Part shown: one piece after another, positions 1 through 64,000 of the stretch
Layout: each line of letters starts with the position of its first letter
How positions within the stretch are numbered: position 1 is the first letter of the stretch
Assembly (NCBI GenBank): GCA_965224195.1
Contig: OZ245040.1
Span: 736,001 to 800,000 of the forward strand
Length of the DNA: 64,000 nucleotides
Reading direction: 5' to 3'
Origin: Nitrosopumilus sp.
Lineage (GTDB): Archaea; Thermoproteota; Nitrososphaeria; Nitrososphaerales; Nitrosopumilaceae
Program-made: the position numbers and the translations under genes
The notes under the pieces: generated by a model
Databases searched by the model: none
What the model was told of the DNA's origin: nothing
What the model saw: the letters and a program-made list of their open reading frames with translations, nothing else

Positions 1-270
1 TTGTTTTGCCTGTATGCTGATTTTATTGCACATCTGAGAATCTTTTTTCAAATTCCTTTCTGCTGCAGATTTTGGAATCTCCTGTGTGCAGATGATTTGG
101 AGCCATACCTTGAAGGCAGGTCAGGCCCATCTGCAGCCCGCAATCAGTACAAACATTATTGCATCAATTGTGGTCCTGTCGTCTGCACTTTGCCTGCCAG
201 CACTTGCCGGTCTTGGCAGATGTGGCCTTGTTGTGTTCCATTGCGAATCTGTCATTTCTGTGAATTTCAT
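1..270 (-). pseudogene. IS5-family transposase N-terminal part (DUF4096-like), frameshifted, runs off window start
   Basis: Minus-strand translation from ATG at 270: MKFTEMTDSQWNTTRPHLPRPASAGRQSADDRTTIDAIMFVLIAGCRWA, then a frameshift to DLPSRYGSKSSAHRRFQ. This matches the IS5/IS427 pattern TD.QW...GR...D.R..I.AI..VL..GC.W.DLP..YG. Confidence 0.75.
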
Positions 271-352
271 GAAAATGAGTGTTGGTGTTAATGCAGACAG
301 ATCCCGATGATCATCAAAATTTGCCTAAGCGGTTAGTTTTGGGATTAGTTGA

Positions 353-799
353 ATGTATGATCATCCTCTAAAATTCACTGCATCCAAAATTAGTGCTGGG
401 CGTATTGCATTACAAAATGTTTTGGTACATGGAGGAACTCCAGAAGAGGCACGTGATGCATTTGTTGATGCAGCTAAAATAACTAGGGCTGAGATGTTAT
501 CTGCAAATGGCATTTACAATATTCTAAATAATAATGCATACTATAACCAACAAATTCTTTTTAATACGGATGGTCATTTTGATTTAACTTTATCCGGTGA
601 ACAATTAAGAAAATATTATCAAGACTATAGAACAAATCCTGAATATCTAAAAGCAAATCCTTTTGATAAATTATCTTGGGAAGATTTGGGAAAAAATAAT
701 CCTGGAACTGAATGTAGGATTGGATTTGTTTTAGTATATGGAATAAATGTTGATGATTATGTTTGTACTACTGAATATACTGCAGAAATGTGGGTTTGA
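353..799 (+). CDS. hypothetical protein
   Basis: 148-aa ORF, host-like codon usage, no recognised motif. Confidence 0.6.
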   Translation: MYDHPLKFTASKISAGRIALQNVLVHGGTPEEARDAFVDAAKITRAEMLSANGIYNILNNNAYYNQQILFNTDGHFDLTLSGEQLRKYYQDYRTNPEYLKANPFDKLSWEDLGKNNPGTECRIGFVLVYGINVDDYVCTTEYTAEMWV

Positions 800-805
800 C
801 ATCAA

Positions 806-1267
806 ATGGGTACTATAGTTGATGAATCTTTTTCAGAAATAAAATCAATTGACATTGAAAAATTACAGAAAGATAGAGTTTTGAAAAAAGTGCATAATCT
901 AAATTCTAAAATTAATACAATGCAAGAACATCATGAAAAAAAATTAGTTGAAATAAAGCAGGATTATGAGGTCCTTTTCATTAAAACGAATGAAAAAATA
1001 ACTTTGGAAGAAAAACAGGCAATAGCAAAATATGGAAAATCTGACTCTAAAAAAATCACTCTTAGTAAGAACATTACAGATATTCGAGAAAAATATGCTG
1101 CACTAAAAGATGAGATGATGGATGAAAAATCTAGAATATTAAAAATTATGAATAAACAGTATCTACATGATATGGATGATTTTGCAAGTAATTACAAACA
1201 TGACTCTGAAATGAACCTATTTTGGAATTCTGAAGTGCCTATTTTTGAGATCAGTTTGAATGAGTAA
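806..1267 (+). CDS. hypothetical coiled-coil protein
   Basis: 153-aa K/E-rich ORF, 6 bp downstream of the previous gene. Confidence 0.6.
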   Translation: MGTIVDESFSEIKSIDIEKLQKDRVLKKVHNLNSKINTMQEHHEKKLVEIKQDYEVLFIKTNEKITLEEKQAIAKYGKSDSKKITLSKNITDIREKYAALKDEMMDEKSRILKIMNKQYLHDMDDFASNYKHDSEMNLFWNSEVPIFEISLNE

Positions 1268-1332
1268 TGATCATGTTTTTGTTAATTCTCCTTTAGCAAG
1301 ATTCTCTTAAAGTATGGTAAGGCTAGTTCATT

Positions 1333-1674
1333 ATGGTAAAATCTACAATAGAATTGCCAATTTTAAAAAAACCTACAGATGCAGAGTTGAAGAAACTCAA
1401 AGATTATTTTAAAGAAATGCCTGTGGTGGAAATTTTATCTGGTCTAAAATTTGCAAAGAATAGATGGTCTGCCAAAGACGCTGGAACTTTGAAGGTTGGA
1501 AGGAAAAGCATAGTTCAGAAAGAAGTTCACTCTGTTACTATTGAACAAGCGCAATGGAGATTAAAGAATTGGAAGATGATGATTGCTAATTATCGTAGAC
1601 GTGGGCATAGTTATCCTACTATTTCTAGAATAAAGAAAATTTTAATTCAAAAAAGCAAAAAGAGATCTAAATAA
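1333..1674 (+). CDS. basic hypothetical protein
   Basis: 113-aa Lys-rich ORF with a TATA-like element upstream. Confidence 0.65.
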   Translation: MVKSTIELPILKKPTDAELKKLKDYFKEMPVVEILSGLKFAKNRWSAKDAGTLKVGRKSIVQKEVHSVTIEQAQWRLKNWKMMIANYRRRGHSYPTISRIKKILIQKSKKRSK

Positions 1675-1677
1675 TTT

Positions 1678-2055
1678 CTAATTGAATTGAGTATTCCATT
1701 GATTCGACCATTTGCGAATAAGAAATACTGTTATGCTGTATTCTACTATTAGAATTAGTAAGAATATTGGTAATCCTGATGGATGATCTGTTCTAAATAT
1801 CATTTCTATCCAATTAATTTCCAAATCATCCATGTCTTCTGAAATATTTTCTTTATTGATTCCATTAATGTTGTATTCTGGAATTAAACTGGCATACATC
1901 GCACCTAATGACAATTCCACCATTATTGCTATCAGGAGATATTTTCTAAACTTCTTTATGTTGTAAGCTGCATGCCAATTCATAATTGGAATAAAACAAT
2001 AGATTGTTTGTCTTGTCAAGCTTACAGGGCCATTGGCAGGCATAAAATCATGCAT
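1678..2055 (-). CDS. hypothetical membrane protein
   Basis: Two hydrophobic segments; W..Q.N C-terminal motif also seen in 19243..19848. Confidence 0.6.
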   Translation of the reverse strand: MHDFMPANGPVSLTRQTIYCFIPIMNWHAAYNIKKFRKYLLIAIMVELSLGAMYASLIPEYNINGINKENISEDMDDLEINWIEMIFRTDHPSGLPIFLLILIVEYSITVFLIRKWSNQWNTQFN

Positions 2056-2107
2056 TTCTGATTACTATTTAGTATTGCTAAAGATTTCTTCTAAAAAATA
2101 AAATAGG

Positions 2108-3402
2108 TTATTGGGTCCATCCCCAATTAACTAATTTTTGAACACTAGGTGCTTTAACACAAGCTGGTCCGCCAGATGGTTTAAACATTAATTCCATTGA
2201 TGCTTTACATTCAATATCTTCTGGTTGTACTCCTTCTTTGATCTGTTTTAATGGAGCTAAAGATGTATCTTCTGTATTGGAATCTTCCATAGATGGCGTT
2301 TCATCTGGCTTGTTTTGATCATCGGTTTCCATGGATAAAGTTTCATCTAATTCTACAACTATTGCTGAATCACTTCCAAAAACTTCTTCCATATGTTCTG
2401 AATCTGTAGATTCTACGCCACCCAGTATTTCAAACTCTTTGATGATATCATCAGCTAGTAATGTAACTTCTGATGGATCTACCTTTTGATCATATGCTAA
2501 CCAAATTTCAACATAGGTATCATCAACATCTCCAGAAGTTTCAATATCGTTTCTTATCTCTTCAAAGATTTGCTGTGATCTCCAAATGAATGCTGAACCG
2601 TCTTGAAATTCTGCTGCTTCTACAATCATTCCATCCTCAATTGCCTCCATATACTCGACTTTGGATGTTTCAAGTAAACCGTTGATTAATTGTGCTTTAA
2701 ACGATGAATCATTACTGAGTTCATCTCCAATTACAATATCTCTTGCTTCTTGAATAATTTCTTTTGCATCATCAATTGCAGACTGTGCATCACTTCTGGT
2801 GACTCCTGTACTTGCTTTATCCTTTAATTCAAACAATGTTTGTTCTAGTTTTGCTTTGAATTCTGGATTATCTTCCAGATGAGTACTCATAGTTTCAAAT
2901 AATTCTGAAATTGGATGTGTTGCATGAACTAATGCTAGTTCAGAATTGGCTTCATCAAGATTCATTTCTAATGCCCAAAAATGCCCTAATGTCTCCTCAA
3001 GTGTTCCTGCAAATTCTAATTTTAAATCTCTATCAGAATCTGCAAAAGCTAATGGGGTGCTCATTAGAACGGATTTGCTTGTACTATGTTCCTAGTATAG
3101 CGGGGCTTTCCGCCAACACGTTCCCCGCTAGTGCTCATTAGAACGGATTTGCTTGTACTATGTTCCTCTGAATGATCATTCATTGGAACGCTTGTAGAAC
3201 TTCTAAATGCGGTAGACCAGCTATCTTGATATGCTGCTTTTCCACCTGGGTAATCTGAACATAACGTTAATCCACAGATATCGGTACTTCCTGATGCACC
3301 ATTTTTACTTTTTAATGCACCAGCATCTGAAACAAAATTTGTTCCAAAAACTCCAACAACCAGGATTACTGCCATGATAATTACCAGACTTTTGTTTGTC
3401 AT
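2108..3402 (-). pseudogene. secreted acidic thaumarchaeal protein split into two ORFs (3064..3402 and 2108..3064) by a 74-bp insertion
   Basis: Removing one 37-bp repeat copy plus the 37-bp insert gives a single 1221-bp frame: signal peptide...SKSVLMSTPLAFADSD..., ending in the APLKQ...C...PAC...GW motif. Confidence 0.75.
3057..3167. repeat. 37-bp perfect direct repeat (3057-3093, 3131-3167) flanking a 37-bp GC-rich insert with an 8-bp inverted repeat
   Basis: GTGCTCATTAGAACGGATTTGCTTGTACTATGTTCCT occurs twice around AGTATAGCGGGGCTTTCCGCCAACACGTTCCCCGCTA. Confidence 0.95.
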
Positions 3403-3500
3403 GAAGTTCAGAAATAATTGGCATATTTAATCGTGGACATTTTTCTATACTGTCATTACAAGTCTATGGAATGAGAGTGGAATATTGAATTATATTTTTT

Positions 3501-4151
3501 CTAGATGAAGATGTCTGTTTTCTTCTCAACAATTTGTTGTTTGAGTGAATCTGGTATGTCTGGAATTGAAGATTTTGTCTGTCCAGCAATTGCACTGTGT
3601 GCTTCTTCTAGAATTGCCAATGTGTCTGCATTTGTTTCTGGCACCATACTCATACTATCTCCAACTCCAACTGATGAACCGGACATAACATCTCCTAGTA
3701 TTTGTGACAAATCTTGCATGGATGCATTTGCTTCAGGTATAATTCCACTAAGTGATGGACTTAATCCCTTAATTATTGCCATACATGGACTGAGTGTTAC
3801 TACTACATCTCCTAATTCTGACACCGTATCTAATCTAAGTTTAACTTGTTCCATAGATAACTTTGCTCCACCAACCATATTCTTCATTTTTCTAACTTGA
3901 GCTAATTCTCCAGCATATGCTTGAGCATATCCTGTCTTGTTATTTCTTTGTGCATTTACTATTTTTTCAAAAATCACATCATGTTTTTTTTGTAATTTTT
4001 CATTAATTCCGTCTAATTTTGAAATCTGAGATTGTAATTTTCTTTGTGCAAAATCAATTTTGTTTTTTAATGGCTCATCAGGCTTTACTTTACTTATTAC
4101 TTTTTGAGAAATACTTTCTCCTTCTGTTTTGTTCCAAGAGTTACTGATCAT
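3501..4151 (-). CDS. cdvB: ESCRT-III / Snf7-family cell division protein (CdvB paralog)
   Basis: Snf7 helical pattern: AQAYAGELAQVRKM, KLSMEQVKLRLDTVSELGDVVVTLSP. Confidence 0.85.
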   Translation of the reverse strand: MISNSWNKTEGESISQKVISKVKPDEPLKNKIDFAQRKLQSQISKLDGINEKLQKKHDVIFEKIVNAQRNNKTGYAQAYAGELAQVRKMKNMVGGAKLSMEQVKLRLDTVSELGDVVVTLSPCMAIIKGLSPSLSGIIPEANASMQDLSQILGDVMSGSSVGVGDSMSMVPETNADTLAILEEAHSAIAGQTKSSIPDIPDSLKQQIVEKKTDIFI

Positions 4152-4241
4152 GTCTGAACCAAATTATGGTTGTTTTTTTTGCTTTAAACAGAGTTGTCAC
4201 TTTGGGTAGTGTCACTGGAGTTACACAAGTATGCAGTTACA

Positions 4242-5351
4242 CTATCCAAAGGTAAATGTGAACATTTGAAAGCCTTTGCCTTTTACTTTAATCTCAATTA
4301 GATGAGTAGAACTCGTATCACTATTGATGATATTGTACAATCCTGGTCCTGTTACATGTAGCATGTTATCCTTTACAATATCCTTTCCTGAATATTCTGA
4401 CGGTAATGGTTCTCCATCTAGTAGTATTTCTAATTCTGCAGAATTCTCAGTTACAATATTTACTTCTTTAGCATTGTAAAGTAACTTGATAGTTCCTGTT
4501 TCTGAAATTAATTCCATGCCATCATCATAATTTTTCCAATCTCCTATTGGATAGAATTTATGCAAGTCTATACTTTCTGGTTCAGAATATGAGATGGTTT
4601 TTCCTGGTTGAAATCCTTCTTCACTGCCTAATTGATTTCTATTTTGTGCAAACTTGTAACCAAAATATAGTTCGGGAGTTCTAAACAATGAATGTTCAAA
4701 CTCTTCAATATCTACAAGAGATGTTGATGGTGCCGTCTGAATCCCTAATGCTGTAGATCTTTCTTCCAATAATTTCTGAATAACTTTCTCTGTTTCTTGA
4801 TAGCTTCCCTCTCCAATATGATCATATCTGATATGCCCTTCATGGTCTGCAATGTATTTTCTTGGCCAATATCTATTTTCAAATGCTTTCCAAGTTTCCA
4901 TGTCGTTATCTAATACAACTGGATAGCTAATTCCATGTTTTTCAATTGCCATTTTTACATTTTCAGGATCTTTTTCAAATTCAAATTCAGGTGAATGAAT
5001 TCCTACAATAAGTAACCCTTGGTCTGAATATTTGTCATCCCATGCAGTAATGTATGGTAATGTTCTAACACAATTAATACAACTGTATGTCCAAACATCA
5101 TACAGAACAACCCTACCTTCTATCTCTTTAGATAATTCTTCTGGTGTGGTGTTTAGATATCTAGCAATTCCTACTAATTTTGGAGCTTTTTTGAATCCTG
5201 ACTTGTCAATTTCTGAAAATGAATTCGTATCTGTAAATGTGGTAGATGATTGCACTTCTTGATCTAATGATGAAAAAATCACACCTACAACGCCTAGTCC
5301 TGAGGCTATTATGATTCCAAAGATTAATCCTGTTTTTATTTCTGAATTCAT
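4242..5351 (-). CDS. membrane-anchored redoxin (DipZ C-terminal-like thioredoxin)
   Basis: WTYSCINCVRT CxxC motif, GIHSPEFEFEK, TPELYFGY. Confidence 0.85.
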   Translation of the reverse strand: MNSEIKTGLIFGIIIASGLGVVGVIFSSLDQEVQSSTTFTDTNSFSEIDKSGFKKAPKLVGIARYLNTTPEELSKEIEGRVVLYDVWTYSCINCVRTLPYITAWDDKYSDQGLLIVGIHSPEFEFEKDPENVKMAIEKHGISYPVVLDNDMETWKAFENRYWPRKYIADHEGHIRYDHIGEGSYQETEKVIQKLLEERSTALGIQTAPSTSLVDIEEFEHSLFRTPELYFGYKFAQNRNQLGSEEGFQPGKTISYSEPESIDLHKFYPIGDWKNYDDGMELISETGTIKLLYNAKEVNIVTENSAELEILLDGEPLPSEYSGKDIVKDNMLHVTGPGLYNIINSDTSSTHLIEIKVKGKGFQMFTFTFG

Positions 5352-5355
5352 AAGA

Positions 5356-6087
5356 TCACCCTAGTAGTACCAGCTCGTTAAGAAGTGGAAAGTTTGCAAT
5401 ATATGCAAGTTGATTTGTAAATACTAGAATTCCTAATACTATTATGAATGCACCCAAAATTACATTATAATATTTTAGATGTTTTGACATTGAACGAATT
5501 ATCTTTGTGGCTCTAGAGAAAAAGATTCCTATCAAAATGAATGGAATTCCTAATCCTAATGAATATGCTAGCAATAAACTAAACGAAATTGATGGTGTGG
5601 TGGCAGCTAAAGTAAGAATTGTTCCAAGTATTGGTCCAACACATGGTGTCCATCCTGCGGCAAATGCTAAACCAAATGCAAATGACATTGGATAGCTTGA
5701 TTTTGAATTTTTAGGGAAAAATTTCTTTTCTACATTTAATGAACGAATTTTTGTAGACAATAACAAAAATATTCCAAATGAAACAATGATGATCCCTCCT
5801 ACCATGTTTAGGCTTTCTGTAAAGTCGCTTGCTGCATTGGAAAGAACACTGTTGATTAAGACTCCCAGTATGGAAAATACTACTGAAAAACCTAACACAA
5901 AAAATACCGTATTTAGAACAATGTTTGTTCTATTGATGGAGAGAACTGTTCCATTTTTAGAACCTAATTCTGACACTGTTGTTCCTGATATGTAAGCTAG
6001 AAAAGCTGGGATCATTGGTAAAATACAAGGTGCAACAAACGAACCCAATCCTGCAAGTAATGCTACCAGAATAGTGGGGTCTGCCAT
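5356..6087 (-). CDS. ccdA: CcdA/DsbD-family transmembrane disulfide interchange protein
   Basis: SFVAPCILPMIP and GWTPCVGPILG motifs, six TM segments. Confidence 0.9.
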   Translation of the reverse strand: MADPTILVALLAGLGSFVAPCILPMIPAFLAYISGTTVSELGSKNGTVLSINRTNIVLNTVFFVLGFSVVFSILGVLINSVLSNAASDFTESLNMVGGIIIVSFGIFLLLSTKIRSLNVEKKFFPKNSKSSYPMSFAFGLAFAAGWTPCVGPILGTILTLAATTPSISFSLLLAYSLGLGIPFILIGIFFSRATKIIRSMSKHLKYYNVILGAFIIVLGILVFTNQLAYIANFPLLNELVLLG

Positions 6088-6182
6088 ATCGTCAATTTGT
6101 AATTTTTCCTTTAAAGCATTCTTCCAATTTTGTCCCTAATCTTCTATAATCACTTTTTAACTGGGAGGTGACTGATTTTGAT

Positions 6183-6287
6183 ATGAATAAACGATTTGTC
6201 ATTGTTGGAGTGACTTTAGGAATCATAGTTGTTATTGCAGTAATTATTGGCTCACCTGCAATTGGTGGCTTTGATGCAATGCGCTAG
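6183..6287 (+). CDS. small single-TM protein (34 aa)
   Basis: MNKRFVIVGVTLGIIVVIAVIIGSPAIGGFDAMR; TATA-like TTTTTAA about 25 bp upstream. Confidence 0.5.
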   Translation: MNKRFVIVGVTLGIIVVIAVIIGSPAIGGFDAMR

Positions 6288-7426
6288 TCGCTAAATTTTT
6301 TGTAGGCTTTTTCAAAAATTTCTAGTGAATTTTCAATCTCAGTGCCTGATAGCCATGAAGTAACTGAAATTCTCAATCTTGCTTGGTTTTTTGGAACTGT
6401 TGGGTATCTAATTGGTTGGGCAAATATACCATTATCAAACAAAAATTTCCCAAATTCTATTGCCTGTTTTTCATCTCCTACAATAATTGGTATGATTTGA
6501 CTGGATGAATTTATTTCAAAACCTAATTGTTTAAGACCTTTTGTGAGTTGTTTTATGTTTTTTACTAATTTTCTTTTTTGCTTTTCTCTATTTGATTGGA
6601 ATCTTTTGAATGAATACTCTACCAAAAAAGATGGCAAGGCTGAAGTATAGATGAAAGATTTTGATTTATTGACACATAAATCAATTACATTGTTATGAGA
6701 TGAAACATATCCTCCAAATGATCCTAATCCTTTACTCAAACTACTGATATACAAATCAATTTTCTTTGCAACTTTAAAATGGTCTGGTGTTCCTTTTCCA
6801 TCTTTACCTATTACAAAATCCCCATGTGCATCGTCTACTATTGTGATTGCATTTGATTTGTTTGAAATTTCTGTAATTTGTTTTAATGGTGCTAGATCAC
6901 CATCCATGCTAAAAATTCCTTCAGTTATTATAAATTTATTTTTTCCTTTTTGTTTTATTTTCTTATTCAAATCTTGTATGTCATTATGTTTGTAAATTGA
7001 AACTTTAGCATCTGTTAGCTTGCATGATTCAATTATACTTGCATGGTTAAATTCATCACTAAGAATCAAGTCTCCTTTTTTTGTAACTGCAGAAATGGTA
7101 CCCAAATTTGCCATGTACCCTGTAGGGTAGATTAAAGAATTTTGATGTGACTTGTGTTTTGCTAGTGCTTTTTCTAATTTTCCATATGACTCATCATTTC
7201 CTGAAACTAGTCTGGAACTTGATTGTAATTGTTTGATTTGAATTTTTGTAGTTGGTATGCCCAAATAATCATTTGAGCACAAGTTGAGAAGCTGTTTGTT
7301 ATTGATAGTTATTTTTGAACCGTTGGCTATACCATATCTCATTTTACGATAAAGATTTTTTTCTTTCAGATTTTCCAATTCTGAATCTACAAAGTTCAGT
7401 TTACGCTTGGAGGCCAATTTTTTCAA
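6284..7426 (-). CDS. bioF: 8-amino-7-oxononanoate synthase
   Basis: NLCSNDYLG, NHASII, DDAHG, SLSKGLGSFGG (PLP lysine). Confidence 0.93.
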   Translation of the reverse strand: MKKLASKRKLNFVDSELENLKEKNLYRKMRYGIANGSKITINNKQLLNLCSNDYLGIPTTKIQIKQLQSSSRLVSGNDESYGKLEKALAKHKSHQNSLIYPTGYMANLGTISAVTKKGDLILSDEFNHASIIESCKLTDAKVSIYKHNDIQDLNKKIKQKGKNKFIITEGIFSMDGDLAPLKQITEISNKSNAITIVDDAHGDFVIGKDGKGTPDHFKVAKKIDLYISSLSKGLGSFGGYVSSHNNVIDLCVNKSKSFIYTSALPSFLVEYSFKRFQSNREKQKRKLVKNIKQLTKGLKQLGFEINSSSQIIPIIVGDEKQAIEFGKFLFDNGIFAQPIRYPTVPKNQARLRISVTSWLSGTEIENSLEIFEKAYKKFSD

Positions 7427-8378
7427 TCATTTTACGGTCTTTTTCAGCCTCATTTCCATCCATGGTGAGGTATCCTGCAGTAATTATTCCATTTGCTCCA
7501 CTTTGCAGTAATTCTTCTCCAGAATCATCAAGATTCGTTTCACGTCCACCAGAAATTTTGATAACTGACTCAGGCAATAGGAATCGGATCACAGAAAACA
7601 TCCTGACAATTTCCGAATTTGGTAAGTCTGCTTGTAATTCTAATGGTGTTCCTGGAACTGGAACTAGAATGTTTATTGTTACTTCTTCGGGATATAGTCT
7701 AGCTAACTCTAATGCTAATTCTAATCTTTGTTCTCGTGTTTCTCCTAATCCTATGATTCCACCAGTGCATAATTCTAGTCCAGCTTCTCTTGCGATGTCT
7801 AGTGTTTTTAATCTGTCTTCGTATATGTGTGTTGTACATATTTCAGAAAATTTTGATTTTGCAGTCTCTAGATTATGGTTATATCTTTTCACTTTGAGTT
7901 CTTTTAGTTTTTTTGCTTGTTCAGGTGTAAGAAAACCCAAACTGCATTCAACACTAATCCCTACTTTATCATTAATTTCTGTAATGATTTTGCAAACCTT
8001 TTGAAAATCTGTAGTAGATGGTTCTCTCCATGCTGCAACAAGACAATATGACTCTGCCCCTTCTTCTTTTGCTTTTTTTGCTTTGCTTACTACTTCTTCT
8101 GGTGTTGGTAATTGATATGATTCTATTCCTGTATCAAAAAATGCGGATTGTCCACAAAATGTACAGTCTTCACTACATGCATTTTTTTTAATATTGTTTA
8201 ACTGTTCAACATCAACTTTATCCCCATTAAAATCTCGAGTAATTTCATTTGCACATTTTGCCAAATCTTTAAGATTCTCCTCAGGAATATCTAGTAATTT
8301 TTTTGCATCTTCCACTGTTATGTGATTTCCTGAAAATACCTTTTCTTGGCACTCTTTGATAAATTCCAGAGCACTCAT
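7401..8378 (-). CDS. bioB: biotin synthase
   Basis: Radical SAM CSEDCTFC motif, YNHNLET, GGIIGLGE. Confidence 0.96.
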   Translation of the reverse strand: MSALEFIKECQEKVFSGNHITVEDAKKLLDIPEENLKDLAKCANEITRDFNGDKVDVEQLNNIKKNACSEDCTFCGQSAFFDTGIESYQLPTPEEVVSKAKKAKEEGAESYCLVAAWREPSTTDFQKVCKIITEINDKVGISVECSLGFLTPEQAKKLKELKVKRYNHNLETAKSKFSEICTTHIYEDRLKTLDIAREAGLELCTGGIIGLGETREQRLELALELARLYPEEVTINILVPVPGTPLELQADLPNSEIVRMFSVIRFLLPESVIKISGGRETNLDDSGEELLQSGANGIITAGYLTMDGNEAEKDRKMIEKIGLQA

Positions 8379-8418
8379 AATTTTATTAAAATAATTCTAT
8401 TTTATAACATTACTGGAA

Positions 8419-8450
8419 AGGTTAACCCCAACTGGATGGGGGGTTAACAG
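8419..8450. promoter_or_regulatory. putative BirA operator upstream of bioB
   Basis: GTTAAC-N16-GTTAAC palindrome (8421-8448) next to the bioB TATA box; fits the BirA consensus TGTtAAC-N14-16-GTTaACA. Confidence 0.6.
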
Positions 8451-9767
8451 TCAAATCACCTTTGGTTTTGCAGATTTGATTGTAGATATTGTTCTTTTTA
8501 GGAGTAAATCTAACTCTGATTCAGATATTGCCAATGGGGGTACAAGCATGACTATGTTCCCCAGTGTTCTAAGATAGATTCCATTCTTTTTCCCTTCCTC
8601 AAAGAAAATTTTGTTTATGGACTTTTTAGGTGCAATTGGTATTTTTTTTGATTTATCCTTTACCAGTTCAATCCCCATGAGCATTCCTTTGTGTCTAATA
8701 TCTCCTACAATGTCTATCTCTGAAATTTCGTTATAATATTTTCCAAATATTTTAGATGTTTTTTGAATTTTTTTAATCAAATTATTTTTCTTGTACATTT
8801 TGAGATTCTCATATGCTACTGCAGCAGCAATTGGATTTCCAGTATACGTATGTCCATGGAATAGATGTTTCCAATCATTAAACTCTCCTAAAAATGAATC
8901 ATAAATTTTCTTATTTGTTAATGTTGCAGCCATTGTTAAATATCCTCCAGTTAACATTTTCCCATATGCTACAATATCTGGAGTGCTTTTTTGTTCTTCA
9001 TACTGAGCCATTGATCCCAATCTACCAAATCCCGTTGCTATTTCATCCAAAACAAGTAACACCCCATATTTTTTACACAGTTGACTGATCTTTTTCTGAA
9101 ATCCTTTAGGATAAATTATAACACCTCCTGCAACCTGTGCCCCACTTTCCATTACAAATGCTGCAATGCTGTCTTTTTTAGCAAATTTTTTTTCAATTTT
9201 ATCTAAACAATAATTTTGATAGTCTGTTAAAGTAAATTCTTTTGGCATTCTGTATTTGTTTGGAGCTGGAAATTGTATTGTTGAAAATAATTGTTTTTTA
9301 AATTTACCAAAAAATTCTGGAACATATCCCACAGACATTGCACCAAAGGTATCTCCATGATATCCATTTTGTAACGTTGCAATTTCTATTTTCTTTTTAT
9401 TACCCATATTTTTCCAATATTGTAATGCTATTTTGATTGCAATTTCCATTGCAGATGAACCATTATCTGAATAAAATACCTTGTACATTCTAGGCGATAT
9501 CTTTACAAGACTATCTGCAAGTTTTTCTACAGGTTCTGTTGTTAGGTTAAACTGTGATGAATGCTGCACTTTCTTGCTTTGTTGATTAATGGATTTGATT
9601 AGTTGTGAGTTTGAATGTCCCCATACGTTACACCACATTGAGGCTACACCGTCTATCATTTTGTTACCTTTAGAATCTGTTAACCATACTCCTTTTGCAC
9701 CAGTAATTTCTGTAAATTCTCTCCATTCTTTCATCTGGGTGTTTGGGTGCCAAACAGAACTTTTCAA
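8451..9767 (-). CDS. bioA: adenosylmethionine-8-amino-7-oxononanoate aminotransferase
   Basis: VWHPNTQM, YHGDTFGAM, DEIATGFGR, GKMLTGGY, HGHTYTGNP. Confidence 0.95.
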   Translation of the reverse strand: MKSSVWHPNTQMKEWREFTEITGAKGVWLTDSKGNKMIDGVASMWCNVWGHSNSQLIKSINQQSKKVQHSSQFNLTTEPVEKLADSLVKISPRMYKVFYSDNGSSAMEIAIKIALQYWKNMGNKKKIEIATLQNGYHGDTFGAMSVGYVPEFFGKFKKQLFSTIQFPAPNKYRMPKEFTLTDYQNYCLDKIEKKFAKKDSIAAFVMESGAQVAGGVIIYPKGFQKKISQLCKKYGVLLVLDEIATGFGRLGSMAQYEEQKSTPDIVAYGKMLTGGYLTMAATLTNKKIYDSFLGEFNDWKHLFHGHTYTGNPIAAAVAYENLKMYKKNNLIKKIQKTSKIFGKYYNEISEIDIVGDIRHKGMLMGIELVKDKSKKIPIAPKKSINKIFFEEGKKNGIYLRTLGNIVMLVPPLAISESELDLLLKRTISTIKSAKPKVI

Positions 9768-9836
9768 CGGATTTTGTATAGTTTCAGATCTTAATAATTA
9801 ACCGATGAATTAATCAATGAATTATTCTAAAGATTT

Positions 9837-10523
9837 TTGTTGAAATCTCTCTTTATCACAGGAACTGACACTGATGTTGGGAAAACCTACATCACAGCGG
9901 GGCTTGCAGTTGTACTTCAAAAAATGAATGTAGATGTCGGTGTGATGAAGCCATTTGCGGCAGGATCTGCTGAAAAAAAAGGGTACAAATCTGAAGACAT
10001 TAAGATATTATCTCGTGCAGCACAAGTATGTGATCCTGAAAAATTAGTAAATCCCTATTTTTCCCCAATTCCTGCATCCCCATACACTGCATGGAAGAGA
10101 CTAAAAACAAAACCAAGAATTTCTACTATTCTATCTAGCTTTAAAAAATTAACAAAACTTCACGACATGATTCTAGTAGAGGGAATGGGCGGAATCATGA
10201 CTCCTATTCTCAAAGACTATTACATTACAAACTTGATTAAAGAAATGAAAATTTCCACAGTAATTGTAACTAGAAGTAAAGTTGGAACTGTAAATCATAC
10301 TATAATGACAGTAAAGATGTGTGAAAAATACAAAATTCCTGTTAAGGGAATTATAATTAATGATTTTGATAATGGTTATGCAGTTAAAGACTTGACTCGT
10401 GACTTGGAAAATCTTACTGGTGTGCCTGTTTTAGGTTCTATTCCTTTTATCAAAAATATGAGTAATGCATCATTATTTAAAATTTTTAAAAAGAATCTTG
10501 ATTTAAAATTACTATTAAAATAA
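9837..10523 (+). CDS. bioD: dethiobiotin synthase
   Basis: FITGTDTDVGKT P-loop, VEGMGG, GTVNHT. Confidence 0.95.
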   Translation: MLKSLFITGTDTDVGKTYITAGLAVVLQKMNVDVGVMKPFAAGSAEKKGYKSEDIKILSRAAQVCDPEKLVNPYFSPIPASPYTAWKRLKTKPRISTILSSFKKLTKLHDMILVEGMGGIMTPILKDYYITNLIKEMKISTVIVTRSKVGTVNHTIMTVKMCEKYKIPVKGIIINDFDNGYAVKDLTRDLENLTGVPVLGSIPFIKNMSNASLFKIFKKNLDLKLLLK

Positions 10524-10768
10524 TTTAAAATATATTTTTAAAATAAAAGAAGACTATGGTACTGTGGTTATATCAAAACATTGCTGAAAATTACAACTGA
10601 TAGAACAAAGCCCCATATTCCAACATGAATATTTTTTGTATTCTTGATTTGAATATCTTTTGCACTCATGATAAAGTATGATGATACGTATATCATAATA
10701 ACTAGTATGTGATTTTTTATAATAACATGGAAAATTGGATTAATTCAGGCTGAAATTTGTAAAAATTA

Positions 10769-11317
10769 CTAAATTCGTAAAATTTTAAATTTATTTGTGC
10801 CACTAACATTGCTGAATTTTGCAATTTCAAAGATTATTTTTGAGAATGAATTATCTTCTTTATTTAGTATGAATGATTTTTTTCCCACTTTGATATTTTC
10901 TGATAGCACTAACCATATGTTTTCTTTTTCAGGCTGAATTTTCTCTAATAATGATACCATTTCATTTATTGTTTTAATGTTTGAGGATTTGGGTATACAA
11001 ACCAACAATGTTTTTTTAGAATCTTTTTCCAAGGTCTTGATACCTGGAATTACAATATCTAATTCATTTCCGTTATACTCTACCTTTCTTTGGCTTGTAA
11101 TTAGTGCGTTAGTGAGCAAATAATGTAATAATCCTGTAGCTAACACTCCTATCACTTCATCTTTTTTTCCCATTGTTAGAATGTGATCATAGCAATTCTT
11201 TGTCACATCTTCAATTATTTGGTCAAATTTTTTTTCAGTGACTAATTTTGGAATTATTTCTGAATTTTCTATATATTCAAACAAATAATCCTTAATTGGG
11301 TTTGATTCTTCTTCCAT
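10769..11317 (-). CDS. hypothetical protein
   Basis: 182-aa ORF, host codon usage. Confidence 0.65.
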   Translation of the reverse strand: MEEESNPIKDYLFEYIENSEIIPKLVTEKKFDQIIEDVTKNCYDHILTMGKKDEVIGVLATGLLHYLLTNALITSQRKVEYNGNELDIVIPGIKTLEKDSKKTLLVCIPKSSNIKTINEMVSLLEKIQPEKENIWLVLSENIKVGKKSFILNKEDNSFSKIIFEIAKFSNVSGTNKFKILRI

Positions 11318-11395
11318 ATCTTAACAGCAACTATGATTCTTTTTAATAAAATCTTTGTTAGGTTATTTTAAAAAGCCAAATGTGTAATCTTTATC

Positions 11396-11851
11396 ATGGT
11401 AATTGTTGGAGATTTAATTGAATTATTTGATGAGGAACAAGATTCTGACAATACTACAGTTTTTAAAAATTTAGAAAGTATTCCATGGACTATTCATGAC
11501 GAATGTAAAATACTTGTAGAGATTTTTTCATTATATTCCATTAATTCTGGAATCATTGTAATCAATGATGTGCATTTTGAATTATTTGATCAAGTAAAAA
11601 AATCTGAATTTAGTCATATTTTTGTTCATATAGATCAATATGAGGAGATGTTCATACTGTTTTTTGAATTTGCGATTGAAACTGGAGTCGATGAATTTGT
11701 ACATTTTGGATTTGTTCCAGCCAGTGATTTTTTTGAGGCTTTGTCTTCTAATCCTGGTTTAAAAATAAAAACAAAAAACTTCAAAATTTCTGAGGATGCT
11801 GTAAAAAGAATTTTGGGAAAACTAGATAATTTTAACTCAAAATATTCTTAA
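11396..11851 (+). CDS. hypothetical acidic protein
   Basis: 151-aa ORF. Confidence 0.6.
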   Translation: MVIVGDLIELFDEEQDSDNTTVFKNLESIPWTIHDECKILVEIFSLYSINSGIIVINDVHFELFDQVKKSEFSHIFVHIDQYEEMFILFFEFAIETGVDEFVHFGFVPASDFFEALSSNPGLKIKTKNFKISEDAVKRILGKLDNFNSKYS

Positions 11852-12026
11852 AATTCACCGTTTTAATATTATTCGTTGTAAACAATTTCATTATCTGTGA
11901 ATACGTTAGCGTCCTACTAAACTGTTATCTTATTTCGGAACTGGTAAGTTATCGAGGCTTTGTGCATTCACAAAGTCCCGCCAATTTACCAGTTCCCAAA
12001 ATTGGAATAAGAAATATGTTTCATTA

Positions 12027-12596
12027 ATGGAAAAATATCTTGACAAAATAACTCCACAGGTAGGAGAACAATGGAGAACAGATGAATTATATCTCAAAAT
12101 CAAGGGCGATAAAAAATATCTCTTTGCCATGCTAGATTCAGAAACTAGATTTTGGCTGTCTCAAATGGTATCAGAACACAAGGGAAATGATGATGTATCT
12201 CCAATGTTTGCAGAAGCTAAGAGAAAAGCAAAGAAAGTTCCAACTACATTAATTTCTGATGGTGCTGCTAATTTTCATCATGCTTGGAAACAACAATACA
12301 AAGCCAAAAATTTTCTACATAAGGACACAGAACATCATAGACACATTCATTTATCAGGCGATATGAATAATAACCAAATGGAATCTTTTAATTCAAACAC
12401 TCTAAGAGCAAGAGAGAAAGTAATAAGAGGAATCAAAAAAGATAACTCTGCATTGCTCAAAGGTATGCAGATTCACCACAATTTCATAAGACCTCATCAA
12501 GGATTAGATGGAGATACACCAGCAGATAGATCAGGGATTATCATACAAGGAGATAACAAATGGAAGACCATAATCCAAAATGCAAGTAAGAATTAG
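12027..12596 (+). pseudogene. IS6-family DDE transposase, 5'-truncated
   Basis: WRTDELYLKIKG, LISDGA, NNNQMESFN, HQGLDGDTPA; homologous to 52839..53423; N-terminus cut at the hairpin end at 11998. Confidence 0.85.
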
Positions 12597-12880
12597 GAAT
12601 CTAGTTTGTCTACTCTTGCAGTAAGATTGGCAATATTATCACCATCAGTTTCCAACATCTCAAAAACATCAGGGATTATTTTTGTATCCTTTTCAACAAT
12701 ATTTAATTTTGATTCAATTTTATCCAGTCTCTTTTCCATATCATCAAATCTTTGATACACAAAATTAAATTTTTCATTAAGTGGAGTTACCAATAATTTG
12801 TTAATTTGTGTGGTAATTTCCTTATGAAGACATATGTTAGACTTTGTAATGAAATCCTTAGTTTCTTTATCAAGTACCAT
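12593..12880 (-). CDS. hypothetical coiled-coil cargo protein
   Basis: 95 aa, heptad-like RFDDMEKRLDKIESKL. Confidence 0.55.
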   Translation of the reverse strand: MVLDKETKDFITKSNICLHKEITTQINKLLVTPLNEKFNFVYQRFDDMEKRLDKIESKLNIVEKDTKIIPDVFEMLETDGDNIANLTARVDKLDS

Positions 12881-13194
12881 ATTATATCATACACAATTTG
12901 ATTATTTAATACATACTTTGTCGCCTAAGTTGATGTACGGTACATGGTAAATATACATACGGTACTGGTTGGTACGTAAGCCTCGACACTTTCCACGAAT
13001 AAGATTTGTAGCCAAGCCTCGCTAACTTACCAAAACCAAATCATGGGAACTGGTAAATTGGCGGGACTTTGTGAATGCACAAAGCCTCGATAACTTACCA
13101 GTTCCTTCAAATTATTGTCAATTATTATGATATCGAATCGTCAGCTCCTGACACTTTCCAGAAGAAAACAGCTCCCGCTAAGTTACCAGTTCCC

Positions 13195-13455
13195 TTATTT
13201 CATGTCCCAAATACAAGTATCATGATTAAATGAGTGTGTACTGTTATCGATTTTTTTATCTGGGGCAAAACCACCAGGGATACAAAATTCAACATATGGA
13301 TTATTGCCTGTAGATGTTGTCTTTTCTACTATTGCTTCGGGTTCTATGTATCTCTCTGGGGTATTCATTCGTTCGTTAGCTGCAATAACTAGAAACAGTC
13401 CTACTGAAATCAAGGCAATTATTGGAATTATCCAATATCTGGATTCTTCATCCAT
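13195..13455 (-). CDS. small membrane-anchored hypothetical protein
   Basis: N-terminal TM segment, two Cys in the C-terminal part. Confidence 0.6.
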   Translation of the reverse strand: MDEESRYWIIPIIALISVGLFLVIAANERMNTPERYIEPEAIVEKTTSTGNNPYVEFCIPGGFAPDKKIDNSTHSFNHDTCIWDMK

Positions 13456-13566
13456 GAATTTACAAAAATGAATTACCGTTATAATTCTGACTATTCATAA
13501 AATCTGATCGGTGAAGGGTTTGAAAATTTAAAAACTAAAATAAAATTTTGTTAACGAACGATATGT

Positions 13567-14961
13567 CTATTCGTTGTAAATATAGCGTCTTTCGCCTCTG
13601 GATTCTTTTTCAGTATCAACATGAACAAGAACAAATTCTTTCTTTGAATGTACCATGGATTTTTCAGGGGAGACTTTGTTTTCGTGCAATTCTTCATATT
13701 CCTCCCATGTGAGTCTACGTCTATCTCCAATTTCTGCTTCCAAATTCATCTCCTTTACAATTTCTTTGTAAGCGGGTTGAACTACTCCACTAAACACCAT
13801 TGCACTACTTCCACTCCCATATGAGCCAAATCCAATTCTTTTTCCTTCAAGATCAATTCCTTTTTGATATTCAAATTCTAAACTGCTTCTAAATCCTAAA
13901 TAAAGTGATGCAGTATACAAATTTCCTATCATACTTGATGCAATTAGTGAACTAGATAGTTTTGATTCGTAAACTTCCTGATATGATTGAGTTTTTGTAA
14001 ATAGTTTAGTAAATTCGTGATCTTTTGTCATAAATTCTTCATCTCCCAGTACTGATTCAATAGTTCCTCGAGGATCTTTTGGAATTGGCTCTTCAATTCC
14101 TATTTCGTTTAGAATGTTATTCCATCTTGGTAATTGTCTCCATTCATGTCTAACAAGATATGCTAATGCTTTCTTTCCCATGTTACTATAAGGCAAATGC
14201 ATGTTAATGTAGTCCATATGATCCAAAATTGTCTCGCCTGATTCCATTTTGATTAATCCTGAGGATATGACTTTTTTCTTATATGCTTCAAGTGCTTTTC
14301 TTACTTGAATCATGTAAAGTAAATTAGAATATTGTCCATGAACAATAGGGGTTTCTTTTCCAAAAGGTCTGTAGAAATCATATTCATCTTTAATTGATGT
14401 TGAAGTTACTTTGGGATCAAATGCTAATAATTTTGGGTTATCATTTAGAAGCATTGCAACTGCCCCTGCTCCTTGTGTCATTTCACCGCTAGAGCCCATA
14501 TCGTATTTTGCAATATCTGAAACTACTACAAGTGCTGCCTTTCCATCTGCTTCATCAGCTCTAATCCAGTTGGCATTGTCATAAAGAGCATAAGAACCAC
14601 TCACACATGCAAATTTTGTTTCAACCCCGCCACAGTGCTCAAATGCACCTTGACCATAAACTTGCTCTAACATTCCAATGACGTAAGAATTCATTGCTTT
14701 TGATTCATCAAATGCTGATTCAGTTGAAACGTATAATCTTCCTATGTCTTCTGGTGAAAGTTTATTTTTTTGCATAATTCGTAAACATGCATTAGCTGCA
14801 AGACATGCTGGGTCTTGATTAGAATCAACCATTGCCATCTGTGAAATGCCTAAACCTTTTTGTAATTTTACAGGGTCTAATCCTCTATTATCTGCAAAAT
14901 CAGCTGCATCGATATACAATCTTGGAATGTATATTGCAATGTCATCTATTCCAGCTACCAT
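13567..14961 (-). CDS. mvaS: hydroxymethylglutaryl-CoA synthase
   Basis: ETKFACVSG catalytic Cys, GEMTQGAGA, YDFYRP, HLPY, GNLYTASLY, SYGSGS. Confidence 0.92.
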   Translation of the reverse strand: MVAGIDDIAIYIPRLYIDAADFADNRGLDPVKLQKGLGISQMAMVDSNQDPACLAANACLRIMQKNKLSPEDIGRLYVSTESAFDESKAMNSYVIGMLEQVYGQGAFEHCGGVETKFACVSGSYALYDNANWIRADEADGKAALVVVSDIAKYDMGSSGEMTQGAGAVAMLLNDNPKLLAFDPKVTSTSIKDEYDFYRPFGKETPIVHGQYSNLLYMIQVRKALEAYKKKVISSGLIKMESGETILDHMDYINMHLPYSNMGKKALAYLVRHEWRQLPRWNNILNEIGIEEPIPKDPRGTIESVLGDEEFMTKDHEFTKLFTKTQSYQEVYESKLSSSLIASSMIGNLYTASLYLGFRSSLEFEYQKGIDLEGKRIGFGSYGSGSSAMVFSGVVQPAYKEIVKEMNLEAEIGDRRRLTWEEYEELHENKVSPEKSMVHSKKEFVLVHVDTEKESRGERRYIYNE

Positions 14962-15070
14962 AAGCTAGATCTCGGAATTTCATTAATAAGGATATTGGGT
15001 AAATTCTAAATAACTAGGAGGGAAATTTTAGTAATTTTTGGCAATCTATTCACAAATTGATCGCAAAATA

Positions 15071-15856
15071 CTATTTTTCTAATTCTTCATTAAAAATTTT
15101 TTCAAATGTCTCAAATGGCTGTGCTCCAAAAAGTCTGGTTGTTTCACCATCTGAATTTATAACAAAAAATGCAGGCGTTCCTGTTAATTCTAAAGATCTT
15201 GCATCTTCATTACTATCTACAATTGTTTGTGAATGTTTTCCATCAATCATACATTCAGACCATACATCCACATCTAATCCAATTTCTTGAGCAAATGTTG
15301 CTAGATTTTCTGATGATGCCCATCCATTATTTTCACCAGTCCAGTTTGAATACAAAATGTCATGATATTCCCAAAACAATCCTTGATCTTTGGCGCAATG
15401 AGCACCATGTGATGCATTGACAGAGTCAGGACCGATAATATTGTAATCTTTAAAAATCATTTTAACTTTTCCTGTCTCTACATATTTTTTCAGAATATCA
15501 TCTTCTGTAGAATGAAAGAATACATTACAAAAATGGCATTGATAATCTCCAAATTCAATTAATGTAATTGGTGCATTTGGATTTCCTAGAATTGGTGACC
15601 CATTGTCCACAAATGTGTCTATTGTAACTTTAGGAGGGCCTGCTTGCTGAACTGATGTACTAGGTTCTATTTGAAATTCATTTGGGCTTGAAATGCTATC
15701 AAATCCGACAAATGTGATGACTAGTGCAACTGATGCAATTACAGCCACTATTGCCAAGGAAGGAACATGAATCAATAATGTTGATCTTTTTTTGATACAT
15801 TTAGTCTTTTGTAGATGATAAACCCATCTATGTTTAATATCTAAAATTTTTATCAA
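15071..15856 (-). CDS. DsbA-family thiol-disulfide oxidoreductase (true start probably near 15775)
   Basis: EFGDYQCHFC, GTPAFF, GAQPFETF. Confidence 0.88.
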   Translation of the reverse strand: MIKILDIKHRWVYHLQKTKCIKKRSTLLIHVPSLAIVAVIASVALVITFVGFDSISSPNEFQIEPSTSVQQAGPPKVTIDTFVDNGSPILGNPNAPITLIEFGDYQCHFCNVFFHSTEDDILKKYVETGKVKMIFKDYNIIGPDSVNASHGAHCAKDQGLFWEYHDILYSNWTGENNGWASSENLATFAQEIGLDVDVWSECMIDGKHSQTIVDSNEDARSLELTGTPAFFVINSDGETTRLFGAQPFETFEKIFNEELEK

Positions 15857-15900
15857 TATTTAATAAAGTACTATTATTCTAAACTAAACTAGCATCAAAT

Positions 15901-16693
15901 ATGGTTTCCAAAGATGTTGTGTTGATTATAGAGGATAGCATTGCTATTGGGATACTACTAAAAGAGTTTCTGACCAAATTATCTTATTCTGATATTAAAA
16001 TTACAGAAACTGGGGAAACTGGTATCACTACTTTTAGAGAACTTGTTGAAAATAATACTTTTCCATTGGTTTTTCTTGATTATAATCTTCCGGACAGCAA
16101 CTGCAAAATCTGTAATGTCGCAAATTCTAACAATTAAGCCTGACACAAAAGTAATCATTGAAACTGCAAATAGCAAGGATGAAGATATAATAAAAGAGGT
16201 AATTGGATTGGGCGCTTATCACTATATCCAAAAACCAATTCATTTTAACGACATTAAAGAAATCATTGAAATTTTAGAAGAAGATACAATTCCTGATCCT
16301 GATTCAGAAAATATTGATGATAGTTACAAATTAGTTGATAGATACTTTAACACTTACAAACGCGTTAGTATTGCACGATTATTAGAACAAAGTCAATTGT
16401 CTGAAAACAATCTTTTCAACCATGTCAAATAACTTGAATCTGAAAAAAATATTTCACAATTAGATAATATTCGTGAATTGTGTTGTAATTCATGTGATAG
16501 CTTAAGATTAGCTCAAATTTTTCAATGTCCATCTTGCAAAAATTCTAATTTTGAACAAACAAAACTAATTGAACATTTTGATTGTGGTAATGTTTCCGAA
16601 GAATCTACTTATGCTGATAATACATGTCCTAAATGTAATAAACAGATTAAAGCATTAGGTGTGGATTATCGTGTTTTGAAAATATTATTTTGA
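15901..16693 (+). pseudogene. response regulator with thaumarchaeal Zn-binding output domain (TackOD1-like), disrupted
   Basis: Receiver motifs IIEDS, FLDYNLPD, IQKP; frameshift near 16095, in-frame TAA at 16430, CxxC repeats downstream, truncated near 16690. Confidence 0.75.
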
Positions 16694-16698
16694 ATTGC

Positions 16699-16866
16699 GG
16701 ATTTAAAGATGAATTTCAAGAAGATCACGGACAGGTTTATGGCTACGCATTAAGAGTTGAAGATAAACTTTAACATCATATCAAAGTAATGCCTGATGGC
16801 AATATTGAATCAGAAATGGAACCACCACCTGCATATCCTGCAGTACATCTAAATCAAGAGCATAGT
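16699..16866 (+). pseudogene. internal fragment of the gene found intact at 62694..63143
   Basis: Near-identical DNA encoding GFKD...HGQVYGYALRVEDKL*HHIKVMPDGNIESEMEPPPAYPA.HLNQEHS; ends at the IS left end. Confidence 0.85.
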
Positions 16867-17934
16867 AGATGAGTTGCGCAATTACAAACAAAAATCTAAC
16901 TTTTCTATCATTTAATTCTTAATTTTATGGAATTGTAATGAATTCTTCTTTCCATTTAATCTTGAAATTGACAGTCCCACAAACAATTTCACTTATCACA
17001 TCATATCTGCATAATTTGTTTCTAAACACATCGCGATTTATCCGAAATTGCTTGACTTGTGCAATAACATGTCCAACTTTTATTCTAATTTTTGACTGCA
17101 TCTTGTTCCACTTCTTTTGAGTAACAGTCAATTTTTTTCCTTTCTTTTTCTTGTATGGCAAAACACTTGCCTATTCTGGAAAGTCTTTTTCCATCCCCAA
17201 ATATCCAAGATCATAAGACTGCAGCAACCCTTCAGATAATGTTGGATGCTTTGATTTGTAAATTCTGTAATCATGATGGCTGCCAGGCGAATGTGCAGAT
17301 TTGTGGATTGTTATCCCATCAGGATTTATGGCGATTTGATTTTGTACTGCATGTTTTTTCTTTTTGCCTGAATGGTGTGTCCTTCTTTTCTTTTTGTTTT
17401 TTGGTCTTGGGATGGGCTGTTCTGTGCCATCAGTGATTGCAACTAATTCCGGAAAGAATTCTTGCAATTCCTGCATGCCGTTAATCTTTTTTGAATCTGC
17501 ATATTTTTTGGCAGCAATTATAATGGACTGCTTCACTGCAGGCTCCAAACATCTGATGTTTCTCATTACGTTTGGTTTGTCCAAATCAAATATCATCCCT
17601 GGCATGTCATATGTTGTGTACATTCTGTAGTACATGAAAAACATTAGAATTCTGCCTTTGAAGGATAAGTCAAACTTGTGTCCTGCACCAATGTCTCTTT
17701 CTCTGTTTTTGGACAATCTCTTTTGTTCTGCAGTTTTGTAATTTTTCTTTATTTCTTTGTATAGGGAATCAAACTGTGGAACAGTTAGTCCTGCTATTGA
17801 CAGGAATTGCTTTGGTTTTTTTGCCAGTTTGTGCAATTAAACATGAATTGAAAATAATTCAGTCTTAGCTTTGGATCTTATGATTAGAAAATGTTGAGAT
17901 TATGCTCAAATTGGACTAATTGCACAACTTATCT
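16867..17934 (-). mobile_element. IS5-family (ISL2/DDE_Tnp_4 type) insertion sequence, 1068 bp
   Basis: Imperfect 18-bp TIRs AGATGAGTTGCGCAATTA / TAATTGCACAACTTATCT; 3-bp AGT duplication at 16864-66 and 17935-37. Confidence 0.85.
16925..17836 (-). pseudogene. DDE_Tnp_4 transposase with premature stop
   Basis: ITDGTEQPIPRP, HSGKKKKH, YDLGYLG, PYKKKKG...RIKVGHVI; in-frame TAG at 17171-17173 and a damaged start. Confidence 0.88.
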
Positions 17935-17954
17935 AGTCATGCTAATTAGAAATT

Positions 17955-18227
17955 ATGGAAAATGGTGATAATTATTATATCAATAATTATTTTGAAAACA
18001 TGAACCAAAAAGAAATGAATGATATTGTAAAAGAAGAATTGAGACATATTCCAAAAGGTTATGGGCCTAGACATGGATGGTTAAGATTCTATTACAACAG
18101 ACGCAGAAGGCATGATCTATCAAAAGGAAGAACAAAAGAAGAAACATTACAACATTGTATTGATGAAATAAAAGAACAAGATCCCAACTGGCATCCTGAA
18201 TTTGATGCTACTTTTTTCAAGATTTGA
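17955..18227 (+). CDS. hypothetical protein
   Basis: 90-aa ORF. Confidence 0.55.
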   Translation: MENGDNYYINNYFENMNQKEMNDIVKEELRHIPKGYGPRHGWLRFYYNRRRRHDLSKGRTKEETLQHCIDEIKEQDPNWHPEFDATFFKI

Positions 18228-18417
18228 ATTCTTAAATAACTGAGACTTGTGTATAGGAGAAGTCCAAGAAAGTTATGCATCTTATTTGGATGAGTATCAA
18301 CAAAAATTACAAAATATTTATCCTTAATTTTTTACGCCCAGTATTAAATTTTTTCTGTATATTGTAATGAAAAATAAACCAACTGCTATGATACCACATG
18401 ATCATTAGTATGAATTC

Positions 18418-19218
18418 ATGGCAAAAAGATACAAGTCAAAACTATCATACATGTTAAGAGAAATACCAATAAAATACATCAAAGTTTGGAAGGAAGCTCA
18501 GGCAAGAAAGATGGACAGGGATGGGATAGTAGATCTTGCAAAATCAATCAAAAATGATGGTCTGCTGAATCCACCAATGGTTCAAAAGGTGTCAAAAAAC
18601 GAGTATTTGCTAATGTCTGGACAAAGAAGATTAGCTGCAATGAAGAGGTTACGTGCTAAAACCATTCCTGCACATGTAATAACGAAAAAAACAGAAATGA
18701 CACTAGAGGAGGCAAAGGCCTCATCCGTAGTTGAGAATATTCACAGAAATGACATGACTCAAAAGGATATAGTTGCAGCAGCCAAGATACTAGCTGAAAA
18801 AATTGGTAAACGTGATGCTGCAAAATATCTTGGTGTAACTATTGTAACTCTATACAGGTATTTGGGCTTTGATGCAGTACCTGAACTTCTAAAGGAATTG
18901 GTTCCAAGTGTCATATCTCGTGATGATATTACGAAAATATTTTTGGCAGTCTCTAATGTTAATTCTGCTAAAAACATTGCAGAAAAATTGTACGGTATGG
19001 AGTTGCAGCTAAAAAAGCAATATGTTAAAATGCTGTGTATTTATCCTTCAAAATCTCATAATTCTTTATTGCAACTGGCTAAATCTTCAATGGTGAATCA
19101 AAAGATCTCTTTGAGACTAACAAAACGTGCTGCTAAATCACTCAAAGTCAAATCAAATAAATGTGATTTATCTCCTAATGATTTGGCTAAGCAAATATTG
19201 GAAAAATATCTAAAATAA
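18418..19218 (+). CDS. ParB/RepB/Spo0J-family protein
   Basis: LAKSIKNDGLLNPPMV, SGQRRLAA, ENIHRNDM, followed by an HTH. Confidence 0.88.
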   Translation: MAKRYKSKLSYMLREIPIKYIKVWKEAQARKMDRDGIVDLAKSIKNDGLLNPPMVQKVSKNEYLLMSGQRRLAAMKRLRAKTIPAHVITKKTEMTLEEAKASSVVENIHRNDMTQKDIVAAAKILAEKIGKRDAAKYLGVTIVTLYRYLGFDAVPELLKELVPSVISRDDITKIFLAVSNVNSAKNIAEKLYGMELQLKKQYVKMLCIYPSKSHNSLLQLAKSSMVNQKISLRLTKRAAKSLKVKSNKCDLSPNDLAKQILEKYLK

Positions 19219-19242
19219 CACTACTTGATAACTATACAAACA

Positions 19243-19848
19243 TTATTTATCTAAATTTAACAACGCTGCTTTTTTTACTTCAAATTCTTCAGCAGTAATC
19301 ATACCCTTTTCCATTAGATCATGATACTTTGATATTTTGACTATTGTCTCATCATCTCCAGTTTTAGCTTTGGGGGATACTTTGGATGGAATGGATTTAA
19401 TTTCTTGTTTTATTTCACTGCCAATAACTTTTAATTCTTTTTTCATATTCTCAGTGTCGTTGTAATCATTATTTAGTGATTTTTTCCAGTCTTTTTTATT
19501 TTTGTATTTAAAGTGTTGTAAATTGTATTGTGTAGTCCAATTGAACATCAAATATATCAAAAATGTTGTGATGCCTAATGGCATTACAATATACCAACCC
19601 ACATAAAGTATCAGAGATAAACCATACACAAAAGAATCAAAAAAATGAAAAGGAATCAATACATCTACTAAAAACCCAGAACCATCAGATATCACAGATT
19701 CTATTGCTCGTGTATCTGGTTGAGAATAATACTGGTAATAATCATTGACAAATGTCATATCATCAATTAATAGGAATATAATTACATCAATTACAAATAA
19801 TACAAATATTGCACTTAGAAGAACAGACAGCAATACACTGAAACCCAC
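19243..19848 (-). CDS. membrane protein with C-terminal SHOCT domain
   Basis: TM segments; ISKYHDLMEKGMITAEEFEVKKAALL. Confidence 0.7.
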   Translation of the reverse strand: MGFSVLLSVLLSAIFVLFVIDVIIFLLIDDMTFVNDYYQYYSQPDTRAIESVISDGSGFLVDVLIPFHFFDSFVYGLSLILYVGWYIVMPLGITTFLIYLMFNWTTQYNLQHFKYKNKKDWKKSLNNDYNDTENMKKELKVIGSEIKQEIKSIPSKVSPKAKTGDDETIVKISKYHDLMEKGMITAEEFEVKKAALLNLDK

Positions 19849-20462
19849 TTTATGGATTTATTCATCTTTTTAGTCCATAACAGAGCGAAAATTGATTCTG
19901 CAAAAAAACACGCCCAGAATCTACTAAGTGGTTTCTCAGAATAATTGTCTAGAGTCTTTGTAGTTTTGAGACTTGACACATTCTCAAACAAAAATTATAC
20001 AATAAAAGATTTACTACTGTTAAATCACTTTAAAAGAATGTAAAGACTAATTTTTCAGAATATTTTTAATGATTTTAATAAACAATTAAAGGAAACCATT
20101 ACCCCTTTCTGTCAAAAGTCTAGTTATGTAATATGCAAAATTTACAATAGTAAAGAAAAACTCTACAGATCCATATTTATCAGTCAAGATGATTTTTCAG
20201 CCACATTCACCTGTAGAAACTGTACTGATGAAGGTAAATTAGACAAACGTCATGAGGAATATTTGGTTTAGATTTAATCTTGAATTTGAAAATATAACAT
20301 CTTTACATAATACTAATCCTAGAAAAGCTGAAAACAAACTACAAAAACTAGTTAAAAAACTCCAAAAATATAACAAGAAAATGAGTATCATGATAAATTA
20401 CTTGAGGAATTAATTTTTATTTTGTTGCCAATTGTATTTATAAAAATCAAAACACCATTGAT

Positions 20463-20570
20463 ATGATTATGTCTGGTGATACATTCTCTGTAACATTTGA
20501 TGAATCTGGCCATTTCCCTTATCATTGCATGGTTCACCCCTGGAAGACGGGTTCTGTTATGATGTACTAA
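20463..20570 (+). pseudogene. C-terminal remnant of a cupredoxin (blue copper protein)
   Basis: MIMSGDTFSVTFDESGHFPYHCMVHPWKTGSV matches the tail of 32612..33136. Confidence 0.65.
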
Positions 20571-20727
20571 CTTTTTGACTTTGTCTTTATTTTGAAATTG
20601 ATGGATGGTATCTTGTATGGAAATGGATTAAAGATCATAAAGGAAGAATTTTTAGTTTTATAATGGTGTTTGTCGGCATGGCTGTAATGTTTTATGTTCC
20701 GCGTTAAAACTTGTTCATCAGTTAATG

Positions 20728-21654
20728 CTAATTTTTTCTTATTTTACTAAATGATGCTCCAAGGATTTTCTTTCGAGTAATTACAAGTGTCTTAAAAATT
20801 ACATCAAAAACATCATCTGTTTTATTTCCTAAAATCCTGATGATTATTCCAGATGAATCTGGAAGAATGGATGTTCCGACATAAATGAGATTATTATTTC
20901 TAATGTCTTTGTTTATAATACTTTCAAGTTCAATTATGTTTTTCTTTTTAGTTAAAATGTAAACGGTTCCAATTATTTTGTACTCGCCTAATATTCCAAA
21001 ATCTTGCAATCTTTGTTTTTTTGGATCAATTTTTGTATTTTCTAAAAATCTTATTTTGTTATCTTGATTTTTACAATGGGTTCTCAAATAACATATGTCG
21101 TACTCAAAAGATTCCCCCATTGCAACTCTTCCTGGAGTTAAAATTTCTGAATAAACTAAAGTGGAATTATTATGTACGTTGAGATTTACTTTTTGATAAT
21201 ATCTAGAATTCTTGTTGGGGATTATTTGATCAGGAATGTATTCAAGATAACAATTCTCATCAACTGTAATGTTTAGAAGTTGTGAGGCAAAATTTGAATT
21301 CATACTATAGATGCTAGTTGCACCCTGAGTTGTCATATATGCAACAGCATTATTTTTTAAAGACACATCTATTCGATATCTATCTCCTTGCAAAATTCCA
21401 CCTGATGGTGAAATGACATAAAGATATGCCATTTCAGGAAGTGAATTTTCAGGATAGAGTGCTCGATGAAATTGTAATGGAACTTGGGAAAATTGTTTTG
21501 TAACAATAGTCTTGCCAGTGATATCTTTTTGCAATTCCAAATCAAGAATTCCTACTTTTCCTGATTTTCCAACTCCAAGTTGCTCTACTTTAGTATCATA
21601 AGTTTGAATTTCTGTTGGAATATCATTTGGAGTATAATATTCTAGTTTATTCAA
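20728..21654 (-). CDS. ureD: urease accessory protein UreD
   Basis: SPSGGILQGD, TTQGAT, PGRVAMGESF; urease cluster context. Confidence 0.92.
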   Translation of the reverse strand: MNKLEYYTPNDIPTEIQTYDTKVEQLGVGKSGKVGILDLELQKDITGKTIVTKQFSQVPLQFHRALYPENSLPEMAYLYVISPSGGILQGDRYRIDVSLKNNAVAYMTTQGATSIYSMNSNFASQLLNITVDENCYLEYIPDQIIPNKNSRYYQKVNLNVHNNSTLVYSEILTPGRVAMGESFEYDICYLRTHCKNQDNKIRFLENTKIDPKKQRLQDFGILGEYKIIGTVYILTKKKNIIELESIINKDIRNNNLIYVGTSILPDSSGIIIRILGNKTDDVFDVIFKTLVITRKKILGASFSKIRKN

Positions 21655-21657
21655 TAA

Positions 21658-22314
21658 TCACACCTTTTGTGTAAGTTCTGATTTTGGTGCAGAGTCAAAC
21701 AAAACATCATGAATAATATGTTCTGTAATTTTCATTACTCCCTCATCAGTTTTACAATTGATAAATTCAAATGGTTTTTCGTTTCTAATTTTTTGTGCAT
21801 CTCTTTTCATAATTTCAAGATCTGCTCCAACTAATGTAGCAAGATCAATCTTGTTAATCACTAAAAGATCACAACTCTCAATTCCCAATCCGCCCTTTCT
21901 TGGATATTTGTCTCCACCTGCAACATCAATTATGTAAATAAAATAATCTGCAAGAAGTGGACTGAATGTAGTTGTAATGTTGTCTCCTCCACTTTCAATA
22001 ATTATAAGGTCAAGATCAATATGCTCTGACTCTATTTCTTCTATTACTGCAAGATTCATGGAAGGATCTTCTCTGATTGCAGTATGGGGACAACCGCCTG
22101 TAGCAAGACCAATCACTAAATTTTCTGGAAGCAGTCCTCTTTTTGTAGCTAAATTATCCCTCATTCTATCTGCATCTTCTTTTGAAATCACATCATTTGA
22201 GATTATACTTACACTGTATCCCTTTTCAGCCAACATTGGAACCACCCGCTCAATTAGCATACTTTTTCCTGAACCAACAGGTCCTCCGATACCAATTCTT
22301 GCAATACGAGTCAT
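21658..22314 (-). CDS. ureG: urease accessory GTPase UreG
   Basis: [31 protein letters not shown]. Confidence 0.96.
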
Positions 22315-22331
22315 AACAAAAAATTCAATTT

Positions 22332-23033
22332 TTATGTAATAAACATTTTAGAATCCATTTTTTCATGAGACATTTGAACAATATCTACTTGTGGAGCAAA
22401 TTGCCACATTTCAAAAAGTGATTTATTTGAATATTCTTCAACGGTTTGACTGATAATTGGTTTTATACTGTGAATAATTTTTTGAGCATCAAAATGTTGA
22501 ATTAATCCTAATCGTAATGCTGCACCAACAATACCCACAGTAAAACCATGTAACATCATCATCATGCTTTTTTCTTTTTTAATTTTTAATGCATTACAAC
22601 AAACTGCAAATGCAACAGGAAATACACCATGTATTTTGTGTTGTGTTATATTATTTTTGTATTGATTCAAAATATTATTATCTGTTACAAATTCTGACAC
22701 ACATTTGATTAATTGAACCCCTGATCTAACTGATGCATCACGAATTTCTTTTATGGATTTTGTAGCAAACCCAATGTTATCTGCCTCAATTACTTTATCA
22801 AAATCATCTTGATTGGCACTTTCAAATGCGTTTGCAAGTGCAACACAGTCAGATGGCCCTATCTGTTGAATAATGTTAATTCGAATTAAATCTATTAAAT
22901 CATCCATACCTTGAATCTTTTTTTCTGTGAAAAGAAATTCTAACCCGTTTGATGTAGCAAAAATACCTGTAGGGAAAAATGAATCTGATAGTTGCATTAC
23001 TCCAAGCTCTTCTTCTATCTCATCAATGTCCAT
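22332..23033 (-). CDS. ureF: urease accessory protein UreF
   Basis: [16 protein letters not shown]; C-terminal HE..DSKMFIT. Confidence 0.93.
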
Positions 23034-23508
23034 GTATATCAGCTCCTGAATTAGGGGAAAATATTCTTTCTTCTATACTCATTTCCACATGATTAATAAT
23101 ATTCTGAAATAACTTTCTAAATACTTCTAATTCTGAATCTGCTTGAATTGGAAACAAAATCTCTTCTTTTTGAATCGATATTGGTCTATGTCGATTTCCA
23201 ATAATATGTCCTAAAAGCACCATCACCTCAACACTATGTTCAGTTTTAAGTTTAACAGAGATTACTTTTTCGGGTAATTGTTCTACAACAATTGTTGTAT
23301 CTCCATTTTTAATAACATCGCCATTGTGGAGTTTTACACCTGGATCCAAGTTTAACCCAACATCTGTACCATGATCTGTTTTTCGCCTCAAAATTCTTTT
23401 TTCCAATTCTATTCGTGAAATTTGGAGTTTCTCAAAATTTTCACTTTTTAAGTCATTAAATTCTTCATCAAGAAAAATATTTCCTATTGGAGTACTAATT
23501 TCTAGCAT
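23023..23508 (-). CDS. ureE: urease accessory protein UreE
   Basis: TDHGTDVGL, GHIIGNRH, C-terminal HGH. Confidence 0.9.
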   Translation of the reverse strand: MLEISTPIGNIFLDEEFNDLKSENFEKLQISRIELEKRILRRKTDHGTDVGLNLDPGVKLHNGDVIKNGDTTIVVEQLPEKVISVKLKTEHSVEVMVLLGHIIGNRHRPISIQKEEILFPIQADSELEVFRKLFQNIINHVEMSIEERIFSPNSGADIHGH

Positions 23509-23578
23509 GAATGACTTTATTTTTTGACTAAGTTATATTTATTAGATTCTTGTAATATTTTTAATAATTAAATACTCT

Positions 23579-23899
23579 ATGACGCTATTTAGTTCAATGA
23601 TGCTTACTCCTAGAGAATTAGAAAAATTAAATGTTTTTATTACATCAGAACTTGCCCGAAGAAGAAAAAATCGAGGACTTAAACTCAATCATCCTGAAGC
23701 TGTGTCCATTCTTGCAGACCACATATTAGAAGGCGCAAGAGATGGAAGAAACGTTCCAGAACTTATGAGTTCTGGAAAAAATGTATTATCAAAAGATGAT
23801 GTATTACCTGGTGTTTCAGAACTAATCCACACCATTCAAGTTGAAGCAACTTTTACTGATGGAACAAAATTAGTAACAGTTCATGACCCTATTGTGTGA
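23579..23899 (+). CDS. ureA: urease subunit gamma (likely start 23597)
   Basis: [33 protein letters not shown]. Confidence 0.96.
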
Positions 23900-24267
23900 G
23901 AGATATGATTCCTGGAGAATATTTTCTATCTGCTGAACCAATTACTGCTAATATTGGTAAATCAACCATACCTGTCAATGTTAAAAATACTGGAGACAGG
24001 CCTATCCAAGTTGGCTCACATACACATTTTTTTGAAACAAACAAAGCATTAGAGTTTGCAAGAAAAAAATCCTATGGGTGTCATCTCAATATTCCTTCTG
24101 GAACCTCAGTAAGATTTGAGCCAGGAGAAACAAAAGAAGTGGAATTAACAGAATTTGGTGGAAAAAGAATTGTGTTTGGATTTAGTGGACTGGTAAATGG
24201 AAAACTAAAAGACAAACAAGATGAGGCATTCAAAAAAGCTATTGAAAAAGGATTCAAGGGATTATAA
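23896..24267 (+). CDS. ureB: urease subunit beta (likely start 23905)
   Basis: [32 protein letters not shown]. Confidence 0.96.
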
Positions 24268-24269
24268 TC

Positions 24270-25982
24270 ATGACTCTAAATATTCCAAGAAAAACATATG
24301 TTGATTTGTTTGGCCCTACAGTTGGAGATAGAATTCGTCTTGCAGATACTGATTTGATTATAGAAATTGAAAAAGACTTGAGCAAATACGGTGATGAGGT
24401 TGTATTTGGAGGAGGAAAGAGCATACGAGATGGACAGGGACAAGCAAGTGGAGTGTCTAGATCAGAATCACTTGATCTTGTAATTACAAATGCAATTGTA
24501 ATTGATCCTATTTTTGGAATTGTTAAAGCTGACATTGGAGTAAAACATGGAAAAATTGTTGGTATAGGAAATGCAGGTAATCCTGATATCATGGATGATG
24601 TTGATATGATAATATCTTCTAACACTGAGATAATTGCAGGAGAACATACAATTTGTACCCCTGGAACAGTTGATTCACACATTCATTTTATTTCTCCTCA
24701 ACAAGCCATACATGCAATTTGTAATGGTACCACTACAATGATTGGCGGTGGAACTGGCCCAGCTGATGGAACAAATGCAACTACATGTACACCAGGTAAG
24801 TGGAACATACACAGAATGATTGAATCAGTTGATGAATTACCATTGAACTTTGGATTTCTTGCAAAAGGAAATGATTCATGTGAAGTTGCATTACTTGAAC
24901 AAATTGAAGCAGGAGCTTGTGGTTTGAAATTACACGAAGATTGGGGGTCTACTCCCGCAACAATTAACTCTGCCTTGAATGTTGCAGACAAAACTGACAC
25001 TCAAGTTGCAATACATACAGATACTCTAAATGAATGTGGATTTGTTGATGATACCATTGAAGCAATTAATGGACGAACAATTCACACTTACCATACTGAA
25101 GGAGCTGGAGGAGGACATGCTCCAGATATAATGAAAATTGCTGGTGAGAAAAACATACTTCCCTCATCTACAAATCCTACAAGACCTTTTACAGTAAATA
25201 CATTAGCAGAACATCTTGACATGATGATGGTATGTCATCACCTAAACCCATCAGTACCTGAAGATGTATCCTTTGCAATGTCCAGAATTAGAGGAGAGAC
25301 AATTGCAGCAGAAGATGTACTACATGATATTGGAGTTTTGAGTATGATGTCTTCAGACAGTCAAGCTATGGGAAGAGTGGGAGAAGTCACAACTAGGAAT
25401 TGGCAGACAGCCGATAAAATGAAAAAGATGACTGGTAGTCTCCCAGAGGATAATACTCAAAATGATAATTTTAGAATAAAGAGATATCTTGCTAAAATTA
25501 CAATTAATCCAGCCATTACTCATGGAGTTTCAGATTATGTAGGCTCATTACAGCCTGGAAGATTAGCAGACATTGTAATTTGGTCTCCTAAATTCTTTGG
25601 AGTTAAACCAAAAATGATCATAAAAGGTGGTTTTATTGCATACTCACTCATGGGAGATCCTAATGCTTCAATTCCAACTACGGAACCCGTATTGTATCGT
25701 CCTATGTTTGGAGCCCTTGGCCAAACAAAATATTCCACTTCTGTAACATTCACATCTCAACTGGCATTAGACAAGGGTATTGAATCTGAAATCAATTCAA
25801 AAAAGAATTTAGTTCCTGTGAAGAACTGTCGTTTTATTGGAAAAAAAGATATGCTATACAATGATCGTACACCAAACATCGAGGTTAATTCTGAGACATA
25901 TGAAGTAAAAGTTGATGGAAAACTTGCAACTGTAGATCCTGCAGATAAAGTTTCAATTGCTAGGCTTTACAATTTATTTTAA
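24270..25982 (+). CDS. ureC: urease subunit alpha
   Basis: [37 protein letters not shown]. Confidence 0.98.
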
Positions 25983-25986
25983 AAAT

Positions 25987-26699
25987 TTAGTTTAATGAAA
26001 ATAATTTGTTATCTAACCCAACTGTAATTACAATGTTAAGACCTATGATGAAAGTTATACCAGATATTACATATCTTAGATATTTAGTAGCTAAACTTAT
26101 TTTTGATAATAAAATTAATGGTAATCCAATTACACTGCTAGCAACAGTCATACCAATTATACTGCCAATACCAAATAAAATCAAAAAATAAATCATCATA
26201 TCAAAACCATTCATTGTAGAGGCAACCAATGCTACAAGAGCACCGCTACCAACAATTCCATATATGCATCATATGAGATATGATTTATTCCCATGTTTAT
26301 GATCAACACTATGATTATTTGAATGGGTGTGAGAAATTCCATTTGGGTGTGTGTGGGGATGAACATATTTTTGTTTAAAGATACTTTTGTTTGCAAATGT
26401 AAAAATTCCTAAAACAATCAACATAAAACCCACAAGAACTTCTGTACTAATAAAAAAATTCTCAAGTATGTTTAATGACAAACCTGCAATCAATAAACCA
26501 ATTAAAATTATACTAGATGTGTGTCCCATTCCACTTAAAGAAGAGATTATAGTCAAACTCTTCAAGTCAGATTTTTTTGAATCACTTGGGTTGTTGCTAT
26601 TTTTTAATAGTTGAGTAGAGACAGCTAAGATAATCAGGTTCAAAAGCATGTAATAATCCAATCATCAGTCCTGCAATTATTATTAAAAAAGGTCGTCAT
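25987..26699 (-). pseudogene. UreH/NiCoT-like nickel permease, multiply frameshifted
   Basis: Fragments IIIAGLMIGLLHAFEPD, GMGHT, His-rich HPHTHPNGISHTH, FGIGSIIGM occur in different frames. Confidence 0.8.
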
Positions 26700-26747
26700 A
26701 TTTAGGAACTATAACATTAAATAACTTGTATATATTAATTAAAATAC

Positions 26748-28736
26748 TTGGTTAGGAAAATTGTGCTATCCATATTTATTTTATTCTTTGTTACTGTAAT
26801 AATGCTTGCAGGAATTCCGCAAACTGTTTTTGCAGCAGGAGCAATTTCAGAAGGATTTGCAATAGGTGAGGCTTTACCTGAATGGATAGGCTGGGCTGTT
26901 GTTGTAGGTCTTGGCGCAGTATTTGCAGTAATTATTACAATTGAAGTAAAAATTGAAGAAAAGTATCTTGGTCTTAACCAGACATCTGAGATGTTTAACA
27001 CTGCTGGACGAACCATCAAAACTGGCCTTACTGCAGCTGCAATTGTTTCAGCCTGGACATGGGCAGCCACTCTTCTACAATCATCTACTGTAGCTTATCA
27101 ATATGGAATTAGTGGTCCATTCTGGTATGCTGCAGGTGCATCAATTCAAGTCTTATTGTTTGGTATTTTAGCTATTGAACTAAAACGTAAAGCACCAAAT
27201 GCACACACTTTTCTTGAAATTATTCGTGCAAGATATGGTAACGGTTCTCACAAAGTCTTCCTAGTATTTGCATTAATGACTAACATGATTGTAACTGCTA
27301 TGTTGTTGTTAGGAGGTTCAGCAGTTGTCAATGGTCTAACTGGTATGGATATTTCATTGGCAGCTTTCTTAATTCCTATTGGAGTAATGATTTACACTTT
27401 AGTTGGTGGATTAAAAGCAACTTTCGTTGCAGATTACATGCATACTATAATTATATTTGTTGTAATCTTGACATTTGTTGCAGCCGTATATGTCAACCAA
27501 GATATTACTGGTGGTATAGAGGGAATGTACGAAAAACTTGTTGCAGCGGCTGACCTGCGTCCGATTGATGGCAATACTGCAGGGGCATTTCTTACTATGG
27601 CATCAATTGGAGGTCTAATGTTTGGTATCATTAACATTGTTGGAAACTTTGGGACAGTATTTGTTGATCAAGCATACTGGCAGAGAGCTATCGCTGCAAA
27701 ACCTTCTTCTACTGTTAAGGGATTCTTACTTGGAGGTGCATGTTGGTTTGCTATTCCATTTACTTTAGCCACAACAATGGGGTTGACTGCTGTGGCGCTT
27801 GATGTAGATTTAACTCCAGCTCAGGTTCAACTGGGATTGGTAGTTCCAGCTGCTGCAACTGCATTAATGGGTGAATTAGGTGCTATTATGGTTCTTACTA
27901 TGTTATTTATGGCAGTAACTTCTGCTGGATCTGCTGAACTAATTGCAGTTTCATCAATTATCACTTATGATATTTATCGGACGTATAGGAATCCAAATGC
28001 TTCAGGTAAAAAGCTAGTAAAAATATCTAGGATGGCTATTGTTGGCTTTGGTATTGGAATGGGCGGTTTGGCTGTGTTACTATTACATATGGGATTGAGT
28101 CTTGGCTTTGTCTACTTGGCAATGGGTATTATCATTGGTGCTGCTGTAATTCCAATTGCTCTGACAATACTTTGGAAGAGAACCAATAGAATTGCTGCTA
28201 CAGCAGGTGCAGTGATTGGTCTAATGGTCGCAATAAGTACTTGGATTATTACAGCAGCTTCATTACCCGAATTTGGTGGAGAAATTAATCTTGCAAGTCT
28301 TGGTCACAATTATTCTATGTTGTTTGGGAATGTTGCTGGAATTTTGACTGGTGGTGCAATTGCACTATTTGGAAGTCTTGGTAGGAAAAGTACCTTTGAA
28401 TGGAATGATCTCAAAGATAAGATTACTCTTGTCGAAGTAAGTGCTGTACAATCTGAACTGACTAGCGAAGATGAAAAAACTCTAAAAAAGGCTTTCAAGT
28501 TTAGTCTAAAAGGTGGCGGTATCATGACATTGATATTAATTATCGCATGGCCAGTCCCCTTAATCGTATCAGGCCATGTCTTTGATTTGTTGTCTTATGG
28601 TGTCTGGGTCGGAATATCTATAACTTGGGTAAGTATTGCATCAGCCATCATTATCTTCTTGCCAATCATTGAAGCAAGAAAAGGTATTTCCCAAGTGATT
28701 CGTGGCAAAAAGGCAACGGCTGGAGAAAGTAATTGA
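26748..28736 (+). CDS. sodium:solute symporter, DUR3-like urea active transporter
   Basis: SAWTWAATLLQSS, NFGTVFVDQAYWQRAIAA, GGLKATF; adjacent to the urease cluster. Confidence 0.92.
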   Translation: MVRKIVLSIFILFFVTVIMLAGIPQTVFAAGAISEGFAIGEALPEWIGWAVVVGLGAVFAVIITIEVKIEEKYLGLNQTSEMFNTAGRTIKTGLTAAAIVSAWTWAATLLQSSTVAYQYGISGPFWYAAGASIQVLLFGILAIELKRKAPNAHTFLEIIRARYGNGSHKVFLVFALMTNMIVTAMLLLGGSAVVNGLTGMDISLAAFLIPIGVMIYTLVGGLKATFVADYMHTIIIFVVILTFVAAVYVNQDITGGIEGMYEKLVAAADLRPIDGNTAGAFLTMASIGGLMFGIINIVGNFGTVFVDQAYWQRAIAAKPSSTVKGFLLGGACWFAIPFTLATTMGLTAVALDVDLTPAQVQLGLVVPAAATALMGELGAIMVLTMLFMAVTSAGSAELIAVSSIITYDIYRTYRNPNASGKKLVKISRMAIVGFGIGMGGLAVLLLHMGLSLGFVYLAMGIIIGAAVIPIALTILWKRTNRIAATAGAVIGLMVAISTWIITAASLPEFGGEINLASLGHNYSMLFGNVAGILTGGAIALFGSLGRKSTFEWNDLKDKITLVEVSAVQSELTSEDEKTLKKAFKFSLKGGGIMTLILIIAWPVPLIVSGHVFDLLSYGVWVGISITWVSIASAIIIFLPIIEARKGISQVIRGKKATAGESN

Positions 28737-29254
28737 CTTCTTGCACTGGTTGCAATATACCTCTAGGTTGGAAAAAATATAATTTTCAAAAACAGTGGCG
28801 TGTTCGTGGATACTTTTGCAAAAATTGTATGAATAAAATAGGTCAAGATTTTGATAGTAATGGAAAAATTACAATTCCTAAAAGAACATGTGATTCTTGT
28901 AATCAAGAATTCTTTTTCTTAACTACAACTTGGCAGGACAAACAACGACATCGCTGTTGTAATGTTTGTAAAGATCTTAGTTTTACTGAATCATCAAGAT
29001 ATGATTTATTGCCTCTAATTCCTAGCAGAATTCCAATCATGATGGCCATCTTTGCATGTTTTGGTATATTGTTAATGATTGTTGGATTTGTGTATGTTTT
29101 GTTAGTGGCTCCGCAACAAGATTCTAACATACTGCATATAATCATAGGTAGTTCTATGACTGGTGCTGGGTTTATGTTGGCAAGAAAAATGGTTAAAATT
29201 CGTAACATACTTTTGGGAAAAACTCTACAGATCCAATCTGATGATCTAAAATAA
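28733..29254 (+). CDS. Zn-finger membrane protein
   Basis: Four CxxC pairs plus two C-terminal TM segments; overlaps the transporter stop codon. Confidence 0.7.
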   Translation: MTSCTGCNIPLGWKKYNFQKQWRVRGYFCKNCMNKIGQDFDSNGKITIPKRTCDSCNQEFFFLTTTWQDKQRHRCCNVCKDLSFTESSRYDLLPLIPSRIPIMMAIFACFGILLMIVGFVYVLLVAPQQDSNILHIIIGSSMTGAGFMLARKMVKIRNILLGKTLQIQSDDLK

Positions 29255-29638
29255 TTTTTTCCACTTCCCAAAAATTCTTATTCTTTTTTGTATATTGAAT
29301 TATTATGAGAACAAGTGATCCAAAATATAGAAAATACATGTTTGCGTTGATTGGTATATGTGCTGCAATAATATTATTAGTAAATATGTGATATGCTATT
29401 ACTACTATACTGCAGTATAAGCGGGAATGATAAAGCATAAAAAATACAAATAATCTAAAAATACATTATAATTCTTTGAATTATTTAAATATGATTACAC
29501 ATAACCTATGAAGAAATGTTTAATTAATTTAATCATAAATGAATATTATATTTAATTGATTATCAGCATATCAATAAAGTTAAGAAAACTATTTGACCAA
29601 AGTTTAATATAGTTAATTCTAATTTTATCGATCGAACG

Positions 29639-31756
29639 ATGACTGCTGTGAAGAAAATTTTTGAAGAAATTATTTTAACAGATCACAAGGTCATTACTGA
29701 AGAAACATCAAAATCTATTCTCAAAACTTATGGAGTTAAAGTTCCACCTTATGCACTTGCTACTTCTGTGGATGATGCAGTAAAACAAGCAAAAAAAATT
29801 GGATTTCCTCTTGTAATGAAAGTAGTGTCTCCACAAATTTTACACAAAACTGATGTTGGTGGAGTAAAAGTTGGAATTGATAATGTCAATGATGTAAAAA
29901 AGACCTTCAATGACATGTATGGTCGTCTTTCTAAAAAGAAAGGTGTTGAAGTTAAAGGAATTCTTTTGGAAAAAATGGCTCCAAAGGGTGTCGAACTAAT
30001 TGTAGGTATTCAAAATGATCCACAATTTGGTCCAATGATTATGGTTGGATTAGGTGGCGTAATGACTGAAATTTTTAAAGATGTTGCATTTAGAATGTTA
30101 CCAATCACTACATCTGATGCAAAATCCATGATAAATGAACTCAAAGGTTCTAAACTTCTCAAAGGTTTCAGAGGTAGTGCACCAATTGATCTTAATATGG
30201 TAGCAAAAATGTTAGTCCAAATTGGAAAATTAGGCGTAGAAAATGCAGATTACATTAACAGTATAGATTTCAATCCGGTAGTCGTTTATCCGAAATCACA
30301 CTTTGTGGTTGATGCAAAAATCATTCTAAACAATCAATTGAAAAAGAATTCTATTTCAAAAGCAAAACCTATCATTACATCAATGGAGTCATTCTTTACT
30401 CCAAAATCTGTTGCCCTCGTTGGTGCATCTGCAATACCTGGAAAAATTGGTAATTCTGTATTAGATGCACTTGGAAAACAAGATTATAAAGGTAAAGTGT
30501 ATCCAATTAATCCTAAACAAAAATCAATTCTTGGAATCAAATGCTATCCATCATTAGATGCAATAACTGCAAAAGTTGATCTGGTTGTTGTTTGTATTGA
30601 TCTTTCGTTATGTGGACCAATAATGAAGACATGTGCTAAGAAAGGAATCCATAATGTTGTAATCGTTTCAGGTGGTGGTAAAGAACTTGGTGGTGATAGA
30701 GCCGCTATGGAAGCTGAAGTAAAAAAATTATCGATAAAAAACAAAATTCGTGTAATTGGTCCTAATTGTATTGGAATGTTTAATGCCGCAAATAGACTTG
30801 ATTGTGCATTTCAAGGACAAGAAAGAATGGTTCGTTCAAAATTAGGCAATGTTGCATTTTTCTCACAAAGCGGAACCATGGGAATTAGTATGTTAGAAAG
30901 TGCTGATTTGTTTGGATTATCCAAGATGATTAGTTTTGGTAATCGTTCTGATGTTGATGAAGCAGATATGATATGGTATGCTGCAAATGATCCTCAAACT
31001 AAAGTAATTGGATTATACGTTGAAGGATTTGGTGATGGAAGAAAATTCATCAATACTGCAAAACGTGTAATGAAAGAGACAAAGAAACCTATCGTTATTT
31101 GGAAGAGTGGTAGAACTGCTGCAGGTGCAAAACAAGCTGCATCCCATACAGGCTCACTTGGAGGCTCAAATGCAGTGATTATGGGTGCATTCAAACAAGC
31201 AGGAATTATTTCAGTTGATAGTTATCAAGAATTAGTTGGAGTCTTAAAGGCCCTAGCATGGCAACCTCCTGCAAAATGTAATCGTGTTGCTATGACAAGT
31301 AATGGTGCTGGTCCAATGATTGGTGGAATTGATCAATTAGAAAGAATGGGTCTTACAATAGGAAAATTATCTCCAAAAATTATGAAAAAGATTAAGGATC
31401 ATTTCCCTCCAACTGTTCCAATTCACAATGGTAATCCAGCAGATGTGGGCGGCGGTGCAACTGCAGACGACTATAGATTTGTTATCCAACAATTCTTAGA
31501 TGAAAATAATGTTGATATTGCAATGCCATGGTTTGTCTTCCAAGATGATCCACTTGAGGAAACAATTGTTGGTTATCTAGCAGAACTCTCAAGGAAAAAG
31601 AAGAAACCTATTCTTGCCGGTGGTAATGGCGGTCCATATACTGAAAAAATGATAAAATTGATTGAGAAACACAATGTTCCAGTCTATCAAGATCTTAGAA
31701 CTTGGGTTGCAGCAGCATCTGCATTAGCCCATTGGGGCAAAGTGCTCGGAAAATAG
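29639..31756 (+). CDS. 3-hydroxypropionate--CoA ligase (ADP-forming), HP/HB cycle
   Basis: ATP-grasp N-terminus (HKTDVGGV), CoA-binding GPNCIG, ASHTG phospho-His; adjacent to the crotonase as in Nitrosopumilus. Confidence 0.88.
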
Positions 31757-32554
<798 letters not shown>

Positions 32555-32611
32555 CTATTTCTAATTTCCTTCTTATTTTATTATTTAAAAAAAGTTAGAG
32601 TTTTGTCAATT

Positions 32612-33136
32612 CTACTTTACTGTAACTACTCCAACTCTCCATGGATGAAATAAACAATAGTAGTTGTATACGGCAGATTCATCAAATGTAAATTCAAATC
32701 TATCTCCTGTGTTTAATGGAGGACTATTGAACAAGTCAATTACACTTCCAAATTCATCTTGACTTTGGATATTATGTGGAACCGAATCCTCATTTGCCCA
32801 TGTTACTTTGGTATTTGTATTAATTTCAAGATTCAATGGCAAGTAAAACCCACTACCAGAAATATCAAAATTTCCATTGGGAATGATTATTTGAGATTCC
32901 ATCATTTCTGAAATAATAATGGTATCTAGTACAATAACTCCCGTGTCAATCAAGAATTTAATGGCATTAAAAAATTCTGATTCTGAAATGTCTCCTTGAC
33001 TATACCATAGTGCGTTATTTTTAACCCATTCTGGAACTGATTCTGCAACTGCATCGTTGATGGTAAATGAAACTAAAAGAATTGAAAATATTGTAGTTAA
33101 AATTGATATTTTTACTAAATTTTGTTTCATACGCAC
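32612..33136 (-). CDS. secreted cupredoxin (plastocyanin-like blue copper protein)
   Basis: Signal peptide, VPEWVKNNALW motif, PHNI and YYCLFHPW copper ligands. Confidence 0.88.
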   Translation of the reverse strand: MRMKQNLVKISILTTIFSILLVSFTINDAVAESVPEWVKNNALWYSQGDISESEFFNAIKFLIDTGVIVLDTIIISEMMESQIIIPNGNFDISGSGFYLPLNLEINTNTKVTWANEDSVPHNIQSQDEFGSVIDLFNSPPLNTGDRFEFTFDESAVYNYYCLFHPWRVGVVTVK

Positions 33137-33167
33137 ATGTCATTTTTGAGCATTTATCAAATGTGTA

Positions 33168-33186
33168 TGCACTGCAAGACAGTGCA
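33168..33186. promoter_or_regulatory. inverted repeat TGCACTG-N5-CAGTGCA in divergent promoter (possible operator)
   Basis: Perfect 7-bp arms between the cupredoxin and wHTH regulator starts. Confidence 0.4.
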
Positions 33187-33224
33187 GTCTTGTAAATTAT
33201 ATCTAATTTTGGTCTTTTCTAATT

Positions 33225-33566
33225 ATGCAAGAATTAATCCAAACTCAAAAAATAATTGATGATTAAAGAAAACAAATTATTTTAGAAATGCTTGCTGACA
33301 AATACTGTAAGTCAATTCTACATACTATTCTAGAAAAACCAAAATCTGCAATGGAGATATCTATTGAAAAAAAAATTCCTATTAGTACTGTCTATAGAAG
33401 ATTACAAACTCTCTATGATGCAAAATTACTTGCAATTTCAGGTTCAATTAATCAAGATGGCAAGAAATATTTTTTATATAAAAGTAAAATCAAATCTATT
33501 TCAGTTCAATGTGATCTAAATGTTATATCCATTGAAATTGTTCCAAATTTGATACGTTTGGCTTAG
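33225..33566 (+). pseudogene. ArsR-like winged-helix regulator with premature stop
   Basis: MQELIQTQKIIDD*RKQIILEMLADKYC...IPISTVYRRLQ; in-frame TAA at 33264-66. Confidence 0.7.
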
Positions 33567-33581
33567 AATTGGTTAATATCA

Positions 33582-34198
33582 TATGGAATTCAAATTATAA
33601 TGAAAGAAAATTTGGTTGCATCAAAAAGACAAATACATTCTTCAAAAAAAGAAACAACTCGAAGTATAACTTATCGTCTTCCTGAAAAATTAGTTAATGA
33701 ATTAGAAACTGAAGTTACCCAAAAAGTATTTCTCAAAATGTTTTGGTGAGGCAAATTCTTGATAAGTATGTTCAATGGGATAGATTTTCAAATAAGATAG
33801 ATATGATTCCAGTTCCAAAAGGAATTTTGGAATTTTTAGGTGAAGAATTGGATGGTAGAGATATTGATGAAATAATAAATATTGTATTCCCAATGATTAA
33901 AGATTCTGTTATGTTTGTTAAAGGTGGATATGATTTGAAAAGATGTATTGAAACTCTTGAGGATTACATGAAAGCCTCTGGTATGAATTCAGATCATAGG
34001 GTAGAAGGTGATGTACACTCATTTCTTATTCAACATGATTTGGGAATGAAGTGGTCTGTTTTTACAGAACAATTACTTTCTCAAGTTTTTCGTAGTTTTT
34101 TACCGGATAAAGATCTTAAATTCCAAACCACTGATTCTACTGTAATTCTATCCGTATCATTAGGTTCTGATTTTAATGAACATGATTATCAAAACTGA
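33582..34198 (+). pseudogene. thaumarchaeal RHH-type regulatory protein, frameshifted
   Basis: TRSITYRLPEKLVNELE in one frame joins VRQILDKYVQWDRF in another near 33725. Confidence 0.65.
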
Positions 34199-34242
34199 AA
34201 TTCAATTTATCATTTGAAATACTCCTTTTCGTATTATTATTC

Positions 34243-34644
34243 AATGAATTCCCCTGAGCATACTCAACAAAAAATAATGGTCAAACATGTCATGACTAAT
34301 TCTGTTGTATCGATTGATTCAACTGCAACTGCTACTGACGCAGCCAAGATGATGGAATATGTTGGAGTTGGGGCAATTGTAGTTTTACAAAATAATTCAC
34401 CTGTTGGAATTATTACTGATAGATATTTTACAATAAAAATTACTGCTCATTCTTATCCTATTGATACCCTTGTTAAACGAATAATGTCTCTCCTTTGATC
34501 TCAATTGATCCTAATTCCGATTTATGGGCTGCATCAGATCTTATGTCTACTCAAAATGTTAGAAAATTACCTGTTATTGAATATGACAAAGTTGTTGGAA
34601 TATTAACTTTAAGTGATTTAGTCAAGCATATTACAGATCACTGA
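34243..34644 (+). pseudogene. CBS-domain protein, frameshifted
   Basis: VKHVM...VGIITDR...VKRIMS, then a shift near 34490 to PLISID...VRKLPV...VVGILTLSDLV. Confidence 0.75.
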
Positions 34645-34734
34645 AAATACTGTAGATAATCTCTAATTCAGTAAACTACTACTATATCAGGTGGGAAAAG
34701 ATTATTATAATTTGAATCAGCATTTTTATTCATA

Positions 34735-35085
34735 ATGGCAACTGAGCAAACACAAAAGATGGTCACAGTTACCGCAAAAGCAGCTGAAAAAATTCATGAA
34801 TTCATGAAAGAAGAAGCAGAATCACCTGAATACCTTAGAGTATATGTTCAAGGCGGTGGTTGTTCTGGTCTATCTTATGGAATGGGTTTTGAAAAAGTAC
34901 CAGAAGAAGATGACATTGTCTTAGAAGAGAATGGAGTCAAACTTCTTGTTGACAGCTACAGTGTTGATCATCTGCAAGGTGCAAACGTAGACTATATTGA
35001 AAGCCTAATGGGCTCAGGATTTAAAATTAACAATCCAAATGTTACAAAATCCTGTTCATGTGGTTCCTCATTTAGCACTGAATAA
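34735..35085 (+). CDS. erpA: A-type Fe-S cluster insertion protein (ErpA/IscA)
   Basis: GGGCSGLSY, SCSCGSSF. Confidence 0.92.
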   Translation: MATEQTQKMVTVTAKAAEKIHEFMKEEAESPEYLRVYVQGGGCSGLSYGMGFEKVPEEDDIVLEENGVKLLVDSYSVDHLQGANVDYIESLMGSGFKINNPNVTKSCSCGSSFSTE

Positions 35086-35242
35086 ACAAAAGCATTATTT
35101 TTCATTTTTAGATTTTTCTATAGCGTTTGCTGTACTGGATAAATTTTTGAAAAATTTTATATTTTTTAAACTATTTTTTGCGATACCCTCATATATCGCA
35201 GGTAGAGACTCAAATTATGATAATAAAGGAGATGAATAGTTT

Positions 35243-36385
35243 ATGCCTCAATCAGGAATTGTCAAATATCACGTTAAACTTTCCTATGAAGTCGATGGAC
35301 TCGTTGAAAGAGCAGATATAATCGGAGCCATCTTTGGCCAAACAGAAGGACTGTTAGGCCCAGAGATGAATTTGAATGAGCTGCAACGAGTTTCTAAAGT
35401 AGGTCGTATTGAAGTTAATGCAAAATCTACTTCTAACACCACTAGTGGTGATGCATTAATCCCAATGAGTACTGATATTGATACTTGTGCATTAATTGCC
35501 GCTGGTATCGAAAGCATTGACAAAGTAGGTCCATTTGATTGTAAATTCAAATTAGAAGCTATTGATGATGTACGAGCTGCAAAGAAAGATGATATTGTAA
35601 GACGTGCAAAAGAGATCAAACAAAAATGGGCAACTAAGACTGTTAGTGAAGGTGAAACTATGCTAAATGATGTTCACCAAGGAGATACTGGAAAACTATC
35701 TAAATATGGACCATCAAAATTAACATGTAGTTCAGGTGTTTTTGATTCTAATTGGGTGATTCTAGTTGAAGGAAGAGCAGATGTAATCAATCTCCTAAGA
35801 GCAGGCTATGACAATGTACTTGCAATTGAAGGTGCAAAAATAGATGAATCAATCAAAGAACTATGTGGCAAGAAAGACACTGTTGTTGCATTTTTAGATG
35901 GTGATAGAGCAGGCGGATTTATTCTTAAAGAACTCAAATCTGTTGTTACTTTAGATTATGAACTTCAAGCAGACACCGGTGTTGAAGTTGAAGAATTAAC
36001 TCCAGCAAGAATTGATGAAATTTTAAGTCCAATTGCTACTGAGATTAAAGATGGAAAACTTGCACCAGAGATAAAAAATGAAGATGATAAGCCTGTTGCA
36101 GACATGGCAGCAAAAGTATTTCCAAATCTAAATGAAACACTTGAAGCAATTGCATTAGATGGCGATCAAAATGAAATTTTCAAAGTTCCAATCAGCGAAG
36201 TCGTAAGTAAACTATCTTCACAATCTGGAATCAAATATCTTCTATTGGATGGAATTATTACTCAGAGACTTTTAGAAGGTGCCAAAAATGCTGGTGTTGA
36301 ATGTGTAATTGGACACAGAGTTGCAAAATTATCAAACTCTGATGGAATGACACTTAAAACATTCAGTGATTTGGGCATATCTTAG
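35243..36385 (+). CDS. dnaG: archaeal DnaG (TOPRIM; exosome-associated)
   Basis: GAIFGQTEGLLG, VEGRADV, DGDRAG. Confidence 0.95.
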   Translation: MPQSGIVKYHVKLSYEVDGLVERADIIGAIFGQTEGLLGPEMNLNELQRVSKVGRIEVNAKSTSNTTSGDALIPMSTDIDTCALIAAGIESIDKVGPFDCKFKLEAIDDVRAAKKDDIVRRAKEIKQKWATKTVSEGETMLNDVHQGDTGKLSKYGPSKLTCSSGVFDSNWVILVEGRADVINLLRAGYDNVLAIEGAKIDESIKELCGKKDTVVAFLDGDRAGGFILKELKSVVTLDYELQADTGVEVEELTPARIDEILSPIATEIKDGKLAPEIKNEDDKPVADMAAKVFPNLNETLEAIALDGDQNEIFKVPISEVVSKLSSQSGIKYLLLDGIITQRLLEGAKNAGVECVIGHRVAKLSNSDGMTLKTFSDLGIS

Positions 36386-36390
36386 AATAG

Positions 36391-37074
36391 ATGACTGAGC
36401 TAAAGATTCAGCACATCCTAACTCTTTCATATTTACTTTCAAAAGGAGCCAAATACAACTATGTTTCAATCACTACTTCTTCTCTAGGAAAGAATATCAA
36501 AAAATCACAACAGGCAGCCTCAAAACATCTTTTAGAATTAGAACAAAATCAATTCATTGAGAGAATAATTAGTGGTCGAAATATTTCTGTAAAAATTACT
36601 TCAAAAGGGTATTCTGAAATGGTAAAACTTTCAGCAATATTACAAAAAAGTCTTGATTCTTCTCCCTCTCATGTTGAACTAAAAGGAACCTTGGTTTCTG
36701 GAATGGGTGAAGGAGCATACTATATGGGATTAAAGGGATATACAAAACAATTCCAGTCTAAAATTGGATATATTCCCTATCCTGGAACTCTTAATGTTAG
36801 ATTAGATCAAAAAATTCATCAAGAAGCAATAAAACAATTTGAAACTTTGAATGGTGTAAAAATTAAGAGCTTTTCAGATGGAAAGAGAACTTATGGTTGG
36901 GTAAAATGCTTTACTGCAAAACTTAACAATTCTACAAATTGTGAATTAATCATTCTTGAACGTACTCATCATGATGATTCAATAATAGAATTAATTTCAA
37001 AATCCTGTATACGAAAAACTGCAAAATTAAAAGATGGTTCTAAAGTTTCTATTAAAATTCCAATAAATTCCTAA
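36391..37074 (+). CDS. ribK: CTP-dependent riboflavin kinase with N-terminal wHTH
   Basis: SQQAASKHL HTH, VSGMGEGAYY, PYPGTLNV, ERTHH. Confidence 0.92.
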   Translation: MTELKIQHILTLSYLLSKGAKYNYVSITTSSLGKNIKKSQQAASKHLLELEQNQFIERIISGRNISVKITSKGYSEMVKLSAILQKSLDSSPSHVELKGTLVSGMGEGAYYMGLKGYTKQFQSKIGYIPYPGTLNVRLDQKIHQEAIKQFETLNGVKIKSFSDGKRTYGWVKCFTAKLNNSTNCELIILERTHHDDSIIELISKSCIRKTAKLKDGSKVSIKIPINS

Positions 37075-37736
37075 ATTCCGTGAATAGATTCACCATATTC
37101 TTTTTGAATTTTTGAACTGGAACTTTCAGGTATTGGGGATTGTAATCTTGCGACTTTTGCATCAAGTTCTATTTTTTTACATCCTTCTGTGATAAATTTT
37201 TCTTGGTGAATTTGATCATATCCTAATGCAATTATTTGCGGTTTTACGTGGTTTACCGTTTTGAATATGTCATCTTCTTGTCCAATTAAACAAAGATCTA
37301 CTATAGATAATGAATTTACTAATTCTTGTCTTTGTTCTTGCGCATGAAGTGGTCTTCTTTTTTTCATTTTAATTGCTGTATTGTCAGTTGCAACTACCAC
37401 AACTAAAACATCTCCTAGTTCTTTTGCTGCATTTAATGTGTGAATGTGTCCTGGATGAATAATATCAAAAACCCCTCCTGCTAATACAACACATAGAGAA
37501 TTCCTTCCTTTTTCAGTAAGAGACTTTCTATCTTCATTAACTAATTGAGTTTTAATTAAATTATCCATTTCTAAATTTATGATATCTTCAGATAGCATAG
37601 TTTTTTTCTTGAGTATTTCAAATGATTCTTTTCCTTCAATTTGACAGACATACATGATAGATAGTATGGTTTTTTGATTTTGTTCCAATGTTTTTTCTAT
37701 TTTTGACCCTCTCTTTAATTCATCGTTAAAAATCAC
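37071..37736 (-). CDS. ribL: FAD synthetase (cytidylyltransferase family)
   Basis: GGVFDIIHPGH, LGYDQ, SSSKI. Confidence 0.88.
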   Translation of the reverse strand: MIFNDELKRGSKIEKTLEQNQKTILSIMYVCQIEGKESFEILKKKTMLSEDIINLEMDNLIKTQLVNEDRKSLTEKGRNSLCVVLAGGVFDIIHPGHIHTLNAAKELGDVLVVVVATDNTAIKMKKRRPLHAQEQRQELVNSLSIVDLCLIGQEDDIFKTVNHVKPQIIALGYDQIHQEKFITEGCKKIELDAKVARLQSPIPESSSSKIQKEYGESIHGI

Positions 37737-38770
37737 ATCTTTGGATCAAGGCCTTTTGCTAATCTTAATGCATCAACAAGACCATCTGCATATCCTATAC
37801 TCAATATTGCTACTTCATCTTGACCATCTTCTAGAAATTTTTCTGCATCTTTGACATACAATTCAGCATTTTCTAAAATCCCTTGAAATTCTTTTTGATT
37901 TTTGTATAGTGGCTCAACTTCCTCTAATGCTTCTCTAACCATAGGCACATATTTTTTCATCATCTGAATGGAAATTTTCTTTGTTTTTTCTGTATTATCA
38001 AATGGTTCATCAATACACTGTCCAAATAATTTCAAAGCATCTGATTCCGTAAAGTGCAATCTACCTGGAATAATTACAGTGTGTGGAGGCTTACCAAAAT
38101 CAATTTTTTTCAAACTTGATATTTTACCTGAAATAATTTTTTCATCTTTGAATCCTATTCTTGATGCAACAATTACATACGTTGATGGACTAATGACATT
38201 TCTTATTTGACCTTTTTCAGTTTCTAATAATCCATTTAATGCATCCTTAGGATCTAAGAAGAAATCTTTGTCTTGATTATATTCTAAAAGAAGTACTGTA
38301 TGGTTGCCTTCGATGATATTTTTGTATATTACATAATATGGAGTTGTTAGTGATTTCATCTCACTCATTATCGTTGCAATTCTTCCTATTTTGTAAAAAT
38401 GCAAACCGCATTCTCCTATCATTGACGTTAGTGAGGATGCAGCATGAATTGAATGTGTTTTAATTTTATCTTCAATTGCTCTTGTTCGTAATTCGATATG
38501 AGTTGTTGCGATGTAAGGATCTCCATATGCCAATAAAACAACTTTCTTTTTCTTTGCATTTTTTAAAATTTCACTACCATCTTCAACTAACCATCTTTTT
38601 GCAAGTTTGAATTTCCCTTTTGTTGCATTTTTGATTTTTGTTAAATCTGATTTTCCTATTGGACTGGTAAATTGTTCTAAATACACGATATCTGCTTTTG
38701 ACAACACATCTAATGCCTCACTAGGAATAGATTTGTATCCAGAAATCCCTAACCCGATAAACCACAGCAT
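37733..38770 (-). CDS. dph5: diphthine synthase with DUF357 C-terminus
   Basis: FIGLG, GDPYIATTH, HTVLLL, GYADGLVDAL. Confidence 0.93.
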   Translation of the reverse strand: MLWFIGLGISGYKSIPSEALDVLSKADIVYLEQFTSPIGKSDLTKIKNATKGKFKLAKRWLVEDGSEILKNAKKKKVVLLAYGDPYIATTHIELRTRAIEDKIKTHSIHAASSLTSMIGECGLHFYKIGRIATIMSEMKSLTTPYYVIYKNIIEGNHTVLLLEYNQDKDFFLDPKDALNGLLETEKGQIRNVISPSTYVIVASRIGFKDEKIISGKISSLKKIDFGKPPHTVIIPGRLHFTESDALKLFGQCIDEPFDNTEKTKKISIQMMKKYVPMVREALEEVEPLYKNQKEFQGILENAELYVKDAEKFLEDGQDEVAILSIGYADGLVDALRLAKGLDPKM

Positions 38771-39897
38771 TATTGAATATTTTTATCGTGAAGTCTTTTT
38801 AAATGCTGTAGTGTTTTCTTGAGAATTTCTATTCCTCTGAGATATTCATCTACTGAAACTTTCTCATCAATTGTATGGGCTTCATGAGGATCTCCTGGTC
38901 CATAAGTTACAACTGGGATTCCCCATTGATTTCCAAGTACATTCATGTCTCCTGTACCTGTTTTTCTAATCAACATAGGTCGTGAGTGCTCAGTTTCCAT
39001 TATGCCAAGCGTAAATGCTCTAACTAGCGGTGAATTGTGGGGCGCTTCAAATGGTTCAGTCTCATCTAAAATTGAATAAAATGCTTCTACTTCTCTTTCT
39101 TGAGATATTTCTTTAACAAGTGTTGCAATTTTTTGTTCAATTGTTTTACAATTCATATCTACTGGAATCCTAATATCAAAAGTTGTTTCACAATCTTTTG
39201 GTGTTACATTGTGACTTGTTCCACCTTTCACTTCTGTCATTGTAGCAGTCAATAGCATTCCTTTTGTTTTATCTTCTTGATTTGCTTCTAGTTTTTCTTT
39301 TAACTCTCTTGCAAATATCATAGATTCTACAATTGCATTTTTTGATAGCCATGGTGCACTTGCATGAGAACTATCTTCAACACTAATTTTGAGATTTATT
39401 GCTAATCTTCCCTTGTATGCAATTGTTACTTTTTTAATTCCACTTGGTTCCCCAAAAACTGCGTAATCAATATCCATTTTTTTCTTGACTAAATTTTTAA
39501 TTCCTGTTGCATTTCCTTCTTCATCTACTGCCCCGACAAAAATTATTGTTCCGTTATTGTTTTGAATTGAAGCTGCAGCAAATAACATTGCCATTAATGG
39601 TGCCTTTGCATCCGATGCCCCTCTACCATAAAGTGAATCCCCTTCTTTTCGAACTTTGACTTTTCCTGGTACTACATCCATGTGTCCACATAACATAATT
39701 CTTGGAGAGCCAGAACCTTTCTTTGCAATTACATTGCCAACTTCATCTATCTGTATATCTTCAAATCCCAAATCGTCACATTTATCAGCTAAAAACTCAG
39801 CCATTGGTTTTTCACTTAAAGACGGTGTGTACAATCTAAGTGCTTTCTCTAGCATCTTGACCGCAAATCTTGGGGTTACTGTAAAATGTGTGTCCAA
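38770..39897 (-). CDS. lysK: [LysW]-lysine/ornithine hydrolase (M20)
   Basis: GHMDVVPG, GRGASDAK, DEEG, KTGTGDMN; next to lysX/lysW. Confidence 0.88.
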   Translation of the reverse strand: MDTHFTVTPRFAVKMLEKALRLYTPSLSEKPMAEFLADKCDDLGFEDIQIDEVGNVIAKKGSGSPRIMLCGHMDVVPGKVKVRKEGDSLYGRGASDAKAPLMAMLFAAASIQNNNGTIIFVGAVDEEGNATGIKNLVKKKMDIDYAVFGEPSGIKKVTIAYKGRLAINLKISVEDSSHASAPWLSKNAIVESMIFARELKEKLEANQEDKTKGMLLTATMTEVKGGTSHNVTPKDCETTFDIRIPVDMNCKTIEQKIATLVKEISQEREVEAFYSILDETEPFEAPHNSPLVRAFTLGIMETEHSRPMLIRKTGTGDMNVLGNQWGIPVVTYGPGDPHEAHTIDEKVSVDEYLRGIEILKKTLQHLKRLHDKNIQ

Positions 39898-39900
39898 TTC

Positions 39901-40743
39901 TTACTTTTCTACCTTCAGTGCATAATCTAGCATTAAGGAAGGAATGTCCACTTCACATACTCTAACTGTGTTTTTGTATTCCGTTGTATTGTTTACCTCG
40001 TGTACAACTAGTCCTTTCTCGTCACTTTCCATTAAATCCACACCTACGATATCTCCTTGAATTGCGTGTTTTGCTTTAATACACATTTCTTCCATTTCTT
40101 GTGTTACTTCGCATGGCTCTGCCACTCCACCTAACGCCATGTTTGTTTTCCAATGTTTTGAGGATCTGTAAATTACTGCAACTATTTTATCACCTACCAT
40201 GATTGCTCGAATGTCTCTTGGTGGTCTTTTTACAAATTCTTCTAAATAATGAACTTGATAAATTGGATACATGTTTTCTCTACTTTCAATAACTCCTTCA
40301 GCAGCATCTCTATCATTTAATTTTGAGATTAATCTTCCCCAACTACCTACTGTTGGCTTGATCACCCTTGGATATCCTTGTGAATCTAATGCTTCTAGTG
40401 CTGCATCTTTTGAAAAAGCTACAGTTGCATCTGGTGTTGGTACGCCAAATTTTTTTAATAACATATGTGTAAATAATTTATTTCCTGCATACACTCCTGT
40501 GTTAAGACAATTGATTACTTTAACACCTAATCCTTCAAGAGCTGCTGTTGAATGTAAATTTCTATAGTAACTTACACATCTTTGAATAACTACCCCATAA
40601 TCTTCTGGTTTTTTTTCTAAGTTTATTGCCAATTTTTTACAATCGACCATCTGAATGTTGATGTTCTTTTTTTTACCTGCTTCTAGCAGAGCTTTTTCTT
40701 CCCAACGGATGGAATCGTAAAGAATGGTAACATCAGGATTCAC
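39901..40743 (-). CDS. lysX: LysW-aminoadipate/glutamate ligase (RimK ATP-grasp)
   Basis: KPTVGSWGR, RDIR, WKTNMALGG, HEVNN; GTG start overlapping the lysW stop. Confidence 0.92.
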   Translation of the reverse strand: MNPDVTILYDSIRWEEKALLEAGKKKNINIQMVDCKKLAINLEKKPEDYGVVIQRCVSYYRNLHSTAALEGLGVKVINCLNTGVYAGNKLFTHMLLKKFGVPTPDATVAFSKDAALEALDSQGYPRVIKPTVGSWGRLISKLNDRDAAEGVIESRENMYPIYQVHYLEEFVKRPPRDIRAIMVGDKIVAVIYRSSKHWKTNMALGGVAEPCEVTQEMEEMCIKAKHAIQGDIVGVDLMESDEKGLVVHEVNNTTEYKNTVRVCEVDIPSLMLDYALKVEK

Positions 40744-40907
40744 TGTCCCCAATCCTCGCCAACCGTTTGGGCCGGCTTTAGATCGAAACCATTTGAACTT
40801 TTAGATAATTCAAAACTTGCGCCACATTCTGGACATGTTACAATTTCTCCTTCAAGTGCATCACTTGGAATGGAAATATCTGCATCACATTCTTCACATT
40901 TTGACAT
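40740..40907 (-). CDS. lysW: amino-group carrier protein LysW/ArgW (55 aa)
   Basis: MSKCEECDA...CPECGA...GEDWGQ; not in the ORF track because it is under 60 aa. Confidence 0.92.
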   Translation of the reverse strand: MSKCEECDADISIPSDALEGEIVTCPECGASFELSKSSNGFDLKPAQTVGEDWGQ

Positions 40908-41189
40908 ATTTTCTCTTCATTACTCCTCTTTATTTATCATTAATTATCTTTCATACCCTTGATTATGTGTTAATTTTGTTATTGATTTATTGGTATTTGC
41001 CATGAAAAAACTCTATTTTTCTATACAATTCACTCATAATTAAATTAATTAAATATTTCGTTGATTTGATACTGTGTAATCTGAGTGACCCATCCTATCC
41101 TGGCTATTTTGGTGACCTGTTTTATTCACTTGATCGTTTGGTATTTTGAAAACACACGATTTTCAATATGGTACTTTTAGAATCACAAA

Positions 41190-41292
41190 TCAAACTAAAA
41201 GCAAAAGACAGTCATTGCAAACCAGGCAGAGCAGCTAGAAATAATGCAAGACGAGCTAGAGCGGGTCAACAGATGGATTGCAAGCAAAAGTG
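41190..41292 (+). repeat. diverged copy of the 3' end of the integrase gene (42203-42305)
   Basis: CAGTCATTGCAAACCAGGCAGAGCAGCTAGAAATAATGCAAGACGAGCT...GGGTCAACAGATGGATT is shared. Confidence 0.9.
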
Positions 41293-41594
41293 ATCAAAAA
41301 TAACTATCAATAACAACTAGGATTTAAAAGCAGACATCAAGTGACGACCCGTAATATCAGACAAAGCAGAATCAATTTCACAAACACCATCATCAAGTAA
41401 TTTCATCAAACCACTTTGAGATTTGACAACATCGAAAAGAGTTTTAGAACCATCAGTAAGAGTTTCAAAATAACAGGAAACTTTGGCATAGAGAGCTAGT
41501 TAGAGGCGGCATTTCTAGAGATAAGGGAAAGCCTGGCGGTGAACTTCCCATTGAGGATACTGAACTGCAATCTGTTTATTTTGGAACTTCTGAT

Positions 41595-42308
41595 TTGAGA
41601 AAAAGATGCATTATTTCTATTCTTAGCTCTCTTGGGATTAGACCTGGTGCACTGATTGATCCTGTCCTTTGTTTCAAACATCTTATTCCTATTGAAGATT
41701 GTTATGCTGTGAAAATTTATGATGAATCTCTGTCTGGATATTGGGGGTTTTTAATACCTGAAGCTAGACAAGACGTAGATAATTACAGATCTGAAAGGGA
41801 GTCTATGGGTGAAAAAATTACTGATGATTCTCCTATTCTGGCTACATTGAATTCCAGATGGAATGCCAAAAATAAATTCATGACTAATGACAATCTCAAA
41901 GAAATTTTATTAAAGTTAATCAAAGGCAAGGTAAGGCGGAAAAAAAATGGCAACAGATATGACAAGGCCCTGGCAACCATGTTTAGAAAAAGATTCAACA
42001 CTAAATTAAAACTAAATAATGCAGTAAATTCCAATATTGCAGAACTGGCCATGGCCCACAAGCTGCCCGGATCTCAGGGGAACTATACAAAACCTACCAT
42101 GGAGGAATGTTTTAAGGAAATGAAAAAAGCAATACCCGAACTAACCATTGATCCCACCGCACGTCAGAAATTGAAGATAAGCAAACAACAAGAACAGATA
42201 GTAAAACTAGAAAAGCAGGAGGCAGTCATTGCAAACCAGGCAGAGCAGCTAGAAATAATGCAAGACGAGCTTGAAAGGGTCAACAGATGGATTACAAGCA
42301 AAAGCTAG
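41595..42308 (+). pseudogene. tyrosine recombinase/integrase, catalytic half only
   Basis: LGIRPGAL (Arg), MFRKRFNT, MAHK, GNY (Tyr) and coiled-coil tail; N-terminal domain missing. Confidence 0.8.
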
Positions 42309-42316
42309 TAATATTA

Positions 42317-43603
42317 CTATTTTCTGTTTTTGATACTGGATATTAATGGTCGCACATGTGTCTCAACTTCTTTAGAAGATATACTGTATTTTTCAAAAGT
42401 TTGAACCAATTCCATTGCAAGATCTCGAATCACTTTTTGCTCATCATCAGTAATTGCAGGAGCAGTTAGAAGACCAGAGTCCATCTTGGATGTAATTTCA
42501 ACAAGTCTTAAAGTATTACCTGTATTGTTTGCAATAATATCATCTACAATATCAGAAAGTATGACGGATGCCTTTAGTGGTAGTTCTATAGAAGGATCAT
42601 CCCCAAAGACTTTAATCCAAAACATTGAAGGAATGATCTTATCTAACATTGCATCAAACTGACCCTTTTCATATCTTACAGATGTTAAAACATCCAAAGT
42701 CTTGGAATCGTTAAAATCCTCATTGATATCCAAAAGTGACAAAAACACAGAAAGATCAATTTTTGGGTCATTCCTGATATAACCAATATACTCAAAGAGT
42801 AGTGGAAAGTAATCATAAACAGAGTTGATGCTTTTCAATACACCAAAATCATTTTTTTGATAAGAATAATCTTCATCAGCCTCTCTGCGCATAATATCGA
42901 TCAGCAGTTCAAACAGTTCCTCTCTCGTACAGCTAACGTTGCGGATTGATGCCGCCAAAGATGTGGGGTAGGCCTTTCTTTCAAGGTCATACAGGCCCTC
43001 TTTCTCCTTACAGCGAATGTTGCTGAGTGCCGACAAAGATGTGGGGTAGGCCTTTCTTTCAAGGTCATACGGGTCCTCTTTCTCACTGTAAAACTGGTGG
43101 AATTGATCAAAAGTAATAGGGACCTTTCTTTCAAGTTTATGCATGCCCTCTTTCTCACTGTAAAATTTGGGACTAGCAGTATGACGCTTTTTATTAGCAA
43201 CAACATTCTGAATTTCAAAGAATATGTGAATTGTAAACAAAAGACCAAAATGACTAAGTTTGTATTTCCTATTTTCTTTGATAACTAAACCTTTGGTTCG
43301 TAAACTTACAACATCACCTTCATCTGAGCCATTTAGAATTCTGCGTAAAATGTTGTATGTATTTCTATAGGATTTTTTATTTTCAGCTTTCATATACTCC
43401 AAGGTCAAATCCTTCAAAGACTGTTCCCCAGATTCCAAAAGCTCCCATAATATCCATCTAAAATTAAACTTTGCTTGACTTGTATTATCTTCTGAGATTA
43501 ATGATGTATTCTTTTTTGTAATGTATATGTTAGTTCTAAGGTCACTAAACAGATTCCCTGTAAACACAAGACCCGCATTTCTATATTGTTTAGAAACAGG
43601 CAT
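42317..43603 (-). CDS. hypothetical wHTH-like protein with three internal EKE..Y.LERK.YP repeats
   Basis: 428-aa ORF; wHTH-like LRTKGLV...YKLSHFG; repeats at 42940-43165. Confidence 0.7.
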   Translation of the reverse strand: MPVSKQYRNAGLVFTGNLFSDLRTNIYITKKNTSLISEDNTSQAKFNFRWILWELLESGEQSLKDLTLEYMKAENKKSYRNTYNILRRILNGSDEGDVVSLRTKGLVIKENRKYKLSHFGLLFTIHIFFEIQNVVANKKRHTASPKFYSEKEGMHKLERKVPITFDQFHQFYSEKEDPYDLERKAYPTSLSALSNIRCKEKEGLYDLERKAYPTSLAASIRNVSCTREELFELLIDIMRREADEDYSYQKNDFGVLKSINSVYDYFPLLFEYIGYIRNDPKIDLSVFLSLLDINEDFNDSKTLDVLTSVRYEKGQFDAMLDKIIPSMFWIKVFGDDPSIELPLKASVILSDIVDDIIANNTGNTLRLVEITSKMDSGLLTAPAITDDEQKVIRDLAMELVQTFEKYSISSKEVETHVRPLISSIKNRK

Positions 43604-43699
43604 ACTGTATTATTACTTACTAATAACTAATAACTGTTGTGAATTCAGCATAACAAATCTGGATTTCGTACAGTTGATATGTTTTAATACAGCTTAGCC

Positions 43700-43894
43700 A
43701 TGGCTAATATGTTGAAAAAATCTATTGGCAGGCCACCGATAAAGGATCCTTGTAAACAACGGGCTGTGTTTATGCCCCAAAGTCTAGAAAAATTAATACT
43801 AAAAAATTCAGAGGGGATCTCTGAAAGATATCGATTTCTGATTCAGTTAGGATTTCAGGCAGAGCAAAGTGGGATGAAACTTGACTCCAGATAA
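43700..43894 (+). CDS. ribbon-helix-helix-like regulator
   Basis: GRPP motif, AVFMP strand, short helices. Confidence 0.55.
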   Translation: MANMLKKSIGRPPIKDPCKQRAVFMPQSLEKLILKNSEGISERYRFLIQLGFQAEQSGMKLDSR

Positions 43895-44099
43895 ACTGTG
43901 CTGCAACACAAAACATGATGATCTATGCTTTGAGATTACATTTGTCAATGGCAAAACATATTTAGTTTGCAACAAGTGCTCATCTACGCTCAAGTGCTAC
44001 TCCAGGCACATTTCAACTAAGAAGAAAATTCTTGCAGCGAGTAATGAATTACCTTTAGTGTCAGCGGACTCACATAAAAGTGGTGACAAGCAGCAGTGA
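43881..44099 (+). CDS. small Cys-rich Zn-finger protein
   Basis: CCN..H...C and CNKC; overlapping operon arrangement. Confidence 0.5.
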   Translation: MTPDKLCCNTKHDDLCFEITFVNGKTYLVCNKCSSTLKCYSRHISTKKKILAASNELPLVSADSHKSGDKQQ

Positions 44100-44317
44100 T
44101 TCTTAGTCCAGATGATGAATTATTCATTTGCTGGGCTCTGGCAACTGAAGGTTACAGGTGCATCAAATGTAAGCGGACAGTACAACAACTAATTAAATTA
44201 TATGGCAACACCGAGCCAGTCCTGAAAGTTTTCTATAAGTATAATGGGCTAGCTTGTCTGACGTGCATTAACAGCAGCCATCTTGCAGCAGCAAATTTGG
44301 AGAATAATGGCAGGTAG
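44096..44317 (+). CDS. small Zn-finger protein
   Basis: CIKC and CLTC pairs. Confidence 0.5.
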   Translation: MILSPDDELFICWALATEGYRCIKCKRTVQQLIKLYGNTEPVLKVFYKYNGLACLTCINSSHLAAANLENNGR

Positions 44318-45550
44318 ATGAACTTGTATGAAAATAAAGATGCTAAATCATTAACGCCAGAGTCAAAAGACCTCGTTACATTTGCAGACATGTTAGATTT
44401 GAATGAATCTATAGATAATATAAAGGATGTGGCGATTGCCCAAGAGCAAGTGTCCGTTGAGACAACTCAAAATGACAAGATTAACGTTCAAGATATTGAT
44501 ATCGATATTTACTCAAAGCATTCAGTACGAGAAGAACTAATAATTAATGATTCAACTGATTCTGAAAACAAACAAGATATTCTTAATGCACCAACTCCAA
44601 ATGTCAGCAAAAGATCCAGCCGCATGTCAGGATATACAGTACAAGAAGAACCAATAATTGATGATTTCACCAAACCTGAAAATGACATTGCGTTAAAAAA
44701 TGACTCTCCAATAATGCGCGAAAATACGACTCAACAGATTTTGCCATACGAAAGAAAGTACCATTCTCTATCAAAACTTCAACGTGATAGGCTGAGAAAA
44801 AAAATGGATGCCGCAGGAATTCCACACAGGTGCGCCAACCCTAAATGCAAGAATAAAAATAATAAATCTATAAAAATACTCATACACCACATTAATGGCA
44901 ACGAACTGCAGTGTGATGGAGATGATGGAACAGAATGTGGAAATTTACAGTACCTCTGCTACAGTTGCCATCAATTATATGGCATAAAAAAGCGCGTATA
45001 TAATCTAAACCCGAATGATCAGATTGGAATAGATCCATCAAAGGCATTGTCTTACGAATCCACAGTAAAAACTCTTGCAAGGCCCAGATGTTTGGAGAAT
45101 ATAGACAAAGCGATAGACGATAATGGCCACCATTTTTGTGAATCTGTTTTAAATGAAGCTCCAGAAATATTAACTGCAGGTGTATCTAAAATTAAATTTA
45201 ATGAATATTATACTCAGAATACACAAAAATTTGGCATAGACAATGCAAGATACCATAGGTTTCGAATAGCACCATATATGTGCGGGAATACTGAAAATTG
45301 CAGCGGGATTCATGTGACTCGTGTAAATAATGTAAAACCTATGGTATTGATTTCTAAAGAAAAGATCTTCTTGCAAGGTGAGTATGACAAACATATAGAA
45401 TCCATAAAAAAAAATAATGCGATAAAGAATGCATCAAACGAGGCATTAACTCCCGAGTTATCATTTGAACAATACTCTGAAGAACGCTCAAAGTTGGCAC
45501 AGCATGATTTTACCAAATATTCCTCTCTTGATGATGATCCTTCTGATTAA
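44318..45550 (+). CDS. HNH-domain protein with long acidic N-terminus
   Basis: CANPKC...IHHINGN...NLQYLCYSCH HNH/Zn motif. Confidence 0.7.
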   Translation: MNLYENKDAKSLTPESKDLVTFADMLDLNESIDNIKDVAIAQEQVSVETTQNDKINVQDIDIDIYSKHSVREELIINDSTDSENKQDILNAPTPNVSKRSSRMSGYTVQEEPIIDDFTKPENDIALKNDSPIMRENTTQQILPYERKYHSLSKLQRDRLRKKMDAAGIPHRCANPKCKNKNNKSIKILIHHINGNELQCDGDDGTECGNLQYLCYSCHQLYGIKKRVYNLNPNDQIGIDPSKALSYESTVKTLARPRCLENIDKAIDDNGHHFCESVLNEAPEILTAGVSKIKFNEYYTQNTQKFGIDNARYHRFRIAPYMCGNTENCSGIHVTRVNNVKPMVLISKEKIFLQGEYDKHIESIKKNNAIKNASNEALTPELSFEQYSEERSKLAQHDFTKYSSLDDDPSD

Positions 45551-45669
45551 CTAAATATCTAACAATAATTATCTCTAAACAACAAATCCTACATTATAAA
45601 ATTAATCCAAATAAACCTAATTCTATTTTATGGTACCAAAGTGTTTAACTTTACATATTAGATATTTCA

Positions 45670-46036
45670 TGTCTGAAGGGTCTGACGTGTCTGAAGGGTC
45701 TGACGTGTCTGAAGGGTCTGACGTGTCTGAAGGTTACCTTCAGACATTTTACTGATTTTTACTGATCGCTTTTGCGTCTGAAGGGTACCCTTCAGACGCT
45801 CTGGGGAGAGGGTGAAAAATATGTTGGTTCTAAGACTTGATACTCTACCTCCAAAAATATACCTAATTTTTGTATAATATACAAGTTAATCATACCACTA
45901 ATTACATGAATCAGACATTTTAGACATATGATCCTGACCAAAAAATAGACAATTTCAATTTTGCGTCTGAAGGGTCTGAAGGGTCTGAAGGTTACCTTCA
46001 GACATTTTACTGATCGCTTTTGCGTCTGAAGGTCTA
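45670..46036. repeat. iteron-like TCTGAAGG repeat cluster with palindromes
   Basis: 18-bp unit GTCTGAAGGGTCTGACGT in tandem, GTCTGAAGGTTACCTTCAGAC hairpins, a perfect 26-bp palindrome at 45774-45799, and a second block at 45963-46035. Confidence 0.85.
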
Positions 46037-46938
46037 ACACTCGACGCCTGGAGAGAGAAAATGAAAAAGAGAAAGAGAGTATGAAAGTACATGAAAGAGT
46101 ATGAAGATATAAGAGCAAGCATGAGAATACAGGTATGAATGAGGCATAATTTCATCTATCTGATCCTATCCACGCCTAAAATCTGTGACTGACACCTAAC
46201 AAATTGTGCAAATTGCACATTATCAAGCACGTCTCACTGTGCAAAACACCACCCCCCCTACCCTCTAAAAAAATTAGCTTGGAAATTTTTTAAAAAATAT
46301 ATATAAAAAATATAAAATTTTCATAAAACAGCAATGCATACCAAAAATATCACATCTATATCAAAACCAATTAATCATTTTGGCAAGATTTTAACAGAGT
46401 AAAAAACCAAAGATTGGCAATAGAGTCACACCCAAGTTCTCAATCAAAGTAATTTTTTACAAATCATCATTTCTTATTTACTGGCAAGTTTGAAGTTAAG
46501 CTCCAATCAAAGTTATGATTGCAACGGAAATTATTACATGAAATAATGTCAAGGTATGGTCAAACGGCTCTGCCTTGTAAATTGCAATATCCGGATCAAG
46601 CAGCCACAAGTTGAGCTTGAAACATCATCTTTTAATTCTGTCAACCCGTTTTGACTGCTGCGGTGCAAAGGCATCTGATCGGTCTTTGCTTTCAGTTCAG
46701 ATGCGGGGACTGCTTTGAAAGCCTGCCTTTTAGACTCTGAATTAATACAGAACAGAAATTGATGAAAGGAACACCTCTCTTAACATGGCAACAATTCATA
46801 AAAAATAATTTCAGCAACTGGCAACTCTTGTCTTGCATTGACAGCCTGGCATTGACATTTTATATTAATATCATATATCAATATCATGTATTCATATTTG
46901 ATACGACATCATTTTAAATATTTTTAAGGTGATTGGAT

Positions 46939-47828
46939 ATCTACTGCCCCTAGATTATTATGGAATAATTTTCAACAATGTTGGATGGACTTTGTATCAT
47001 TTGCAAAAATAATCTCTGATGAATCATTGCCAATACAATTCCTAGAATCAAAATACACTAAGAATATTTCCTGTCCTTTCTGCAAAAGCAAAACTCTCTA
47101 CACCATGAAAAGCAGAGACAGAATGAGATGCACAAAATGTCAGAAAGATTTCAAACCGCTTTCTGCATCAAAGTTCCCTTTGATTAGAATTTCCATATTC
47201 CACATGGCTCTCACTAGTCAAGCTCTTTGAGCTGTCAGTTTCTGCAAAGACTGCATCAGAACAGGTACGTCCAAGCTACAAGACCACCTTGAAAGCATTT
47301 GATAAATCAGGTATTCAATACTTGAGGAACTGGCAAAGACAGACAAGGTTCTGAAAGGAAAAATTGAGGCTGATGAGGCGTATTTTGGAGGCAGAAGAAA
47401 GGGAAATCGTGGCAGAGGTGACAAAAACAAGACAATTGTATTTGGAATTTTAGAGAGAAATGGCAAGGTACATGTTGAGATTGTAAATAACGTCAAAGCC
47501 AAAACTCTTCTGAAAAGTACGATTAGAAAAGTCAAGAAAGGCAGCATCGTGTATACTGACAAGTGGAAGGGATATGACTCGCTTGTATTCAGCGGCTGCA
47601 AACGTCTCGCAATAGATCAACAGCAAGATGTTTGGAAAAGGTGACGCATACATCATCAACGGCATTGAGGGGTTTTGGAGTTTTGCAAAAGAGAATATGG
47701 CAAAGCATCACGGAGCAAGTCCAAGAAAGTTTTTGCTGTACATCAAAGAAATGGAATGGAGATACAACAACAGAGATTGTAAATTGTTTGATCTGTTGTT
47801 AAAGTATTGCTAGGGGCGGGCAGTAGAT
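46939..47828 (+). mobile_element. IS1595-family (ISXO2-like) element with frameshifted transposase
   Basis: TIRs ATCTACTGCCCCTAG / CTAGGGGCGGGCAGTAGAT; Zn ribbon CPFC..CTKC, EADEAYFGG, YTDKWKGYD, INGIEGFWS across frames. Confidence 0.88.
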
Positions 47829-47865
47829 GCATAATCGCCAATCTTAATTACGCCAGCAAAGAAGG

Positions 47866-49041
47866 ATGATGGGCAAAGTGTCAGTTGCAAAATTAATTAA
47901 AGAATTAAGCTGGACAGAAAAAGAACTGCCACAAAGAGAGAGAACAAAACACGTTCACAGTTTACACCAATATGTCGGTAAGTTTGTACCTCAGCTTGTA
48001 GATTATTTCCTACAACGTGACCTTAAAAATTCTAAATTAATCTGTGACCCATTCATGGGTTCCGGAACTACACTTGTAGAATCAAATGTCAAAGGGATTC
48101 CATCCATAGGGTTGGACATTGGCAAATTTAACGTAATGCTGTGCAATATAAAGACAAAGAGCTATGACGTTACAAGTTTGAAAAGAGAGACAAAATCAAT
48201 TCTTGAGGAAACATTACTCAATGCCTCAAAGACCAGTCTTGATAATTTTGTCTCAAGCAGACAAAAAAGAAAGCTAGGCATTACAGATTCAGAATATCTA
48301 AACGCCTGGTATCATGCAGAAGCGTTGCATCCATTACTTGTATTTAGGGACCTGATACCACAGCACAAATATCAAGATGTTCTAAAGATAATTTTGTCTC
48401 GTTCTGCACGTTCTTCAAGAATGATAGCTCATTATGAGACAGACTATCCAAAAAAACCACAAAAAGATGATTACTATTGTCTCAAACATGATAGAACTTG
48501 CCACCCAACCAAGAACTCTATGGCTTTTCTTAAAAGATACTGTAATGATGTTGTTAAGAGAATAAACCAATTTCAACAGATTAGAAATGACGTACACACA
48601 AAAGCCATACATGGAGATTCAAGCAAGTTTGACTTTACAGATTCCAAAATCAATGATGTTTTCACATCACCGCCATACATAGGACTCATTGATTACCACG
48701 ACCAACATAGATACGCCTATGAATTATTGGGTTTACAAGATAATAGTAATTCTGAGATAGGTAGAAGAAAGAATGGTTCTAGTAAATTGGCAATATCCAA
48801 CTATAAGAAAAGCATTACAAAAACTATCAAAAATATTACAGAATCATCATTTGATAGGAAAAATGGAGTGTTCATAATTGTGGTAAATGACAAACTAGAC
48901 CTTTATGATGAAATTGTATCAAATGCTGGAATGATAGTAAAAAAGAGACTGTGCAGAAATGTTAACCGCAGGTCCGGAAGAAGGGCAACAAGTTTTAATG
49001 AAAATATTCTGATTTGTAAATCAGATGGTTCTATCAGATAG
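47866..49041 (+). CDS. amino-DNA methyltransferase (alpha order, probably m4C)
   Basis: HQYVGKFVPQL, DPFMGSGTT (motif I) precedes TSPPY (motif IV). Confidence 0.88.
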   Translation: MMGKVSVAKLIKELSWTEKELPQRERTKHVHSLHQYVGKFVPQLVDYFLQRDLKNSKLICDPFMGSGTTLVESNVKGIPSIGLDIGKFNVMLCNIKTKSYDVTSLKRETKSILEETLLNASKTSLDNFVSSRQKRKLGITDSEYLNAWYHAEALHPLLVFRDLIPQHKYQDVLKIILSRSARSSRMIAHYETDYPKKPQKDDYYCLKHDRTCHPTKNSMAFLKRYCNDVVKRINQFQQIRNDVHTKAIHGDSSKFDFTDSKINDVFTSPPYIGLIDYHDQHRYAYELLGLQDNSNSEIGRRKNGSSKLAISNYKKSITKTIKNITESSFDRKNGVFIIVVNDKLDLYDEIVSNAGMIVKKRLCRNVNRRSGRRATSFNENILICKSDGSIR

Positions 49042-49319
49042 CGTAAAAAAAGAGACAGAAGAATATCTTTGTAAATGGGTTGAAAAACTCACAAAGAGAA
49101 AAATCATGAATATTTGATATATTTTTGGAATAATTTAGGAAACAAAAATTTGCCTACATCCCCGGTGAAAATTATGCCATTTAAAAAATTGAATGTTACA
49201 CCTTGCAAGAATTGTCTCAACTATTTTGTATCTTTAGATTGATCTTAGAAAATTAACTTGTTTTGATGAGTATAAAATAATCAAAAAAAAAACCTATAAG
49301 AGATAATCTTAGTCAAAAA

Positions 49320-50204
49320 TTGAACAATTTGTTAAAATCAACTCAAAGACTTGATGTAATTTATCGTAGTGACTGCTTAAACAAATTAAAAAAATTGGAT
49401 TCTAATTCTATAGATTTTATTATTACTTCTCCTCCGTATGCAGATAGCAGAAAGAAAACATACGAAGGCGCTTCTGCAGATAAATATGTGGACTGGTTTT
49501 TACCTATTTCAAAAGAACTTAAGCGTGTTTTAAAACCTAGAGGCTCTTTTATTTTAAATATCAAAGAAAGGGTTGTTGATTCTGAGCGTAGTACATATGT
49601 TCTAGAATTAATTCTAGAGATGCGAAAACAAGGATGGCTGTGGACTGAGGAATATCTTTGGCATAAAAAAAATTCTTTTCCTGGAAAATGGCCAAATAGA
49701 TTCCGAGATGGGTGGGAAAGATGCTTGCATTTTACAAAACAGAAAAAATTCAAAATGTATCAAAAATCAGTCATGGTGTCTAAGGGAAAATGGGCAGAGT
49801 CCAGACTCAAAAATCTTTCTGAGACTGATATGGAACGTGCTAAATCTCGCGTGATGAGCGGATTTAGTAAAAATGTATCCAATTGGTTGGATAGGGATCT
49901 GGCATACCCATCTAATGTCATTCATATGGCAACTGAATGTTCTAATGTAAGTCATAGTGCCGCATTTCCTGTATCTTTACCTGAATGGTTTATCAAATTA
50001 TTTACAAAAGATGAGGATGTTGTATTGGATCCTTTTATGGGGAGTGGCACTACTGCTGTAGCTGCAACAAAATTAAATCGTAATTATATTGGAATGGAAA
50101 AAAATACGTTATATCATAAATATGCAAATAAAAGAATTAGAATTTTTAAGAAAGAACTTGAAGCAAATTTAAAATCTAAAAATAAATTAAAAATTTCTAG
50201 ATAG
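49320..50204 (+). CDS. beta-class N4/N6 DNA methyltransferase
   Basis: TSPPY, HSAAFP, DPFMGSGTT. Confidence 0.92.
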   Translation: MNNLLKSTQRLDVIYRSDCLNKLKKLDSNSIDFIITSPPYADSRKKTYEGASADKYVDWFLPISKELKRVLKPRGSFILNIKERVVDSERSTYVLELILEMRKQGWLWTEEYLWHKKNSFPGKWPNRFRDGWERCLHFTKQKKFKMYQKSVMVSKGKWAESRLKNLSETDMERAKSRVMSGFSKNVSNWLDRDLAYPSNVIHMATECSNVSHSAAFPVSLPEWFIKLFTKDEDVVLDPFMGSGTTAVAATKLNRNYIGMEKNTLYHKYANKRIRIFKKELEANLKSKNKLKISR

Positions 50205-50235
50205 CTTTTTTAAAAATAACGCCAAAGCAATAGAT

Positions 50236-50472
50236 TTGCAAATGATTGCACCCCAAATATCATCTCTAATAGATGACTGGCATTCAAAAGGGAAAATCAT
50301 GCTATCAGGTCCATTTGATAGCGATGTATCGTCAATGGCAGTTTTTGAAGGGACTGAAGAGGAAGCACATGAGTTTTACAAGAAATATCAAGACATATGC
50401 TCAGATATTTTGACGTATGAGTTATACCAATGGGATGCATTACCTATTCTTTCAATTTTAAATAAAAATTGA
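50236..50472 (+). pseudogene. YciI-like protein, probably 5'-truncated
   Basis: GKIMLSGPFD, MAVFE, YELYQW; non-ATG start. Confidence 0.5.
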
Positions 50473-50815
50473 AATTTTTTTAAAAACAATTTAATTTGTA
50501 ATCCTGTTCTCATTCTATAGACTTGTAGTAGTAACATAGAAAAATGTGCACTGTTAAGTAATCATTGAATAAAATTATGGTAATGGCTCATGTCCTCTTT
50601 TATATCCTGAAAATTTACGATATTCGTAATCAGTCAGTGGTGTTTGACATCCACATTTACAAAATATTTTCATGATTTTGATAAATTGCACACATACAAA
50701 AAGTTTAGGAAACTAGGGTTCTGTGAAGTTATAGGCACCTGAAATATGGATCTTCTTCAAATTGAATTTTAGGCATGAAGTTTTTTATCAACTCAAATAG
50801 TAGTCATTAGCGTTT

Positions 50816-51373
50816 TTGTTTATGGGTAAAAAAGAGTTACAAGAAAGAGACATTTGGCAAGATAGAAGTGGTGTAAGAGGGGAAGTTGCAGAAGCTAAAT
50901 TTGAGATAGTTTTTCTAAGAGAATTTGAAAAATTAAATTATGATGTAAGAAAAAAACCAAAAGAACTTCAAGATATTTATTCAAAGGAACCAAAACATGG
51001 AGTAGTTATCGATTATGCAATAACCAATACAGACACCAAAAAAACACTATACGTGGAAATCAAAAGACAGGATGGCTATGTTCCGGGGGAAACTGAACCT
51101 AATGCAGGTAGAGGAAATGCACATGAAAGATCATGTAAGTATTTTACACCCGGATTACTGAAAATCATGAGAAAATTTGGAAATTTAGGCGATGATGTAC
51201 TTCCTTTTTGGGTTGTATATCAAGGTCGTATTGCACGTGATAAAAAACGAACTAACGAAATAACATATTGGTTTGATAATTATAAACCACATTTTTTCTT
51301 GTGGAAAAATCAATCAAATGCAAAACCACTAGTCAACCATTTTAACAATAATTTGAAATCCCTCTTAGATTAG
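50816..51373 (+). CDS. MunI-family type II restriction endonuclease
   Basis: EIKRQDG...AGRGNAHERSCK.FTPGLLK, LPFWVV..G.I.RD.KR..EIT.W as in R.MunI. Confidence 0.88.
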   Translation: MFMGKKELQERDIWQDRSGVRGEVAEAKFEIVFLREFEKLNYDVRKKPKELQDIYSKEPKHGVVIDYAITNTDTKKTLYVEIKRQDGYVPGETEPNAGRGNAHERSCKYFTPGLLKIMRKFGNLGDDVLPFWVVYQGRIARDKKRTNEITYWFDNYKPHFFLWKNQSNAKPLVNHFNNNLKSLLD

Positions 51374-52023
51374 GCATTATTCATTATTACATCTAATCCC
51401 CATGAAGCCCAACCTCTAGCTCTCTTTCGTGCAAATAGCTCTATTCTTTTTTGTTCAGGGAACATCTTCTCTATTCCTTGCATGACTTCTATTGGTTTTT
51501 CACTATGTCCTTTTCTTGGAGTTTTTACTAGCTGTTTTACATTCCTTGCCCCTCTTGGATTTGGTATTCTACCGTGTTTAAATAACAAACATAGTTCGCA
51601 ATTTGAGAGGGTGTATTTTCCGGGATTATGATTCATCTTATCCCATACAAAAGCCACTGTTCTATACTTAAAACCCCATGCCTTGCCTAATTCTATGGCT
51701 TGTGATAAGTGAGGGTTTGTAGTCCACATGAACAATAAACAATCATCAGCTACTATTCCATCTATGGGAATATCTGACATTTCACTAGTCTTCATAGTAG
51801 GATATTTGAAACTAGCAGTGCTAATGTAGAGGCTTTTTGATGTATCGTATTGTAATTTCTTATTATAATCCCAAGGTGGATCAGCATAGATTATATCAAA
51901 TTTCTTATTTGGTAATTTTGGGTATGCCATTTCATTTGATAATGGATTGTGTTTTGTTCGTCTCTTAACATCTTCGTTGTAGATTGAATACCCACTACGC
52001 TTTTTTGTTAATTGTTTACTCAT
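51370..52023 (-). CDS. MT-A70 family adenine methyltransferase (M.MunI-like)
   Basis: IYADPPW, LFMW, FVWDK, HSEKP, IELFAR. Confidence 0.9.
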   Translation of the reverse strand: MSKQLTKKRSGYSIYNEDVKRRTKHNPLSNEMAYPKLPNKKFDIIYADPPWDYNKKLQYDTSKSLYISTASFKYPTMKTSEMSDIPIDGIVADDCLLFMWTTNPHLSQAIELGKAWGFKYRTVAFVWDKMNHNPGKYTLSNCELCLLFKHGRIPNPRGARNVKQLVKTPRKGHSEKPIEVMQGIEKMFPEQKRIELFARKRARGWASWGLDVIMNNA

Positions 52024-52199
52024 TTTGAATTTCTTCCTTCTATTGTAATTTTACCTTTTTTCCTGATCTCAAATTCAATTCTTTCTGGATTATCTAACTC
52101 TTCTAAAACGGGTTTGGGAATAACAGCAAAACATCCTCTTCGTTCATTATAATCTAATTTAACAGAAAACTTTGTTATGTCTTTTTTCCACTGAGCCAT
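52020..52199 (-). CDS. small AbrB/MazE-like regulator (59 aa)
   Basis: MAQWKKDITKFSVKL...AVIPKPVLEELD...IEFEI; ATGA overlap with the MTase start. Confidence 0.65.
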   Translation of the reverse strand: MAQWKKDITKFSVKLDYNERRGCFAVIPKPVLEELDNPERIEFEIRKKGKITIEGRNSK

Positions 52200-52236
52200 A
52201 CACTAAATTATTTTATGCCATACTTAAAACTTTTCT

Positions 52237-52277
52237 CGATCCTCGAGGATCGTAATATTGATATAATCCTCGAGGAT
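52237..52277. promoter_or_regulatory. two ATCCTCGAGGAT palindromes in divergent promoter
   Basis: 16-bp perfect palindrome at 52237-52252 and a 12-bp copy at 52266-52277. Confidence 0.65.
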
Positions 52278-52288
52278 AATATAATTAC

Positions 52289-53423
52289 ATGAATGCAAGA
52301 AAACAACGAGCTCAAATTATGATGGAAACTAAAGGTCATTGTTCACAGATTGACCAGAACTCCTTTAGAGTTAGATCTCAGTCAAATCCAAATAATTTCT
52401 ATATTGTATCAAAAACAGAAAACGGATTAAAATGTCAATGTAAGGATCATAATTGTAGGAAATCTGACTGCAAGCATATCAAGATAGTTTTAGAGATTAT
52501 CAAAAATAACAATTGTCGTAGAGACAATACATTTAGAATTATGGAACGCTCTAAACTAAAACTATGCAAATTCTGTGATTCAGGCAAAATTATCAAAAAA
52601 GGAATCAAGAAAAATAAATCAGGTAATCTTCAAAAATTCAAATGTAAAGATTGTAAAAGAGGATTCACTGCAAATTTTGGTTTTGAGAAAATGAGACATA
52701 AACCAGTTCTAATCACTAGAGCATTGCAGATGTATTATTCAGGAATGTCAGTTAGAGACATTGCAGACTGCTTTGAGCAAGAAGAAATAGAAATATCATA
52801 TAGGGCAGTTTACGACTGGGTTAAAAAAATACTCCAGAATGACACACAATTATCTAAAGGGGATTGTACCAAGGGTATCAGAAACATGGAGAACAGATGA
52901 AATTTTTATGAAAATTAGTGGTGAGCAGAAGCTACAATATTCAATGCTTGATCATGAGACCCGATTCATGATTACTCAATATATGGCAAACACAAAAGGC
53001 ACTGAAAACGTTACACCAATGTTTAGAGAAGCCATGATGATTACAGATAAGATACCAACAACATTAATTTCTGATGGTGCTCCTAATTTCCATAAGGCAT
53101 GGAAAGAGAATTACAAGGCAAAGAATTTTCTTTGGAAAGATACTGAACATATACGTCACATTCACATGAAGGGTGATAAAAATAACAACAGAATGGAGAG
53201 GTTAAACGGAACCATAAGAGACAGGGAAGTTTCATACAGAGGGATAAAAAAGATGAACAGTCCATTATTTGACGGATTCCAAATTTACTATAATTTCTCA
53301 AAAAAACACGGTGGAATTGGTAATAAGACACCAGCTGAGATGGCAAAGATAGAAGTAGACGGTGCTAACAAATGGAAGACCATAATTCAAAATGCCAGTC
53401 TCTACAGGGAAAATTCAATTTGA
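52289..53423 (+). pseudogene. IS6-family transposase (SWIM finger, Zn ribbon, HTH, DDE) split by an extra A in an A7 run
   Basis: CQCKD...CKHI, CKFC/CKDC, GMSVRDI, WRTDE, SDGA, NNRMERLN; one fewer A at 52823-29 restores VKKYSRM. Confidence 0.88.
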
Positions 53424-53601
53424 AGAAGATCCATATTTCAGGTGCCTATAACTTCACAGAACCTTGATTTTATCTTCCTTTTTATTTGCATGTGTTGTTA
53501 TATTTATGATCGTTACGCCTTATGATCATTATGTCCCATCAAAATCTGATGATTCTCTGACCCATTCTGAATAGCTTGAAGCTATTGATTTTAAACTATA
53601 A

Positions 53602-54117
53602 TCAATAACCCACAATCAAAATTCCTTTCAATGGAAGTTTAATTCGCTGACTTGCATACAACGTATCAAAAAAAGATATTACTGCTTTGAAATCCTTAAA
53701 AGTTTTTAGATAGATTTTACGAATGGCAATTACCAAGTAATCTGTATTTAACATCATACATGCCTGAAACAAATCTTTTAGAAATTGATAATTTGTTACT
53801 CCTCGTCCAGCTTCTACTTCGATAACCGTTTTAGTATTTTTGTCAAATGCATCTGCATCAAATGTTTTCTCTAGTTTACCATTTATCCCAAACAACACAG
53901 GAATTTTTATCTTGTCTATTCTTCTTTTAGATTTTTCTACTTCATATCCAATATCTAAAAAATCATTTCTTAATTTTAAAAGAACCTGATCACTTTTTAA
54001 TTCTTTAGTTGACGATGTAATTTCTTTTTCATTTTGTTCAAAAACTTTTACAACTTTAGATAGGTGCTCTGGAATTTTTTCAGATTTTGGATAATATTGC
54101 CAAGAAATAGAATTCAA
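53602..54117 (-). CDS. PD-(D/E)XK restriction endonuclease-like protein
   Basis: FDADA...VIEVEAGRG...LKDLF; R-M neighbourhood. Confidence 0.65.
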   Translation of the reverse strand: MNSISWQYYPKSEKIPEHLSKVVKVFEQNEKEITSSTKELKSDQVLLKLRNDFLDIGYEVEKSKRRIDKIKIPVLFGINGKLEKTFDADAFDKNTKTVIEVEAGRGVTNYQFLKDLFQACMMLNTDYLVIAIRKIYLKTFKDFKAVISFFDTLYASQRIKLPLKGILIVGY

Positions 54118-54370
54118 TGAACATTTATAATGATGTTAAGTTATAATGTTTTTTACAAATATGTTTCAAAAAAGAATACAATTAAACTATTTGACCTATA
54201 TTGCACATTGTCTCAAGATGCAGAATTAGAACATATGCTTCATCTCAAACATAGAATAAGGGGTAGTTTATTCAGTTTAAAAAAAAGTGGTAGAATTAAA
54301 CGAGTATCTGATGCAACATACAAAATTTTAGACTGAAATTCAATCTAAGCTCCCAAAGATGTTACAGAAT

Positions 54371-54606
54371 CCTTTAAAGCAAGATTGAAACATGCCGCCA
54401 TATGCAGGTCAATCATGCAAATATTCCGTATTGTTGTTACGGCCCCATTGAAGCAAAATATTGAAGCTAGAGCAGACAGGCAAGCAAGCAAACATGCATG
54501 CTCATAATTTCCTCACCTCCTGGTGAGGCCGCCCCATTAAAACAAAATAGAAGACGGAGCTTTTGCAAAAGAAAGCCAGTTTGAATCGAACTTTCATAGG
54601 ATAAAC
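54371..54606 (+). repeat. cassette A copy 1: array of four dissimilar CRISPR-repeat-like units
   Basis: Units end GATTGAAAC (54391), GGCCCCATTGAAGC (54454) and CCCCATTAAAAC (54543), plus GTTTGAATCGAACTTTCATAGGATAAAC (54579-54606); near-identical copy at 57507-57732. Confidence 0.7.
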
Positions 54607-54659
54607 AACTGCTGATCCCAAAAATTCAGTCAGATTTCAGGTGTGGCAAACAATATCCC

Positions 54660-57194
54660 ATGGCAACGAATCTTAAAATAGCAAGTTCCGAAACCTACCG
54701 TGACTTGGATTCTGATGCTCTTGAAGACATAGAGGAACTCATCAGGCTTGGCATGGGCGACACGCAAAGGCTCAATCATATGAAATCAATGCTCCAAAAG
54801 GGCAGGGTCCTGTACAATTCAGACAGAGCATACGTAGAGAAGCTGAAAAAGTTTCTGGAAGATGACAATGACAGCATCGATGACCAGCCACCAAAAGCAG
54901 GATTACAAGCTCCTGATACGCCATCGCCACCTGAAACAGACACCGTGCCACCATCAACCATTGAAACAGCTGCCAATAGTGCAAAAGACAACGACAAGAT
55001 CGTCCTCATGGTAAACCAATCACCCGGGTCAAGTGCTGCCTGGTATCTCTTGCCATTATTTTTTTCTATAATAGGCGGTGCCATATCTTACATGTGTATC
55101 AAAAGAGAGGATCCTACAAGGGCCCGCAGGACGCTCATACTTGGTGTCTGCCTGTTTGCAGTGCAAGCGTGCATGATTATAGGAATTTTCCTGATTGCCT
55201 ATGAGGACACAGGCGTACCGACAACTGACATGTCAGACAATCAGATAAGAAAGGATGCCGTGACCATCCCATACGATTCCCTGATGGATGAAAGCCACCT
55301 GTACGAGGGAAAGGCAGTATATTACAAGGGCAGGGTGCTGCAGGCATTTGACAATTTCTTTGGTTCGTATACAATGAGGATGAACATATTAAACAATGAC
55401 ACATTATTCGAGTCCGATAGCATTATGCTCAACTTTGAGCCAAGCACTGATGAGGAGAAACAGTGGGTTGAGAACATCAGGAGAAACCCAGACATATTTG
55501 GGTTAGACTCTCATGATGCTCAGATATGGGGAATATATCGCGGATTTATTGAATACGAGACCCTTTTCGGAGGTATCAATACAATACCTGAAGTTGATGT
55601 GCATATGCTGGAGATCAACATGCCGGATCCTAAAACTGAAGAGATAGCGAAAGACAGGATGCTTGTACTACCTGGAATTGATCCTGGTACTGATACTCCA
55701 GAACTTACTGTAACTGGAACACCTGCAGATAATTTCCCCGATGAACAACGTTCTCAATTTTGTGGTTCAAGTGATGCAAAGTCTACAGATTTTGTTCAAG
55801 AATTTTCAATTCCAACCTTGTGTACAAATCCTCTTGCAATTGTAACTGATTATGATGGAAACGTATGGTTTGCTGAAACTAATACTGGTAAAATTACTAA
55901 ATTTGATCCTGCTTCTGAAACATTCACTGAATATGAAAATTCATTGTGGCCTCCAGGTGGACGTTCAATGATTTGGGGAATGGATTATGCGCCCGATGGT
56001 TCTATATGGTTTACTGACGAATCCTATGATTCCATATGGAAATTCTCAACTATTGATGAGACCTATGATAGATTATCATATCCTTCTGAAGGAGATTCTT
56101 TACCTCAAAAACTTCTAGTTGATGGTTCTCAAATAATAATAAATGATTTTACTGGAAACAAACTCACATTTTTAGATCCTAATCAATCTGGTGAGGAAGT
56201 AAATTATCTTAGTATTCCATCCCCTACTGATGACTCTGTAACTGCAGACTTTGCAGTGGATGCAAACGATAATGTCTGGTACACTAATTGGTTATATCAG
56301 CAAGGAGGAGTTTTAGTAAAATTTGATCAAAATGATTATCTTAATTCTGTTGCAAATTCCGGAGAGCAATATCTTCCATTAATTGACTTTATCGAACTCT
56401 ATCGATTACCTATGACCCTTCTAACTCCTAACGGTATTACTGTGGCAGATGATGGTAATATTTGGATGGCTGATACAACATCTTCATCATTCTTTCATTT
56501 TGATCCGATAACTGAAAATTTTGTACAATATGTAACATCTGATCCTATATTGAGCACATATGGTAATCAGACAGGCGTTGTAAAAACTCCAATATCCAGA
56601 CCCTATTGGATTGAATCTGATGATCAAGGTAGAATTATTTTCAATGAACAAACTGCAAATAATATTTCTGTAATGGATCCAAAGTCTCAATCCCTTGTTG
56701 AATATCATGTTCCTTCAAAGAACCCCAACTGGGCTGATTGTGATCCTGGAACAGGCATGATGTTGGCTGATTGTGGTGTTGCTCAAATCTTTGATTTCAC
56801 TGTTGATGGTGAAAAAATCTGGTTTACTGAATGGGCAGAAAATAATATTGGGGTAGTTGATACATCTATTCCGTTACCTTTGGAAATACAACTAACATCA
56901 ACTTCTTTAACAACTACGACTGGAAATTCAAAGCCAATTGACTTTGTAGTGTCATCTTTATCTCAAAAAGACCTACTTGATGTTTCATTAATTTTATCTT
57001 CAACACATGATTTTTTAAATATTGGATTAGTTGATTCACCTGAAACATTCCAACTTGATTTTGATGCCCCTCGTCCGATCTCTCTTATCATTAATACTAC
57101 TGAAGATGCAATTCCTGGTACATACAAAGTTCTACTTGGTGCACAATTATCTGATGTTGCAATTAGCAAATATGTAACAGTGACAATAGAGTGA
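54660..57194 (+). CDS. chimeric protein: accessory membrane domain fused to a Vgb-lyase-like beta-propeller
   Basis: GC-richer N-terminal third with TM segments; AT-rich remainder with DGNVWFAE, DGSIWFT and GNIWMAD blades. Confidence 0.8.
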   Translation: MATNLKIASSETYRDLDSDALEDIEELIRLGMGDTQRLNHMKSMLQKGRVLYNSDRAYVEKLKKFLEDDNDSIDDQPPKAGLQAPDTPSPPETDTVPPSTIETAANSAKDNDKIVLMVNQSPGSSAAWYLLPLFFSIIGGAISYMCIKREDPTRARRTLILGVCLFAVQACMIIGIFLIAYEDTGVPTTDMSDNQIRKDAVTIPYDSLMDESHLYEGKAVYYKGRVLQAFDNFFGSYTMRMNILNNDTLFESDSIMLNFEPSTDEEKQWVENIRRNPDIFGLDSHDAQIWGIYRGFIEYETLFGGINTIPEVDVHMLEINMPDPKTEEIAKDRMLVLPGIDPGTDTPELTVTGTPADNFPDEQRSQFCGSSDAKSTDFVQEFSIPTLCTNPLAIVTDYDGNVWFAETNTGKITKFDPASETFTEYENSLWPPGGRSMIWGMDYAPDGSIWFTDESYDSIWKFSTIDETYDRLSYPSEGDSLPQKLLVDGSQIIINDFTGNKLTFLDPNQSGEEVNYLSIPSPTDDSVTADFAVDANDNVWYTNWLYQQGGVLVKFDQNDYLNSVANSGEQYLPLIDFIELYRLPMTLLTPNGITVADDGNIWMADTTSSSFFHFDPITENFVQYVTSDPILSTYGNQTGVVKTPISRPYWIESDDQGRIIFNEQTANNISVMDPKSQSLVEYHVPSKNPNWADCDPGTGMMLADCGVAQIFDFTVDGEKIWFTEWAENNIGVVDTSIPLPLEIQLTSTSLTTTTGNSKPIDFVVSSLSQKDLLDVSLILSSTHDFLNIGLVDSPETFQLDFDAPRPISLIINTTEDAIPGTYKVLLGAQLSDVAISKYVTVTIE

Positions 57195-57436
57195 TACCTG
57201 ACTTAGATTCTCAAATTGGGATTTCAGTTTACAATACTAAATTCCCTGGTATAGGGGGTAAAATTAGAATTGAACCTGAAGATTTCCAAGTTAGTGAATT
57301 AATTTCTGAAAAATCTAAAAAATCAATTAATGATCAACATGGATATGCTGTGTATAAATTAAAAAAGAAAAAAATTGACACCAATCATGCACTATCTGGG
57401 ATTTTTAGACAAAAAGGTATCGATTCAAAATTCTAG
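57191..57436 (+). pseudogene. truD: tRNA pseudouridine(13) synthase, 3'-truncated
   Basis: GIGGKIR..PEDFQVSE, KLKKK.IDT..A; only 81 aa before the IS-like end. Confidence 0.8.
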
Positions 57437-57506
57437 TCCATGCAAGGAAAATTCAATTTGAAGAAGATCCGTATCTTCATGTTATCCCTCGACGATTACG
57501 CAGACC

Positions 57507-57732
57507 CCTTTAAAGCAAGATTGAAACATGCCGCCATATGCAGGTCAATCATGCAAATATTTCGTATTGTTGTTACGGCCCCATTGAAGTAAAATATTGA
57601 AGCTAGAGCAGACAGGCAAGCAAGCAAACATGCATGCTCATAATTTCCTCACCTCCTGGTGAGGCCCCATTAAAACAAAATAGAAGACGGAGCTTTTGCA
57701 AAAGAAAGCCAGTTTGAATCGAACTTTCATAG
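57507..57732 (+). repeat. cassette A copy 2 (CRISPR-repeat-like array)
   Basis: Direct repeat of 54371-54599 with two substitutions and a 3-bp deletion; identity stops inside the last repeat unit. Confidence 0.85.
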
Positions 57733-57849
57733 AAGAGATTATAAGATTTTATGAATGTTAAAAAAGAAGAAGGCTCGGGAAATGATTCAGATCATTTTTT
57801 AAAATGAGGAGAATCAAAAGTCACGGCTCTCATCATCGCCTTTTATTTT

Positions 57850-57960
57850 TTATGCGTTGAAATAATGCTTGCACTTTGTGCATTGTAGCGGCCTTCCCAG
57901 TTCTTTTCTTGTGGCCATTTCATACTTGCATTTTTCACATTTTACTATTCTTATGCCCAT
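57850..57960 (-). CDS. 36-aa Zn-ribbon protein
   Basis: MGIRIVKCEKCKYEMATRKELGRPLQCTKCKHYFNA. Confidence 0.55.
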   Translation of the reverse strand: MGIRIVKCEKCKYEMATRKELGRPLQCTKCKHYFNA

Positions 57961-57983
57961 ATGATTCATTATTCAGCCCCATA

Positions 57984-58044
57984 TTTATTATTATACACGT
58001 GTAAAATAACAACACTTTTATTATTATACCCGTGTAAAATAACA
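57984..58044. promoter_or_regulatory. tandem 28-bp repeat with TACACGTGTA palindrome in divergent promoter
   Basis: TTTATTATTATAC(A/C)CGTGTAAAATAACA at 57984-58011 and 58017-58044. Confidence 0.7.
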
Positions 58045-58733
58045 TGAATCAAATACAAATTCAGCAGGAAAAAATAGTTTGCCACGATGAGAATGATTTT
58101 CGATATTACTCATTTGGTGATCAAGTATATGCATCAGCTACCACCTTGCTTGATGCTATGCAGGACAAGTCCTGGATGCAATATGTGAATCTGTCGCAAG
58201 AAGCATTAAATGACAGACGAAACAATGCGGCAAAAATTGGAACAGCAGTACATCAGGCTCTCTATGAAAAACTTTCAGGACTAAATGTGACAAAGCTGGG
58301 CCTGGTCGCATCAGCACACGTGTCACAGATTTCAGAACATCTCAATAAAATATCCGATGTTCGGGGACTGGAAAAAATTATGAAGTCTGACACCCTCAAG
58401 GTGGCCGGAACTGCAGATGTCATTGCAGCATATGATGGCGTCTCATCCGTCATTGATTTTAAGACGACACGAAAGCCTCGCTACGGCAAACGACGGGACG
58501 TGTGGTATCTGCAGGCTGCAATGTATGCCTTTATGCATTATGAGGAGACAAATTTTATTGCAAGTCAAATCGTCATCATAGAGTCATGTGAGGACGGAAA
58601 GTGCCGCATACACAAGGTAAAGTTTGCAGACTATGCAGATGAGATGCTTGAGACAATCCAAATGTTTTATTTGCCTGAATCAACTGACAACTCGCCAACA
58701 AAATATCTAGAGTTTTTGAGGAGGATAAACTAA
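58044..58733 (+). CDS. Cas4/RecB-like PD-(D/E)XK exonuclease (viral type)
   Basis: SATTLL, GTAVH, AGTADVI, VIDFKT, QAAMYA; lacks the four-Cys Fe-S staple of canonical Cas4. Confidence 0.82.
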   Translation: MNQIQIQQEKIVCHDENDFRYYSFGDQVYASATTLLDAMQDKSWMQYVNLSQEALNDRRNNAAKIGTAVHQALYEKLSGLNVTKLGLVASAHVSQISEHLNKISDVRGLEKIMKSDTLKVAGTADVIAAYDGVSSVIDFKTTRKPRYGKRRDVWYLQAAMYAFMHYEETNFIASQIVIIESCEDGKCRIHKVKFADYADEMLETIQMFYLPESTDNSPTKYLEFLRRIN

Positions 58734-59125
58734 TGTCTGTCATATCCATGGCCTCAAGGTTTGACAGCACCTGCAAGGTCTGCAGTGCACAAATCAGAGC
58801 CGGTGATGCCATATACAAAGTAAATGATCACTGGTGCAAAGACCAGAGCTGTGGCAAGTCTGACAACCAGGTTCACATGGAGAAGAGACGCATTGATCTT
58901 GAGAATAAAACTCCGCCTGGCGACTTGGATTCTGAGACGTGCAGTGTCATTGATGCAAATGCCGTGCTCTTGTACAAAATTAATCAGAGGGTCTTGCATG
59001 CCCTCAAGAAATATGACGAGGCCCCAAACCCTGCAATGGTTGGGCAGTTTACAAAAATCATATATGACAAGCTAGGGCCGTCATCCTCTTCTTCCTCTTC
59101 CTCTTCTTCCTCCTCCTCCTCCTGA
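58733..59125 (+). CDS. Zn-finger protein with poly-Ser tail
   Basis: SRFDSTCKVC..I..GD.I...HWC...C; TAATG overlap with the nuclease. Confidence 0.65.
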   Translation: MSVISMASRFDSTCKVCSAQIRAGDAIYKVNDHWCKDQSCGKSDNQVHMEKRRIDLENKTPPGDLDSETCSVIDANAVLLYKINQRVLHALKKYDEAPNPAMVGQFTKIIYDKLGPSSSSSSSSSSSSSS

Positions 59126-59254
59126 CAGGACCTTATGCCAAATTCTGCTGAGCATTTTGTAAATGCCTGGCATGAGATGCATCTGCAAGAATAGCGTGTG
59201 GCCGCGTCCAACGTTTTATTGTGGGGGGGCGTGTAACGGACTGAGCGTTCACTC

Positions 59255-59423
59255 ACTTGTCATTTGAAAGACTTTTATCTATTTTTTAGTTTGAGACATG
59301 TGTGGATGCACCACGTTTGAATCGAACCTTTATGGGATTAAAAAATATTAAGCATGTGTACACAGTGCATCCACTGCCTTCTTCACCCTACCTTTATGAT
59401 GTTCATACACCTTCGATTGAAGG
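59255..59423 (+). repeat. cassette B copy 1: promoter plus stem-enclosed solitary CRISPR-repeat-like unit
   Basis: GAAAGACTTTTATC (BRE/TATA-like); GTGGATGCAC...GTGCATCCAC inverted repeat around GTTTGAATCGAACCTTTATGGGATTAAAAA (59315-59344). Confidence 0.75.
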
Positions 59424-59538
59424 ATTTCCAAAATGCCTCAAAAACTCCCGATTACTTGACATGAAGAAAATTTTGATCTCATCTCCGGACTGCCTGACAG
59501 AACATAAATAAGTAAGGCATGCCAGTGTTGTTCAATAT

Positions 59539-60378
59539 ATGAAAAAGACAATAATCTTTGCAATAATATTTACAATAATAGCTGGGATCTCAGTTTTGGT
59601 ATTGGGATCCTTTGAAACATCTCATGTAGATACCATAGAGATGACGGGTGTGGATGCCATAGAGATGACAGATGCAGAAAAGATGTGGCTTGAGACAAGA
59701 CAAACCATAAGGGTGGCATATGATCCTGCCTGGTATCCGTTTGAGTACATGGACAAAGAGTCCGGCAAGATAGGGGGACTTTCAGGCAAGTACTTTGCAG
59801 AGATAGAATCATCTACAGGAGCAGACCTTGTTACAATAGAGATATCTGACTGGGCAGATGCATTAGAGTCAGTTAAAGACGGCAGGGCAGACATGTTGCT
59901 CATGGCAGCTGACACTGAGCAGAGAAGGGAGTTTTTGGGATTTACAGAACCGCACAGCAGAATATCCGTGGACATGATCACAGTTGGAACTCAGACACTT
60001 GACGTAAAAGATCTGGCAGAGCTCAGAGTTGCCACCGTAAGGGATTATGCAGTAGAGTCATGGCTTGATCAGAACAGGCCAGAGGTAATGTATGCATCAT
60101 TTGAAAATGCCGCTGCTGCACTAGATGCATTAGAGGCAAAGAGCATGGATGTCTTTCTTGAAAATGAGCACGTGGCATCAATTACAGCCAAAAAGGCAGG
60201 CATAAGCGGAGGAGTGTTTAATGCAGGCCCGTCAGGATACGAGTATGTTCTGTCCATAGGCTTTGCAAAAGAGTCCGGTGAGCTTGGCACCATACTGCAA
60301 AAGGCCATTGATGCAATTCCGCAAGATCAAAAAGCACAGATGCTCAAAGACGTACTGGCAGAGAACGACGGCATCTGA
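59539..60378 (+). CDS. family-3 extracellular solute-binding protein (BvgS/EvgS-type sensor domain)
   Basis: Signal anchor, EKMWL, DPAWYPFEY, GRADML, RREFLGFTEP, LQKAIDAI. Confidence 0.85.
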   Translation: MKKTIIFAIIFTIIAGISVLVLGSFETSHVDTIEMTGVDAIEMTDAEKMWLETRQTIRVAYDPAWYPFEYMDKESGKIGGLSGKYFAEIESSTGADLVTIEISDWADALESVKDGRADMLLMAADTEQRREFLGFTEPHSRISVDMITVGTQTLDVKDLAELRVATVRDYAVESWLDQNRPEVMYASFENAAAALDALEAKSMDVFLENEHVASITAKKAGISGGVFNAGPSGYEYVLSIGFAKESGELGTILQKAIDAIPQDQKAQMLKDVLAENDGI

Positions 60379-60463
60379 GCGCAGAGACAACTACTGCAGA
60401 GATTTGTATGAAAGGCAGCTTGTTGCAGGTTTGATGCCCGCACACACATACAGCTGACAAACT

Positions 60464-60637
60464 ACTTGTCCATTTTCAAAAGACTTTTATCTATTTTTTA
60501 GTTTGAGACATGTGTGGATGCACCACGTTTGAATCGAACTATATTATAGGATTAAAAAACATCAAGCATCTGTACACAGTGCATCCACTGCCTTCTTCAC
60601 CTTACCTTTATGATGTTCATACACCTTCGATTGAAGG
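60464..60637 (+). repeat. cassette B copy 2
   Basis: Direct repeat of 59255-59423; repeat variant GTTTGAATCGAACTATATTATAGGATTAAAAA at 60527-60558. Confidence 0.8.
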
Positions 60638-60771
60638 CTTTTAAAATTGATCATTTATTTTAACCAATTCTCAATCTTGATAATATTTAAAAAAATCATA
60701 ATTTACACAATATTGATTTGTATGGAAATTATAGAATAAACTCTTTTTAACTTAATCCATATTGCTCTAGT

Positions 60772-61645
60772 ATGCATTATCCAGATTTGTTTCAGTCAGG
60801 TCAAATAGATCTAGAAAATTCAGAAAAACAATTTGAAGAAGAAGAATACATGCTGTCAGCATTTTTAGCACAACAAGCACCTAGAAAAACATGTTAAGAC
60901 ATATCTATTAAAAAATGATATTTTTGATAACATCAAAAAGTTGGGACATTTACCCATATCTGCAATGATCAATAGACTCATGGATCATTATGAAGAAACA
61001 ACCAATAAACCAGGTGGATTATACAGTGAAAGTTCCATGAAACTTTTTGAGCATATCTCAGAATATTTGTTAAAACTGGAGAGAGAAGACAGTCTAAAAA
61101 TCATCACATGGAAAAAATCACTTGGAATTCCTTTGACTAAGGATGAATCAAATAAAGAACAAGGATCATCTGTTAAATTTGATCAAATTGCTTCTGAATT
61201 AGAAACATCCATGCCAGATTTAGCTAGTCAACTTAAAAATCAAGCACAACTTGATCAACTGAACCAAGGTGATACATCACAATTAGATGATAAAGTACAG
61301 TCACTCATAAAATACTTAAACAAAACTTATGATGTACTTGCAAAAAAATCTACATTCACATGTGAAGATATCGAACACATAATTCATGATATAGGGTATG
61401 GTTCTGGAAAAAATTCGTTAGCAGAAATTGACACAAACAAAATTAAAGAATTCATAAAAATTTTCAAATCTCTACAATGGATGAATGAAATAATGAATTC
61501 ATATCCACATCAAACATTAGCAAGATATCCTTTTAAAATTGATGGTAAAACAAATCATGATTGGTATATCGAATACAAAGATAATCTTAAAGAATTAATC
61601 ACTAAAATAAAAACTACATGTGAAGATATACGTAAAACAGAATAA
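60772..61645 (+). pseudogene. HEPN-domain protein, frameshifted near 60880
   Basis: DLENSE...SAFLAQQA, then a shift to LEKHVKTYLL...LGH, and C-terminal ARYP; typical HEPN layout. Confidence 0.7.
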
Positions 61646-62294
61646 TTTTAAAAAAATAAACCTGTAATTGTAAGGCATACAACCAAAGAATTTTTAAAAC
61701 CATATGACCAAAAGGCAAAGCATATGGGATGGTCACTATCAGGGATAAAAACAATACAAATGCAACGCTGCATATCATAGCGTCTGATACGTTAGCAAAC
61801 ATATGCAACCGCATCTGAATCTGCTGCTGCATGTGCCTTTTATGAAAACCATTTCTGTCTGATGCGCAAAAGTCATGCCCCAGTACATTGCACAGACGTC
61901 CATCCAAAATAGTTAAATCACGCATACGGATCATCCCAAGACATGATGTGTGATATATGCCAAAAGGAGATAGGCGGGGAAGCACTGCAATTTTACATCC
62001 ACCTTACTAACAAGAAGGATGGCATGCATAATCTGCCAAAACAAGAAGTAAAAAAGATTATGAAGCGCAAGTTTCCCAATGATCCATTCACTAAAAACTT
62101 ATGACTGCAGTACGTAAAACAGTCTGGAGTTGTACTTTCTGCTCCACATTATGAATGCACTATATTGGACAAGCTTGATGCAAAGATTGAAAGAGAATTT
62201 TCATTATCTTATGTTGGCGACAAGTACAAACAGACTGCAGGCGGGCTCTGCTCAAGCCATTTGATATCAGAAAAGTGCCAAGACATGCAGCAGA

Positions 62295-62412
62295 GAAGCA
62301 ATGTCATCTATCTATTCTGCCCCCCCGCATTAGATGCCAGATCATGGACTGCCGGTATAATTTTTTTTGGAAGCAATGTCATCTATCTATTCTGCCCCCC
62401 CGCATTAGATGC
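62295..62412. repeat. 43-bp direct repeat around a 32-bp spacer
   Basis: GAAGCAATGTCATCTATCTATTCTGCCCCCCCGCATTAGATGC at 62295-62337 and 62370-62412. Confidence 0.9.
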
Positions 62413-62693
62413 TTTTGATTGCATTAGACCATGGACCATATGGATTGTGCCCTCGCCGTCAAGCAAGCTGCAAAACCCGGAGATACTTGATGCAATGAAA
62501 CTGGAGGAAGCAAAGGCAATGAGCTATTTGCAGCATACAGTACGCGCAGACATGTCGCGCAAATGATATCCCGTATTTTTTGAATGTTATGTTATCTGAT
62601 ACTTTGGTCAAAACTAGGCCGGATTTTCAACTGATGGTAAATTCGGGTGGACAGAGTGGTTCAGTTAGGGTGATGGTAAAATTATTGGCATGA

Positions 62694-63143
62694 TCATTTT
62701 TTATCATCATCTAATAATTTTTTCAAACCATAGCCTGCTATGACTGATAATACCCCTACAATGGCAAGTCCAAATGCATGTGTTGGATTATCTGGTTTTT
62801 TGATTTTTCTGTCCAAGCATGTGTTTGGTATTGGATTTATAATATCATATTCAATTTTTGCTTTGCGTAAAACTTTTTCTGTTTCTTGATGTGCAGGATA
62901 ACTATGCTCTTGATTTAGATGTGCTGCAGGATATGCAGGTGGCGGTTCCATTTCTGATTCAATATTGCCATCAGGCATTACTTTGATATGATGTTGAAGT
63001 TTATCTTCAACTCTTAATGCGTAGCCATAAACCTGTCCGTGATTTTCTTGAAATCCATCTTTAAATCCTAAATCCAAAAGAATATCTTTAAACTCTTGAA
63101 TACTTTTAATAGAAAGGCATTTGCAATGATGTGGATCTTCCAT
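62694..63143 (-). CDS. hypothetical protein with C-terminal TM anchor
   Basis: 149-aa ORF; partial second copy at 16699-16866. Confidence 0.7.
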   Translation of the reverse strand: MEDPHHCKCLSIKSIQEFKDILLDLGFKDGFQENHGQVYGYALRVEDKLQHHIKVMPDGNIESEMEPPPAYPAAHLNQEHSYPAHQETEKVLRKAKIEYDIINPIPNTCLDRKIKKPDNPTHAFGLAIVGVLSVIAGYGLKKLLDDDKK

Positions 63144-63824
63144 TAAACTGAATTAAATTCAGAGTTAATAAAACTGTTCACGTTTAAAAAAAATTCAAGA
63201 TAATAATTTCATCCAGCTACAAATGAGTGAAATCTTGATGACTTCTAGAAATTTTGCGGTGATGTCCTCAACTACAGGCATGCCAGGATTTTCAGAATGC
63301 ATCTGGCGTGCTGTAACACAATCATCAACAGCAAACCTGAACCGGTCTAAAAAACAACATATAGTGAGATTCCTGTAATCTGAAAAACTATCCGGATACG
63401 CCAGAGATTGACATTTGGAATACTGCATGTTCATAACAGATGCAACAGCACCTGCAATCTCAAAGTCTTTGCCACCAACAGATGCAAAAATAGCAGCAGA
63501 TACAGTCTCGTAAATATATGCCGTATAATTTTGAAACTCTGCACCGCATGCAGAAACGCATTACCAAGTCATTTATTTTTTTATTATGAATGTCATTGCA
63601 ATGCGGCATTTATTTGCAAACCCGTCACAGTTCAATTGTGACAGTCTGCTGTTTCATATGCGCTTATGCCTTGCCCTGGATTGGGCAGCATATGCTCCAG
63701 TGTAAAATACTGAACGCTTGGACTGTTGTTCCAGTCCACCTTTCAAGAATTTAAGACAAGCCCCGACAATCTGGCAGAACCCAAGAATAGGAACTATTAT
63801 TTACTGTAAAAATTAGTGTTTGAT

Positions 63825-64000
63825 GTGAACTGCCCTTATTTTTTTATCCTTGGCATAATTACATTGGCTCTAGTCGGCGGAGTCTCATCTGTGGCATATG
63901 CTGACAATGCTGATGCTGCCGGCGACATCCTAGTTGCAGACTCGGGCAACCACCGCATCCAGGTGTTCAATCCTGACCATTCCTTCAAGTTCCAGTTTGG
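63825..64000 (+). CDS. secreted NHL-repeat protein (partial, runs off window)
   Basis: Signal peptide then GDILVADSGNHRIQVFNPDHSFKFQF, a canonical NHL repeat. Confidence 0.75.
   Translation, partial: MNCPYFFILGIITLALVGGVSSVAYADNADAAGDILVADSGNHRIQVFNPDHSFKFQF

Follow-up and report, generated by a model that had tools for sequence, protein, structure and literature searches.

A four-copy cassette of mixed CRISPR-repeat look-alikes on mobile-looking DNA of a Nitrosopumilus genome, possibly a crRNA mimic

A short non-coding cassette in the genome of a Nitrosopumilus sp. carries four units, three of which (units 2, 3 and 4) are CRISPR-repeat look-alikes in crRNA sense that do not form one homogeneous repeat. 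They imitate host repeats in sequence or shape, fit subtypes that the host carries, and lie in a mobile context. The reading that we tentatively favour, with somewhat less than even confidence, is that the cassette is a chimeric crRNA mimic borne by a mobile element, of the Racr or mini-array kind. It may be transcribed and processed, and may inhibit the CRISPR systems of the host.

Within the window (the whole 64,000-nucleotide stretch analysed here), the cassette occurs twice on the forward strand, as copy 1 (54365-54606; repeat finder, BLAST and unit comparison) and copy 2 (57501-57732; repeat finder and unit comparison). Positions 54365-54599 and 57501-57732 are a non-coding pair of 97% identity. 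A BLAST search of the whole genome with copy 1 gives 97% across 235 nt for this partner, and the repeat finder resolves the pairing into 54365-54530 with 57501-57666 (98%) and 54531-54599 with 57664-57732 (100%), the two parts being shifted by a 3-nt indel. The sequence common to the pair begins 6 nt ahead of the start given in the earlier note (54371) and ends at 54599/57732, so that, of the window pair, only copy 1 has the last 7 nt of unit 4. The same BLAST search brings the total to four copies; copy 3 (C1:1512865-1513087, 94% identical to copy 1) and the diverged copy 4 (C1:1626092-1626242, 82%) lie outside the window, both on the reverse strand. Since the copies differ from one another by indels of 1, 2, 3, 4 and 16 nt, the cassette is non-coding. 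The earlier note had claimed a duplicated non-coding cassette of about 230 bp with four units separated by 29, 52 and 35 nt; the cassette is confirmed, and the units are found in copy 1 where they had been placed.

These are, all on the forward strand, unit 1 (54371-54391), the I-G-like unit 2 (54421-54454), unit 3, an I-G-shaped variant with an extra CCG in its tail (54507-54543), and unit 4, the full form of an I-B 30-nt-like unit (54579-54606). In copy 2, unit 1 (57507-57527) is followed on the same strand by unit 2 with two substitutions (57557-57590), by unit 3 in a 34-nt form identical to that of copy 4 (57643-57676), and by only the first 21 nt of unit 4 (57712-57732), where other sequence replaces the 3′ tag. 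Gap 2 opens with a second ATTGAAGC (8 nt), and its 52 nt in the window copies result from a low-complexity expansion. Copy 4, the most complete copy, has true CRISPR spacing: a degenerate repeat, 39 nt, a 36-nt I-G repeat, 36 nt, unit 3, 35 nt and an I-B-like unit. A comparison of the copies found no conserved promoter beyond a TTTAAA, the left flanks of copies 1-3 being unrelated.

The absence of a cas operon, also claimed earlier, holds for the window but not for the genome, which has three large CRISPR-Cas systems outside it, of type I-G and I-B (subtypes typed by NCBIfam) and I-B-like. The type I-G operon (C1:714206-723057) adjoins a 90-repeat array whose 36-nt repeat ends in GGCCCCATTGAAGC, the I-B operon a 69-repeat array with a 30-nt repeat (GTTTGAATCGAAC...GGATTGAAAT), and the I-B-like operon a 132-repeat array with a 37-nt repeat. 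The repeats of each host array are identical (all 90, 68 of 69 and all 132, the exception being the trailer repeat of the 69-repeat array), and host spacers are mostly 35-38 nt long. The cas operon closest to copy 1 is that of type I-G, about 67 kb away, and no host array lies closer than 67 kb to a cassette copy. Among the 301 family genomes searched, only six have I-G repeats of this kind, and in the natural I-G repeats of the family the stem is variable while the tail is kept.

Unit scores against the host repeats were set against those of 4000 random genome windows as a chance control. Unit 2 has 20 of 20 nt of its 3′ part in common with the host I-G repeat, and unit 4 has 22 of 24 nt in common with the host 30-nt I-B repeat; in neither case is any of the 4000 windows as good, and both matches are in crRNA sense only. 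The earlier attribution of these units to the I-G and 30-nt I-B families was sound. A weak Rfam match (CRISPR-DR16; 21.2 bits, E 0.3) falls exactly on unit 2 at 54421-54454 of the forward strand. At best, identity to the host I-G repeat is 20 nt of 36 for unit 2 and 32 of 35 for the copy 4 repeat, the latter sharing 34 of 36 positions with the repeat common in the family. Unit 1 had been taken for a mimic of the 37-nt repeat; this is not supported, its score being at chance level and equalled by 124 of 4000 windows in the case of copy 1 and by 774 in that of copies 2 and 3. Of the proposed 'several different families', the heterogeneity of the units stands, but only two subtypes are represented, I-G (in two variants) and I-B of the 30-nt kind. 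Unit 1 holds the TTTAAA, for which an archaeal TATA box is an equally good reading.

Unit 3 folds into 4 nt, a 7-bp stem and a 12-nt tail (-12.4 kcal/mol; 0 of 300 shuffles as good). The host I-G repeat has this shape in the same register, but its stem is entirely different, and the common ground of units 2 and 3 is limited to an ATTTCC-like 5′ start and a CCCCATT..A..C tail. The 5-bp stem of unit 2 does not stand out from shuffles, of which 88 in 300 do as well, and the fold of the whole cassette is not unusual (z = -1.27 on the forward and -0.06 on the reverse strand). Unit 3 of copy 4 is identical to the others at 34 of 34 positions, whereas 7 of 35 positions differ in the gap next to it (Fisher p = 0.011); across all units and all gaps, the difference in conserved sites is marginal (69/74 versus 59/71, p = 0.07). 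The unit tails carry insertions, of 3 nt (unit 3, copy 1), 2 nt (unit 3, copy 3) and 1 nt (unit 2, copy 3); unit 2 of copy 2 has substitutions in the stem and at the last base, and the 3′ tag of unit 4 is missing from copies 2 and 3. The predicted 5′ tags are off-consensus in part, with ATTAAAAC or GGATAAAC in place of ATTGAAGC or ATTGAAAT. In unit 3, as well as in the solitary I-B-like units discussed below, a G of the 8-nt tag is recurrently lost (ATTGAA to ATTAAA).

That the region is a mobile island, as had been claimed, is supported insofar as the DNA looks mobile: the cassette-bearing DNA is 42-47% GC versus 33.6% for the genome, and it holds an exonuclease gene with a PHROG match as well as IS elements. 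The exonuclease, a virus-type PD-(D/E)XK protein of 229 aa (58044-58733; PHROG 298, E 1e-32; PF12705, E 1e-4; MGME1 chains, E 8e-9), is followed by the second gene of its module, for a 130-aa protein (58733-59125), both on the forward strand. This GC-rich module (58044-59125) lies downstream of cassette copies 2, 3 and 4 (three of four); it has eight close copies or fragments in the genome, two of the full modules being without a cassette, and is multi-copy in this genome only. Of 300 other family genomes, 101 have any match, in each case no more than a paralog (27-40% identity). Copy 1 is followed directly by an 844-aa chimeric ORF (54660-57194, forward strand), in which some 330 GC-rich, foreign codons precede a duplicate (96.7%) of a beta-propeller (Vgb_lyase/NHL) gene of the host (C1:873163-874934). 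Next come a truncated truD fragment of 81 codons (57191-57436, forward strand; Pfam TruD, E 1.7e-14) and, immediately left of copy 2, an IS-end remnant recognised by repeat analysis (57423-57482). On the other side of copy 1, an IS6/IS240-family IS (50717-53463, forward strand) has perfect 54-bp terminal inverted repeats and a transposase in two overlapping forward ORFs (52289-52900 and 52839-53423). No intact element or structural genes were identified around the cassette.

The same GC-rich DNA carries two solitary I-B-like repeats in a separate structured module, also present twice on the forward strand. The first of these (59255-59435) has an I-B 30-nt-like repeat at 59315-59344 with a 10-bp inverted repeat around it, and the second (60464-60649, 91% identical) has one at 60527-60559 (fold z = -3.07). 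The two copies flank an SBP_bac_3 gene (59539-60378), and in public run X3 a contig joins 59266 to 60479, with the SBP gene absent. These junctions are at the module edges, outside the repeat-like unit.

If the cassette is a crRNA mimic, it would be a foreign chimeric mini-CRISPR array with two I-G-class repeats, one near the host repeat and the other of the same shape with a different stem, and one I-B-class repeat, at spacer-length intervals, and it would have been copied to four sites with or beside the virus-type exonuclease module. Transcription would proceed from its left end, with the TTTAAA of unit 1 as candidate TATA box. The host I-G Csb2, a fusion of Cas5 and Cas6, would be offered the hairpin-plus-tail units, and the I-B Cas6 the unit of the 30-nt type. 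The predicted products would have no useful guide and partly off-consensus 5′ tags, and so would compete with genuine crRNAs and occupy Cas proteins; the outcome would be a Racr-like RNA anti-CRISPR against two subtypes together. We consider it rather doubtful that one short transcript of a mobile element of an ammonia-oxidising archaeon serves as a polyvalent RNA anti-CRISPR, occupying the I-G and I-B processing and loading proteins together; in this version the lost tag G would be the trait that makes the products dead-end. Because I-G repeats occur in so few family genomes, I-G mimics in an I-G host would be unexpected by chance. Also in favour of a mimic are the spacing of copy 4, the unvaried unit 3 beside a divergent gap, and the two solitary I-B-like repeats of the neighbouring module. 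The genome copies are partly decayed, and the decoy role may thus be the evolved role of the element and not the present one of every copy. Several observations count against a decoy: the lack of a conserved promoter beyond TTTAAA, the unit-tail indels, the substitutions in unit 2 of copy 2, the shuffle-like stem of unit 2, the tag loss of unit 4, the marginal difference in conservation over all units and gaps, the two exonuclease modules without a cassette, the junk-rich mosaic (chimeric ORF, truD fragment, IS remnant), the ordinary whole-cassette fold, and the fact that Racrs are by definition solitary and not clustered.

RNA anti-CRISPRs (Racrs) and solitary repeat units (SRUs), in the account of Camara-Wilpert et al. 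2023 (PMC10651486), are repeat mimics on mobile elements such as viruses and plasmids; they often lie just downstream of a promoter, and 83% match the host subtype. The cassette resembles them as characterised there, with intergenic look-alikes on mobile-looking DNA, unlinked to cas, in crRNA orientation and of host-carried subtypes, and with a possible promoter directly upstream. The likeness to a host subtype fits units 2 and 4, and unit 3 by shape, but not unit 1. Unlike these solitary Racrs, the cassette strings three units of two subtypes together, with CRISPR spacing in copy 4, and its units lie 29-52 nt from one another. It further differs from the Racrs of that account in its thaumarchaeal host and in its subtypes (I-G and I-B), and no known acr gene was recognised next to it. 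The SRUFinder rule given there regards a repeat as solitary if no other full or partial repeat lies within about 100 bp (PMC10651486), which the units at 59315 and 60527 would satisfy.

Other systems share some of these features. Like virus-borne mini-arrays, the cassette has one to three spacer-length intervals on cas-less, mobile-looking DNA and presumably relies on host Cas; the mini-arrays of Medvedeva et al. 2019 (PMC6858448, as related in PMC11656645) have host-identical repeats and spacers against related viruses, whereas the cassette repeats differ mutually and from those of the host, and no target was found. Cracr arrays, as outlined in 10.1101/2024.10.29.618823, likewise have multiplexed repeat-like units, a mobile-element setting (putative for the cassette) and a proposed competition for Cas, but the RNAs co-encoded in one array are stated there always to address variants of the same type, while the cassette mixes two subtypes. 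The stand-alone arrays of Thaumarchaeota, in the description by Krupovic et al. 2019 (PMC6563490), agree in phylum, lack of cas, a setting on integrated DNA that here looks mobile, and host-related repeats; they have 69-96 spacers and homogeneous, host-identical repeats, in contrast to the three to four heterogeneous units here. Degenerate trailer ends of arrays also have off-consensus repeats and old, conserved spacers. However, trailer repeats are decayed copies of one repeat, whereas the stem of unit 3 is a different one with full compensation, unit 4 represents another subtype, and the cassette does not adjoin any array. A canonical CRISPR array was rejected as a candidate: it needs at least three near-identical repeats, and the units differ, unit 4 being of another class; the cassette is also without a leader or adjacent cas genes, with the I-G operon some 67 kb off and the left flanks of copies 1-3 unrelated.

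If the cassette does act as a decoy, decoy arrays against several subtypes and RNA anti-CRISPRs of Thaumarchaeota would each have their first example in it. Repeat mimics on mobile elements are a recently recognised means of disarming CRISPR, and to our knowledge those described to date are single units or arrays against one CRISPR type. A true decoy would mean that mobile elements can stack RNA decoys against hosts with several systems, and it would bring marine ammonia oxidisers and type I-G within the reach of anti-CRISPR research, as well as provide compact natural parts to titrate Csb2- and Cas6-type processing enzymes.

An inert relic is nearly as likely as a crRNA mimic, though we hold it to be on the unlikely side. 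The cassette would then be a fragment from one foreign CRISPR array or several, copied along with mobile DNA and of no present or evolved function; it may, for example, be the end of an orphan I-G array on a mobile element, recombined onto an I-B-type repeat. Two of the three homology breakpoints fall inside repeat-like units, one within unit 2 (copy 4 versus copies 1-3) and one after base 21 of unit 4 (copies 1 and 4 versus 2 and 3), as would arise from recombination between repeats. In copy 4, two I-G repeats still enclose a unique spacer of 39 nt, as they would in part of a genuine array, and the indels in the unit tails, the tag loss of unit 4 and the mosaic of IS elements, duplicated host segment and pseudogene point the same way. 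Integrated elements with stand-alone arrays are known in Thaumarchaeota (PMC6563490), and repeat-spacer units are reported in 10.1101/2020.10.09.333658 to be movable by phage integration and excision at CRISPR repeats. However, an ordinary array has one repeat, and three classes at CRISPR spacing require several independent recombinations. Unit 3, with its fully compensated alternative stem, is not a decayed I-G repeat; it is free of substitutions in every copy, against the 7 of 35 in the neighbouring gap, and no array with its repeat was found in 185,579 species genomes. Furthermore, cassette and exonuclease module stay linked in two different layouts with unrelated connecting sequence, and the same foreign DNA carries further solitary repeats of the I-B-like kind. 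Even if only a relic, the cassette would still document that parts of CRISPR loci pass between elements and hosts, in a lineage poor in I-G (6/301 genomes searched).

It is improbable that the cassette is a guide-bearing mini-array, in which the intervals would be real spacers that use host Cas against rival elements or host cas or toxin promoters, akin to virus-borne mini-arrays or to crRNA-like regulators of the Cracr/CreR type. The copy 4 spacers of 39, 36 and 35 nt are close to the host range, archaeal-virus mini-arrays with one or two spacers against related viruses are on record (PMC11656645; PMC6858448), and multiplexed viral crRNA-like arrays exist, as presented in 10.1101/2024.10.29.618823. 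Against this, the gaps match their own genome over only 14-15 nt, at chance level. When the three cas loci, about 30 kb, were searched with 11-nt seeds in which position 6 was left free, a single match emerged; it lies within a coding ORF and has a seed occurring 108 times genome-wide, which gives no support to the earlier idea of a regulatory mini-array with spacers matching cas promoters. There was no match in 50,697 phage and 72,556 plasmid records (best E 0.02-0.9, unrelated bacteria), and a 24-mer of the copy 4 spacer is absent from IMG/VR; this negative is weak because the databases hold no relative of the element, and no relative of the cassette outside this genome was found among the species genomes or the phage and plasmid records. 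Gaps 2 and 3 are common to all copies and not renewed, gap 2 varying by a low-complexity 16-nt indel, and the repeats of published mini-arrays are those of the host, which the cassette repeats are not. A regulator of the Cracr, CreR or CreA type, which needs at least nine PAM-proximal matches to a cas or toxin promoter, was rejected, as none was found at the three cas loci.

Less probable still is a recombination or attachment site, with the units as crossover points for foreign modules and the window copies as the flanks left behind. The window copies are direct repeats around a 2.9-kb insert, unit 4 breaks off cleanly after base 21 and continues into one or the other of two right-hand partners, and the second module likewise forms direct repeats around a gene that is missing from the X3 contig. 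However, no integrase adjoins any copy, the nearest PF00589 match being about 22 kb off and below the family cut-off; the second-module junctions avoid the repeat-like unit; and a 230-bp, multi-unit attachment site with CRISPR spacing is not expected. The distance of all copies from the host arrays means that this is not integration into an array, and the repeat-targeting prophage site of Varble et al. was rejected as a candidate, as the copies are far from all three arrays and have no adjacent integrase.

That the cassette is just the promoter and structured 5′ leader of downstream mobile genes, with a coincidental or historical CRISPR likeness, is very improbable: it does always lie upstream of GC-rich genes in the same orientation (54 nt before the ATG in copy 1), and the conserved stretch opens at TTTAAA, but copies 2-4 are separated from the exonuclease gene by about 300 nt and an ORF on the reverse strand, and the I-G and I-B repeat matches are far beyond chance. 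At copy 2, the intervening ORF encodes a 39-aa zinc-ribbon-like product (57850-57969, reverse strand), and analogous small reverse ORFs are present at copies 3 and 4. A RelE/ParE-like pair is also found near the cassette, along with the IS elements.

The window (C1:736001-800000) contains, as the earlier note had claimed, two direct copies of the non-coding cassette, here delimited at 54365-54599 and 57501-57732, with units and gaps at the positions that the note described. The two align in two blocks of 98-100% identity that are offset by a 3-nt indel, giving 97% identity overall. In copy 1, units 1 to 4 lie at 54371-54391, 54421-54454, 54507-54543 and 54579-54606, and are separated by gaps of 29, 52 and 35 nt; the final 7 nt of unit 4 are found in this copy only. 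Whole-genome comparison revealed two further copies, both on the minus strand of the same contig (C1): copy 3 at C1:1512865-1513087 (94% identity) and the diverged copy 4 at C1:1626092-1626242 (82% identity). Because indels of 1, 2, 3, 4 and 16 nt separate the copies, and no ORF is common to them, the cassette is non-coding; readings of it as coding sequence or as the interior of an IS are rejected.

The array nature of the cassette shows best in copy 4. Read in the cassette sense, this copy opens with a repeat whose 5' half has decayed and whose 3' half is intact. After 39 nt of unique sequence comes a complete I-G repeat of 36 nt, followed by 36 nt, unit 3, 35 nt, and the I-B-like unit. The I-G repeat agrees with the common repeat of the family at 34 of 36 positions, and with that of the host at 32 of 35. 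Most spacers of the host arrays measure 35-38 nt. The 52-nt gap 2 of the window copies corresponds to the 36-nt gap of copy 4 plus a low-complexity, GCAA-type expansion.

The absence of a cas operon holds within the window but not across the genome, where three CRISPR-Cas systems were located by a k-mer scan and direct reading. The first is a type I-G array of 90 repeats of 36 nt (C1:707205-713740, crRNA sense minus), adjoined by a type I-G gene set in NCBIfam comprised of Cas4g/Cas1g (E 6e-215), Cas3g (E 2e-209), Csb2, Csb1, and a Cas3-extension protein. The second is an I-B array of 69 repeats of 30 nt (C1:941990-946529, crRNA sense minus), flanked by an I-B set with Cas6, a Cas7/Csh2-like protein, Cas5b and Cas3 on one side, and Cas4 and Cas1b on the other. 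The third is an I-B-like array of 132 repeats of 37 nt (C1:1457181-1466783, crRNA sense plus), preceded by an I-B-like set of Cas7/Csh2, Cas5b, Cas3, Cas1 and Cas4; the gene assignments of both sets are also from NCBIfam. Csb2 is encoded at C1:720317-721780 and the I-B Cas6 at C1:940994-941743, both on the minus strand. Repeats are identical throughout each array, except for the trailer repeat of the 69-repeat array, and the cas operon closest to copy 1 is about 67 kb away. Type I-G is rare in the family Nitrosopumilaceae: with this genome counted, 6 of 301 show the I-G tail pattern. It forms arrays in G291 (131 copies), G041 (135) and G014 (36); G016 and G061 have few copies.

Each host repeat was compared with each cassette copy by local alignment, the control being 242-nt windows drawn at random from this genome (4000 in all), each scored as the best of both strands. 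Unit 2 matches the host I-G repeat with scores of 35-55, equalled by none of the 4000 windows, and its 3' 20 nt are exactly those of the host repeat. Unit 4 matches the 30-nt I-B repeat with scores of 32-38 in copies 1-3 (0/4000 windows) and 26 in copy 4 (5/4000). Both matches occur exclusively in the crRNA sense. The proposed resemblance of unit 1 to the 37-nt repeat is at chance level, 124 of the 4000 windows doing as well as copy 1 and 774 as well as copies 2 and 3; the overlap is in essence the 8-mer ATTGAAAC. On this control unit 1 drops out, and mimicry of all three host arrays is not supported. Unit 1 opens with TTTAAA, a possible archaeal TATA box, at the point where homology among copies 1-3 starts.

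Unit 3 resembles the host repeat in shape, with little identity in sequence. In the host I-G repeat, 4 nt precede a 7-bp stem, and a 12-nt tail follows it (fold energy -8.2 kcal/mol). In its 34-nt form (copies 2 and 4), unit 3 keeps an identical register at -12.4 kcal/mol, which none of 300 shuffles equalled, with a stem (CCTCACC/GGTGAGG) wholly unlike that of the host and the tail CCCCATTAAAAC in place of CCCCATTGAAGC. Natural I-G repeats of the family behave in the same way, varying the stem and keeping the tail. This is seen in a tiny I-G-type array of G061 (contig C4, locus L135, about 34300-34560, minus strand), where 3-4 repeats, preceded by one partial unit, combine the stem CGCAAC/GTTGCG with the usual GGCCCCATTGAAGC tail. 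The 5-bp stem of unit 2 is not better than that of shuffled sequences (88/300 as good), and the RNA structure of the whole cassette is ordinary on both strands.

Rfam at gathering thresholds gave no match in the cassette region; the sole match in the window at curated thresholds is 5_ureB_sRNA (RF02514) at 24430-24713 on the minus strand (46.3 bits, E 5.5e-9), above its gathering score. At loose thresholds, CRISPR-DR16 picks out exactly unit 2 of copy 1 on the plus strand (21.2 bits, E 0.3) and scores 25-31.5 bits against the host I-G repeats, all of these being under its curated cut-off of 35 bits. Units 3 and 4 have no Rfam match even at loose thresholds.

The cassette lies in DNA of foreign character. 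Together with its right flanks it has a GC content of 42-47%, that of the genome being 33.6%. In copies 2, 3 and 4 a gene pair follows about 300 nt downstream, with a small reverse-strand, zinc-ribbon-like ORF between; the connecting sequence of copies 2 and 3 is unrelated to that of copy 4. The first gene encodes a PD-(D/E)XK exonuclease of 229-264 aa (PHROG 298 'exonuclease', E 1e-32; PF12705, E 1e-4; MGME1 chains, E 8e-9) and the second a protein of 115-130 aa. This exonuclease module occurs at window 58044-59125 and in seven other places, as eight close copies or fragments of 79-100% identity, and among 301 family genomes it is confined to this one. The cassette is missing upstream of two full modules, at C1:282559 and C1:1272512. 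Exonuclease matches in 101 of the 300 other family genomes, a tally that includes G260, flagged as unpublished, are to a paralog alone (27-40% identity). This paralog is also found here, at C1:1309952, and most genomes of the genus have a single one at about 35% identity. A poly-serine run (about 59077-59128) closes the window copy of the module.

The surroundings are a mosaic. Copy 1 precedes a different GC-rich frame, which is fused in frame with a duplicated host segment to give a chimeric ORF of 844 aa (54660-57194). The segment, 55659-57429, is a 96.7% duplicate of C1:873163-874934, which takes in the 3' portion of a beta-propeller (Vgb_lyase/NHL) gene and the beginning of truD. The chimeric ORF is followed by a truD fragment and then by an IS-end remnant (57423-57482). 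An IS6/IS240-family element occupies 50717-53463, bounded by perfect terminal inverted repeats of 54 bp (50717-50770 and 53410-53463). Its transposase is spread over two overlapping ORFs, suggestive of a frameshift. IS ends of related type, including the remnant at 57423-57482, are dispersed across the genome. Just upstream of copy 4, on the opposite strand, is a pair of small genes of 80 and 86 aa (C1:1626760-1627270; locus L018, 10764-11268) that, judged by eye, look like a RelE/ParE-type toxin-antitoxin pair. Past the window end, C1:799900-811200 is a GC-rich (about 50%) stretch of diverged tandem and dispersed units of roughly 150-600 bp, which recur at a dozen other loci of the genome.

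A second duplicated module is present on the same GC-rich DNA, at 59255-59435 and 60464-60649 (about 185 bp, 91% identity). A solitary I-B-like repeat, enclosed by a 10-bp inverted repeat, is present in each copy, and the module has a good fold (z = -3.07). Between the copies is an SBP_bac_3 gene, with a 90% gene copy at C1:922080-923105; in the public DNA run X3 a contig joins 59266 to 60479 and the gene is absent.

Taken together, it is well supported that the cassette is a chimeric mini-array that combines CRISPR-type repeats of two subtypes and lies on foreign, mobile-type DNA, and that the host runs exactly those subtypes. Of the earlier note's reading, the mobile context and the CRISPR derivation of three of the four units stand, units 2 and 4 exceeding random windows and unit 3 exceeding shuffles; unit 1 falls away, and the several repeat families reduce to two subtypes, I-G and I-B.

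RNA anti-CRISPRs (Racrs) are described in PMC10651486 as repeat mimics, carried as solitary repeat units on viruses and plasmids, often just 3' of a promoter, with 83% matching the host subtype; one of them binds Cas6f and Cas7f into an aberrant complex. A decoy role of the cassette is plausible, and we tentatively favour a Racr-like competitor RNA, as a possibility somewhat short of an even chance. Decay of a normal array would hardly yield three consecutive repeat classes. The hairpin of unit 3, I-G-shaped, compensated and well conserved, has a pattern without a match, and forms no array, in the 185,579 GTDB species genomes; a looser 5'/3' pattern gave four singletons in unrelated bacteria and no array. 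The same foreign DNA also bears further solitary I-B mimics. Finally, off-consensus tags recur. The last 8 nt of units 2 and 3, their candidate tags, read ATTGAAGC and ATTAAAAC. At tag position 4, unit 3 and the two solitary I-B-like units have all lost the G, while all natural I-G arrays examined keep ATTGAAGC; this observation alone is weak because G-to-A is also the direction expected of decay. The full-text literature search found no array mixing mimics of two subtypes, although the supplementary tables of solitary units in PMC10651486 might hold such clusters. In the work on viral crRNA-like regulator arrays (10.1101/2024.10.29.618823), RNAs encoded together in one array are stated to be directed in every case at variants of a single type.

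The main rival, which we consider only a little less likely, is that foreign arrays left the cassette behind as an inert relic of recombination. In its favour, breakpoints fall within units 2 and 4, unit tails contain indels, and the surroundings are rich in junk. Long stand-alone arrays can be carried by thaumarchaeal integrated elements (PMC6563490), and a temperate phage that inserts into CRISPR repeats can move spacers when it excises (10.1101/2020.10.09.333658). In copy 4 against the others, unit 3 is identical at 34 of 34 positions and the adjacent gap at 28 of 35 (p = 0.011); for pooled units and gaps the figures are 69/74 and 59/71 (p = 0.07). Counting against constraint are the insertions in the tail of unit 3 (3 nt in copy 1, 2 nt in copy 3), a 1-nt insertion in the tail of unit 2 in copy 3, two substitutions in unit 2 of copy 2, and the missing 3' tag of unit 4 in copies 2 and 3. 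Some copies are visibly decaying.

Ranked below the relic, and improbable, is a mini-array whose gaps act as guides. Mini-arrays of archaeal viruses pair repeats identical to those of the host with spacers that target related viruses (PMC11656645; PMC6858448). The gaps, which the earlier note had suggested comparing with protospacers and cas promoters, have own-genome matches no longer than 14-15 nt, which is chance level, and no meaningful match in phage and plasmid collections or IMG/VR; against the three cas loci, one seed matched within an ORF (a seed found 108 times genome-wide) and none in a cas promoter. The cassette itself has only scraps (E >= 6.6e-6) in 300 other family genomes, no exact 28-mer in IMG/VR, no exact 21-mer in JGI metagenomes, and no meaningful match in phage and plasmid records. 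An attachment or recombination site is quite improbable, and no integrase was found near any cassette copy. A promoter or leader is very improbable.

Spacer searches gave chance matches only: 15-24 nt long when the 288 host spacers were compared with the genome after masking of its arrays, and a single one of 18 nt for 297 spacers of three related I-G arrays (G291, G041 and G014) against this genome. Outside the window, C1:1663757-1663786 may be a solitary unit of the 37-nt class, intergenic and beside a small reverse-strand, cysteine-rich ORF; it matches the last 15 nt of the 37-nt repeat exactly (E 0.039 genome-wide), with some similarity upstream.

Follow-up and report, generated by a model that had tools for sequence, protein, structure and literature searches.

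A duplicated solitary CRISPR repeat in a Nitrosopumilus genome as a possible RNA anti-CRISPR gene

The question raised by this locus is why a single copy of a CRISPR repeat, placed behind a promoter-like box and between two complementary 10-nt arms, stands on both sides of a cargo gene in an ammonia-oxidising archaeon. Our best explanation, to which we give somewhat less than an even chance, is that the locus encodes, on a mobile element, a small RNA with a solitary repeat (SRU/Racr type) that offers a decoy to Cas6. RNA anti-CRISPRs (Racr) were delineated from within the SRUs (Camara-Wilpert et al. 2023, PMC10651486).

Within the window (the whole stretch of 64,000 nucleotides that was analysed), a ~175-bp unit is present as two direct copies, L (59262-59435) and R (60474-60649), with 94.3% identity across 159 nt in a BLAST alignment. 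This confirms the preliminary description, in which a unit of ~170 bp was seen on either side of the cargo gene; L and R are the only two copies in the genome. The order of elements given there (box, arm, repeat, complementary arm, and tail) also proved to be the same in L and R by coordinates:

59262..59435, + strand: unit L, the whole duplicated element, a direct repeat of 60474-60649
60474..60649, + strand: unit R, the whole duplicated element, a direct repeat of unit L
59266..59279, + strand: putative BRE/TATA-like box GAAAGACTTTTATC of unit L, like a tRNA-gene motif, 23 nt before the 5' arm
60478..60491, + strand: BRE/TATA-like box GAAAGACTTTTATC of unit R, identical to that of unit L
59302..59311, + strand: 5' stem arm GTGGATGCAC of unit L, the perfect complement of 59365-59374, paired in the minimum-free-energy fold
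60514..60523, + strand: 5' stem arm GTGGATGCAC of unit R, paired with the 3' arm of R (fold and shuffles)
59315..59344, + strand: degenerate type I-B repeat GTTTGAATCGAACCTTTATGGGATTAAAAA of unit L, 30 nt, from alignment to the host repeat
60527..60558, + strand: degenerate type I-B repeat GTTTGAATCGAACTATATTATAGGATTAAAAA of unit R, 32 nt, the host repeat with a 2-nt insertion
59365..59374, + strand: 3' stem arm GTGCATCCAC of unit L (complement, minimum-free-energy fold, flank shuffles)
60579..60588, + strand: 3' stem arm GTGCATCCAC of unit R (complement, fold)
59375..59423, + strand: conserved 3' tail of unit L, with two small hairpins (TATGA..TCATA and CCTTC..GAAGG) and the end ATTGAAGG
60589..60637, + strand: conserved 3' tail of unit R, followed by CTTTTAAAA

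Nine columns differ between L and R, and eight of them fall within 31 columns that run from the loop of the repeat to 12 nt past the repeat (permutation p ~2e-4). The initial 61 nt (59267-59327 in L and 60479-60539 in R), comprising the promoter box, the 5' arm, and the 5' part of the repeat, show no differences, which counts for the SRU reading. The 3' tail, which ends with CGATTGAAGG in both units (at 59423 and 60637), has one difference in 49 nt, and its hairpin was not flagged in a terminator scan. The unit is non-coding, because the 2-nt indel between L and R disrupts every shared frame; a coding reading was rejected, as the sole ORF over L (59302-59511) is absent from R owing to this indel. 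Two other candidates were also discarded. The 73 bp from arm to arm, read as a miniature transposon, showed no target-site duplication by eye at the unit or in genome G131 (see below), and for an integron attC site, which the cassette-like layout had prompted us to consider, no integrase was seen in the window. Rfam gave no match at the unit.

Comparison with the host type I-B repeat, to which the preliminary description had pointed, shows that the repeat of the unit is a degenerate derivative of the repeat of a 69-repeat array. Aligned by eye, the L repeat agrees with GTTTGAATCGAACTATTATAGGATTGAAAT, the repeat of the host array, in 25 of 30 positions, and the 13 nt at the 5' end are all shared; in both L and R, the 8-nt 3' handle reads ATTAAAAA instead of ATTGAAAT. 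The R repeat departs from the host repeat by a 2-nt insertion and two handle changes. The insertion extends the internal mini-stem to CTAT/ATAG, and L retains its mini-stem via a double change, T14C and A20G, which forms a compensatory pair. The G/C positions of the repeat are all kept in L, R, and cassette A (a hybrid mini-array; see below), the handle G excepted. The G-to-A change in the handle is also the one first expected from AT-biased neutral decay, a point that counts against the SRU reading. The 13-mer GTTTGAATCGAAC occurs exactly four times in the window (at 54579, 57712, 59315, and 60527), in agreement with the preliminary count of four repeats of one family, common to cassette A, in ~6 kb. 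Elsewhere in the genome, it is found only in the 69 repeats of the real CRISPR array and in one more copy of cassette A. The occurrence is not a matter of chance.

The parent array belongs to an apparently complete I-B locus (cas3-cas5-cas7-cas8-cas6, then the 69 repeats, then cas4-cas1), in a genome that has a type I-B, a type I-G, and a second I-B-like system, with 292 repeats. Situated in an intergenic stretch, the unit is 146 kb away from the I-B locus and some 80 kb from the I-G locus. It contains no second I-B repeat, and its leader is unrelated to that of the 69-repeat array.

The box GAAAGACTTTTATC resembles the AAAGA + (C)TTTTAT / TTTAAAT motif located 30-38 nt upstream of the tRNA genes of this genome, with a close likeness to the upstream motifs of tRNA-Glu, tRNA-Asp, and tRNA-Lys, at a matching distance. 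At the motif level, the predicted promoter lies 36 nt before the repeat, within the 250 bp upstream expected of an SRU promoter. From the spacing of the box, we infer that transcription would start at the 5' stem arm.

The 10-bp stem around the repeat, another element of the preliminary description, was recovered: the arms are complementary in L and R, and the stem is present in the minimum-free-energy fold of both. With the arms paired, the single repeat would sit in a ~53-nt loop. The z-scores of the folds are modest (L, -0.73; R, -1.97), which counts against the SRU reading. Perfect enclosing stems of at least 10 bp arose in none of 500 flank shuffles for L and in four of 500 for R, and at 0.97% of random genome positions (n=19,805); in the window as a whole, the count of perfect inverted repeats of 10 bp (loop 20-100 nt) is 34, versus 12.4 in shuffles. 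The L and R stems carry no covariation signal because the copies are near-identical. In G131, which is an unrelated genome, a solitary copy of this repeat not related to the unit lies within a perfect 12-bp stem of different sequence (0 of 500 shuffles; background 0.08%), and hence the enclosing stem may be a recurrent feature. A long imperfect stem surrounds the repeat in the MAG TH5896 (MFE z -1.9). Three to four of five other solitary-repeat loci have no significant clamp, which counts against the SRU reading.

The surroundings of the units are mosaic, multi-copy, and IS6-scarred DNA that looks mobile and foreign, with a GC content of 44-47% compared to 33.6% for the genome. The neighboring features are as follows:

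54365..54609, + strand: cassette A copy 1, a hybrid mini-array whose last unit is an I-B-like repeat as in L and R
57501..57732, + strand: cassette A copy 2, a copy of the hybrid mini-array
58044..58733, + strand: virus-type PD-(D/E)XK exonuclease (phrog_298, E 1e-32)
58733..59125, + strand: 130-aa zinc-finger protein, the upstream neighbor of unit L
59424..59490, + strand: remnant end of an IS6-family element, bordering the cargo segment on the left; a copy follows an IS6-like transposase fragment at C1:922080
59539..60378, + strand: cargo gene, a membrane-anchored solute-binding protein (SBP_bac_3; Pfam PF00497, E 1.9e-16)

A second copy of the segment 59429-60479, at C1:922080-923105, is 90.5% identical and has no unit alongside. 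Metagenome contigs diverge exactly after 59423/59425, and in them the unit end is joined to other DNA (e.g. 61647) or a single unit occurs without the cargo. The module of exonuclease and zinc-finger protein is present in four full and three partial copies in this genome. The exonuclease has 68 relatives on viral contigs (30-38% identity), and the zinc-finger protein matched only one distant locus in the metagenome scan (37% identity over 41 residues). These 69 loci contain no I-B repeat, only 13-mer matches with two mismatches in coding-like DNA, and none of the 29 loci of exonuclease homologues in the family gave a repeat match. The GC content, copy number, IS6 scars, and virus-type exonuclease speak for a mobile carrier of the unit. 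Against a virus or plasmid, profile searches of the window detected no integrase, capsid, or replication hallmark genes, and phage records gave no match to 57480-62600. The cassette A mini-arrays mix I-G-like and I-B-like repeats within the same mosaic as the units. On viral contigs, no stretch was found for the repeat pattern, for the conserved spacer-like core of the unit, or for either of two cassette A spacers.

None of the 400 family genomes yielded a homologue of the entire unit, nor did viral contigs or phage records. Among the sequencing runs listed for 54300-64000, none is of RNA. The preliminary proposal of a small RNA with solitary-repeat architecture is partly supported, by the derivation and solitary position of the repeat, the promoter match, and the non-coding nature of the unit, but not by whole-unit conservation. 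Single occurrences of the 13-mer in family genomes are mostly chance (17 of the 20 fetched were not repeats). Four other genomes hold solitary or one-spacer copies of the repeat, and none of the four has a match to this Cas6, so that such elements can persist without a working partner. When the spacers of the host (68 and 90) and of its relatives' arrays (177) were compared with this genome, only short partial matches were obtained, those near 1.457-1.466 Mb being within array 3 itself. No host spacer targets the island in this search, which gives no sign of a need for counter-defence and counts against the SRU reading.

SRU/Racr elements, as characterised in PMC10651486, have a promoter directly upstream and no nearby cas genes; their Cas6-binding part is essential, and their handle can be dispensed with. 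The unit resembles them: it is a single intergenic host-type repeat behind a predicted promoter, it is remote from cas genes, and its host has the cognate subtype. It also keeps the putative Cas6-binding part, and its altered handle is the part that SRU/Racr elements do not need. It differs in that its host is an ammonia-oxidising archaeon with an essentially unstructured type I-B repeat, it is carried by a mosaic multi-copy island and not by a defined virus or plasmid, and no recognisable acr gene stands beside it. The enclosure of the repeat in a 10-bp clamp formed by its flanks is a further difference, one that the consulted passages of PMC10651486 do not mention. The SRU tables of that paper may already include thaumarchaeal SRUs.

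If the unit is an SRU-type gene, the archaeal BRE/TATA box would start transcription at ~59300-59302 (60512-60514 in R), at the first bases of the 5' arm. This arm would pair with the 10-nt arm 20-22 nt past the repeat, and the RNA would then display a single host-type I-B repeat in its loop. Cas6 enzymes for unstructured archaeal repeats hold the 5' part of the repeat. The unit repeat keeps the 13-nt 5' part and a 3-4-bp mini-stem of the host repeat, and its 8-nt 3' handle is spoiled. By analogy with known systems in other archaea, the host I-B Cas6 (gene at C1:940,994-941,743) would recognize and bind the unit RNA, and might cut it at about 59336/59337. No usable guide would result, and the RNA would serve as a decoy by competition, in the way demonstrated for RacrIF1 in bacteria. 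The duplication around the solute-binding gene would most simply be a by-product of homologous recombination or of an IS6-type rearrangement between unit-bearing molecules, and not part of the mechanism.

A decaying relic is a serious rival to this explanation, although in our estimate a rather unlikely one. The unit would be what is left of a collapsed or truncated (mini-)array, namely a promoter/leader, one surviving repeat, and a trailer, carried along and duplicated in the rearrangements behind the mosaic, and its stem would be fortuitous or a DNA-level inverted repeat. Such an origin is consistent with the decayed handle, the confinement of the unit to this genome (none of 400 family genomes has it), a region pieced together from IS6 ends, multi-copy modules, and duplicated host DNA, and the absence of an I-B Cas6 match from all four genomes with solitary or one-spacer repeat copies; moreover, with 34 observed, perfect 10-bp inverted repeats are not rare in the window. 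The ends of real arrays decay in a similar way. The last repeat of the host array, GGATCAGTAC, has an intact 5' part and a decayed 3' end, as does the unit repeat, and the terminal repeats of genome G371 are also 3'-decayed. The unit differs from such a terminal repeat, however, in having its own predicted promoter, pairing flanks, and no preceding repeats or spacers. A good promoter match with correct spacing, 61 perfectly conserved nucleotides adjoining a variable center, and the retention of the repeat 5' part and mini-stem, one compensatory pair included, all argue against mere decay, as do the rarity of the clamp at random positions (0.97%) and its recurrence in G131 with a different sequence (0.08% class). 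The preliminary description had named an ordinary decayed leader plus first repeat as the outcome contrary to its proposal; such an outcome may still hold, but the leader of the unit is not derived from that of the real array.

The tail of the unit raises the possibility, which we consider quite improbable, of a one-spacer hybrid mini-array, in which the I-B-like repeat is followed by a 46-49-nt spacer-like segment and a degenerate I-G-like repeat (the hairpin plus ATTGAAGG). Its product would be a crRNA-like guide for host Cas proteins against a competing element, or would repress a gene in the manner of Cracr or CreA, and the processed RNA would be expected to start with AUUAAAAA. The tail end ATTGAAGG, which follows a small hairpin, is identical at seven of eight positions to the I-G handle ATTGAAGC and also terminates the first I-G-like repeat in cassette copy A4, but the likeness to an I-G repeat is limited to ~8 nt. 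Hybrid arrays adjoin the unit and are also present in G131 and G394, and crRNA-like RNAs and arrays thereof are known from mobile elements (bioRxiv 10.1101/2024.10.29.618823). The spacer-like segment, however, exceeds the host array spacers (32-39 nt) in length and has no protospacer in the genome, viral contigs, or phage records; L and R diverge most in its PAM-proximal 12 nt, and the I-B handle that would head the guide is mutated. Searches with 10-mer seeds at offsets 0-3 found no match in the intergenic DNA of the three cas loci, the sole match in the I-B region being inside cas1 (offset 3), and no CreA/CreR-like degenerate repeats that could be mimicked were found in these loci. Another reading, very improbable in our view, takes the unit as a portable promoter or 5' leader that drives or regulates the gene downstream of it, or as mere recombination homology, the repeat being incidental or a Cas6-sensitive leader switch. 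The solute-binding gene has its ATG 116 nt past the end of unit L, the unit is not followed by a strong terminator, contigs link it to differing downstream DNA, and the duplication flanking the cargo is as recombination at the unit would give. Unit R, on the other hand, is ~300 nt from the next ORF, which differs in composition, the cargo copy at 922 kb has no unit, and the precise retention of a CRISPR repeat would be left unexplained.

CreA and CreR RNAs are encoded inside or beside the cas operon, and their spacer-like part partly matches a cas or toxin promoter in the PAM-proximal region. The CreA-like regulatory RNA offered as an alternative in the preliminary description is not supported: the unit is outside the cas loci, no partial match to their promoters was found, and no adjacent toxin candidate was identified. 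Its minimal CRISPR-like build, a degenerate repeat and then a spacer-like segment, is shared with CreA/CreR and with the Cracr RNAs of bioRxiv 10.1101/2024.10.29.618823, but its seed region is not conserved between L and R. A Cracr has at least nine PAM-proximal bases in common with a host CreA/CreR spacer, and no CreA/CreR-like repeat for comparison was found in the cas loci of this host. Virus-borne mini-CRISPR arrays (Medvedeva et al. 2019, PMC6858448), as summarised in PMC11656645, have host-identical repeats, at least two in number, and one or two spacers against related viruses or elements. Both the unit and cassette A recall them as array fragments with host-type repeats on mobile DNA, cassette A being the better fit, but the unit consists of a single degenerate repeat and a following segment for which no match was found, and cassette A mixes two subtypes. 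Stand-alone arrays on integrated thaumarchaeal mobile elements also have type I-B-type repeats matching host arrays (Krupovic et al. 2019, PMC6563490); these contain 69-96 spacers and identical repeats, whereas the unit is a single degenerate repeat with its own predicted promoter.

To our knowledge, the function of RNA anti-CRISPRs has been demonstrated only in bacteria, and we know of archaeal solitary repeats only as catalogue entries. In a host with three type I systems, the unit is a concrete and testable candidate for an RNA anti-CRISPR in globally important ammonia-oxidising archaea, and the clamp could explain how a decoy acts on a Cas6 that reads unstructured repeats. An unlikely extension of the SRU reading is that these archaea and their mobile elements possess a distinct class of clamped solitary repeats, in which the clamp would join the Cas6 cleavage products so that the RNA traps Cas6, beyond competing for it, and which would be deployed with I-G/I-B hybrid mini-arrays against several co-resident type I systems. 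The two-subtype mini-arrays themselves suggest that one transcript of a mobile element may be directed at several host systems. Even if only a relic, the unit records the scattering of CRISPR fragments by IS6-type and recombinational shuffling.

The window (C1:736001-800000 of G000, a genome of 2.07 Mb with 33.6% GC) contains two direct copies, L and R, of a unit of ~175 bp that carries a solitary CRISPR repeat:

59262-59435, + strand, unit L, direct copy of unit R
60474-60649, + strand, unit R, direct copy of unit L

The preliminary description had reported a duplicated unit of ~170 bp around a cargo gene, and BLAST confirmed two direct copies with 94.3% identity across 159 nt and found no third copy in the G000 genome. 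The order of elements proposed there (box, arm, repeat, complementary arm, and tail) was also found in both copies. Each unit begins with GAAAGACTTTTATC, which is followed by 22 nt, the 5' arm GTGGATGCAC, and CAC. The repeat (30 nt in L and 32 nt in R) starts with GTTTGAATCGAAC and ends with GGATTAAAAA, and on its 3' side lie 20–22 nt, the second arm GTGCATCCAC, and a 49-nt tail closing with CGATTGAAGG. The 1,028 bp separating L from R contain the gene of a membrane-anchored solute-binding protein (PF00497). A coding role of the unit was ruled out because the 2-nt indel within the repeat shifts every reading frame between L and R; the unit is thus non-coding. The differences between the copies are clustered, with eight of the nine differing columns falling within 31 columns (p about 2e-4).

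Comparison with the host type I-B repeat showed that the unit repeat derives from the host's own repeat. The 13-mer GTTTGAATCGAAC occurs exactly 74 times in the G000 genome, and 69 of the copies are repeats of one CRISPR array (consensus GTTTGAATCGAACTATTATAGGATTGAAAT), which together with its flanking cas genes is a type I-B system that looks complete. The remaining copies are located in the window (four) and in another copy of cassette A, a hybrid I-G/I-B mini-array (one). The four exact copies in the window bear out the suggestion that the units and cassette A have a repeat family in common. The CRISPR-Cas loci of G000 are as follows:

C1:942019-946529, array of the type I-B locus, 69 repeats; cas6, a cas8-sized gene, cas7, cas5, and cas3 on one side, cas4 and cas1 on the other
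C1:707150-713760, array of the type I-G locus, 91 repeats; Cas4g/Cas1g, Csb2, Cas3g, and Cas7g
C1:1457180-1466783, array of a second I-B-like locus, 132 repeats

Three type I systems are an unusually heavy load for the family. Alignment by eye showed that 25 of the 30 positions of the L repeat are identical to the host I-B repeat, and that the R repeat differs from the host form by a 2-nt insertion and by two changes in the handle (the 8-nt 3' end). The first 13 nt are unchanged in both copies, and the handle is altered from ATTGAAAT in the host to ATTAAAAA in both. The Cas6 enzymes of unstructured archaeal repeats grip the 5' part and cut 8 nt from the 3' end, and by analogy the G000 enzyme may do the same. 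A small internal stem (C13-T14-A15/T19-A20-G21) characterizes the host repeat family and is kept, with a variable loop, among the arrays of relatives, including one from the unpublished genome G206 (a repeat variant, 11 spacers). This mini-stem is preserved in L by the double change T14C and A20G and is extended to 4 bp in R.

In the upstream regions of the 41 tRNA genes of G000, a recurrent AAAGA + (C)TTTTAT/TTTAAAT box was found ~30–38 nt before the mature 5' end, for example aaaagaTTTTAT (tRNA-Glu) and agaaaCTTTTAAT (tRNA-Asp). The unit's GAAAGACTTTTATC appears to belong to this type of box and may serve as a promoter. Because GAAAGACTTTTATC ends 22 nt before GTGGATGCAC, transcription is predicted to start approximately at the first base of the 5' arm. 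The tail contains a 5-bp hairpin (CCTTC/GAAGG), followed by CTTTT in R versus ATTTCC in L, and a terminator scan flagged no terminator at this hairpin.

The 10-bp stem enclosing the repeat was present in the minimum-free-energy folds of both L and R (z-scores against shuffles, −0.73 and −1.97, respectively), as the preliminary description had expected; covariation between the copies is nil because their arms are identical. The statistic was the longest perfect stem whose arms lie on opposite sides of the repeat; a 10-bp stem was attained by none of 500 flank shuffles for L and by 4 of 500 for R. At 19,805 random positions in G000, stems of at least 10 bp and at least 12 bp were found at 0.97% and 0.08%, respectively. 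The whole window contains 34 perfect 10-bp inverted repeats with loops of 20–100 nt, compared to 12.4 in shuffles; a 10-bp stem is thus uncommon, although not exceptional.

No homologue that could show conservation of the stem was found, as the whole unit was present in none of 400 other family genomes; only the repeat part was matched, in true arrays. The 13-mer occurs in 31 of the 400 genomes, mostly as chance singletons. Among 20 single-copy occurrences fetched from family genomes, 17 were chance matches and three were true full repeats (G315, G394, and G371). The repeat with an ATTAAAA handle was also sought in 185,579 species genomes and was found at one locus, a solitary repeat on a MAG contig. 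G131 brings the independent loci outside G000 with a solitary or one-spacer repeat to five, three of which have an enclosing stem:

G131, C14, ~1430-1570, perfect 12-bp stem unlike that of G000 in sequence, 0 of 500 shuffles
MAG JAATVP010000236.1, 1049-1077, long imperfect stem with 7 bp perfect, 142 of 500 shuffles, MFE z −1.9
G315, C101, 7-bp stem, 128 of 500 shuffles

No enclosing stem was found at the G394 (C40) and G371 (C1:1123248) loci. One arm of the G131 stem is the terminal part of the spacer, and the other is a site located 27 nt past the repeat. Excluding the G000 unit that prompted the idea, one of the five loci reaches the 0.08% level (rough p 0.004), and the clamp may be a recurring, though not universal, feature of solitary repeats. 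The G131 and G394 loci are hybrid one-spacer arrays, in which a hairpin-type repeat is followed by a 36–37-nt spacer and an I-B repeat. The G000 I-B Cas6, used as a single query, found no match in G371, G315, G394 (87% complete), or G131, whereas the positive control G141 gave a match at 6.6e-56. Solitary or one-spacer repeats can therefore persist without a detectable partner.

Cassette A occurs in four copies in G000 and in none of the 400 other family genomes:

54365-54609, mini-array
57501-57732, mini-array
C1:1512865-1513087, mini-array
C1:1626100-1626320, mini-array

A TATA-like box is followed by I-G-like repeats with 35-nt spacers. The last unit is an I-B-like repeat whose handle has decayed, and the G-to-A change in the handle is common to cassette A and units L and R. 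In one I-G-like repeat, the 7-bp stem CCTCACC/GGTGAGG replaces CCGTAAC/GTTACGG with full compensation. No spacer target was found for cassette A.

In the available portion of the paper on RNA anti-CRISPRs (Racrs; PMC10651486), the solitary repeat unit (SRU) is a lone host-type repeat with its own promoter, no adjacent cas genes, and a cognate host system, in which the Cas6-binding part matters and the handle does not. The anatomy of our unit matches this definition. On account of this anatomy, we tentatively rank first the reading that the unit, borne on mobile DNA, may encode a small RNA acting as a decoy for the I-B Cas6. Of the solitary-repeat RNA anti-CRISPR proposed in the preliminary description, the anatomy stands, and the functional steps are conditional: the promoter would be used for transcription, the transcript would fold with its arms paired, and the I-B Cas6 would bind the RNA and be inhibited. 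The CreA-like regulatory RNA suggested as an alternative was rejected, as neither the defining seed match nor a CreA/CreR-like repeat was found in the cas loci.

A relic of a collapsed array is a somewhat unlikely origin, although the lack of homologues of the unit, the AT-biased decay of the sole G in the handle, and the retention of such repeats in genomes with no detectable Cas6 all speak for it. It is improbable that the unit is a one-spacer hybrid array yielding a guide RNA, since our searches found no target and the seed region shows the lowest conservation of all its parts. We regard it as slightly less probable still that the unit is a portable promoter/leader or simply a stretch of homology for recombination. 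Solitary repeats and Racrs (PMC10651486) and viral mini-arrays and crRNA-like arrays (PMC11656645; bioRxiv 10.1101/2024.10.29.618823) are described in the portions of these sources available, and full I-B arrays have been published on thaumarchaeal integrated elements (PMC6563490). A narrow search of partial texts, a thin basis for absence, gave no account of a solitary repeat clamped by its flanks or, for these archaea, of mini-arrays that combine repeats from two subtypes.

The units lie in a variable island that occupies the window from ~41 kb on and contains restriction-modification genes, IS1595 and IS6 elements, and unknown ORFs. From 54.3 kb on, the GC content alternates between ~45% and ~30%, and the GC-rich pieces of this mosaic are multi-copy in the genome:

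58042-59076, exonuclease/zinc-finger module, four full and three partial copies in the genome
59429-60479, cargo segment, 90.5% identical copy at C1:922080-923105
55659-57429, 96.7% identical copy of C1:873163-874934, ending in a truncated truD (81 codons)

Three cassette A copies lie directly upstream of the exonuclease/zinc-finger module, preceding three of its four full copies, and the unit was found downstream of none of the five other module copies examined. The exonuclease is of viral type (phrog_298 at 1e-32; 68 viral-contig relatives with 30–38% identity). Homologues with ~35% identity occur in 149 of 400 family genomes, including the unpublished G260, and no CRISPR repeat was found near 29 such family loci. 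None of our conclusions rests on G260 or on the likewise unpublished G206. No virus or plasmid hallmark genes were found in the window or the best-preserved sister locus, and no phage record matched the locus.

The second cargo copy lacks the unit and directly follows an IS6-like transposase fragment, which identifies 59424-59490 as an IS6-end remnant. Metagenome contigs, whose kind is not on record and which may include the sample of the genome's origin, join 59425 to 61646 (X1) and 59423 to 61647 (X2); these alternative joints place a module boundary exactly at the unit end. In contig X4, which is of low depth, only one unit is present and the cargo is missing, with 59266 joined to 60479 and 61 nt in common. 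The simplest account of the L/R duplication would be recombination between unit-bearing molecules, possibly a single crossover inserting a circle of unit and cargo. Over the GC-rich modules at 58015-59217 and 61624-64000, the metagenome contigs sum to a depth roughly 10-fold or more higher than in the adjacent low-GC parts, as would fit a high copy number or numerous carriers in the community.

The 55659-57429 stretch resembles host DNA that the mosaic has taken up. In an 844-aa ORF (54660-57194), a GC-rich N-terminal part (~54660-55650) is fused in frame with a low-GC, Vgb-lyase-like beta-propeller part, and the 81-codon truD fragment ORF lies at 57191-57436. The transposase of the IS6-family element at 52289-53436 is divided between two overlapping ORFs, and right-end copies or remnants (57423-57482 and 59424-59490) are found at module boundaries and at several other genome sites. 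No ORF longer than ~195 codons was found in the 16 kb just past the window (C1:800001-816000; 45–50% GC), which adjoin the island and may consist of non-coding, degraded, or repetitive DNA. The cluster at 47866-52023, adjoined by IS1595 fragments, comprises two N6/N4 methylases, a MunI-type endonuclease, and an MT-A70 methylase. An intergenic island stretch carries perfect tandem repeats of an 18-bp unit (TGTCTGAAGGGTCTGACG, 3.6 copies) and of a 9-bp unit (GTCTGAAGG) at 45670-45733 and 45965-45991, respectively. A perfect 43-bp direct repeat (62295-62337 and 62370-62412, spaced 75 bp) lies inside the ORF at 62165-62566, and its relatives are found near C1:1056490-1056918.
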